A stretch of 63,700 nt of DNA, counting the filler, from Collodictyon triciliatum (taxonomy: Eukaryota), in NCBI GenBank assembly GCA_043381765.1. It is 8 parts of 8 records of this genome, joined end to end, with 100 filler letters (N's around TTAATTAATTAA, not from the genome) between each part and the next. Parts side by side here need not be neighbours in the genome. Positions count along the whole stretch, not along the records: positions 36,908 to 50,710 come from JBHJMP010003980.1; 7 more parts are not named here. One strand, given 5' to 3'. Under the pieces are notes generated by a model. That model was given only the letters and a program-made list of their open reading frames with translations. It was not told the origin of the DNA and made no database searches. Shown here piece after piece: positions 1 through 63,700 of the stretch (position 1 is the first letter of the stretch; each line of letters begins with the position of its first letter). Position numbers and translations under genes: made by a program.

Positions 1-203
1 CCCCTTTCTTCTTGTTTGGGGGTTGGTTTTCTTTTCTTTTTCCTTTTTTTTTTTTTTTTTTTTAAAAAAAAAACAACAACACTAAACATGTTCTGTTACT
101 TGTCCATTTTTCATCATCCTAAACAGTAGACCAAGAGGGGTCTCTAGACATGTACTGACTTTTCTTATTCTTTTATTACGTTTCTTTTATATGTTGCATA
201 CAG

Positions 204-3200
204 GATCTTCCGGCAGAGTTCAGTACTACTACCGCATATTTGCTAACAATATGGCTATAGGCGCAATCGAGGGACTCAATTCTCGCAAGGTACTATATTT
301 GATGGAGTTTGCTATATAATATTATGGGTCATCACTTATCGGTAAGGGTAATAAAATGGGGTTCTCCCTCTAGATCACGAAGTTTGACATGTTCAGTGCC
401 AACTTGCAAATGTACGCTGGCCAAGGCTCGATCGACTTTCCGCTGGTAATTTCTATTCAAATGATCTGCTTTACATCATAGAGCGTACTTCCTATGGATT
501 TTTTTTTGCCGTTGTACGGATACAAAAATATAATAAAATACATTCGATATCGCCTCTTAATTATTGGCTAATCATACCTTCATCAGGTCCGCGGTATGGC
601 ATATGTTACTGCGATCTACAACAGACTTACACCACTTATCTACACACAACACGCCATTCTTTCTGTGAATGGTCTTGGAGTTGGCTCTGCTCCTTTCTAC
701 GGAAACAAGTATTGCGAATCCGCCTTAACACCAACTGCACAATGTCTAAAAATAGTCTCAGACCAGCATACATGCGTTTCTTTGTACAACCTAAAACCGA
801 ATCACATAACGTTCAATAGGTTCAAGGTTGTTCTTAATAATGGTCAAACCTGGTTGATATATTTTATCAATAACGATGGAAGCCTTCCAAACTTGCCCCT
901 CTACTTCCGCGTCGGAGAGGCGAATACACAACAGCTTCATGGTAGCTCCACCTTCACAGGAATAGTCAGGTCAGTTGCTCAAAAGAAAAAGAAGCAAGAT
1001 GAAATAATTAGGAGTTGCAGATTTTGACCACTGAGAAATAGCGGCGCGATTTTTATAAGTCCCATCACCGGGCTTGGGAACTGCATGTGCACATACGGCG
1101 CACTCATATTATTTTCTTTATCTTTCTCGCAGAATTTCCCAACTTCCAAGTGACTCAGTTGAGAGTATCCTTGATGCTCATCGCTCTACTTATGTCACTG
1201 GGGTCAATCTCGCCGCTTCCATGACTGGGTCATCGTCCGCCGCTTACAACTTTAACTGGATTGTAATGAAGCATCCATATTATCTAAACTCATTTCTGTA
1301 ACGATAAGTTGAAGTCTGACTTTATTATTTTAAGGCTCATCTACTGAAGACATTCATTTACAATTCTTTCATGACCACACAATGCAGGTGGCTGGCCCTG
1401 GTGTCAATTCTGGCGTTCGTCTGCTTCACTATACCTTCCCTCACCACCGCCAGATCATCTCCTCGTCTGCTTCAGCCACTGCCTTAACCCTTGTTAGCAC
1501 TACCAAGGTCTGTCTCATCGCTCCTATTTTAGTGGGGTAATATGAATATGATGTTTTGTTCACATTTGAGAACATATAATTTACAAACTATGTGATATTA
1601 GGGAGACATGGTTGCTTACATCGGAAACTCATGGACATTGAATGAGAACGGGTTCAGCTCTATTGAGTGGTTCCCACCACGAGGAGCTGACAATGACAAG
1701 GTTATATATCTTAAATGGTTTCTCATCAAGATTTACATGAATTCTAGACTTAACTATCCATAATAATACTTCTGGGACATGCAAAGCTGAATAATATCCT
1801 CATGCTCATGTTTCTCACATCATCTTTAATGTTGATGAATAGATTGCGAAGATCCGTAGCCAGCTTAATTCTGATATGAACTCAGACTTTGGACGTGATA
1901 CGAACGGTGGCTCAAATTACTTCAATGGAAAGTCTCTTCAAAAATATGCCCTCCTCTTGCTCGTTGCTGAATCTTTGGGAGAGACTGGCCTTCTCAATAC
2001 TGTAAATCGCGATAATATTTATTAATTTTACTGTTCGATACAGCATTAAGTAATTTTATGTCTTGGCGTAGGAAGAACAAGGATATAAACAATAAACCGC
2101 TGTAGGGACTCGCTAAACTCAAGACAGCATTCCAGCCAATTATCTCCCGCACAAACAATAACCCTCTCCGTTATGATGTTACCTACAAGGGAATCATCGG
2201 CCAACAAGGGCTGTATGGTGATGCCTTGGCTGACTTTGGCTCCACTTATTGTATGGGGTTTGACATAATGAGCCAATACTTGAGAATAAAGTATAAAAGA
2301 CAAAAAAAAAAAAAAAAGATACCGAATAACCTCCCCCATCTCAGAAATATATTATTTTATACAAAGGACAGTATATTTTAGTGTATATGATAAATTGATC
2401 CATTTGAAAATCTAGATAACGATCATCACTACCATTATGGTTATTTCATTTATACTGCTGCGGTCATCAGCAAATACGACTCTGCATGGAAGAATGCCAA
2501 CGCCGCGTAATTTAATAACTGATAAAGTCATTCTTCGAAATATGTAGAGTGGATACATTATTTTTAATAATCAATTCATTTTCGATTTTTTTTTTGTTGC
2601 AGTTGGGTCGATTCTCTTGTCCGTGATGTGGCCAATCCTTCCCTAGCTGACCCCCACTTTCCAGTATTCCGCGCTTTTGACTGGTTCAGTGGTCATTCAT
2701 GGTCTCAGGGACTCTTCGAGAGTGCCGACGGCAAAGACCAAGTGCGTATGCCATACTGTCGAGCTTACCCCTTAATCCATTTATCCTTCTACGTTTGATT
2801 TGCAACTTTTTCGAATTCTATTTCTGTATTGCACTTACGTGGCTGCTGCCTTGCTCACAGGAGAGCACCAGCGAGGAGATCAACTTCCTGTATGGATTGA
2901 AGCTTTGGGGTCTGGTTACCGGTCGCAACGACATGAAGGACCTTGGCGGTCTGATGCTTGCCAGTGAGTTGTAACTATATATTATTTTGCATCTAACTTC
3001 CAGTGTTTTTGTTGAGAATAACATCTTTTACATCTACACACACATATGTAAATTTTTTATTTGATCGGGATGCATCGTATGGCGGGACTAATTCCTGTTG
3101 TTTCGTACACCAACGCAGTGGCTCGTCGCTCCATCAACACATACTTCTTGATGGACGCCAACAATCGCAACCATCCCCGTGAATTCATAGGAAACAAGGT

Positions 3201-3911
3201 TCGACTTATTCATAATAATAGAGTCTATTTTGAATGAATTCTTTACTTTATCACCTCTTCCAAGGTATGAATTTGTTGCTATTCTTTTAAAATCCTTTTT
3301 TCTTTTTGACATTTTCGTCACTCAGGTTACTGGCATCTTCTTCGAGAATAAGTGCGATTATGCCACCTGGTTCGGAAGCAATCCTGAATTCATCCATGGC
3401 ATTCAAATGCTCCCTATGACTGCCGTGTCGGAGGACATTCGATATGCTTACTTTGTATGGATTGAATAATGTGATTGGCAACACAATGCAACAGATACTG
3501 AGGCATTTATCGGACTTTTGATTAATCAAATTCCTCTTGATATTTAGGTCGCCGAGGAGTGGCCGCTCATTGCTAACCGGGCTCCGATTGCTGCTGGAGG
3601 ATGGTCAAGCGTTCTCTACACGAACTATGCCATGATCAACAAGAATTCGGCCTATAACTCTCTCCTGACTGCCACTCTTGATGACGGACTTACCCGGTAA
3701 ATGTCTTTAGATTTAGTGCAATATCATATTATGTTCGTTTTTTTTTTTTTAAAGAAAAGAGTGAATTGTTCAGAAGAGCAGACAGTTGACTATATTTTAT
3801 CATAGCACATGGGCACTCTATTTCGCAGCCACCCGCCCGAATGCCGAGGAGAGCCAAGGCGCTCCTATTGGCGACTATGACAATATAGCTGCTCTTCCAG
3901 TCCGCATTTAA
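204..3911 (+). CDS. Glycoside hydrolase family 81 endo-1,3(4)-beta-glucanase, multi-exon, 5' partial
   Basis: GT-AG splicing joins GH81 motifs: [45 protein letters not shown] (catalytic Glu region), [28 protein letters not shown]. Stop TAA at 3909-3911. Confidence 0.9.
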
Positions 3912-5646
3912 GTAGAGAATAAATCGCACGAATCCCACTGCGCAAGGCACTCACGTCTTAGGCCGTTGTGTTTTGTGTATCTGCATGCGACTTTGTGGGT
4001 TGTGTGACTTTGGTACCATCTTTTCCATAATTTATTTGTTGCTACAGCTGCCCATTGATAAAAGAAAAAAGAAAAGGGATATGTACGGGCATCAGGCGCC
4101 CTGTGATGCACTTGCCTTTTCTCACCCTCTCCTGGTGCTGGCGCTCATGCGCATCGTTCCACTCCGCTGTGGGACAACAAGGCGCCAGACAATAACACAG
4201 AACAAAGTCGCCACACTCAGCCGGGTTTGAGCCGCCTAAAAAAACAAAAAACAAGAAAGACAGAGATGTCAATATATGGTCGCCCATATGCGCATAGCAG
4301 AAATCGAGAGATTTATATGCCCTTGGGACACTGCAGCAGATTATTCTCCCTGGCAACCATGAGGTACGACGTTTACTCCTTGGGATCATTTCTATAGGAG
4401 ATTCATCTAGACACACGATCTAAGTTCGACACCGAACCAACACCAGGACGATGAGCCGAAGCCTGTGGTTCAGAGCATGAAGCTGTCTGTAGTCGAGCAC
4501 CCATGTGGAGCACGAGACAGACTTGATGACTGCGTAGCGATGCGAAGCATCAGCTGCACGAACCACCGGTGTTCTGACTGGTGCCCTTCAAATACAAGAA
4601 AACTAATCCCAAACATATCACTTCACTATGTTCACTCCCTAGCATCTCAGTTAGCCGCCATCGACACCTTTCTGTTGCATGCGAATTTCCACACCCATTC
4701 CCATACTTTTATCTATAACATTTCTCTGCATTCAAAGCACAGTCCCACAGCCAGCAATACGCCAGCATCTTGAGATATTCCTGTCACCATTCAATCAGCT
4801 CGCTACCATTCGTCACCTCTTCCTCCGATGGCCTCTCTGTCGCTCATTTCCACATAGACACAATGCACTCAGCGAAGCTTCGCGGTAACTCTGGAATATA
4901 AGTCCGCCTCCTTTGCCGCGATGTCCTTGTCAGCTTTTACTGCGCTCGTTTCCTGATGTATTTCGGATGTCGGATGCTGCTCAGACTGGAATCTGCTGTA
5001 TCTCAAGTATATCACGCTGTGGGTTATATGATAAAGATTCGTTATTACATGTATTATGTCGTATCAAACATGCTCCAATAGCTCTCATCAAACAACCTGG
5101 GTCAGAAAACATCGTGCAGGCTATATCGAAAGCTACATCGCCTTTTTCTATTAGAGTATAAATAAATGTATAAGGATTATGAGATGTGGTTACACGATAT
5201 CAGGATATCAGAATAAAAAAAAAACATTCGCTTCTCACAATACCATGCGCGTTCTTGTGGGACAATATCAATCAAATCTTTTTGCACTGGTGAATGTGAA
5301 TGTGAAAGCAGGAAGTATGATATCGCATTAATTGGAGTAAAAGAATTCAGATTCCAGCTGTGGATGGTTCGTAATCAGATCGGCTTTTCCTTTCATTTCA
5401 AATACTTGCGGGCGTAGGATGAATCATTTGCCAAATGAGCTCCCATTCGTTGATACATTACATCAAAACCCCAAAGTAAATATAAAAAAATGGCGCATAG
5501 AGGGGTGGGCGACGAAAGCAAAGAATCGTTCAGACATTTGCCCGATTTTTAATAAAAGCTGTTGCTCTCAACGACAGGTCTGAATTTTTTTTCTTTTAAA
5601 AGAATCCAAAGGGCCGAATATCTGATAGAGTGGCGAACCATATTTT

Positions 5647-6338
5647 CTATTTGATGTTTCTCAAAATGCGCTGGCATCGAGAAGTTCGCAGTTCGTTCAA
5701 GGCAGTCTCCAGCTCGTCACAGAGATGTTTCATATTGGACAAATCCGCTTGCAATGTGTGGGTAGTGGTTTTTCCTACGGAAAACAATATTCGAAACTAC
5801 AAAATGAGAAAAGAATATAGAGAAATAAGGAGATATTGGGAACAGAGATGGACACATACATCTAAACATAAAGTCTGATCAAAATGGGCAAAATCTTTTG
5901 GAAATGTATGGCCATTAGTAGCCAATTTCAGATTAGACATGACGACACAAGCCAGTATTAGAATGATTACCCTCTTCTTCGACATCCAAGGAGACGTAGT
6001 ATATTGGTGTTGTTTGGTGCCTTTGGGATCTACTGGCAAGCTAAATGAGCGAGATATATTAATGAGTCCCATGTTGAAAACGCAGAAATTTTCACTCTGA
6101 TTGGCGTACAAATGGGGAGTTTTTAACGTGGCATACCGTCACATCCAGTCTCCAATCCATATTTTGGTAATGCGGGAGAGTTAAAGACATATCCGAGAGC
6201 AACTGTCTGATTTGCTTGCGGTTCTCCATATACATCTATTATGACATGAAAAGATTAGAATTTCGTCTATGCTGGAAATGCATACACATGATCCTCAGAA
6301 AAGCTTCATCGTAATGGCAAGCATATATAGATTACTAA

Positions 6339-6406
<68 letters not shown>

Positions 6407-7082
6407 GAAAGTGACGATAAACCTGATATAGCTGTTCATTCAACTCTTTGGGAAAGCCAAGGGTAATGATTGAGTCAATGAAATCAATCTCATTGAGAGA
6501 CATCTTTGAGCTTTCCTCAAACATGTAAGACAACGCCTCCAACGCACGGCGGACAACCTCTGCATCAACCCCAAGTTTCTCTATAGAATCAGGGGTATGT
6601 TATGTGGCTTTGAAAAATAGTGCTTGATTGAATTTTTTTTTTATATATAGATTGTTTGACGGCACAGAGTAGAACACACGCATGATAAAAATAATGCATG
6701 CAACTAATAATTGTTCAGATACAATAATCAATAATCAATAATCAATAATCAATAATCAATAATCAATACTCTAATAATAATAACAATACCAATAAAATGC
6801 ATCTAAATAGGACATGAAATCATGAGATTGTAAAATGAGAAATTAAAGAAGAAAATGCGCACGAGCTGCCCCGGTAAACAGCTTCTTGTTAGCTCCTTTC
6901 TTCAGGAAGTCCAGGGAAATGTTTGCAAAGTCTCCGACGGCTGTCGATTATTTACAGTTTACATTTTACTTCATCATATGAGACAGAGACGGTAAAGGAA
7001 ATAAAATAGCTAATAGGATCGTGTGATGGGTGAAAGGAGTAAGCAGACCATCGGGGCTGATCGAGGTCAGGAAGGCGAGATC
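5647..7082 (-). CDS. COMMD2: COMM domain-containing protein 2 (first exon not located)
   Basis: Spliced peptide [75 protein letters not shown] matches the COMMD2 pattern. Confidence 0.88.
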
Positions 7083-7286
7083 CTTCGATTTTCGGTGCAG
7101 AGGAGGGGTCAGGTAAAAGAAAAAGTAAAGTTAGTAAGCAGCAAAAACACTTGTAATTATATGGTTATTTCGTGTAAGGAATAAACAAATAATAAGAATA
7201 ATAATAAGAATAATAATAAGAATAATAATAAGAATAATAATAAGAATAATAATAAGAATAATAATAAGAATAATAATAAGAATAAT

Positions 7287-7386
7287 NNNNNNNNNNNNNN
7301 NNNNNNNNNNNNNNNNNNNNNNNNNNNNNNTTAATTAATTAANNNNNNNNNNNNNNNNNNNNNNNNNNNNNNNNNNNNNNNNNNNN
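7287..7386. other. Artificial contig linker N44-TTAATTAATTAA-N44 (also 14673-14772, 22057-22156, 29437-29536, 36808-36907, 50711-50810, 58073-58172)
   Basis: The same 100-nt spacer with six-frame stop codons occurs seven times. Confidence 0.97.
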
Positions 7387-8361
7387 AAAAGAAAAGAAAA
7401 GAAAAGAAAAGAAAAGAAAGGGAAAGAAAAAGAAAAAGAAAAAGAAACTAAGAAACTAAGAAACTAAGAAACTAAGATACTAAAATATAAAGATACAATG
7501 GATACCTCGCTGCACTTTGAATCGAATAAAGGAAAAAAAAAAGATACAATGGATAAAAACAAAAAGATACGAAGATGAAAAGGGAAAAAAAGAGATAAAA
7601 AAGTTAAGTGATAGAGAGATAGAGAGAGATATAAAAAGATGAAAGTAAGGAAAGAAAAAAGAATTTTTATTTTCTGTCATGTAAGTTACCCTATCTATAT
7701 CTTGGACGAATCCCAACGATCCCTTATTTAAATTTGTAAACAACCATCACAAGAAACACCTGCGGCCAAACTCTATTTTGATCATTCTCTGCAGAGTTGC
7801 TCTACTCAATCTTTATCGCCTCGAGCTAAAGGAGTTTCGATATTCTACAGTTCTTTTCTCGACAGTGTTTTGACGCTAACTCTCTTTCCATTCTCAAGGA
7901 AGAAATAAAAAAGAAGGGAAAAAGGAAGAACAGAACCGACTAGAAGGAAACGACAGACGAGCGATCCACTCAAGCGCCAACAAACCTCCAAAGCATAAAC
8001 CGAATAGCCTGGTTTAAGAGAAAAAGGGGTTTCACTGACGTTGAGTCGATTCCCTTCGGTAATGACCTTCAAACCCACACTTCAATATGTTCGCCTTAAA
8101 AAACAACAACCAAGAACAAAACAGCTCACCCTGCTCTTTTTTTCTCTCGCCTGGGCGTTCTCTTAAGCACAGCGTTGCTTTTCATGGCTTGAGCTAGTGG
8201 CTCTACTTTTATTTATTTATTTTATTTATTTATTTATTGCTTTATTGCTTTATTGCTTTATTGCTTTATCTCGCATTAGCGTTTTATAACAAAGCAAAAG
8301 CTCCCGTAGAAGCCGTATTCCTTGCCCTGACTTAACCAAGTTCCTTATAGAGAGCCCGCAA

Positions 8362-11300
8362 ATGACGCATTCCGTTCGATCGTTCCATTCTGGCGTGTCC
8401 ACTGTCCTGCCATACACGCCGTCGGTTGCTTCTTCCTCCAACTACCCAAACGGCAATGGAGGAGCTCAGGTTGCCGGACAGGCAAACCAGAATGGAGCTG
8501 CTTCACGCCGTTCGTGCGACATGCATCCTCTATTCCTTTGGTTCTCAAAGGTTTGCTGTCCAATGCAATGTCCATGTGATTTTTCTTCCTCGCTGTCTAC
8601 TCTCGTTTGTCTCCGTCTTTTTTTTCTTCCTTTCCTCTTATTTTCTATTTCTCCTTGGTTTTCTTTTTTTTTAATTAGGTCTACATAATCTTTTAAAAAT
8701 GTATTCTTTGAGAGTTTTTTTTTTCAAGTCGCTGTTTGCACTTTATTTGTCTAAAAACTACGCAATGATGTTCTAGGACGAGCGCCTGGAAAGCCAGTTT
8801 CAGGTTTTCTATGCTGATCGACAGAAGAGAACATTACAAAGACTCTACTTTGCGTTGGTACGTTTACATCGGTTATAGCTTAAAATATTTCATACAGCAT
8901 GGCTACAGTTTTGATTTGTATGTCCTACCCTTTCCTTACACACAATAATCACAGTTGGTTGTCCTGGCCGTCGTACTTGGTTTTCGCATGGCCAATGAAT
9001 CTGATGATAAGGCAGCTGTGATCGCGTGTTCTGTGATTGTCATTCTCTGCCCAGTCATCATGCTTGCCTTCTCCACAACAAGGTTTGTATTCACCTACTC
9101 GTAATTACATATTTGTGAGGGCTTTATCTTACGAAAAAGCAAAACGCAAAAAAGAAAAAAAAAGAAAAAAGGAGTAACTTTAATAGACAGGATATGTATA
9201 TCATATGCTTTTTTTTTATTACAGCAATTTTCGTCGCCTCCACATCCCTGCCACACTCCTCGCAGGCATTGTGACGTCTGTCTGTTACATTCGAATTACC
9301 AGCTACGAAGAACTCCGTGACCAGTACATGTCTGTCGCTGTATATCTGATATGCGCATACAGCTTTCTCCTTGGACTGACATTCCCTGCAGTTGTACGTT
9401 GTTCTGACCTAAGCCATAATTATCCAGTCATATATTTCTCGAATACTTACTCAGTCAGCACTCATATGTCGCCTAATCTTTTGATCTTGAAAACTGAGTC
9501 CTTTGATACACCCTGTTTATATAGAGCGAGGTTTGTTGTCTGCGGACAACACTGCTGAATTGAAATGCTACATTTTGATAGGTTTTCCTGAATGCTTGGG
9601 TTGTTGTCAACTGTATGATCGAGTGGTCCATTGCTGATAAATTTGTCGATAGTACTGATACAATCACCATCCTGTTCCGATTAATTGTTACTGTGGTTTT
9701 GTTTTCGTACGCCGCATATCGCCAAGATTATCTCTTTAGGTAATGCATTATGATATTTATATATAGTTTTGTCATAATACCATTTCTCATTGAGGAAATA
9801 CAGGAATTTAGAATTATTCAATATGCAATATTATGTTACGCAAATTCGATTTTCATAAAGACATGTCTAAAGTTGTCGCTCACGTTTCTCTCTCGTTTGA
9901 ATTCGTATTCAGACGGGTCTTTTTGTCTACCTTCCAGCTACGTGTCGATAACAAGGCAAGATTTACATAACCTCGCCAAATAGAGTTACCATTCAACACA
10001 TGGACGGGCCTAAAATAGCGTAATTTACAACTCATATTTTCTCGCTTTCTATTCCTTCCATGTAGGGCCTCAAAGAGGAGCTTGAGAAACTTAAACAAGT
10101 TGAGCCTCCAAAGGGAGAAGTTGACCTCGAATCGCCTCTTGCTAAAGTCATCCTCGTATTGAGAGAATTGCGCCAGACAGCATGTTCGTGACTTCCAATT
10201 TCCTTTTCCCCTCATTTATTTTGTGATGGTTCAATACATAGACTGGAAAAATTCATTTATAATATATCTTATGTCAGATATCTACATCGTCTTCCTTCTC
10301 TTCCTTTCAATCTTGAATTTTTAATTTTTCTTTTTAATTTAGTCACCAAAATGTTGGTTGGAAAAGACTCCATCACGCGATTGGATGCTGCTATTGAGAC
10401 TCTTGTGCACAATCATGACATCTTCGTCCCCAACATATCAAACCAGCTTCTGTCCGGAAAGATTCGTGGGTGGCTTCCACATACCCAACTAATTTCAATT
10501 ATATATCTAGATTGTTAACATGGTAACGTTATGTTATATAAATCTGACTCATTTACATAATTGCCATTTGAAACAGAGATGGATTCCGACACTCAAAATT
10601 GGCTCTTCTCTGAGTTGGCATCAAAGGAAACTCGCGCATCATCCCCGAACACCAACGTGAGTCCATCAGATATACATTTGATTATGAACGAGTATCATTA
10701 TTATCCTTGGTTTTCAACATCAAAGAGGAAAGTCGTTTTTTCTCCATCGATTATTTACTAACGATAAATTGGTAACCTGTATTCCTATAAACTAGCAAAC
10801 TCAAGAAATCCAGAGACGACCATCCCTTGGAAGCATCGTAAAAAGACGCAGAAGGTTATTATAATCCTAAATTATGCTATCTTGAAAACAACTTGGCCAA
10901 ACTTCCGATCTTGACATCCGATCCCAGTAGTGATGTAGCACAGTTTATGATAACTACATTCTTATCTGACAAACGTGCATTATAGTAGCTCAGGCGCCAA
11001 AGGTCTTGGTCTCTCTCCTGGAAATCTCCGCCCATCTACCGAAGTCCATGAATTAAACTCAGAGTATTAACTTTTCAGATTATATAATCTTTCTCTGAAA
11101 TCACTTTTTTTTTTATTCCATTGAGGGTAACCATCTTCACAAACCTGGGCCTATCCATTCTCCCCCTAATTCCATAGCGAGGCCTACAGCGTCACCAGTT
11201 TCCTTGAGAGCTACGTGGACCAATGGGACTTTAATGTGTTTATGTTTGCCGAAAAATGCCGAGGTGAGCCTGAGTACCGCAATCATTTAGGTCACACTAC

Positions 11301-11518
11301 TGTAATGACTATTTTCCCTGGGGCTCTCAGGCCATAAGATAATATTTGGACATAATCACACTAGGGCGCCCACTCTATCACCTTGCAAATTACCTTTTCC
11401 GTCGCTATCAATTTATGACCAAGTTTGATATCGACCCTGTCAAGGTTTCCCTCCCTTTTCGGTCTTACACGAACATTTTTTCATCTTTGTATATCAGGGC
11501 ACCAACCTCTAATCATTT

Positions 11519-11557
<39 letters not shown>

Positions 11558-13690
11558 TCTACTATTGAAATATGAATCATTAATCCTCTAGTTTGATGCC
11601 TTCCTGAGTATTGTGGAAAGCGGATACCACGGCGATAATCCTTATCACAACTCGACACACGCCGCAGGTATCCTTTTGCCCGAGATGGTATCAATCCATT
11701 TCCTCTCATTCATACTCAATCGTATTTTCTATGGCCATTTTAACGTGCCTTGAGTTTCTCAGATCACTTCTTACTTTTTTTTTATATTGATTATCCCTTT
11801 TTTTTCATTTTTTGCAAGATGGTGAGGATTTTGCCACTTCTTATTCTTTTTATTTCTATCATGTACATGGATTCTAATAGTCAAATATCACCACTAGATG
11901 TTTTGCAAGGAACTCACCAAATTCTCGTGCAAAGTGGCTTAATCACGTAAATTTTCGTTTCCGAAACATTTTCTAGGATGTTGCGCGGTCCAAAGTCGAA
12001 ACAGAATTTAATGCTAAAATTACTTGGAATAGATTCTTTGACGATATGGAAATCATGGGATTACTCATCGCTGCGATAGTTCATGATATTGACCATCCGG
12101 TACCTTTCCTTGATTAAATTATCTTATTTGATTGGATGAAGGAAGAGATATTTGTTGTCATATATCTCCGTGTAACTACAAGCTTCTGGTTCTGCCCGTG
12201 TATTAAAACTTCTTCCAAAAAAGGGCCGAACCAACATTTTCATGGTTGCAACGGAGTCTGAATACGCCTTGACATACAATGACAAATCTGTAATATTACC
12301 ACACATTGAAAATAAAAAAGAAAACATAATACTTCCTGTCAACAGATACCGCAGCACAGATTTCCCAATGCTTTGTGCGATGACTTATTTCCTTAACCTG
12401 TGGTTTTACTTTATTTTATTTAAGGTTCTTGAAAATCACCACGCTTCTACTGCATTCAGAGTCATCCGCGACCCTCGGTCAAACATCCTGGATAACATTC
12501 CGAAAGCAGAGTTTGTCTATTCTTCATAATCACACACATTAATATCATTTGATGTAGCGATGACATCAGTTCGTTTGGTATATTGTTTCTCAGTTGTACA
12601 TACAAATTTCTTGTGAACCCACAGTCGAATTGATTCGTCTATTCAAATATACAAATTCTAGACGAAAAGCGTTGAGAGCACAGATCATCGAGCTCGTGCT
12701 GGCTACCGATCTTTCCCAGCACTTTGACATTGTCGGCAAATTCAAGAGCAAATTGGGCTCGGACGGTATGTCTATCACGAAAAGAATGTCAGGCTTTTAG
12801 TGGTTTTATTCCCTGTCTTAGATATATACAAATATTAAACACAAGACCACAAACAGACCTCCGTACCGCGAAGGAAAATCGTATCATGATTATGAAGATG
12901 ATTATCAAGTGTGCTGATGTCAGCAACCCAGCCAAAGTGCAGACGGTCTACCAACCATGGGTCGCTCGTATCATGGAAGAGTTCTTCAACCAGGTAAGCT
13001 TATTCAATTTTTACAAACATACACATGAAATAGTACACGATGATAATTCTCAATCAAACATTCCTGTGTAATTCAAGGGTGACGAAGAAACCCGTCTTTC
13101 TCTTCCTATTTCTCCATTCATGGACCGCAACAATCCCACGGTAATGAGAAAAATCTATGTCCCTATCTATACTAAAAACCTTGTTTGTGTGGCATATGAC
13201 AAATGACACATATGCCTTGCTTTTTTTTTTAAACACTGGTGCCATTAACATATATCATCTGGCAATCTGAGCCACCTCTAATTCTGTTCAATACATTATT
13301 TTTTTCATGACCACTCCAAAAGATCGAGAAATGCCAGATCGGCTTCATGAGCTTTATCGTTAAGCCGCTCTTTGAAGCCTGGTGCACATTCATCCAAGAC
13401 CAATCCTACCACCAGATTGTCATCGCCAACAAGGAATACTACGAAAGCAAGTAGGACTTTTTTTCTGGCCAACTCCTCACCATTCCCGTCACTGAAGCAG
13501 CTTGTCCATACCTGACCCGCTTAGATTGAATGCAACTGCACCGCCTGCCGCGCCGCCTCAGCCTGCTGCCCCACCAGCTCCTGCTGCGCCCACATCCACG
13601 CCTGTGACCTCTGTTGCAATCAACATTCCAAACTCTGTTGCGTCAGATACCACGAAGGATGCAAACCAGCCCCAAACGCGCAAGGACTGA
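8362..13690 (+). CDS. Class I 3',5'-cyclic nucleotide phosphodiesterase with N-terminal multi-pass membrane region
   Basis: Spliced motifs YHNSTHAADV, HDIDHPGRTN, VLENHH, LATDL, IIKCADVSNP, EFFNQGDEE, QIGFM. About 6 hydrophobic segments in exons at 8.78-9.74 kb. Pro/Ala-rich tail, stop TGA ending at 13690. Confidence 0.9.
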
Positions 13691-14624
13691 TGAGAAGAAC
13701 GCAAACAAAGAAGAAACATCAATGCATGTGCATGGAATCAACGAAAGGGCTTGCTTTGCTCCCTTTGGCGATTAAAATCCATCCTAAGCTTACCTGACTG
13801 TAGAATCTTTTGTTTGCTGTGACTTTCGTCAAAGGAAAGAAGGAAAGAAGAAAAGAAGGAAAGAAGGAAAGAAGGAAAAAAATCGAGGAGGGGAGCGTCA
13901 CTTCGTTTCTACAATTCTGATGAGCGGTTGTGAGAAAACCTATGTTGTTTTCATAGTTGGCGATGGAGTTGCGCAACACCACTTTGCGATTTAGAGAAGA
14001 AAAAGAGCGATGTGAGCTCAGATTGTTAATTGTTGTTTGATTTATGCAATCAATCGGTAAAGCAGAAGAAATTATATTCCAGAAATGTAACTATAGAAAT
14101 GGTATCACATCGTTGAAATCTGAATACCATTATAGGCGAAAGTGCTGATTTGATAATTTTTTTTGGGACTGCCCAGAAAGCCGCAAATCCCTTCCGTTCA
14201 GGAATGCTCTTCTTCCCTTTTGCACACACAACGCCACCACAGGTCATTTGGTGTGGCCATCGACACAATTGGGTGGCCATAATGTGCAAACCTGTCGTTC
14301 GGAAGGAACAATGCCGCGCAGTAGTTTCCGGCCGATCTGCCGCGTAACGAAGGAGGAATCTGCTCGAGTCAAAAAGACACGCCTCGCATTCCTGCCTCAG
14401 AAGCAGAAAGATCCCGACTGAAGAAAACAAGGTGTCGAGCCAATAAAGAAGCTAAGAAACAAGCAAAATAACCGAGCCGCACCCACAAAAACCCGTCCTC
14501 AAACACACACAACAATCTTTGGAAAGCTTACAACTCTAAAACTTATTAAACCAAATAAAAAAACCAAATAAAAAAAAACCAAATAAAAAAAAAACCAAAA
14601 AAAAAAAAAACAAAATAAAAAAAA

Positions 14625-14672
<48 letters not shown>

Positions 14673-14913
14673 NNNNNNNNNNNNNNNNNNNNNNNNNNNN
14701 NNNNNNNNNNNNNNNNTTAATTAATTAANNNNNNNNNNNNNNNNNNNNNNNNNNNNNNNNNNNNNNNNNNNNTTTTTCTTTTTCTTTTTTTCTTTTTTTC
14801 TTTTTTTCTTTTTTTCTTTTTTTTCTTTTTTTCTTTTTTTCTTTTTTTCTTTTTTTCTTTTTTTCTTTTTTTCTTTTTCGTTAGAATCACCTTGTTGGAA
14901 GATCAACCAAAAA

Positions 14914-21715
<6,802 letters not shown>

Positions 21716-22542
21716 CAACTGGGCTGCGCAGCACACTCAAGGAAACGCCTTCTCAACAGAGTCAAGGAATAAAACCAAACTGAAGACAGCGTTGGCAGCC
21801 TCTTTATGAATCATCCCTTGTGTATACAAATCGTTTTGCCTCTGTTTGTTCTTTCGTCCTTTTGTTCTTTTGTTCTTTTGTTCTTTCGTTCTTTCGTTCT
21901 TTTGTTCTTTTGTTCTTTTGTTCTTTTGTTCTTTTGTTCTTTTGTTCTTTTGTTCTTTTGTTCTTTTGTTCTTTTGTTCTTTTGTTCTTTTGTTCTTTTG
22001 TTCTTTTGTTCTTTTGTTCTTTTGTTCTTTTGTTCTTTTGTTCTTTTGTTCTTTTGNNNNNNNNNNNNNNNNNNNNNNNNNNNNNNNNNNNNNNNNNNNN
22101 TTAATTAATTAANNNNNNNNNNNNNNNNNNNNNNNNNNNNNNNNNNNNNNNNNNNNTTCTTTTTCTTCTTTTTCTTCTTTTTCTTCTTTTTCTTCTTTTT
22201 CTTCTTTTTCTTCTTTTTCTTCTTTTTCTTCTTTTTCTTCTTTTTCTTCTTTTTCCTCTTTTCCTTCTTTTCCTTCGTTTCACGGGAACTATCCCCACAA
22301 CCTTTCTACTGCCATTTTGAATATCTTATTTCTGTTTGGACCAGACGGCCATGAATCGGTGGTTGGTGCTTCTCGCAGTCGCCTTTGCGCTTTGGACTGG
22401 GATGCTCACAATAAACGTCTCCGTTGATTGGTTTTTCTTCATTCGTCTTTTGCCATGTGTTTATGGTTGACACCTCATACCACTTCATTCAATCTCCACC
22501 ATTGCGTAAGATATCGCCAATGAAGGTTATTTATCTACATAT

Positions 22543-25816
<3,274 letters not shown>

Positions 25817-26052
25817 GAGCGGATTCTTCACCCCATTACTTTAAGATCCAGCATCATTCGCAGATATTGACGAAAATAAAAGAGCCATATTTATAACTAG
25901 ATATATTACCACTAATGTCTAATCTATATTGTGCCATCCCTCAATTTTAACTGCGATGCATTTTAGTGGTTGCATAAAACGAAATTCATTTGTCTTGGTT
26001 GAGGGATGAACATCGTTTTATGGTTCCATCGTGCTTATCTGTTTTCTAATTT

Positions 26053-29029
26053 TTATGAGGATGACTTTGTGAATAAAAGGTCAGTGTAAGCAGGTTTCAA
26101 TCTTTCCCATTGAAAAGATGACAAATCCACTGGAGGCCATTCCTTATTCCGCACCCAATCAACTGACGAGGATAGTCGTTTAAGTTTTTTCACCAACTGC
26201 GTCTCGGTATTGAAAAGATGCTCCTGGCTAAGGTATTCTGAATATTCGAAAAGAAAATACATGAACATATTCCATAAATGTTGTGTTTCAATGCTTTCGT
26301 TCGTCTTAGACAACAAAAAGGGATGTGACCAATTCAAAAATAACTTTTTAGAATTGAGAGAACCCACCAGGATACACGAGCCTTTTTGGACAAAGAGGAA
26401 AGCAGCCGCAAATGATTGCCTCCACAACGGAGACGCCAAAGAATTCGTGATTTGCAGTTGAGAGAACGACATCGGCCTGTTTTACATTTTGAGGAAAATG
26501 ACAGGCAAACATTTATTGTGAGACGAATTGTGGAACTATAGAGTTCTTGTAAGGATAGTAACCTTTCGAAGGACTTGATAATATAATTCCTTGGATGGCA
26601 GAAAACCATAGTTTTCAAGGCGCCCTGAATCCCTGTTAATTGTAAATGTGGATTAATTTGATTTTATTTGAAAGAAAAAACTCTTTTTTTCTTCTTTGGC
26701 TTATGCCGACTAAAAGTTTTTATTGACCCTTTTTATCGTTTTAAGCACTCAGATACCATAGGAAAATCAATATAGACAAAAGTTTTCGCCATGGCACACA
26801 TATTGCTATTGCTCAGGATTGAATGAGCTGAAACCTTAAGCGTTTTTCAGACTCTTCAAATATCTTTGGAATATCACTTGTGCACTCACCTGTGAGCAAA
26901 CATATTTCTCTTAACCAAACTAAACCAAACCAAACCAAAAAAATATAATTACTTGACTGCATCAATCGATTTTAAATACTCCAGTCAGGATACCTAAGAT
27001 TGAAACCGTGAAAGGAACTTGACCATCGATCAGAGAGAAAAGGACCGAAAATAGCAGCTCCGGATTTTTATCATGCTCCCAACGATGCGGCCAGACAATG
27101 TGCAGAGGGCCTTCCTTATTTCCATGGACTACAGAGATAAACTGGCATCACCTCTGTCGTTTGCAAAGTACTAACGATCTTTTGTTGGTCACCCTTTTAT
27201 CATCTATTTGAAATACACCATCCAAACTCACCACCTGAACTTTTGTCCTATTTTATGATATTCAAATAGAGAAAAAATCACTTTTAAAGTGGGGGAAAAT
27301 CAAGATAAATCATGCAGAACAATAGATTAAGATATATATATATCTACATATATATATATATATCTACCGGCACTTCTCCCAAATTCAGCGACACAGGAAA
27401 GTACAGGACTCTAATCATGTATCGTATTTGCGTTAGCAAAAAAGAGTGTTTTTAAGGCATAGCAATTCTTTTAATTTATGTTATTATAGGCACAAACATC
27501 CAAGGTGTTTTACCGAGATTTTTCTCGTATAAGTGCGATGCTTTCCTTCGGTCTGTAGTCTGGCATATGATTTAAAAATGTAGTCAATCCGTCAAGAAAT
27601 GATGCCATATTGTACTTTGAGTTGAAAACCACTGTATCAGCGGATAGGCAGGAAACCTATTTATTTGTTAGGTAGCTATTTAGTTGGTTAGTTCCTTTGG
27701 TTCTTTGTTGGTTTCAAAGAGGCTAATAATTTATATGCTACAGGAATTCTGCATTTAATTGATAAAAGTTTTATTAAAACATTCGCACTTTTACTCTACA
27801 ATTATAAAATTTCTTGCATTTTGTTATTTTCTAATATGTCTGTGTGATAAAGTGGACGCACAAACTGAATCCAGCCCAACTGAAAATCAGTGCTTTCTTG
27901 TTTTCTCACTGGGTACACTATTTGGTTTTCATGGAAATAGAGAATCTTGTGGGCTTTTGACAGGTCAGGTCTGATTCCTAAGAGGCAAAAAAAAAAAAAA
28001 CTGTGATTCATCAAATGTAGAGTGTTTGTTTTTCCTGATGTATATTCGGACACTTTTCAACTCCTGGATGGATATCTCCCAGCTTTTACTGCTTATGTCA
28101 AGCAATAATACGCGTTAAGGAGAATCTGGAAGATGAAGCTTTCTAAAAGCAGGGGGAAATCTGGTGCCTTTTTTTATGATGTTTCCTCAAGGAATTCTAT
28201 TTTCAACATATGAAAGCATACATATCAATCAAGCCATTCATCGAGATTTTTTTTTTTAAAAAAAAAACCTATCAATTCGGACAGATTTAACATGCTGGTT
28301 GCAAACAAAATGTCGAAAGTGTGCGGATTTGGTATCCTCGATGCTATTGTGACTGCTGATGTCCGCAATCTCCTTCATGAATTATTTGTTGCAAAAAAAA
28401 AAAGGTCAGTTGAAATGACGTGACGTGATGTGTGATGTGTGATGTGTGATGTGTGATGTGTGATGTGTGATGTGTGATGTGTGATGTGTGATGTGTGATG
28501 TGTGATGTGTGATGTGTGATGTGTGATACGTGATGCGTGATGTGTGATGTGAGATGTGAGATGTGTTGTGTGATGTGTGATGTTGTGTTGTGTTGTGTTG
28601 TGATGTGATGTGTGATGTGTGATGTGTGATGTGTGATGTGTGATGTGTGATGTGTGATGTGTGATGTGCGATATGTGTTTGGAATCGTTGGGTGGCAGCT
28701 CTATATCCATAATCATTTCATCGAGGCATTTTTACTGTCCAAATCTCCAGGAGATACCGACCAATGCCATTTCTTTGCTGGAAGGCAGAAAACGTTTGTC
28801 TCCGGAATGGAAAACTCGCTCTGAAGAAGGTCAATCATGACTCTGTTTTGGATGCGGCGATGCGGCGGTTTAAAGAATTGCATTTGGTTGTTAGGCTCCC
28901 TTGTTTGCAACCACATATTTCTGAGACATGCTGCTGCGGGAAAGTCTGCATGAACGAATGGAGGAACACTCACTTGTGTGACCCGCCATAAAACGGTTCA
29001 ATCAACAGAACTCGCGAAGCCTCCGTCAT
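26053..29029 (-). CDS. GTDC1: Glycosyltransferase-like domain-containing protein 1 (tRNA-queuosine alpha-mannosyltransferase family)
   Basis: Spliced [86 protein letters not shown], all characteristic of GTDC1. Confidence 0.9.
28423..28668. repeat. Intronic 7-bp tandem repeat (GTGATGT)n with degenerate units
   Basis: Directly visible array inside a GTDC1 intron. Confidence 0.9.
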
Positions 29030-29176
29030 CGAGGCAGAGTCTATTAAGCAGCCGGGAATGTGATTTTGTTGTTACGGGATGAAAAAGAGAGGTGGAAATG
29101 GGTCTGCTCCCGAGTCATACTGTGCGCCTTTCCTTTCACCAGCTTTTATCCGCGCCCGCTTCTTTTGTTCCTTTTT

Positions 29177-29241
<65 letters not shown>

Positions 29242-29663
29242 TGTTATGCATCGTATTTTATTGTAAGCCTTGCGTTATTGGCCAAAGAATCTATTAAGGT
29301 TCACAAGCAAATATCAACTCATCTGTCTCCTTTTTGTTTTGTTTTGTTTTGTTTTGTTTTGTTTTGTTTTGTTTTGTTTTGTTTTGTTTTGTTTTGTTTT
29401 GTTTTGTTTTGTTTTGTTTTGTTTTGTTTTGTTTTGNNNNNNNNNNNNNNNNNNNNNNNNNNNNNNNNNNNNNNNNNNNNTTAATTAATTAANNNNNNNN
29501 NNNNNNNNNNNNNNNNNNNNNNNNNNNNNNNNNNNNAAACAAAAAACAAAAAACAAAAAACAAAAAACAAAAAACAAAAAACAAAAAACAAAAAACAAAA
29601 AACAAAAAACAAAAAACAAAAAACAAAAAAAACAGGAGAGGAAAGCAGCCCCTCTTTTAAGTC

Positions 29664-31313
29664 ATGGAAGAAGAGTTCGGTGTTGAGGACCCGCTGCTTG
29701 TACGAGATCCGATCATTCTCGAGGATGAATACTGTCCTTACAACCACTTGGAGGTGCTAGCTTCGCTTCTCTCTTTTTTCTTTTTCTTTTTTCTTTTTTC
29801 TTTTTTCTTTTTTCTTTTTCTTTTTTCTTTTTCTTTTTCTTTTTTCCTTTTTCCTTTTGGCTTCGTTGATTCATGCAAGTTTTATCCAAGCTGTATTCAT
29901 CTGTTGCTTTTTTTTTGACCTTCCCTTAACAGTGTTTTTAATTACGTGCACACTTACTCTTTCATCGGCCTTCCAGATCATCGCTGGATTGTTTACTTCG
30001 CTTCTTGGAATGCTGGCTTTCGGTCTGGGGCGTAAGAATCGTGTTCGAGAGCGCTTTCTTGTGTTGTTTGGGCTTCTTGCCTGGGCTGGCGTGATGCTTG
30101 CGGTTAGCAGCCACTGGAAAAAGTTTTGGTTGGACAGGTAGTGAGTGGCGCGATACCGACTCTTTTTCATCTACTCTTCATCATCTCTAAACATTCGTAA
30201 CTATCTTACCTATTTACATCATGCTCTATTGCTACCCACAGAATCGCACATTTTTTCGTAACTGGGCCACTGATTGTATTTGCGTATCTGCTCCATGAAG
30301 ACCTTTACTTGTTCACGTTTGCTCAGATTCATGGGCTCTTTGGTGGGTACATGATATGTGCGATCCCCTATTTCTACGAGGTTCAGATTGGTTTACTGCT
30401 TATATACATATATCGATTTATCTCGACCCGCCTGCGTTCATTCATGCGCACGGAGTAAGTATTTCTTTGCTGGTTAATATTATAGAAACGCAAATAATAC
30501 TGAGAATAAAAATATCCCGCTTATTGCGTTGGAATGTATTTCTGTTTCTTTTTTCTTTCTTCTTTTGCTTCGTACCAAGCGTTGTATCCATTTGGTGTTT
30601 GGTTCCATGCACGACTATACACATACCAGGCTCAAGTAACATCTATATAATTGATATCCTAGGTCATGGAAAAAACAAAAGTCTGAAGGCGTTACGACAT
30701 TTAACACCGCGGTGCTGTTTTCTGTACTTGGAGTTGTGGTGTTGCTTTATGCGCGGTATCTTGGTTGCAAGTCATCAGTACTCCCGACTTTTCTGCAACC
30801 CATGGGCCAGGTTGATAGTCTTTCACTCATAGCAGAAGACAGATGTTTTTTTTGTTTCTTTTTTTTAGTTTTCTTCTCCTTGATTTCAATACCCTTTTTA
30901 TATATATATATATATCTTTCGGTGCGGTTTGTAAAAGTTTATGACTCTAATTATTTTTTTTTGGCAATTTTTGGAAGTAAATTGGAGAGAACAACACTTT
31001 TTCCACTCTTTTTACAACGTGCATAAAGTTTATATACCTGACCACCTCATAGCTTGTAGACCAAACCAATTTTTTTTTAATTTCCCTATCTGTGCCTAAT
31101 CCTCTAACCAGTCAATTCATTACCCAGGTGTTTGTCTCCATGGCATTCTACCATGCTGTCATAGCATTTGTTTATTTCCGAGAGGAGTTGATGAATGAGA
31201 AAGACCGAGAATTGCTTAAGTATCGGTCCAAGGAGCACAGACTTCTTCGATACAGCATCCAGCATTACGCCGGACTTTTGCCTCATATTGCGTATGACCC
31301 TGCATCAGAGTAG
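29664..31313 (+). CDS. Uncharacterised multi-pass membrane protein (about 5 exons)
   Basis: Exons MEEEFG..NHLE | IIAGLFTSLLGM..WLDR | IAHFF..HGLFGG | SWKK..PMGQ | VFVSMAF..DPASE* are bounded by GT-AG. One donor choice is inferred from frame. Confidence 0.6.
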
Positions 31314-31902
31314 CACAAGGATTCCTCCCACCTTTTTCTACTACTTTTCCCTTTTCTCTCGTGTTGCTTCCCCCAGCAGTAAACGAAAGCTGTGCTGGTA
31401 TCAAGCATTACTACTTTGCCAACCAATTTTTTTGGTGACCCTCCTCTCGGCTTACCGGCAAATAAAGGAAGAAATGGATTGCGCGATTGTCTTTGTTTAT
31501 GCAGGGTGATATAAGAAATCGAAGTGATGACCGAGTAATTGGCAGATTGGTTTCCCGGGCTTTGTCTGTGGTTATATGTGCGTGAATAACGAAGGGAGGT
31601 GTTGGAAGAGTTCTTTGTTTGTTGTTGGTCGTGTTCATTCAAAACCGAATGAACCCAGCGCGAGCTTATAAGATACAAACGGAGGAGAGTGAGAAAGGTA
31701 GACAATGGGAAGGGTTATCACATAAATGGATAAAAAAAAACACACACTAGCCCAAATTGGCACTCATGCTCAGTGGTTATTGCCAGTCCATTGGGGATTC
31801 CATACGAAAGAAATAAAAATAAGGGGGAAAAAAAAACAGAAAGCTGGAAAGAAGGAAAGAAAGAAAAAAGAAAAGCCCCGAGCAGGTAAGGCACTTACAC
31901 TA

Positions 31903-34635
31903 CTACGAACAAGTACAGCAGTTCCTGATATGAAGCAGTTAAAAATGAATACCATTTTGACATCTCACATTATGGTGTGAATATATGCATAAAAATATGG
32001 AACCTAGCATGTCACAAAGATACAGTCACAGTTAGCAAACAAGCAAATAAAAACATAAAATAAATCGACAAATCGAAAACAAACAGTTAAATAAACAATC
32101 ATAAGCTAGTACCAAACTGATAGAAGAGCAAAAGGATAGCAAAAATACAATCGATGTACATACATCGGGGTGCCATAGCCTTCATCGGGGTCATATTTGT
32201 CTGACTCCTTGGCCGGGTACTCCGCCGAGCTGCCTTGAAGGAGCAGGGAAGAGCTATCATGGGATGAAATGTCGCTGTTTTGAGGCGCGATTGTGTGCTT
32301 GGGTGTCTGTGTGTGTTTGTCTTGAATGGGGCTTGACTCCGTTTCATTTAATTGGTGCTTTCTCGGAAATGGACCATTTCGATTTTCTGCAGAGACAGGG
32401 TATCAGTTATTATGACATAGTTTGTAAGGCTTATAAGATGAGAAAGATATGTTAAGAGTACAATATTTGGAATGGCATTTTACCTTCAACTGGATTAATT
32501 AAGGACTCAATATCTCTGTTTCTGGGCGGCTCAGGCTCAGGCTCAGGCTCAGGCTCGACTGGCAAATGTGTTTTAGTCTGAGATGTGGGTTCATAAGCAC
32601 TTTCATGTTCTCTTAAAAGTGTTTTTTGGACATAAATTGGAGCCGAAGAAGGAGGGAAAGCTGGAATAGTGTCTGGGGATGCAGTGATGAATTCCGATGG
32701 GCTGGTAATTCCTGATCGATAATCATCTGGACGAGGTTCTGTATTTTGTGGCCGATTGTTGGTGGGCGGGGCACCGACACTGTCCTCTGGTGTCAGATGA
32801 TAGCCTAACAAGCCATCGTATGTGGTTGATCTCGACCTTGCTTTGTGCATTTCTATGAAGGAAACTGGCTGCTTGGTGAATCTCATTGGTCCATGGTCGC
32901 CAGGTCTCATCAGCCCACCAGCGTTGGGAAGAGCTGGCTCTCTGTTATCAGCGTCAGCGCCCTCAAGAAGATCCTTTGGGGGATTCTAGTTTTGGAGGTT
33001 CAATACGAGAAAAAAAGGGAGAAAAGGGAGAAAAAGGAGAAAAAAAAGGAGAAAAAAGGAGAAAAAAGGAGAAAAAAAGGGAGAAAAAAAGGGAGAGAGA
33101 AAGGGAGAGAGAAAGGGAGAGAGAAAGGGAGAGAGAAAGGGAGAGAGAAAGGGAGAGAGAAAGGGAGAGAGAAAGGGAGAGAGAAAGGGAGAAAAAGGGG
33201 AGAGGAGGCAGAATGGAAAGAGATGAATATATTTACGTGTTGCAAAAAATGTAATTTCGCATAGTATATGCTGATTACAGTCACATTGGCTGTGCGCAGA
33301 TCGTAAAAAGGAAAATAAGGCGAACAGAAGAGGCGATAGTGAAAAAGAACGATTGCGAGATTTGCTTGTGTATAACAGCCCCATACCCGAGCCAGCTTCA
33401 GAATAGTCATGTTTTCATAGCACGCGTTTACGTTTTCGTCAAACTCCTCCTGGGGGCACTCCTCCATGACTAAATCCTATGAGAACGAACAATGAACGCA
33501 CCGATCAAACAGAACAAATACAGACACCGCAACACCTGAACCCAACCCATCCCAACCTCGCAGACATTGACCCACCAAACAGGCAATTAGAGCACCAAAC
33601 AAACAAACAAACAAACAAACAAACAAACAAACAAACAAACAAACAAACAAACAAACAAACAAACAAACAAACAAACAAACAAACAAAATAAAAATAGCAG
33701 TCGAAATAAATCATGAAATATACAAATATAGATATAGAACCCGACACCGACACCGACACCGACACCGACAAATGCCAGGCGACGAAAGGGGAGGCGCTTA
33801 CATCGTAGTAATCGCGGAGGAAGCGGAGCCAGCGGGCCAGGGTCCAGCGGGCTTCAGGGTCGTGGTGGAGGTTGGCGAGGAGGGCGTCCTTGAAGCGGAG
33901 GTCGGAGAGGTCGGCAAGGTGGAAGCGGCGGACATTGACCTTGCGGCGGACAAGGATCTGGTAGGAGATGAAGGCGAGGTTGTAGACGACGCTGCGCTCG
34001 CCGGCGTAGAAGGAGGTGCGCATGAGCTCGGGCGGGTAGAGCAGCATGCCCTTGGAGGCGCGGTTGAGGCGGTCCCACTGCATCTGGACGGAGGCGCGGA
34101 GGGCGTGGAGCTGGTAGTCGACGAGGACGATGGAGCGGCGGCGGGCGTCGTAGATGAGGTTGCGGCAGGAGAGCGGCTCCTCGCAGAAGGCCATGCCGCC
34201 GTCGGGCAGGCGCGGCAGGTGCGTCATCAGGTAGCGCGTGGCGTCGGCCATCTGCAGGGCGATGCGCACGTGCGTGGCCGTGTCCAGCCCCTGGTCCAGC
34301 ACGTCCAGCAGCGGCACGCCCTCTGCAAACGCCCGCACCACGTGCACCTGCTGGCGGTGGCAGAAGAACCCCAGGTACGGCGCAAGGTGCGGGTGCGGGT
34401 TCAGGTGCAGCAGTTTGCGGATGTCGCCCCGCACCCGCTCCACGTCCGCCGCCCCTTCGTACAGCATGTCCGCGCTGAACTGCTTCACCACCAGCTGTGG
34501 CAGCAGCCGCCTCCGCAGGCTCACCTCCAGAAACAGCTCGTACTCGCTGTGCGCAGCCTCGTAGGTCAGCGGCACGAGGCACTCGCGCCCGAAGCCCACT
34601 GTCTCGGTCCTGGCCGCCTCGCTTGGCTCCGTCAT
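31903..34635 (-). CDS. Protein-kinase-like pseudokinase with low-complexity C-terminus and Cys-rich tail
   Basis: Kinase-fold order VVKQF..HPHLAPYLGF..RIALQMADATRYL..LSCRNL..LVDYQ..YPPEL..VYNLAFISYQI. Downstream exons splice in frame to ..YGTPMNCCTCS*. Confidence 0.7.
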
Positions 34636-34660
34636 GGCTTCTTTGGCTGTCCTTGTTTTG

Positions 34661-34701
<41 letters not shown>

Positions 34702-36065
34702 GTTTTGTTTTGTTTTGTTTTGTTTTGTTTTGTTTTGTTTTGTTTTGTTTTGCTTCGCTTTGCTTAGTTTCTTTTTTTTTTTCTTTTGTTGTTGTTGTTG
34801 TTCTCTTTCAACGGGTGCAGTCGATCACAGAGGGGTGGCTGGTTCTGTTCTTCTTCTGCTGTTCTGGTGCCCTCGGACTTTGGACTTTGGACTTCGCCTC
34901 CGTCACAGGCTTCACAAACAATGCGCGAGCGAATTGATCGAGGTTTTGTCAAACGGAGATCGTCGGCCTTCGGCTTGCGCCCGTTGTATGTATGTATGAG
35001 TGTATGTGTAAAGTTAAGCCTGTGGGGTTGGCAGGTGACAGGCTGGCAGACTTTCAGAACCTTGCGGGCTCGCTTGTCCTGTCTGGGCTGGGAGGGAAAT
35101 TATCCTATCGTGGGTAGGGCTCATGTCGACAATCTTGATTTCCTTAAGTGAATATGGGGTGTTGCGTACAAAGTCGTCGACTGCATCGTTATGGAAATCA
35201 CAGATAAGTAAGTTGTTTTTGCTTTTTTTTGCTTTTTTTTTTTGTTTTTCTTTGGGAATTTAATTATCCCACCAAATTGTATCTAGTATCTCAATTTTTA
35301 CTTTTTCCTCTCCCTACCTACCGTTTCACAATCTGAAGAATCGTGCTCGGTAGCTTTCTATACGACGTGGCTCCAGTTGATATTTTGGCGGCTTGTTACA
35401 AAGAGCCAGAATTAATTTTGTACGATTTATGACATAATTTTATTACATGTTTATTAAGTTGAGTATTCTTATTGAGATAAATGAGCAAATAATTACTTGG
35501 AGAAGTATATTCCGCAAATGAATTATTTCATACAGAAATATGTTCAAAGAATCACCAAATAAATTTCCCCTGTTGACAAGTATGGAAAATTTCTGCGATA
35601 TAAAAATTCTGTCATAAGTGGAAAATATCTTGTGCTCTAGGATGATCGAATCTTCGGTGGGCTTCGAGGAAGGCTGTTGTGCCATCGTGCATCAGGCCAG
35701 GGAATCAGATACCTTCCGTCGGAGATCGATGGGTGCGCGACTGCTTTCTACAAACTCTAGCAGCCTCACCTGTACCTGGTCTTAATTATGACGCAAAAAA
35801 GAANNNNNNNNNNNNNNNNNNNNNNNNNNNNNNNNNNNNNNNNNNNNNNNNNNNNNNNNNNNNNNNNNNNNNNNNNNNNNNNNNNNNNNNNNNNNNNNNN
35901 NNNNNNNNNNNNNAAAACAAAACGGGGAGAATAGGAGGGGAAAAGGCTGCGCATGAAACCAATTCATCATGACAGGCAATTTGGTTGGTGCGTGAAAGTG
36001 AATCGCACTCGTGCTGTGACGAGAAGGACTGTGCATAAGAAGGCGGTGGTGTGATTAAATGACCA

Positions 36066-36600
36066 ACCAGGGTCGCTCAAAGACGGCACTCGGTCTCGCA
36101 GGAAGGAAAGATACGCATCAACATTCTCTTTCATGCCTTTTGCAAGGGAATACTTTCCAAAGTAAACAAGGGCGCGACATAGTCCAATGCATTCATCTGT
36201 GTTGCGATAGATAGGAGAATCAAAAAACCAAAAAAAAAAAAAAATTAAAGAATCAAGATGAAACGACATATGATGAAATAGTAAGAAAATAACAAAAGGA
36301 TAAAAATCGATGAGAGAAAAGTTATATTAAAAGATTTGATTGATAATCAAGAATGGAACGGTAATTTTCATCTGTGTATACAAACATAACACAATATCCT
36401 CAATGCAAAAAGAAAAAAAGAAGCATATTTTGTAAAATCCTGAGAGAAGGGAAATCATAATAAAATGATAGAAGAATAGTGAACCAATAAACTTCGATGT
36501 TGGGACTATTTGCGATAAAAGCTTAATCAGATAAGCATCTTCCTCGATTGAGCCGTCTCTGAACTTGGTTTTCTTGGAACGTTGACGAGTCTTTTTTCTT
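36066..36600 (-). CDS. ELP1: Elongator complex protein 1 (IKI3/IKAP), C-terminal exons only
   Basis: KKTRQRSKKTKFRDGSIEEDAYLIKLLSQIV..DECIGLCRALVYFG resembles the basic region plus EGSxxED motif of the ELP1 C-terminus. Confidence 0.65.
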
Positions 36601-36742
36601 CATGTTTAGGACACGGCGGCATAAAGAATATTCAATAAGGAGAAGAAAAAAAAGCGGCATTATGATAATATTCACAGTTCAGTTCGTCAGCTATTTGTTT
36701 TGTTTTGTTTTGTTTTGTTTTGTTTTGTTTTGTTTTGTTTTG

Positions 36743-36783
<41 letters not shown>

Positions 36784-37063
36784 GTTTTGTTTTGTTTTGT
36801 TTTGTTTNNNNNNNNNNNNNNNNNNNNNNNNNNNNNNNNNNNNNNNNNNNNTTAATTAATTAANNNNNNNNNNNNNNNNNNNNNNNNNNNNNNNNNNNNN
36901 NNNNNNNATGTATGTATGTATGTATGTATGTATGTATGTATGTATGTATGTATGTATGTATGTATGTATGTATGTATGTATGTATGTATGTATGTATGTA
37001 TGCACATTTACAAAGCAAATTGACTTGTTTGATTACTAAGCACCATTCAATATTGCGCCATAG

Positions 37064-43996
<6,933 letters not shown>

Positions 43997-44466
43997 AGGC
44001 AAAGCCTTCAGCTCAGAGCCGCACAACAGAATAGGAATATTCTATTCTATACTATAAATTTGCCGGCTTTGTTTGTTTGTTTGTTCGATCTATTCTATAC
44101 CTCGCAATGTGTATTAATGAGATAATCACACACAGAGAGATAGACTTGAGAGGAGCAAAAAAAAAAAAAAAAAAAANNNNNNNNNNNNNNNNNNNNNNNN
44201 NNNNNNNNNNNNNNNNNNNNNNNNNNNNNNNNNNNNNNNNNNNNNNNNNNNNNNNNNNNNNNNNNNNNNNNNNNNNNNNNNNNNNNNNNNNNNNNNNNNN
44301 NNNNNNNNNNNNNNNNNNNNNNNNNNNNNNNNNNNNNNNNNNNNNNNNNNNNNNNNNNNNNNNNNNNNNNNNNNNNNNNNNNNNNNNNNNNNNNNNNNNN
44401 NNNNNNNNNNNNNNNNNNNNNNNNNNNNNNNNNNNNNNNNNNNNNNNNNNNNNNNNNNNNNNNNNA

Positions 44467-44561
<95 letters not shown>

Positions 44562-44938
44562 GACACACTCTTCAGAAAATAGTATTATTGCACTGGGCTC
44601 TTTTCTTCTCTCAACCCACCACATTCTGAATCTGAAGCCGGAAAAGAAAGTAAGCAGGTAATCGGAAAGAGGGATCCTGAGAAGGACAAGACCGCCTACC
44701 AGGAGACCAACGCCATGGAACGCCTACCATTCGCACGCAAATTGAGAGGCCGACGCAGCCGACCCAGAGGGCCAAAAGGTCACTTGACCACATCCCTTTC
44801 AACACAGGTTATGCGCAGAGACACCGACGATCAGGACGCCAGAGAACACCAACCCGTGAGTACAACAAGCGACGATAAGACGGAACGAGCATTCGAAAAG
44901 AATAATAAAGGAAAAAGATGGAGCGATTTCTTTGAAAC

Positions 44939-45017
<79 letters not shown>

Positions 45018-45879
45018 GGCGGATAGAATAAAGACAGATCAAGCTCTAGCCATTAACCCACGGACAGCAAGATAAGTATGAATATAGTGCTCAGTATTAG
45101 TTTCTCTGATTCATTTCTATACTTTCTTTATCTCTTTTTCATTTTTCTTTTTCTCTTTTTTCTTTCCATTTTCTCTTATGTCTCATTCAGCCTGTGACTA
45201 GATAAGCTTTATTACAAAGGTTGTGACGAACTTGTTTTTATCCCTTTCAAAGCACACCACTTTTTATACAACGAAAGTGTACCCATATATAGCAATTTAT
45301 TGCACAGACAACCATCGAATTAAATCTGGATTGAGAAAAGCAGGAGCTTTGGTGAATCCAAGGAAAGAACCTGAATAATGTAATAGTATAATTAGTATAT
45401 ATGATAAGGTATAAGAATACTTAATAATCTCATTCTATTCCTAAAATAAATTTATATTTATTTCTCATTTATGTAATATCATTGAAATTCAAAAATTACA
45501 AACAAGCCTTTGCCTTGGCCTAGACAGAACCCAGCCTACAAACCTGCCACCAAACATATATTTCAAAGTATACTTTCCACACTTGCGGCGGTAATCATAT
45601 TGCTTGGGGCCGATATGTTGACTTTCAGTCTCAATGGCAAAACAGCCGTCCTTTCGAACTCGCCGAATTGGCTCTCAGCGTTTTGTTTCAAATCACTTCT
45701 AAAAAATTTGGAGTGTCTGATTGCCACAATGTGCACATTTTGAGAGTCTCGGTAGATGCTTAGTTTTACATAATTGATTTTATGCAGTTTTTTTTTTTAA
45801 TTGACAGATTGACTCAAGTTTTATTAAAATTGAAAACTCGATAGTTTTCTAAAGGAAAAAGTAAAACAAAGGCTTTCAC

Positions 45880-47920
45880 ATGAAGAAAAGAAAACGTCTT
45901 GAGTCTGAGAATCCAAAGTCTGTAAACCCGGACAATAGAAATGTGAAAATATCTCTAAAGTCGATTGTAAAGAATCCGGATGATTATTACAAAATCAACG
46001 ATACGATTTCATTGTGTCATAACTTGGTTACGACACTTGTCTGTTTGCAAGATGTTACATATTGAAATCACAACACCTCCCAACAATCGATGAAATTTTT
46101 TTTGTGCGCTTTAAAGACAGTCGGAGTAGTTTCACAAGATAGACCCACAAGTTTTTTTAAAAAAAATACCAGATTTTTTTTATTTTTTATTATTCTTCCT
46201 TTCAACTTTTGTGCAGGACCGAGGGGGGGGGGGGGGGGGGGGGGTTGGCTTTGGTTCGCTAGCCATCGTTTACATGAACGCTACTTGTTGGCCGGGTGAA
46301 AAAAAAAATACCAGAGATGAATAAAGACATGACGACTTTTTATCTCTACGATTTCCGATTCCTTTTGTCCCGAGAAGAACGCTTTCGATTGATTGGACTG
46401 TCTCACGTATTACCGTACTTGGCGAAGCAAATGTTAACAGCTTATCATAATGACATTAAGGAGCATTTTGTAAAGAGGTTACTGCGCTTTATAAATCAAA
46501 CAGTTCCTAAAGATGGGAATATCACGGAAGCTATTAAAAAAGGCAGAGTTAGGAAAGTTAAAAGAAGTCATCTTCAAGAATCTCGGAATACCGGAGCAAT
46601 ATAAAGAATGGGCTAGAATGCATTTGAATCGTATCATTCCCAGCGATATTGTAAAAGGTATCGAATATGACGTCAAACTCAATCCAAATAAGTACATTCC
46701 ATGTCTGATTTACATGAATCGCATTTTTGAGGACATTGGAACCAAACTTTTCAACCAATCTCTATAAGAACTAACAGTATACCATGTCATATTAGTCTAG
46801 ATACTGCATGTTTGATATATCTATTAGTATCAAATGGAAAAACAGTATTAAAGAAGAATATATCAGGATGCGAAGATACCCCATGGTTTGACTTCTATGA
46901 AATCAAATAGAGGGTCTTTCATCAAAGAGACTACAATTTTATATACATGATACAAACAGACGGCTTGGCGGTGTCATTTTTGTTCGGAAAGAAAGGTATT
47001 TCAAATCCAAAATTCAAAATACCAAGAAAATCAAAAAAAAAAAACTAAGAATATGTTTATATATATATGAACTTTCCGAAGAGCAGTTATCTCTATTAGC
47101 GACAAAAAATATAGTTTGGGTGGACGCAGGTAAGTTTAATTTGGTTTACATGGTGAATGAGACAGGCAAGAAATTATGTTACACGGCACACCAATGAAGA
47201 TATGATAGCAAATCTCTTAAAAATCACAAAATACTCTTGCGCAAGAATAAAGAAAAGTACAATGATTCAGGGATATGCATGGCAACAGGTTCACAAAGTG
47301 CTGTTTCTTTTGGTCACAGGACTTTTGAAGAGAATCAGCAGTTTGAGACATCAAGAGTATCTTTAATCGATTTAGAGATAGAACTGAGTAAACATAATTC
47401 ATGTACCGTCGATTATGAAAAATTCGAAAATATATATCTATGAAATTAAGATACCAGATAGAATTATCCGGATTTTATGAACAAGTAACTTTTCGAAAGA
47501 TGAGACGGAGATAATATGTTAATACAAAAAGAAGTGAGCAGATGTTTATGGACCGATTCGAAAAGACATTTGGCAAGGATGTTGTACTTGCGTATGAAGA
47601 CTGGAGCAGAAAATGCCAGCTGAAGCATTTTATGGCAACAATCGAAAGCGGATTACGAAAAATACTATCCAAACGTTCTGAAACAGTTAATGTATAGATG
47701 AATTTAGAACCTCCAAGATGTGTTGCAATTGCGAAAAAGAACTGGAATATATAACACTGAAAAGAAATATGAAAAAAAGGTGTATAGTTGTCTCATATGT
47801 AAAGAATGCAATCGGTCAGAAAGCAAACTGCATTCTTGACAAGGGACTTTATCAGCGCTAATAATATACTCGACAAAGTTCTTTCAATCCTTCAAAATAT
47901 GCATACGACTCTCCTCAAAA
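45880..47920 (+). mobile_element. Degenerate Fanzor1 (TnpB-like RNA-guided endonuclease) pseudogene
   Basis: Intronless frameshifted peptide: KISLKSIVK, LPYLAKQMLTAYHNDIKEHFVKRL, YDVKLNPNKYIPCLIYMN, IPCHISLDT, IQTDGLAVS, RuvC-I IVWVDAGK (D 47123), AYEDWS, RuvC-II DEFRTSKMCCNC (E 47700), CLICKEC, RuvC-III TRDFISANNI (D 47845). Confidence 0.85.
46174..46300 (-). mobile_element. 5'-truncated retroposed insert with 15-bp target-site duplication
   Basis: AAAAAAAATACCAGA flanks both sides (46159-46173, 46301-46315). A/TAA-rich tail on the minus strand. Homologous copy at 51196-51294. Confidence 0.75.
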
Positions 47921-47925
47921 AACTC

Positions 47926-48045
47926 AGGCTGTTGGGTCTTTCCTGGCAGCCTTCACCACTACACAATCTTTGTGAAAAAAGTGGTGAGACCTTGAATACT
48001 AGCGCACCAGGTTTGCTAATTGAAAGATGGTATACCCCTTCCAGT
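47926..48045 (+). ncRNA. Putative Fanzor omegaRNA scaffold
   Basis: Adjacent hairpins directly 3' of RuvC-III: 47926-36/47942-52 (8 Watson-Crick + 3 G-U pairs) and 47953-60/47980-87 (perfect 8 bp) with inner 47962-66/47970-74. Boundaries are uncertain. Confidence 0.55.
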
Positions 48046-48527
48046 AAAACGACATGCCTGATAACAATATATTAAAGATAGTTCAATATCAAAAACTACG
48101 CTCACGGTGAGCTTGAGGCTGAACACAAAGTTCTGTTGCAGTCATTCAGAACCGCTGTCGACTGCAACACAATATCTCACCAACCGCAGTCTGGCACAAC
48201 TCTGTGCGCCGAATACTCTGGTGGGCGTGGTTGTCCCTGTTGCTTTGTCCACGTCTGGTGCCCTCCTTTATTCCCTGGCAATAGACATGTAACAGGCCAA
48301 GGCAATAAAAACCGTGAAGACCCTGGTGGCCGAACAAATGCAAAACAGGTACGAAAGGTGAGGGAAAACTTCCTCCTCCTTTTGTTGATGCGGGGGCGAC
48401 ATAGGTGGAAACGCTATTGTCTTGAACACAGAGAAGCAGACGAATGAGGGTCTGCAATGAGGAAAGACTCAGGGTGGTGATAGTCGGGCGGAGAATTCTG
48501 CGTGGGCCAGAAGAATGTTTATTGCAT

Positions 48528-49371
48528 TTAGTTCTGGTTCTTGACCTTCTTCTCGTTGGAAAGCTCGAAGTGCTTGCAGCGCTTCAGGGCCAGTTGCTGC
48601 TTGTACTTGCACTTGGTGCACTCCAGACGGAGCACGATCTTCTTGGTGGTCTTGGCCTGTTTGTCAAAGGGACGTTAGCTTCAGACCGTTTGTGCAGCTT
48701 GGGGTTTGGGTTCCGTGCGAGTGACACAAGCGGCGACAGGGAGACCTGTTTGGACGGTAGGTTGTGAGGAGTTTTTACGAACCTTCTTGTGGAAGATGGG
48801 CTTGGTCTGTCCTCCGAAACCACTCTGCTTTCGGTCGTAACGTCTCTTACCTATGAAGTGGGGTATATCATGGGTACGAGAACTAGAGAGAGAACTAGAG
48901 AGAGAGAGAGAACACAGGTTCATGAGTTTCGGAGGAGTGGAAACTAAGCTGTAACCTTGGGCGAAGAGGCTGGCCTTGCCGACCTTGTACTGCGACACTT
49001 TGTGAGGAGTGTGCTTACGGCATTGCTTGGACTTGCAAAAAGTGTTGCGGGTCTTTGGGATTTGGACCTGTTTGTGGTCAGTTTTTAGTAAAGTTTTTTT
49101 TTGTTAGTGATGAATCAGGGGCTGGATCAAGCCGGATCAAGCTGGATCGCAGGGATCAGAACTTTAGAGGTCGACAGCCTCAGACTAATAAGAATGGGAC
49201 AGTTTCGACAGACAACGCAAGAAGTTATATTCGTGTGTCTGGCAAGGAGCAATTATTTTCTGAACGACAGTGCGCTACGGGATTGGGGCTGTGGATACAT
49301 CTCATGGAGTGATTGGGTAATGAGCCAAAGAGGTATGAAAAATCATTGGGATTAGGGCAGGAACTTACCAT
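48528..49371 (-). CDS. RPL36A: 60S ribosomal protein eL42 (L36a/L44), 3 introns
   Basis: [78 protein letters not shown]. Confidence 0.96.
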
Positions 49372-49759
49372 GATGCTGGTTACTGGGTGGATAGCGGATT
49401 CCTATCGGCGCCACGGACACGATACTAGTAAAGAGCTGCGTGTTTTCACAATCGGCACTGGGAAGACTTTGTTTTTAACTGAGAAATTTTCCAGCTTTGG
49501 TTGGCACTGTTCGACAAGCGACTTTGCGCATACCCCAAGCAAGACTGCTTAATTGATGAATTACAAAATTAATATTATATTTCATATGTACAATTTGGAC
49601 ATAAACAGATTATCAAAAGCGAATGTATATTGATCATCATTCTTCGCATAATATATTCCAGAATTATCATGAAAGGAGAAACCGCTGATTATCCGTAATT
49701 TTATGGTAGTATTATTACGGTATTATTTGCCAACTTTTGCCCGCTAAGTTTCCTGTGCG

Positions 49760-50710
49760 ATGGCGGCGGACAAGGATAGCAGGGTAGGATTCACAGAGGC
49801 AGCCATTGGATAAGTGCGGGCCTTACCACTTCTGAAGGATTCTGTAGCCACTAGGGCTTATCAGTCGCAGCCAGTTCTTCTGGTTCCAACGCTAGTGCGG
49901 AAAACCCCTGAGTTGCACGTAAGTCTAGGAAGACCCGTGCAAGGAAGCCGCCTGCAAGTCTGTCTGAGCGGACAGTATTTTTGCACGGGATCGAGCATGT
50001 CGTTTACAACAAGAACAAGGCCCGCAGGCTCACAGATGCACTCACCTTCTTCTTGAAAGCGAATAAACTTTGCGAAGAGTCCATCCAATTGCGCTTACCA
50101 TACAGCGAAGGTCTTTACCTGATTGCCTTCCGCACTGCAGAAAACGCCCGAAAGCTTCTAAAGTTGAAGCAGGTAAGTTTGGGCGATATTACGATCAGCT
50201 TCAGTAGAAGTAAACCAACAGAGACCTTGGTGATGCTCTACCAACTACCGCTGGACGTGTGGCCGCAACTTATTCGTGAGGAGCTGAAGCCGTTCAGACC
50301 GACCCACGTAGATATCAAAAAGGACAAAGGCTTCTTCACAAACTCAATTGTGGTGAAGCTTCTTTGTCACAAGAACCAGCTCCCTGCAAAGTTTACGGTC
50401 ATGGGAAAAAAGTGTCCAAAGCGCATCCCCAAAGAGCGTCCGCCAGCCGCAAACAACGAACGACAAGTAAAAGCCCCGCAAAAGAATACAACCGCCAAGC
50501 AGACAAGCAGCAACGGGGCCAAGGAAACCAAGGCCAGGCAACAATAGAGCTCGCAAGACTCACAGCAGATACGCGCATACAACGACAGCGACGATGACAT
50601 GGAAGGAAATCTCGGTTCCTCTTCAGAATCCTCGCACTCGAGCCCTCCACCGCCAATACTGGACAAGCCCGCACATCGCAAGACCCAAGAGCAGCGCATC
50701 TCCAAACCCC
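49760..50710 (+). mobile_element. Degenerate non-LTR retrotransposon (L1/Tx1-like) ORF1, truncated by the contig end
   Basis: Intronless. Two RRM-like units (RTVFLHGI..YLIAFRTAENARKLL; VMLYQLPLDV..IREELKPF..LPAKFTVMG). In-frame stops at 49909 and 50545. No reverse transcriptase visible. Confidence 0.55.
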
Positions 50711-50810
50711 NNNNNNNNNNNNNNNNNNNNNNNNNNNNNNNNNNNNNNNNNNNNTTAATTAATTAANNNNNNNNNNNNNNNNNNNNNNNNNNNNNNNNNN
50801 NNNNNNNNNN

Positions 50811-50850
<40 letters not shown>

Positions 50851-51195
50851 AGATTGGGTTCTGCTTCGGCCAGGAGCGAGGTGGTTCCTGTTATAATTGG
50901 TTCAAGAAGGCAAAGTTTATGTGCGTATCCGTTTTTTCTTATGACACATCAGGATTATGTTTCATCGTGTGGTTTCGTCATCCCATCGTAATTCGAAAAT
51001 AAGTTTATGAAAATGTTGCCATCTTATAATGATAATTTTTAGGATTGGCGAATAGAAAAGAATTAGTACACAAACAAATAAACATATTTTCCCAAAAATC
51101 AAAATGCATAATATCTCTTAATTTTTCAAAGTATATATGAGAATGTTTTTGATGTGCAAACAGCTAAAAAAAAAAAAAAAAAGGAAAGCGAGGCG

Positions 51196-51490
51196 TTTTT
51201 ATTATTATTGTACCTTCAATTTTGTTCAAGATGGCGGGGATGTTGGCTTTAGTTCGCTAGCCAACGTTTACATTTACGCTACTTGGTGGCCGGGCGGCAA
51301 AGTAGTCGGCAATCAGAATTGTATCCTGCATTTTGGCCTGTAGCCTGGGTCTTGTCATTACATAAGAGAGGCAAGGCGAGGTTGAATATCTTTCTCGGCT
51401 TCTTTCCATATGTCTCTTCTCACGGGGTCTGAGTAGGAGAGAACGTGCAGGTGGCGAAAGAAGCTGTTGAGGATAGATATTTTTATGGCG
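51196..51490 (-). mobile_element. Second, longer copy of the retroelement 3' end
   Basis: 51196-51294 aligns by eye with 46174-46297 and shares the tail-side boundary. The extension to about 51490 (ORF-end-like ..KDIQPRLASLM*) is inferred. Confidence 0.55.
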
Positions 51491-51512
51491 AGAGGTTTAT
51501 TTTCTTTATTTA

Positions 51513-53303
51513 TCAAGGTCTTGGCCAATCTTCTGTATTTAATCTGAATGGAAAAGCTGATAGGTATAAGGATGTCATTGACATTAACGCCGATTGGAGC
51601 AGGAGCACTGCTTTGAGATTATAATTCCATTTTCTTACGATGGGAATCTCAACAGCATATAAGTAATACTCAAAAGTAAGGCATACTACCTGAGTGAATA
51701 TTTCTATTGGTAATTGTATGGCGAGACTCAAGAAATATTGCTGAATCTTTGGTGATGTTTGGAATGTCACATAGTCTTGAATGGGGCTTGAGAGATAAAA
51801 TACAAGAGGGATGAAAATAATTATTTGAGGCTCTGCTACCAGTCTGTTATAAATGGTATTTTTCCTTAGGGGAATCATAAATTGAAGAACCTTTTCATTA
51901 TTCGTCATAAAGAGGCGAGTGATTTTGGGCAGTAAGAAATCATTTGAATAAAGTGCTGTAATTTTCATTTCTGTTGATGAATTTGAGCACTCCAAATCTT
52001 GTTTTTTATCTTCTAATTTTGCTTCCTGTGACCCTGGTGGGGGTTTTTTAGCATTTAAATTCAAGACTCTGTTTTTGGAAAACATTTTGCTGACATGCTC
52101 CTTCAATTTTTTTCCAAGTTTGTTCATATAAATCGTTCTGGGGATGTATGTAATCCAAAAGAATATTTCAAAAATGCTGGATGAGACTGCCATCAGCCCA
52201 GTATCGTAAAGATTAGGGGCATCTGCAATTATAAAGCGAAGAATAGACTGAGATATGAATCCCAGTAAATAGCTGAATAAAAACCTGTACTTTTGAAACT
52301 CGATCGATTTATATATTAGCATATTATTCTGAATTGCCTCAGCGATATTGAATGCAAACGGAAGTATAATGGCTCTCCCAATAACGCGTATATATATGTC
52401 AGAGTCCATGAGGAAAGGGATTAAGTATGTAGTGGAGATATAATATATGATAAAGAAAGGAACAAAAGCTATAAGGATGGATAATGGCGTACCATCCGTG
52501 GAAAGCACGTAATATCTATGCTTCTTTGAGCCAACATATGAGCTGTCTCTACCCTCGGTTACTTCAGATGGATTCGCCCTCAAAGAAAGTAACAAAATAG
52601 ATGCATATGTGAAGAAAATTAAGTAAAACGATACAGTTATCCACGGTATTTCACATATTGCCCTGAAAATGTAGGCTATTATGTGGACTGCACAACACGG
52701 AAGCATCGTTTTGACTACTTTTGATTTCAGTCGGTTCAAACCGAATATGTAGGCACAGAGCAAAAAGACAGAAGTATATAGGGAGCAAATAAAAAATGAG
52801 TCCACAATAAGAAAGTGATATATCATACTCTCATGGTCGATAGTAAAGAACTGTGTGGAGCCAAATATTATGAAGATTAGTAGAAAGGGAATAGCTCCAA
52901 GAACCAAAGAATGCCAGAGTAACCATGGAATGATTTGAAACGAATAGTGGGCGGCCTGCATAAGTGTTATTATTTCAGTAGGTTTCATGTCGCATGGTGG
53001 TCTTCTGGGAACTTGTTGGTTATCAGTGTCGTATTTCTCTTGGTTTATGTCTTCGCATCCTCGATTTTTTTCCTCTGCTGATATGCAGCTGTGATATTCT
53101 CCACTGTAGGGACTATTTGATCCGCGTGGTATTGAGCCATTATTGTCTGAGCATTCTTTCTGGTCAGCCACAGATTGATAACACGAATTGTTGTGCCTGT
53201 CACCTTCAAAAGGATGGTACTCGATCGGTATACCCAGGATATCAGGCTCCGTTGATACTGCGTTGAAATCGGTTTCTTTGCTTGAGCGCCTATGTCTATT
53301 CAT
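51513..53303 (-). CDS. Uncharacterised 596-aa multi-pass membrane protein, intronless coding region
   Basis: Long uninterrupted ORF with a hydrophilic N-terminus and roughly ten hydrophobic segments. Confidence 0.8.
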   Translation of the reverse strand: MNRHRRSSKETDFNAVSTEPDILGIPIEYHPFEGDRHNNSCYQSVADQKECSDNNGSIPRGSNSPYSGEYHSCISAEEKNRGCEDINQEKYDTDNQQVPRRPPCDMKPTEIITLMQAAHYSFQIIPWLLWHSLVLGAIPFLLIFIIFGSTQFFTIDHESMIYHFLIVDSFFICSLYTSVFLLCAYIFGLNRLKSKVVKTMLPCCAVHIIAYIFRAICEIPWITVSFYLIFFTYASILLLSLRANPSEVTEGRDSSYVGSKKHRYYVLSTDGTPLSILIAFVPFFIIYYISTTYLIPFLMDSDIYIRVIGRAIILPFAFNIAEAIQNNMLIYKSIEFQKYRFLFSYLLGFISQSILRFIIADAPNLYDTGLMAVSSSIFEIFFWITYIPRTIYMNKLGKKLKEHVSKMFSKNRVLNLNAKKPPPGSQEAKLEDKKQDLECSNSSTEMKITALYSNDFLLPKITRLFMTNNEKVLQFMIPLRKNTIYNRLVAEPQIIIFIPLVFYLSSPIQDYVTFQTSPKIQQYFLSLAIQLPIEIFTQVVCLTFEYYLYAVEIPIVRKWNYNLKAVLLLQSALMSMTSLYLSAFPFRLNTEDWPRP

Positions 53304-54019
53304 TAATCGTGTTGGTAGCGCGTTCAGTCGCCACTGGACGAATACCTGAGTTAGGAGGGTAAGTATCTAAATAATGCAGGAGATTGCAAGTTGGGGAGCA
53401 CCAGCAAAGAAAATACCACAAAAGGTACGCCCCACTTAAGAATAAATAAATTCGATCATGTGCACACTTGGTTCTCGTCTACGGCAGTGACCAGTTTTGG
53501 TCGCTATTAGTGTGTAAGGTTGAACTCCGATAGTTCTTGCTTGGTGAATGGGCGAAGGAAAAAAAAAAGGGTTAAGTTCCACGCACCGCACTTAGATTCG
53601 TGATAACGGCTTTTCAGACCCAAATATTGGCAGATCGAATTCGGCGGAAAAAAAAGTGACATTTGGTGCCGAATTGCTCGATACATTTCACATGATGAGG
53701 AAGCGCACACGCCTGTTTTTACATTCCCAAAAATAATTCCTTCTATTGGCTTTGTCGACAAGTTCAGGTGACGAAGGGTGCCAGCGATTACATCCGTTGT
53801 TCTCAATTTGCATAGGGTCAAGGGGATGTGACTGTATCAAACGAAATGGATATGCCATCCCTTCAGGGCATTGACAGCACTGCGTTCGATGTGGTAGCTG
53901 CAAATTGCGCCACCCATTTTGTCGTCATACATAAAAACAAACGCGAGCTGCTGAGTACTTGGCGAAGACTAAAAAAAAGGGAAGATATCAATAAGAAAAA
54001 AAAAAGGCTGAGCAAAAGA

Positions 54020-54091
54020 TGCCGTCTCTCGGAATCGAACCGAGGTTATCACGGCCACAACGTGAAGTACTAACCACTATACTAAGACGGC
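54020..54091 (-). tRNA. tRNA-His (GUG)
   Basis: GCCGTCT/AGACGGC acceptor stem, TAGTGGTTAG D-loop, anticodon loop TTGTGGC, GGTTCGATTCC T-arm and downstream T-runs. G-1 is not encoded, as usual in eukaryotes. Confidence 0.96.
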
Positions 54092-54108
54092 TTCTAGTGG
54101 TAAAAGAA

Positions 54109-54508
54109 GAATCATATATTTATAGAATCATATATTTATAGAATCATATATTTATAGAATCATATGTTTATAGAATCATATATTTATAGAATCATATGTT
54201 TATAGAATCATATGTTTATAGAATCATATATTTATAGAATCATATATTTATAGAATCATATATTTATAGAATCATATATTTATAGAATCATATATTTATA
54301 GAATCATATGTTTATAGAATCATATATTTATAGAATCATATATTTATAGAATCATATATTTATAGAATCATATATTTATAGAATCATCTATTTATAGTAT
54401 CATATATTTATACCATCATGTGTATATACTATCATGTATTTATACTATCATGTATTTATAATATCATGTGTATATACTATCATGTATTTATACTATCATG
54501 TATTTATA
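54109..54508. repeat. 16-bp minisatellite, 25 units (GAATCATATATTTATA grading to CTATCATGTATTTATA)
   Basis: Exact 16-nt periodicity over 400 nt. Confidence 0.93.
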
Positions 54509-54922
54509 TAATAATTTAATGATGTAGTGATGCCATGATGTATTTATATAATAATGTTATGATGTAATCACATCATCAATATTTTATATTTTAATAAATG
54601 GTACGCATTTTGCATCATGGAAATCATGTTCTCATATAATAATATTAACAATAATTTATCAACATTAAAAACTGTGTTTCATTATCTTCTCATTACTATA
54701 ATTACGCAGTGTCTTTTAAAAAAATCTCATTCACTTGTGCTGTTTCTTTGTAGTAAAACATATATGGAAAAAAATACATCCAGACACATACAAATTATTT
54801 GCATTTTTTTCATCCTTACATATAAATATGTCATCGGCCGATTTTTTTTTCCACATAACTCGCTGCTTTTTATTCCCGCACAACAAATTGTAATATGATT
54901 ATTATTTATTATCATGTTTTCC

Positions 54923-56856
54923 CTAGATTGGCGAGAAAACTTTCTGTGCCTCGTATGGCATCATCGGGTGATTTGAAAAAACTGGTGTGATGCCTTTCGG
55001 TACACGGATTTCAATCTGCAGAGATTAGAATTCAGACATGAATAGATATTTGAGATACTTTGGTGCAACATGCGAATTCATTTGTAGTATGGCCTCAATG
55101 AAAATTTCATTCAACTCGAAATCGTAATATGGTTTGTTGCTTTTCGATGCATAAAAAAGGATGCATGTTTGATTCAGAAAATTCATATCCCCACCTTATA
55201 TGGGGCAGAACGACCAGATATACAAAAGAATCCCAACCCTGGAACAGCAATCTCTGAGTGAGCTATTTTCTGTGCGACCGTCCATGGAGGAGACACGTCG
55301 AAGGTAAACAACTGTGGTAGGGACCATAATTTTAAATGAATTCGTCAAAAATCAAACCATCTATCATATCTGCCAATCATGAAGAGGAGTTTTTACTTCA
55401 GTTGGTCGACATCGCTCTACATCACCTTCGTGACTAGGCGGTGTGAGAATCTTTCCAGCTTGGTTAGAGAAAATGCTGTCTGCCCCATCCTTGCCTGTGG
55501 GATGGATCTTCACCTGGTGTTCAAATGGTGTATTTAACAATCTCGGTTTATTCTTTGTCGTTATAGTACAACTCCTTTCTTCCTTTTTTTGATAAAAGAA
55601 AAATAATCGCAGTTGAGCTTGATTTCAACGCATATATCCACCAGTATTTTGAAGGGACACGAGTTGACATTAAAAGATTATGTTAATTAAATGGCGGCGT
55701 AGCGCGAAGATTCAATGTAAAAATTTGTTCCTCTAAATGTCTTTATCTTTTTGATTCAAAACATATTAGAATAAATGAATTATATAAAATATGTTATCCA
55801 GATATACTCTTACTGATGGAGGTACAAAACATGTGATATATGACTCCATCCGACCTTGTCCAATTATATCAAATCTAACCATGGACCCAACAAAAAGGAC
55901 CCTGTGGGGTGTTAGCCTCGCAGTGAATGGCAAAAATCGTTTGCTTGGTACTAGTTTCAGCCCATCATCCGGAGATAGGAGGTGTGACATCTGCTTTGGG
56001 TTGAATAAGCCTGGCGTATCTATCAAATGTCTACCCTTGTTTTTTTTGGTCGGTATTGGCACAGACAAAAAAGACAAAGTTGTTCCTGGAAAAGGAGAAA
56101 CGGTTGGTTTTGGTAAGTTTTGTTCCAGAGCCTCAATCTGCTCAAGAGTTTCGGTGGGCTCATCTTCTTCATCGACCTCTGCAGCCTGGCGTAGTTCTCC
56201 ATTACCGATTTGATTTTTTGAAACACTTTTTAGAAAGTTGTTAAACTCTTCATCTTGAGGAGAGCCTGCTAATGTGTGGATCGCAGATACAACCTCTGGT
56301 TTTGTATTTGAATGTTTTTTCTTGGGTGGTTCTGTTTCTGGCTTTTCCAAATCCTGTAGCTCATCTTCAAACTCGCCTGTGGTTTGATTTTTTCTCAAAA
56401 TCTTTTCTTTCTAAGTATTTTAAAAAGTAAATTAGACTATTATCGATAAGTCTAACTTCTAGTTATCAACATATTTTCTTGTATTTAGTCTGATGTAAAT
56501 TGGGTCAATACGGATCTTTTGTATAAAAGCATTTCTCGCAGTAGTTTCATTCTTTTTTTAAAAAAATCGATAGGAGAAAAGGTACATATAAGAAAACAGT
56601 TAAGTAAATAAACAAGTAAAATTACCTTGGATTGTAGCAATCTTTTCAATAAGTTTGTAATGAAGGTAGATTTACCCACGTTAGCAACCCCTACAACATA
56701 AATATCTCGTTGGATTATTCCAGGTGACAATAATAAAGCTTGTAAACGGCCCCATATTTCTTTGTTGTGTCCGTTTGAATTCATCAAAAATACCTAGAAG
56801 ATAATTAGATAATTATTCGGAGAAAGTAATCGGCCATAAACACGTGATTCCAAAAA

Positions 56857-56903
<47 letters not shown>

Positions 56904-57265
56904 AGGAAGAAAATAGGAACCAGGAAACCTTCTTACATCTCTAACTGTACCAACTTCGCCCTTTATTGCTGTATGTAACAGCCATGTTCTGACACGATTG
57001 TAATGAGTATCCTTGGGTAATATGTCATATTTGTTTCCAATCAATATCACAGGATGGTTCCCCACAATCGATGAGAATTTTGGAATGAGGGTGCCCTATG
57101 TAAACAGTTTGAAAATTATAACTTATAGAATTTAGTATGAGTTAGGGGAAATATTTCAAAATAATGTATACATGAACGTCCATCATGTCTACAATTTTGA
57201 TTATGACAGCTTCTTTTTCCTGTATTTTCTTCAACATGTCCATGTATTTTTGGGTATTTTCTCTC
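54923..57265 (-). CDS. Circularly permuted GTPase of the YqeH/NOA1 (Gep3/Mtg3) family, 5' partial
   Basis: G4 ILIGNKYDILP precedes G1 YVVGVANVGKST, then G2 SPFPGTT and G3 LIDTPGL. C-terminal EIAVPGLGF and IRVPKGI..PMMPYEA. Stop at 54923. Confidence 0.88.
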
Positions 57266-59265
57266 CTATTTATTTAAAATTCAAGAATTTGCGTTAGACT
57301 TTTTGTTAAAATTGTTTTCTGTATTGTATTTTTATTGGTTTTTTATTGGTTTTTTATTGGTTTTTTATTGGTTTTTTATTGGTTTNNNNNNNNNNNNNNN
57401 NNNNNNNNNNNNNNNNNNNNNNNNNNNNNNNNNNNNNNNNNNNNNNNNNNNNNNNNNNNNNNNNNNNNNNNNNNNNNNNNNNNNNNNNNNNNNNNNNNNN
57501 NNNNNNNNNNNNNNNNNNNNNNNNNNNNNNNNNNNNNNNNNNNNNNNNNNNNNNNNNNNNNNNNNNNNNNNNNNNNNNNNNNNNNNNNNNNNNNNNNNNN
57601 NNNNNNNNNNNNNNNNNNNNNNNNNNNNNNNNNNNNNNNNNNNNNNNNNNNNNNNNNNNNNNNNNNNNNNNNNNNNNNNNNNNNNNNNNNNNNNNNNNNN
57701 NNNNNNNNNNNNNNNNNNNNNNNNNNNNNNNNNNNNNNNNNNNNNNNNTTTTTTTTTCCATAAAGTCAATGAATGGCTCATGCTTCTCCAAACCAACATT
57801 CTTCAATCATACACCATATTTGATGACGATACGCTGAATTACATCAAGTAGACATTTTATCTTAATTGCTTTCTTGCTATCTTTATATGTTTACATAATG
57901 ATGGCAGGTAGCAATCAGGAAACCTGAGGCAAATGAATGCTTGATTTCCAAATAGATTCACTGTTATTTACCCATATATCCTGTCGATATGTCGCCTCAC
58001 TCGCCCAAAATTCAATCGTCTCCACTATTTCTCAACCGCCTTTTCTCTTCAATCTTCAGGCACAAACCATCTNNNNNNNNNNNNNNNNNNNNNNNNNNNN
58101 NNNNNNNNNNNNNNNNTTAATTAATTAANNNNNNNNNNNNNNNNNNNNNNNNNNNNNNNNNNNNNNNNNNNNCGAATTTAAATAAGTGGGGAGGGGAAAA
58201 AAAAGGAGGAGGAAAAAAAAAAAAAAAACGGTTTTTTTTTTTTTTTTTTTTTTTACTGCTATAACATGCATACCTAGACTTTCTTACCTACTACCTTACC
58301 TGCGATTGTAACCCGACCCCTACATAACACTACCACCGACAAAATATTTCATTTGTCATTAGTGCCAACAAAAAACAAAAACAAGAACTGCCTAATGAAT
58401 TGCCTAGTATACCCCCTTGATACCCATCATCTTTGGGATTGGCAGTATGAACGATCGATTTGCTCCACTTTACACTCGACATAATACCTTTTCTCTCTCT
58501 TTTTTTTTCTCTCTCTCTCTCTCTGTCCTTTTTTCTTCTTCCGATTAAATTCTATATTTCACTCTTTTAGCCTTCTTTTTCTTTGATATCATAGGCTTGT
58601 TCATGAATGTGCATCAAGCTCGGTTCTTTCTTTCTCCTATGAAGACTCTACCCCCAAATATTATGCCTCACATCTTCTCCTCACCCAGACTCCTAAACTT
58701 TCCAGAGTGCCCTGTTTCAAATGACGTGCGTACTACATCAACCTCCCCAAAAACCCTCGGCCGGTTTGAACGACGCTGTTTGACCGACTAATAAAGACCG
58801 ACCAACACGATTATTGTTCTGTTCGTTCTCGCAAACACCAACACAAGCACCAAAGCCCGTCTTTTCATCGTCACTCTAGCATCTCCCTTTTTGCAGGTAC
58901 CATCAGATAGCAACCCGTATACCATTAAAGCTTACACCATGCTCATATTCTGTCGCTTTTAAGATGACGATGAAAATGAAAAATACTATGATATGTGTGT
59001 GTGGGTATTAAAAAAAAATTAAAAAAAAATTAAAAAAAAATTAAAAATTAAAAAGAAAAGAAAAAAGAAAAGAAAAAAGAAAAGAAAAAAGAAAAGAAAA
59101 AAGAAAAGAAAAAAGAAAAGAAAAAAGAAAAGAAAAAAGAAAAGAAAAAAGAAAAGAAATTAAAACACAATGAATATATACATATACTTTTATGCAAAAG
59201 AAAGAAAAAGGATATTGAAGAGAGACTTCAAAAACCCAACGTCATTAACCTCACAGATCGCTTCC

Positions 59266-62200
59266 ATGGAGTTTGGCGAGTCACCTCAGCGCCCCCTGCG
59301 ACGCGTCCTTCTTCTCTCCGAAGAGCCGATCGAAGTTGACTCGCTGATACAAACACAAAACACAACCGATCTTCCCAATCCACTCGGAAACATAGGAACT
59401 CGTCCAACGCCGATCGACGAACTCGGCCGACCCACAATAAGCGCGGGCGCTTCTCAGTCTTCTCCACATATCCCGTTCCACAGCACACGCTACGCCTCCT
59501 TGGTCCAATCGGCCCAAAGCTTGGCACATTCGAACCAGACTGCCGAACCAGAACCAGCCACATACAAAGACTCGGTTCTTGGCTCAGCATACCTGAGAGA
59601 CTCTGACCAGGAGGCAGCACATATGTTATCAGTGAAACCAAAGACAGAGGGGCACTTTGAAAACGGCTTTGCTATGCAACCTGGCGATACATCGCGGACT
59701 GAGTTGGAGACTAATGTCGGGCAGTCTCGTTCATCTGGGCTTTATCCGATTCATGCATCAGACATAAGCGAGGTTGAGGAGGATGGAGAAGATTTTCCTG
59801 TCGTGAAAGTGCTACCGAACCAGGCATCCATTGCAACATCACAACCGTATGTTTGATATTCAATTAAATATACTAACTCTTAGAAAAATAAATAATTAAG
59901 GGGTCATTCGCCAGATTCGCATTAATTTTTGCCTTTTTTGCCTTTTTTTCTTTTGCCATTTTTCAGTGTCGAAAGACACATAATCTAATGTTACGTATTA
60001 GATGCATGCATTCCTTTGACAATATTCTAAACACGATATATATATGCATATAGTACATCAACAGGATCAAATTTATCGGATGTTCTACAACAGATTGCAG
60101 ATCGAAGGAAAAAGATTGAGCAAAGACTTAGCAGCTATCCACGACCTAGCGCACTGCATGGAAGGCACCCAAATATATCCGATACACTGACATCTTCAAT
60201 CGGGACGCCGTTATCAAGCGGGGTACAAACGGGTCCGAGTATTCGGTCACAAGGAACGTCATCTTTAGACCAGTACAGTCAGGATGTGAGCTCTGCACAG
60301 AGTTCAGTTGCACAAGCAGCCTTGCGTGTGAGGGCTCTACGGGAAGAAAGAGAAAAGATAGCCCATTCTGTAAATCGAATTCCTCCCAGAACAGAAGAGC
60401 TTTCCTCCATCAGACAAAGGCTCGATAGGTTTGGTTTGAATCATACCTTGATGATCATTTTGTTAGCATAATTATCAAGATGACCTAAAAAAACACACAG
60501 TTTAGATTGCGTACAACAAAAGTACAAAAACAATCGAAACTATAAAATGTTATAGTACTCCATATATTCCAATAAATCGTATCTATTTATATTATTTTTA
60601 CTTATCCTCCTCTCCCTCCTCTCCCTCCCCTCCCCTCCTCCTCTCTTACTCATTTTCTTTCTTCCTCTAATTTCAGAAAGGGGGGGTTCTTTCACAAACC
60701 GTGAGCATCAATCCAATTATGCTGGATTAGTTTTTAGTTTTTAATTTTATCTTTTTTTTTTTTTTCGAAAGCAACAAGAAGGTGATAACCGAGATTAGAA
60801 AAAATATGGCCATCGGGCGGAGTGATGATTCCGTCAAATTAAAATCAGAATCAGAATTATCCGAGTTTATTCCACCACATACCAACCACACTCGCTTTGT
60901 TCAAAACTACGAAAATAGTGGACCATCCAACAAGAAAAGTGATGGATCAATTATGGAATCTGATTCAGAGTCCAGTTCTAATACATCCGAATTTTATGTT
61001 CAAGTTTCAAAAACAAGTGCTACGCAAGAGAAAATTTTTGGAGTCATCAACAGCCCACCAGTTGACTTTACTGAAGGAGATTCAGCAAATTTTGATATAG
61101 CCTTCCCTTCTAAACGTATCTCATCATCCAGTCCCGAGCCAATATCAAAAATTAGCCCGCAATCTACTTTACACACACCACAGTCAAATTCAAATATTCT
61201 CGAAGAGGCATTAACAATTTCCTCTTCCCATACAATCCAGTCCCCTAATTTATTTGGGGTTACTTTAGTAAATCACTCTATGAAATCTCTTGCAAAAAAA
61301 CATTCTGGCGGAGCTCACAAACCTCCCCAATCATCTAGTGATGAAGACTCTGTGCTAAGCTCTCCCTCATCATTCTCGACAGTACATCCAACTGAAACAC
61401 CAAAGAGAATATTTGAAAATACCCCGTCAGAAGTTTCTGTAACTTCATTTTTCAACTTACATTCCACCGGGGACCGGAAAAGCATCATGAGTCGAGAGTT
61501 CCTCTCAGAAAACCCGCAGACCAAATTCTCTCCTGTAATTTCAAACCATGACCGCTCTATAGGGCCACGTCATGTACTAAAGATGACTTCGGATGTGCAT
61601 CATCGTCTATCGGCCGACTCATTTCCTTCACCCAATTCGGAACACGAAATAAAGACCGCTTCTATTCATGACTATGAACAACAAAGTGAATCAGAAACGG
61701 AGTTTGAAGTTAAACACGAGGAAAAAATTGTTAAGAAGAAACAAGGTGAACTAGAAAAGACAACACACCAAAGTCTTTTACCGGCTCCTCAGAGTAATGC
61801 AGCTGTATCCACCAAAAAAACCCTACCTAAAGTTGAAGAAAAATCAACTACTTTGGGAAGTCGTATCAAAAACGAAAAGACTCGATCATCAGATGCTCAA
61901 TTTTCGTCAAAATTGACCACTCTACGTGTTTGTACAAAAGGTGACAGATTCTCATCAGTATACATCGATATTCAAATATATTTATAATTGATACATTAAT
62001 TTAGATTCACTTTTGAAATCATGTTTGCTAAAACAAATTCATCTTCTTATCTAGATACAGTGCGTCAAAATTTATCCGGAATCATACAAGAAAGATCATT
62101 ATTTAGAAAAAGCTTTTATCATACACCATTTATAGATTATAAAAAATTTATGAATGTTGCGCTCCTTACAAAAGAAAAGAACAGTAATGTGCAAAAGGTA

Positions 62201-63530
62201 TACGCCATTTTTTAGGTTGACATGTAAGATGCATATACGATGATAAATATTGACTTTTGACTTCTTTTAGTAGTTATCTAATCCTGATAATAAAAACGAC
62301 CAAATAGACCAACACCCTTTTGAATATGGATACCCAGATGCTCAAGGCAATTCTAATCCAGAAGGAGAAAGAACTCAAAGATATCATTTCCAGAAGGAAT
62401 GAAGAAAAATACCTCAATATTATATCTAAAGTAAATTTTACCCAGATTTTTCAATGGACGACATAATATAAACCTAAAAGATGATTCATCAAAATGCAGA
62501 ACTTTTAACCACCAAATCAGCAGTTCATTGTTTTTTTTTTTTTTTAATAAACTTACAAACTTACAAATTCTAATCTAAATGATTTGGCGCATTCTATATC
62601 TTTTCATATCATCTATCACCACTATCATCTTCATCACCCTCATAGGTGAAAGAAAGGGAGCAAAGGAAGCAACTGAGAAACAATGCTGCTATTTTAATTC
62701 AAAGAATTTTTCGTGGATATTTGTGTAGGTTACGATATCAGGAGACGTCAAATAGAAGCCCAAAAGGTTTCAATAGTTTGCCATTAAGTGCCTAAGCATT
62801 CTTTTATAACAGTTTTGCTTTCTTTTTTTCCCCTAGAAAATTTTGAAATTAAATATTCACTCTTTTTTCCCCATAGAACTCCCTGTATGGATTTCATCAA
62901 ACCTAATGTGCATATTTCATCGCTGGAAATTCAATCGGATCCGAAGGGCAACTTTAATTATCCAGAGATGGTATAGAACTGTTCTAGCCAGAAAAATAGA
63001 TCGGGCTCGACTCGCTAAGAAAAAGGCATTATCAAAAAAGAAGCAAAAAAGATATGCAATGTTACTCTCTAACGCGGTTAGTTTTTCTTTCTTTTTTAAA
63101 TGATGCCATATCTAAGCTCCGTGGCTCTGTATTCAAACTTTATAATGTTTTTTTTTTTTTTTACATCATAATAGGTCAACCAAGCCCAACTAGATTTAAA
63201 TCCTAGACTTGTGATGACACGGCGCCAGAAGACTTTGCTTTATGCCATCATTCAAGGCTACTGGGTCAGACGTACGATGAACTCTGGTTACGTTAAAATG
63301 CTAGTTCAACAAATAAAAGTGCATTTTCATTCGACCATGCTAATATGAAAAAAAAAGGGACGCTTTTTCTTTTTTACGTAAAGCTAGCAAACTTTGTATA
63401 TTCACTTTCTTTACAGGATATGGAAAATTTGCTAGAATCATTTCAAGGGTCGTACGATGTTGATGAAGCATTCATTGAAAGAGCCTGTTCTGATGTAATT
63501 ACATTAGCAATCTCAAAGTCAAATATTTAG
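59266..63530 (+). CDS. Large Ser-rich protein with IQ calmodulin-binding motifs, probably 3' partial
   Basis: Long exons at 59.27-59.85 and 60.77-61.94 kb, then IQ motifs AAILIQRIFRGYLCR, ATLIIQRWYRTVLAR and IIQGYWVRR. Confidence 0.7.
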
Positions 63531-63628
63531 TTTTTTTTTTTTTTTTTAAAAAAAAACACACACATTCATTTTCTCTCTTTCATAAATCACTTCACCATTA
63601 GCCATAAATTGTTTATATTGTTTATATT

Positions 63629-63700
<72 letters not shown>

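Follow-up and report, generated by a model that had tools for sequence, protein, structure and literature searches.

A locus in the genome of Collodictyon triciliatum (GenBank assembly GCA_043381765.1) is very probably a decayed, nonautonomous DNA transposon of ~2.75 kb (45246–47996), the only gene of which was once a Fanzor1, a eukaryotic RNA-guided nuclease of the TnpB family. All positions count along the window, that is, the whole stretch of 63,700 nt that was analyzed (filler included), in which this locus belongs to record JBHJMP010003980.1. Within this explanation, the analysis itself showed the homology, the lesions, the presence of many copies, and how the intact relatives are built. 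The copy studied here is dead and has no function. The find is correct but fairly ordinary, as the family is well known and the Tc1/mariner-plus-Fanzor1 arrangement of its nearest full-length relatives has been in print since 2013.

Reconstruction of the Coding Relic

Plus-strand pieces from 45880 to ~47975 aligned in order, through frameshifts and stops, to intact proteins of ~630 aa. The coding parts were as follows.

45880–46106, plus strand: start codon and N-terminal coding relic; residues 2–82 of P0006, an intact full-length relative, align to 45886–46106 with 28 of 74 positions identical (38%).
46317–47868, plus strand: main coding relic (WED/REC, RuvC-I, RuvC-II, zinc finger, and RuvC-III) in three frames; P0006 residues 103–625, 223 of 518 identical (43.1%).
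47869–47975, plus strand: probable C-terminal tail, which follows a further frameshift and closes with a TGA within the right repeat.

The relatives were found by an exhaustive phmmer search with one window piece, P0002, as the query. This search returned 486 proteins (E ≤ 1e-3), and P0002 maps to about residues 440–530 of the full-length ones among them (~620–650 aa). All six frames of the window, comprising 2,525 pieces, were compared with a profile of 43 full-length relatives (A1). Eleven plus-strand pieces at the locus matched in strict profile order (E 2e-21 to 0.017); elsewhere in the window no piece did better than E 0.23. Two of the 11 (47419–47511 and 47515–47694) made up the query that had retrieved the relatives and match by construction, which leaves nine independent matches. 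The N-terminal piece 45865–46062 had E 1.5e-5, and nine further collinear matches fell within the main coding relic. A frameshift-aware alignment of the window DNA with P0006 scored 912 (52 for a reversed-protein control), and the summed E by tblastn was 4.6e-63. Thus, the short plus-strand fragments that had been stitched together in the preliminary description do form one protein, and its gene is intronless. The relic was 43% identical to P0006, and its identities to other relatives were 171/344 (P0007), 112/209 (P0005), and 59/84 (P0004). Its sub-lineage carries a 33-residue insert after RuvC-I (47255–47355), which is also present in P0005.

The ATG at 45880 begins with the basic residues M-K-K-R-K-R, which may be NLS-like. 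At the other end, the residues encoded by 47869–47975 probably represent a C-terminal tail missed by the alignment program, in which N-P-S-K-Y resembles the R-P-x-x-F of the family. Accordingly, the extent first given for the gene, 45880–47920, was right as to the start codon, but the coding relic probably runs to ~47975, inside the right inverted repeat. No second copy was found within the window. Weak matches near 51.5–52.0 kb were considered as a further copy and dismissed on inspection, and a 617-aa ORF in the same region, considered as a transposase, looks like a membrane protein instead.

Assignment to Fanzor1

Single pieces of the relic had no significant match in Pfam or the PDB. Among 10 window pieces searched against Pfam, the best result was a sub-threshold match of one piece to PF07282 (E 0.036), and single pieces searched against the PDB reached PpFz1 only at E 0.04 and 0.23. 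Searching the PDB by phmmer with P0001 and piece 46495–46764 gave chance matches only, word-based protein searches with P0001, P0002, and piece 47691–47858 gave no homologue, and P0003, a read-through with all stops written as X, brought no improvement over P0002. Therefore, the assignment to Fanzor1 rests on a bridge through metagenomic relatives.

The far side of this bridge was strong. With P0006 as the query, only solved Fanzor1 chains in the PDB were matched strongly, namely SpuFz1 (E 9.2e-37, over residues 14–607), PpFz1 (7.2e-34), and GtFz1 (7e-16). With profile A1, the E values across SpuFz1, PpFz1, and GtFz1 were 5.8e-108, 1.1e-103, and 1.6e-83 (SpuFz1 at ~1e-103); the next match was LaTranC (2.7e-4, C-terminus only), and no Fanzor2 or TnpB chain appeared at E ≤ 10. 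The AlphaFold model of P0006 (pLDDT 87.4, pTM 0.85) superimposed on SpuFz with TM 0.79/0.82, versus 0.21–0.28 for ApmFz2, TnpB, and Cas12f. P0006 has the same full-length architecture as SpuFz1 (PDB 8GKH and 9CEU–9CEZ; also PpFz1 and GtFz1), and its family shares G-D-W-S, T-D-G, the C4 finger, and R-D with SpuFz1, although the two proteins are only ~22% identical in the structural alignment. Unlike SpuFz1, the window copy is broken, reads D-A-G for D-P-G and E-D-W-S for G-D-W-S, and belongs to the sub-lineage with the 33-residue insert.

We give almost no weight to the possibility that the relic is instead a Fanzor2, or that it is a prokaryotic TnpB (of IS200/IS605 or IS607), such as a contaminant or a recent bacterial transfer. 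Such proteins do share the RuvC/zinc-ribbon core, to which the weak PF07282 match also points: Fanzor2 (ApmFz2, MmeFz2) and the TnpB of IS200/IS605–IS607 have the RuvC D-E-D chemistry, the zinc ribbon (TNB), and omega-RNA guidance in common with Fanzor1, and Fanzor2 has the alternative Glu position of the relic. However, the sequence matches were to Fanzor1 chains only, and the fold was far closer to SpuFz (TM 0.79) than to ApmFz2 and TnpB (0.21–0.24). The family of the relic is also much larger (~630 aa), with a long N-terminal half included in the SpuFz1 match. In addition, no TnpA-like ORF, as in IS607, was seen nearby, and the locus lies beside intron-bearing eukaryotic genes. Judged from sequence, the relic is thus of the Fanzor1 lineage by descent, linked through its metagenomic relatives. 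This agrees with the original proposal, for which a profile or structural match to Fanzor RuvC had been set beforehand as the check: Fanzor1 was matched, and no unrelated family matched better.

Active Site and Zinc Finger

The conserved residues of the relic were located as follows.

47123–47125, plus strand: RuvC-I Asp codon GAC, within V-D-A-G-K-F-N; aligns to P0006 D372, equivalent to SpuFz1 D383.
47596–47607, plus strand: E-D-W-S; GAA at 47596 encodes Glu where relatives have the near-invariant Gly of G-D-W-S.
47700–47732, plus strand: alternative RuvC-II Glu (GAA, 47700–47702) and first CxxC, in I-D-E-F-R-T-S-K-M-C-C-N-C; P0006 E530, equivalent to SpuFz1 E541.
47789–47800, plus strand: second CxxC of the C4 zinc finger, in frame 2, which differs from that of the first; piece 47708–47836, profile E 0.017.
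47842–47847, plus strand: RuvC-III Arg-Asp (AGG-GAC), in T-R-D-F-I-S-A-N-N-I; aligns to P0006 R580-D581.

The catalytic residues of SpuFz1 are D383, E541, and D606 (PMC11423790). They align to D372, E530, and D581 of P0006 and so to the window codons at 47123, 47700, and 47845. These three codons, both CxxC motifs, and the YD..P..Y and xDWS motifs lie where the preliminary description had placed them, but its "intact catalytic triad" stands only for the codons, because D-P-G has lost its P and G-D-W-S its invariant G. The RuvC-I of the relic reads D-A-G, whereas its relatives have D-P-G, with P kept in 104 of the 104 covering this column. D-P-G at RuvC-I is found "near exclusively" in Fanzors (Yoon 2023). 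We would read the substitution as decay of this copy, not as evidence against Fanzor descent. The Gly column of G-D-W-S, which corresponds to SpuFz1 G505 and to G500 of Bao and Jurka, holds G in 147 of 154 relatives; the two closest ones differ, P0004 having E and P0005 having D. The alternative RuvC-II Glu is conserved in 136 of 138 relatives and the RuvC-III Asp in 114 of 118.

The first CxxC (47721–47732) follows the alternative Glu by six residues (E-F-R-T-S-K-M-C-C-N-C). A Glu before the zinc finger, xDWS, and YD....P..Y had been taken as typical of Fanzor1. All are real features of the family, but the placement of the Glu marks Fanzors generally: the RuvC-II Glu is shifted to six residues before the first CxxC in Fanzor 1 and 2 alike (Jiang 2023; Yoon 2023). 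The relic also fits the Fanzor1 motif of Bao and Jurka, D-X(125,275)-[TS][TS]-X-X-[C4 zinc finger]-X(5,50)-RD, when read over three frameshifts, with D at 47123, T-S at 47709–47714 (~195 residues later), and R-D ~15 residues after the zinc finger, within the spacing of the motif.

Lesions of the Relic

As had been proposed, the copy is dead, and its frameshifts, stops, and insertion were all found. The relic carries at least eight frameshifts (near 46032, 46555, 46749, 46987–47066, 47425, 47694, 47771, and 47809–47854), three to four in-frame stops (46908, 47195, and 47512; also 47046, depending on the relative aligned), two changes at near-invariant residues, and the following insertion.

46151–46326, no strand: secondary insertion of ~175 bp with T/A runs and a G21 run, interrupting the ORF; contigs of sequencing runs X1, X3, and X7 join across it.

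These contigs join 46145–46154 to 46300–46334 with only 3–32 other letters between, and residues 83–102 of P0006 (60 nt) must fit 210 nt at this place. Part of the insertion (46235–46296) is 87% like 51233–51294. Nearly all related contigs that span the stop at 47195 or that at 47512 have a sense codon there, and at the frameshift sites 46030, 46748, 47696, and 47911, a share of the related contigs has an indel of compensating size.

Could the gene be functional, with its apparent breaks due to errors of sequencing or assembly, to a variant genetic code, or to programmed recoding? Some frameshifts fall in A-runs (near 46536, 47040, 47425, and 47775) and may partly reflect misassembly, and the three catalytic codons and zinc-finger cysteines are kept. 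We nevertheless consider this highly improbable. TAG, TAA, and TGA all occur among the in-frame stops, so reassigning one codon would not remove them all; four or more of the frameshifts are not in homopolymer runs; the ORF is interrupted by an insertion that other copies lack; the invariant P and G are replaced; and the closest library relatives (P0004, P0005, and P0012) look like frameshifted fragments themselves.

The Element and Its Copies

The decayed transposon was outlined by two candidate inverted ends and a noncoding 5′ part.

45246–45281, no strand: candidate left terminal inverted repeat; pairs with 47960–47996.
45282–45879, plus strand: noncoding 5′ part of the repeat unit; related contig pieces 45236–45436, 45371–45706, 45510–45852, and 45565–45969.
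47960–47996, no strand: candidate right terminal inverted repeat; pairs with 45246–45281.

The ends, which we infer from the best local inverted match between 45100–45520 and 47850–48100, are 36 nt long and agree in 29 of 37 columns (score 32; shuffles 19.7 ± 2.3, 0 of 300 reaching 32). The longest related contigs among those listed stop at 47954 and 47963. The left side of the element is blurred by low-complexity DNA, and no target-site duplication (TA, 3, 4, or 8 bp) was seen by eye at the candidate ends, the flanks of which read ...CCCT and TACT... and share no TA. As an observation apart from the evidence for the right end, no contig covers 48078–48400 in the four sequencing runs. No transposase relic was found in 42500–45900 or the rest of the window with the DDE_3 transposases of L003 and L006 as queries, by either frameshift-aware search (score 38, versus 41 for the reversed control) or tblastn (best E 0.82). 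The 3′ part (47780–47996) folds as two strong hairpins (−55.5 kcal/mol, z −3.27), a fold equaled by 1 of 200 shuffles. R1, a covariance model built on the 3′ RNA of the relatives, did not match the window with default filters or unfiltered (best 1.6 bits, E 2.4), and Rfam gave 0 matches over 44500–49500.

At a likeness of at least 80%, related contigs numbered 531 in X1, 557 in X7, 264 in X3, and 42 in X2. These hundreds of contigs across the four sequencing runs are 80–99% similar to the element, which is therefore a multicopy, nonautonomous one. Intact relatives in the host had been raised as a possibility, but among the many related copies none uninterrupted was seen, and all six library matches at least 50% identical to the query piece were fragments of at most 209 aa. 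The 15 sequencing runs with matching words each had a small share of them (0.05–0.10), and none is listed as RNA; X1 and X7 are conjectured to be RNA.

Relatives in Giant-Virus-Like Contigs

No loci related to P0002 were found in metagenome and viral contigs; P0006 as the query then found them. Giant-virus-like contigs with a coding density of ~85–94% harbor the nearest full-length relatives. These contigs carry an NCLDV major capsid gene (L008), mRNA capping enzyme and TBP genes (L006), MutS (L009), and HSP70, DnaJ, and RNR (L003). In L001, L002, L003, L005, and L006, the Fanzor1 gene lies in a 3.3-kb unit with 32–34-bp inverted ends and a divergent DDE_3/HTH_28 transposase, and L004 holds the Fanzor part only. 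The 3′ 190–300 nt of these elements are ~90% identical, versus ~73% for the elements overall, and their RNA folds with 11 doubly changed pairs (shuffles 2.9 ± 1.4). Model R1 matched L008 (E 3.7e-10) and did not match L009.

This arrangement of inverted ends, an IS630/Tc1/mariner-type DDE_3 transposase, and Fanzor1 in L001–L006 is that of the virus-borne Tc1/mariner–Fanzor1 elements described in 2013 (PGv-1 and HMa-1), which were single-copy (Bao and Jurka 2013). In Chlamydomonas, a preprint reports an endogenous giant virus with Fanzor families A–C on such elements, together with Fanzor-only and degraded derivatives and a fragment on a host chromosome (bioRxiv 2024.09.03.611062), and the window element shows the same pattern. 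It is likened to PGv-1, HMa-1, and Chlamydomonas families A–C by make-up, not by sequence. Unlike the virus-borne elements, it is highly multicopy, no transposase relic or TA duplication was seen in it, and its candidate ends do not resemble the inverted repeats of L001–L006. The suggestion of an undescribed family finds no support in that form, given the profile matches to SpuFz1, PpFz1, and GtFz1 (E 1e-83 to 1e-108) and nearest intact relatives in Tc1/mariner–Fanzor1 elements, on giant-virus-like contigs, of a kind described in 2013 and 2024.

These relatives also raise the question of whether the relic is a piece of giant-virus DNA that became integrated (an endogenous viral element), its Fanzor having arrived with that DNA. 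HMa-1 of Hydra was judged virus-derived (Bao and Jurka 2013), and the Chlamydomonas virus carries such elements. Even so, we regard this as very unlikely here, because an intron-bearing ribosomal protein L44 gene lies ~0.5–1 kb downstream of the relic on the opposite strand, a scan of 16 window ORFs, the longest among 78 of at least 110 aa, revealed no viral hallmark, the unit is only ~2.75 kb with inverted ends, and the hundreds of diverged contigs fit transposon amplification. The transposon explanation would also accommodate a family that ultimately came from viruses by horizontal transfer.

Proposed Mechanism and Implications

By analogy with SpuFz1 and other characterized Fanzors, a working element would encode a Fanzor1 that binds a structured omega-RNA transcribed from the gene's own 3′ end together with the transposon end next to it, and the guide part of this RNA would direct the cutting of matching DNA beside a short motif. 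The active site would combine the RuvC-I D, the RuvC-III D, and, six residues ahead of the zinc finger, the "alternative" E. Movement of the element presumably depended on a transposase provided in trans, whether of the Tc1/mariner type or another. With its frameshifts, stops, insertion, and two residue changes, and with no detectable transposase or omega-RNA scaffold, the present copy does none of this.

The only unusual feature of the dead copy is the Glu at the conserved Gly. The relic shares an acidic residue at this position with P0004 and P0005 (E, E, and D), and the alternative Glu is kept. The Gly, at the end of the strand before that of the alternative Glu, probably corresponds to the canonical RuvC-II Glu position of TnpB and Cas12. 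If an active founder of this high-copy family already had the substitution, the family would represent a natural "double-Glu" Fanzor1, a reading that we consider unlikely. On the same reading, the founder may also have come to the host from a giant virus, with amplification to hundreds of copies afterward. In engineered ApmFz2 (G416E with E467P), collateral cleavage has reportedly been switched on, and a double-Glu family, if real, would represent the same kind of active-site rewiring.

For the Fanzor1 catalogue, the relic adds one more host lineage and one high-copy sub-lineage with a 33-residue insert after RuvC-I. As possible compact editors, the intact relatives are ready for testing, P0006 and P0154 with a high-confidence model and L001–L006 with defined ends and a covarying 3′ RNA. 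Moreover, a host-genome repeat is now tied to the Tc1/mariner–Fanzor1 elements of giant-virus-like genomes in freshwater metagenomes, and this tie supports the view that giant viruses ferry RNA-guided nucleases between eukaryotes.

The Coding Relic and Its Landmarks

Short open pieces were strung over all three frames of the plus strand from 45880 to about 47975. When the sequence was read by eye, the landmarks that the preliminary description had placed in this stretch were found exactly at its coordinates:

45880 (+): start ATG, with a basic M-K-K-R-K-R opening
47123 (+): RuvC-I Asp codon GAC, in the context V-D-A-G-K-F-N
47700 (+): Glu codon GAA before the zinc finger, in the context I-D-E-F-R-T-S-K-M-C-C-N-C
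47789-47800 (+): second CxxC, in a different frame from the first
47842-47847 (+): R-D, in the context T-R-D-F-I-S-A-N-N-I

Taken singly, the pieces gave weak signals. One of 10 had a sub-threshold Pfam match (PF07282, E 0.036), and word-based protein searches with three window queries found no homologue. Among PDB sequences, two adjacent pieces matched adjacent parts of the Parasitella Fanzor1 chain (residues 1089-1156 at E 0.04 and residues 1163-1184 at E 0.23), which was the sole match for one piece and the top match for the other. These sequence matches were a lead, not proof.

A Bridge through Metagenomic Relatives

The 92-residue read-through of 47419-47694 (P0002, one stop as X) was searched exhaustively with phmmer against 1.84 billion representatives, giving 486 proteins at E<=1e-3, of which 29 reached E<=1e-10. 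Many of these relatives were 620-650 aa long, and in them the query aligned near residues 440-530. Among full-length relatives, P0006 (634 aa) was the best and resembled the window pieces over its whole length: tblastn joined it to the window in three linked segments (E 4.6e-63). Frameshift-aware alignment placed P0006 residues 103-625 on 46317-47997 (223/518 identical) with a score of 912, far above the 52 of the reversed protein, and residues 2-82 on 45886-46106 (28/74 identical). Furthermore, 43 full-length relatives were combined into a profile (A1), and the 2,525 six-frame pieces that make up the window were all compared with it. Eleven plus-strand pieces of the relic matched in strict profile order, nine of them independent and two belonging to the original query and so matching by construction. 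Their E values ranged from 2e-21 to 0.017; the best piece elsewhere in the window reached 0.23.

Assignment to Fanzor1

Only three solved Fanzor1 proteins matched P0006 in the PDB at E<=1, namely SpuFz1 (9.2e-37, residues 14-607), PpFz1 (7.2e-34) and GtFz1 (7e-16). The A1 profile matched the same three at E 5.8e-108, 1.1e-103 and 1.6e-83; its next match was LaTranC (E 2.7e-4), confined to the C-terminal zinc-ribbon part, and no Fanzor2 or ISDra2-type TnpB chain appeared among PDB chains at E<=10. PF07282 (Cas12f1-like TNB) was present at E<=0.01 in 8 of the 12 relatives scanned and reached the Pfam cut-off in 2. An AlphaFold2 model of P0006 built on A1 was confident (pLDDT 87.4, pTM 0.85). Foldseek placed SpuFz first (TM 0.79/0.82, E 1e-31) and PpFz and GtFz next, while the Fanzor2 ApmFz2, TnpB and Cas12f lay at TM 0.21-0.28.

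The catalytic residues of SpuFz1, D383, E541 and D606 (PMC11423790), aligned with D372, E530 and D581 of P0006 and, via P0006, with window codons 47123, 47700 and 47845. Read across its frameshifts, the relic satisfied the motif D-X(125,275)-[TS][TS]-X-X-C4-X(5,50)-RD of Bao and Jurka (PMC3627910). Its Glu at 47700 also stands six residues ahead of the first CxxC, a placement that Yoon 2023 gives as a rule for Fanzors in general and not for Fanzor1 alone (PMC10711439). Among the motifs first taken as marks of Fanzor1, YD....P..Y and xDWS proved family-wide in A1 and were seen in PpFz1 and SpuFz1 too, but the Glu placement is common to Fanzors. The Fanzor1 assignment was correct.

A Dead Copy, One of Many

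Lesions were mapped by concordant alignments to six relatives (P0006, P0007, P0005, P0004, P0012 and P0008):

near 46032, 46555, 46749, 47425-47431, 47691-47697, 47771-47783 and 47809-47854 (+): frameshifts
46987-47066 (+): one or two frameshifts
46908 (TAG), 47195 (TGA) and 47512 (TAA) (+): in-frame stops
47046 (+): fourth stop, present against P0006 and absent against P0007

The C-terminal R-P-x-x-F of the family seems to continue in another frame as N-P-S-K-Y at about 47880, and that frame ends at TGA 47973. The proline of D-P-G, P in 104 of 104 relatives, is A in the window copy. A 33-residue stretch (47255-47355) was absent from P0006, but P0005 shares it, which marks it as a feature of the lineage and not as damage.

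Logan contigs of four sequencing runs were aligned to 45000-48400 at 80% likeness. Two runs (X2, X3) were labelled freshwater metagenomes, and the other two (X1, X7) were coded organisms of one study. Related contigs numbered 531 (X1), 557 (X7), 264 (X3) and 42 (X2), with likeness from <90% to >99%. In X1, X3 and X7, contigs ran from 46145-46154 straight on to 46300-46334, leaving just 3-32 letters of other sequence at the junction, so the ~175 bp that the window holds there is a later insertion; part of it was 87% like 51233-51294. Nearly all contigs covering stops 47195 and 47512 had a sense codon at each site, and at 46030, 46748, 47696 and 47911 a share carried an indel sized to offset the window frameshift. 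With frameshifts, in-frame stops and an insertion all found, the window copy is dead, as initially proposed, and is one of many. Intact relatives in the host, also suggested, did not emerge: related copies were many, but the pieces listed (spanning 45236 to 47963) were each <=450 nt. All six library proteins that share >=50% identity with P0002 were fragments, 59-209 aa long and encoded on ~500-770-nt contigs; in P0004 at least, the reading frame is shifted against that of the family.

Across the two flanks, the strongest inverted match paired 45246-45281 with 47960-47996 (29/37 columns, score 32; shuffles 19.7 +/- 2.3, 0/300 reaching 32), and its right arm coincided with the ends of the longest related contigs listed (47954, 47963). 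These candidate ends would delimit a unit of ~2.75 kb, or ~2.6 kb minus the insertion. The 634 bp that precede the ATG leave no room for a transposase; no transposase relic was found at the element (score 38 vs control 41; best tblastn E 0.82), and no target-site duplication was seen at these ends. Directly left of it, (AAGAAAGG)n-like and (AAT)n long simple repeats and a CT-rich tract (44466-45030, 45125-45167) blur the left boundary.

Other Features of the Window

16874-17347 (+), further upstream in window coordinates: glutaminase exon (PF04960, E 1.1e-20)
33505-34824 (-): 439-aa ORF, no significant Pfam family, weak kinase match (E 0.0024); opposite strand open for 398 aa
48470-49103 (-), just downstream of the relic: ribosomal protein L44e/L36a gene exons (PF00935, E 2.5e-13)
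51513-53366 (-): uninterrupted 617-aa ORF rich in hydrophobic stretches, unusual where genes have introns; no Pfam match at E<=1, and ruled out as a transposase by the tests run
60731-61987 (+): 418-aa ORF without a significant Pfam family
7287, 14673, 22057, 29437, 36808, 50711, 58073: paired 44-N runs 12 bases apart, every ~7.38 kb, that look masked or withheld, not biology
35804-35913, 44177-44465, 57386-57748: longer N runs that look masked or withheld, not biology

A Glu at the Conserved Glycine

The glycine of G-D-W-S, described as extremely conserved (G500 of Bao and Jurka, PMC3627910), was G in 147 of 154 relatives and is E in the window copy (codon 47596-47598). The two closest relatives read E and D, and the other five exceptions were short fragments. 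It corresponds to SpuFz1 G505 by the P0006/SpuFz1 alignment. In the P0006 model it closes strand 492-497, which precedes the strand of the alternative Glu (524-529) by one helix-strand unit, and judging from RuvC fold topology it is possibly the canonical RuvC-II Glu position, where Fanzors have Pro or Gly according to Jiang et al. (PMC10530073). A 2026 preprint reported that restoring this Glu in ApmFz2 (G416E with E467P) led to collateral cleavage (bioRxiv 2026.06.23.733943). The founder of the window family could have been a natural double-Glu Fanzor1, which we consider improbable; neutral decay common to related dead copies is the simplest reading of the 47596 Glu.

Intact Relatives and the Place of the Family

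A metagenome scan with P0006 found 10 loci, and six long ones had coding densities of 85-94%. Pfam was run on 30 ORFs neighbouring the relatives, with these matches:

L003: HSP70, DnaJ, ribonucleotide reductase
L006: mRNA capping enzyme and TBP
L008: NCLDV major capsid protein
L009: MutS and DEAD helicase

The contigs carrying intact relatives are giant-virus-like genomes. In L001, L002, L003, L005 and L006, the Fanzor1 gene sits inside a 3.3-kb unit (e.g., L006 8631-11951) with differing surroundings, 32-34-bp inverted repeats at its ends and a divergent DDE_3/HTH_28 (IS630/Tc1/mariner-type) transposase; L004 keeps the Fanzor part and right end only (a Fanzor-only derivative). About 4 kb from its Fanzor1 element, L005 also encodes a different 573-aa protein (2117-3838, +; Cas12f1-like TNB, PF07282, E 2.2e-9). 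P0007, a 378-aa Fanzor1 fragment (cluster member, JGI/IMG), bears the source name '6-pyruvoyl-tetrahydropterin synthase', an evident mis-annotation.

Intact elements were ~73% identical overall and ~90% identical over their last 190-300 nt. RNAalifold gave 86 pairs in the 3' part (97% of cells paired). Eleven pairs were changed on both sides (shuffles 2.9 +/- 1.4, 0/500; slid partners 0-2), in five sequences only and with the structure taken from the same alignment. Used as a covariance model, this 3' part also matched the 51%-identical L008 (E 3.7e-10) and had no match in L009 or the window, whose element has a strong predicted fold at its 3' end (z -3.27, one sequence). Jiang 2023 describes omega-RNA as overlapping the gene 3' end and the transposon end (PMC10530073), and by analogy the relatives' structure looks like what an omega-RNA should be.

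In 2013, Tc1/mariner elements with Fanzor1 were described from large algal viruses, together with a copy in a Hydra contig that is probably of viral origin (PMC3627910). According to a 2024 preprint, an endogenous giant virus of Chlamydomonas carries Tc1/mariner-Fanzor1 elements of three families; derivatives that are degraded or keep Fanzor alone were reported as well, and so was a piece of Fanzor in a host chromosome (bioRxiv 2024.09.03.611062). The catalogue of Jiang et al. lists 3,655 Fanzors, as many as 122 in one genome, and associates Fanzor1c with Mariner/Tc1 (PMC10530073). Therefore, the window locus belongs to an already known type. That the relic marks an undescribed family, as first proposed, was not supported; its family lies within described Fanzor1 diversity.

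Follow-up and report, generated by a model that had tools for sequence, protein, structure and literature searches.

What two back-to-back hairpins at positions 47926-47987 are doing at the 3' end of a decayed Fanzor gene in the eukaryote Collodictyon triciliatum is the question raised by this locus. Fanzor guide RNAs originate on the 3' side of the element, directly next to its right end (PMC10530073). A sequence-only reading had taken the hairpins for a candidate omegaRNA scaffold, with the scaffold and the right end of the element lying at about 47.9-48.1 kb. Answering the question depends on what kind of gene lies upstream, whether the hairpins fold more stably than expected, where the element ends, and whether a comparable structure exists in intact relatives.

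The window, by which we mean the whole stretch of DNA that was analysed (63.7 kb), is composed of separate contigs of approximately 7.3 kb chained via N44-TTAATTAATTAA-N44 linkers, and adjacent pieces are therefore not neighbours in the genome. The Fanzor locus with its hairpins is found on the piece spanning 44466-50710, and the coordinates of the individual features are collected in Table 1. At the Rfam gathering score the entire window contains one U3 snoRNA and one tRNA and nothing else, and within 47700-48200 there were no Rfam matches at E<=1. The U3 snoRNA, together with reading frames that are short and broken, identifies the source as eukaryotic. Exceptionally stable 63-nt segments are also present elsewhere in the window, in a 70% GC stretch at 34150-34550 and on the minus strand at 59531-59598 (-30.3 kcal/mol, 52% GC).

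Table 1 Joins and features of the 63.7-kb window, with positions counted along the whole window
Feature	Position	Strand	Basis or description
Linkers/joins	7287-7386, 14673-14772, 22057-22156, 29437-29536		
Linkers/joins, continued	36808-36907, 44177-44465, 50711-50810, 58073-58172		
U3 snoRNA	4366-4582	+	Rfam, 73.9 bits
Inverted look-alike of 47960-47996	45246-45281		29/37 positions; ~600 nt 5' of ATG
Fanzor1 pseudogene	45880-47995	+	Stop-to-stop frames, sequence, tblastn
Inserted short repeat, 127 nt, SINE/MITE-like	46174-46300		Sequence; inside the Fanzor gene
Stem 1	47926-47952	+	RNAfold: 11-bp hairpin, three G-U pairs, loop UCUUU
Stem 2	47953-47987	+	RNAfold: two-tier hairpin; outer 8 bp, inner 5 bp
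Tail, stem 2 to inferred right end	47988-48035	+	Depth, inverted repeat end
tRNA	54020-54091	-	Rfam, 64.4 bits

The Fanzor gene that had been placed upstream of the stems on the plus strand is there, and both its motifs and its homology assign it to Fanzor1, but it is now a pseudogene. It starts at an ATG at 45880 (MKKRKR...) and retains the family motifs VWVDAGK (D codon 47123-47125), VWVDAGKFNLVYMV, LAYEDWS, IDEFRTSKMCCNC, CLICKEC and TRDFISANNIL (RD codons at 47842-47847), which are scattered across all three plus-strand frames. RuvC and zinc-ribbon motifs (GxDPGK-type, YGxWS, DEFxTSKxCxxC and RDxNSAxNI) are present and align to invariant columns of the relatives. The reading frame is not intact: there are at least six frame changes, an in-frame TGA at 47195-47197, a TAA at 47512-47514, and an inserted repeat. 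The insert is bordered by 15-nt direct repeats, AAAAAAAATACCAGA, at 46159-46173 and 46301-46315, which represent the target duplication, and an 87% alike copy of the repeat is found at 51233-51294 on the next contig.

Homology to known Fanzor proteins was established with a 180-residue query (P0001) translated from 46901-47440 with one TGA read as X, which recovered 67 proteins at E<=0.001 from a collection of 1.84 billion representatives. By tblastn, residues 103-573 of a full-length relative of 634 amino acids (P0010) align to 46317-47827 in alternating frames with an E-value of 2e-67. Among solved structures, P0010 matches SpuFz1 (8GKH; E 9e-37), PpFz1 and GtFz1. Pfam applied to single frames gave just a weak Cas12f1-like_TNB match (E 0.036), and three word-seeded protein searches, with a mid piece and with a C-terminal piece in two frames, found no relatives. 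No second copy of the Fanzor element was detected within the window by blastn or tblastx. The frame 47840-47995 translates as ...GCWVFPGSLHHYTIFVKKVVRP followed by a stop, in parallel with the viral relatives described below, whose proteins end ...RPxxF...SSFT...EKVRPS and a stop. Judged by this parallel, the ancestral stop was therefore probably the TGA at 47993-47995, which places both stems within the ORF tail, where they occupy the last codons of the pseudogene, approximately 20 codons of the tail.

All of the sequence motifs quoted in the sequence-only reading are present at the positions given for them. The arms of stem 1 are AGGCTGTTGGG (47926-47936) and CCTGGCAGCCT (47942-47952), and those of stem 2 are TCACCACT (47953-47960) and AGTGGTGA (47980-47987). 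Stem 2 has an outer tier, UCACCACU/AGUGGUGA, an inner tier, CACAA/UUGUG, and an A-rich internal loop on the 3' side. Comparison of the folding energy with shuffled controls had been suggested as a check, and for the 63-nt core (47926-47988, plus strand) the result is significant: the minimum free energy is -29.8 kcal/mol (z -5.36), and in none of 1000 dinucleotide shuffles was it equalled. Among 24618 segments of 63 nt taken over the whole window on both strands with a step of 5, the core ranks 17th (top 0.07%), nearly all of the segments that outrank it lie inside the 70% GC stretch at 34.1-34.5 kb, and equal stability is reached by 2 of 7078 GC-matched segments. The three G-U pairs are all in stem 1, and the minus strand of the core folds 7 kcal/mol less stably (-22.8 kcal/mol, z -3.6). 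The entire 120-nt interval 47926-48045 is mildly unusual (z -2.04 on the plus strand, -1.88 on the minus strand), and no structure above chance level was found in 47989-48045.

One structural proposal was not supported. Pairing of GGTCT (47935-47939) with AGACC (47987-47991) had been put forward as a pseudoknot or switch, but a loop-tail run of at least 5 bp arises in 696 of 2000 shuffles of the tail, and comparable pairings in the viral sequences do not exceed chance either. As a separate observation, 47880-47888 and 48021-48029 form a perfect 9-bp complement (TCTTTCAAT/ATTGAAAGA) that would enclose both stems in a 150-nt domain; a counterpart of this closing helix with like topology was not found in the viral folds.

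The position of the element's right end was approached through other copies of the element. Four public runs are listed with the locus (X1-X4), each in small shares, and they come from three studies (freshwater metagenomes and an organism coded A); a fifth run, X5, is associated with them through a shared study. Contigs from these runs, aligned at a likeness threshold of 80%, are numerous along 45200-48007, with 355 in X1, 252 in X2, 520 in X3 and 41 in X4, and because they are mostly 80-95% alike, the element belongs to a multi-copy repeat family. The depth of X3 is flat over the locus; X3 is RNA by guess, and none of the listed runs is recorded as RNA. At 47195, where the pseudogene has T, other copies have A and so lack the stop, and they have indels at 46748, 47696 and 47769, the frame-change points of the pseudogene. 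Some copies are without the insert at 46174-46300, their contigs skipping from 46151 to 46300 and from 46145 to 46326.

The cover contributed by these copies falls abruptly just beyond the stems. Summed depth in the bin 47904-48007 is 41.9, 15, 192 and 1.5 in X1 to X4, respectively, and in the bin 48008-48111 it is 8.2, 4.0, 4.7 and 0, i.e. 2-27% of the preceding bin in X1-X3; from 48112 onward there is zero cover in all four runs. The right boundary of the family, resolved to bins of 104 nt, is therefore downstream of the stems, roughly at 47996-48035, and similarity among the copies stops 10-50 nt 3' of the stems rather than upstream of 47926. Thus, the placement of the scaffold and right end at about 47.9-48.1 kb is borne out in regard to the boundary, but part of 47989-48045 is flanking DNA. 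The tail between stem 2 and the right end contains the likely stop codon and a weak hairpin at 48000-48018. The inverted repeat listed in Table 1 terminates at 47996, and AAGATGGTATAC (48023-48035) resembles by eye the viral end AAAAGGTGTAA, a resemblance that neither the covariance models nor a sequence profile backs.

The nearest intact relatives of the pseudogene are viral. Relatives of P0010 sit on giant-virus contigs of IMG/VR, five loci being found in the first scan, and a later scan kept 80 loci of 284 related stretches. When IMG/VR was ranked by the pseudogene's own piece, P0010-like loci were again the nearest among 361, with 48% identity over 92 residues. A metagenome scan yielded one truncated relative (L001, 40%), and scans of viral and prokaryote collections with the pseudogene or near-family proteins gave no match.

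When the 330 nt 3' of the RuvC-III motif were taken from 70 of the viral loci, the resulting 61 distinct sequences aligned as a single scaffold, consisting of hairpin B, hairpin C, UAUUGAUUUUACA, hairpin D and ...AAAGGUGUAA, after which the sequences diverge. The scaffold is approximately 125-190 nt long with a GGUGUAA terminus (loci from L002-L163; 284-361 related stretches). Across the 48 loci with both anchors, mean pairwise identity drops from 74% over the last 25 nt of the scaffold to 33% over the 25 nt that follow; the last six positions do not vary, and A makes up 96% of the seventh. A sharp conservation break at the right end is clear in the viral relatives; in the pseudogene's own family the drop in cover is resolved to 104-nt bins. 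The position of the ORF stop varies: in most loci it is directly after hairpin B, and in the P0010-like and L057-type loci it is about 20 codons later. Because the stop moves within the scaffold, conservation is at the nucleotide rather than the protein level.

Hairpin B of the viral scaffold has an outer GUCU/AGAC pairing, UUCAC, an inner stem of 6-7 bp with free sequence, and GAAAAAGUU. In an alignment of hairpin B from 37 of 38 listed sequences (L006 omitted), 95.5% of cells are paired and both-sided changes occur at 9 of 11 pairs, which was matched by none of 500 shuffles; when the partner strand was slid as a control, 40-50% were paired. The alignment of the whole scaffold has 46 rows, since 13 of the 61 sequences failed the anchor pattern and two, L030 and L035, were omitted for large insertions. 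These two loci have extra GC-rich palindromic insertions, in hairpin B of L030 (3760-3951) and in hairpin D of L035 (1694-1884). A covariance model of the entire viral scaffold (R1, 46 rows) recovers it where the ORF ends, in sense orientation, in 77 of 82 loci, 46 being training rows and 31 not. The five missed are L008, L050, L052, L064 and L081, and the contigs of L050 and L052 end before the ORF end.

In the four loci nearest to the pseudogene, L002, L003 (= L004, L005), L007 and L008, the minimum free energy fold has a 12-bp hairpin A over the codons for RPxVFxRTEG and hairpin B immediately 3' of it, an arrangement that stems 1 and 2 of the pseudogene share. The sense strand is the more stable by 3.8-5.5 kcal/mol in these four, and with the pseudogene core it is favoured in all five.

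Whether the pseudogene's stems correspond to viral hairpins A and B was assessed with three covariance models of different scope. R1 gave no match at the candidate site at E<=10, either with default filters or with filters off, and hairpin C, hairpin D and the GGUGUAA terminus were not detectable with it in the 3' region of the pseudogene. A model of hairpin B (R2, 37 rows) scored 9.4 bits at 47951-47984 (E 4.3, rank 15 of 21), which is not significant. A third model (R3) was built from hairpins A, B and C of L002, L003, L007 and L008 only. Its top match in the 63.7 kb, both strands included, is 47922-48006 on the plus strand at 21.9 bits, with an E-value of 4.7e-4 that is rough because the model has four sequences and its structure was hand-drawn from the viral folds after the fold of the pseudogene was known; the second match scored 11.3 bits. 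As a control, in a further 89 kb of viral loci without hairpin A the best non-cognate score was 16.0 bits (L024, 715-793), and the cognate hairpin B sites in those loci scored 7-10 bits. An nhmmer --max profile of the same four-row alignment found nothing at the site at E<=100, so that it is the pattern of pairing that yields the R3 score.

In the R3 alignment, which is biased toward structure by construction since it is fitted by the model, 20 of the 21 pairs of hairpins A and B are kept in the pseudogene. Stem 1 preserves 11 of the 12 pairs of hairpin A with nearly all of the bases differing from the viral rows, and stem 2 preserves all five outer and all four inner pairs of hairpin B. The second outer pair of hairpin B is C-G in the pseudogene and G-C in all four viral loci. 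As modelled by R3, stems 1 and 2 would be the structural counterparts of viral hairpins A and B. Of the proposal of an omegaRNA scaffold, the Fanzor1 identity of the upstream gene, the place of the stems in its last codons, the boundary downstream of them and this match to covarying viral hairpins are supported; the pseudoknot is at chance level, and the gene in this copy is dead.

The reading that we favour, and regard as reasonably probable, is that the hairpins make up a structured module at the 5' side of the omegaRNA region in a Fanzor1 element related to SpuFz1, a region that overlaps the ORF tail and extends to a right end at 47996-48035, in a dead copy of the element. The hairpins lie on the nuclease sense strand, at the 3' end of the ORF and beside the right end, with the cover of other copies ending within 48008-48111. 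Because under R3 they match the scaffold at the same place in the nearest intact viral relatives, they are what would be expected in a mobile element of this known type. The locus would then be a probable relic of an omegaRNA scaffold. The RNA would be read from the sense strand, overlap the last ~20 codons of the nuclease and run to the right end. A functional copy would be expected to extend its transcript by 15-20 nt of flanking DNA, which would serve as the guide and start just past the right end. We predict that the hairpins are transcribed, that Fanzor binds them and that they belong to the mature guide RNA. Any such RNA made by the dead copy would depend on the protein of another copy in order to act, or else it is a relic.

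This reading can be set beside the guide RNAs already described. The omegaRNA of SpuFz1, the Fanzor1 of Spizellomyces punctatus, has a 75-nt two-stem scaffold that spans the 3' inverted repeat, and that of GtFz1 overlaps 17 codons (PMC10432273; Saito et al. 2023). Like the structure proposed here, the SpuFz1 RNA goes with a protein of the same family and is a two-stem, sense-strand RNA starting at the ORF end; its stems have a linker and lie wholly after the stop, whereas the stems of the pseudogene abut and overlap the last codons. By eye, the stems have no sequence likeness to the omegaRNA sequences compared from the supplement of PMC10432273. The giant-virus scaffold (L002-L083) is like the pseudogene in having hairpin A and a two-tier hairpin B within the tail of the ORF, and strand and geometry agree as well. 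It is unlike it in that the pseudogene has no detectable hairpin C, hairpin D or GGUGUAA, and the proteins are 40-48% identical; moreover, the giant-virus loci are viral, whereas the pseudogene's element is a multi-copy repeat in a eukaryote genome. In the TnpB omegaRNA, or reRNA, of IS200/IS605 and IS607 elements the scaffold likewise reaches back into the nuclease ORF at its 3' end; it stops at the transposon's right end, and the flank supplies the guide, but the host is prokaryotic and the fold is different. The pseudoknot of the TnpB reRNA, in which 5 nt beside the guide pair with the loop of stem-loop 1 (PMC10711439), is without an above-chance counterpart here.

Three other explanations of the hairpins were weighed. 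The best placed, which we nevertheless think unlikely, is that they are a conserved structure at the 3' end of the Fanzor mRNA, lying outside the mature guide RNA and serving as a processing signal or as a regulator of translation or stability. Covariation and G-U pairs indicate an RNA but do not say which RNA. A related giant-virus Fanzor1 omegaRNA is listed as 112 nt including the guide in PMC10432273, and the viral hairpins are too far from the end for an RNA of that size, the scaffold end lying approximately 150 nt downstream of hairpin A and 125-160 nt downstream of hairpin B; hairpins A and B may thus be upstream of the mature RNA. It is because that listed viral RNA is just 112 nt that we retain an explanation restricted to the mRNA or a precursor. 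Against it, the scaffold itself overlaps the ORF end in TnpB and GtFz1 (PMC10432273), and at this locus stem 1 is separated from the inferred end by 70-110 nt, within the known sizes of Fanzor1 scaffolds.

Less likely again, and to our minds improbable, is that the hairpins act as DNA-level signals of the transposon end, i.e. a subterminal hairpin or inverted repeat recognized by a transposase, or a Helitron-like end, and have no RNA role. Such a role would agree with the inverted look-alike of 47960-47996 at 45246-45281, for which the local alignment score of 32 compares with a maximum of 28 in 200 shuffles. It would agree also with the viral locus L047, where the last ~57 nt of the scaffold form a terminal inverted repeat: they are repeated in inverted orientation 2.1 kb upstream of the ORF start at 2501 (304-371 on the minus strand and 4359-4415 on the plus strand; the L019 counterpart is 516-583, minus strand), which indicates terminal inverted repeats of a 4.1-kb element that includes upstream genes. 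The viral inverted repeat, however, spans hairpin D and the terminus and not hairpins A and B, and the G-U pairs make the structures strand-specific.

The look-alike is internal to the family. The 232-nt segment that contains it, 45076-45307, is missing in three X3 contigs, and the look-alike, absent as it is from some copies, does not mark the family's outer left end. Cover of other copies extends left beyond 45200, and for this reason 45246 and 47996 were rejected as the ends of true terminal inverted repeats. The segment may be a nested end fragment, or ghost, of the same family; it also carries small hairpins of its own besides the look-alike.

A Helitron 3' end has a hairpin approximately 10-12 nt before a terminal CTRR, with insertion before T, and Helitrons have no inverted repeats. 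CTAG is present at 47999-48002, 11 nt past stem 2, but the base after it is C and not T, and there is no Rep/helicase gene on the contig; with an inverted look-alike existing in addition, a Helitron 3' end was rejected. Because the Spu-1 inverted repeat overlaps its omegaRNA, a role of the hairpins in DNA would in any case not exclude a role in RNA.

That the stems arose by chance as coding sequence decayed, as could be argued from the state of the pseudogene and from the failure of R1 and R2 to detect the site, is very improbable given that none of the 1000 shuffles was as stable (z -5.36) and that R3 has its top match at the expected place and on the expected strand.

At the locus itself the result, with the hairpins read as the 5' module of an omegaRNA, is an ordinary one, namely the expected RNA region in a dead copy of a transposon. 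It is a case in which a structure from one decayed copy could be tied to the conserved scaffold of distant intact relatives. The guide RNAs of Fanzor nucleases need to be found locus by locus before the nucleases can be tested or used, and the comparison has marked out a large giant-virus Fanzor1 clade in which the scaffold and right end are well defined and usable at the bench. A broader proposal, which we advance tentatively and give somewhat less than an even chance, is that the double hairpin, set within the last ~20 codons, is a conserved 5' guide-RNA module of one Fanzor1 clade, common to giant-virus elements and a high-copy transposon family of a freshwater eukaryote, and that hairpins C and D were lost in the host family, which works with a shorter scaffold of approximately 70-110 nt. 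If this is true, then nuclease and RNA would have passed jointly between virus and host, and the tail of the gene would be under a dual constraint, as protein and as RNA.
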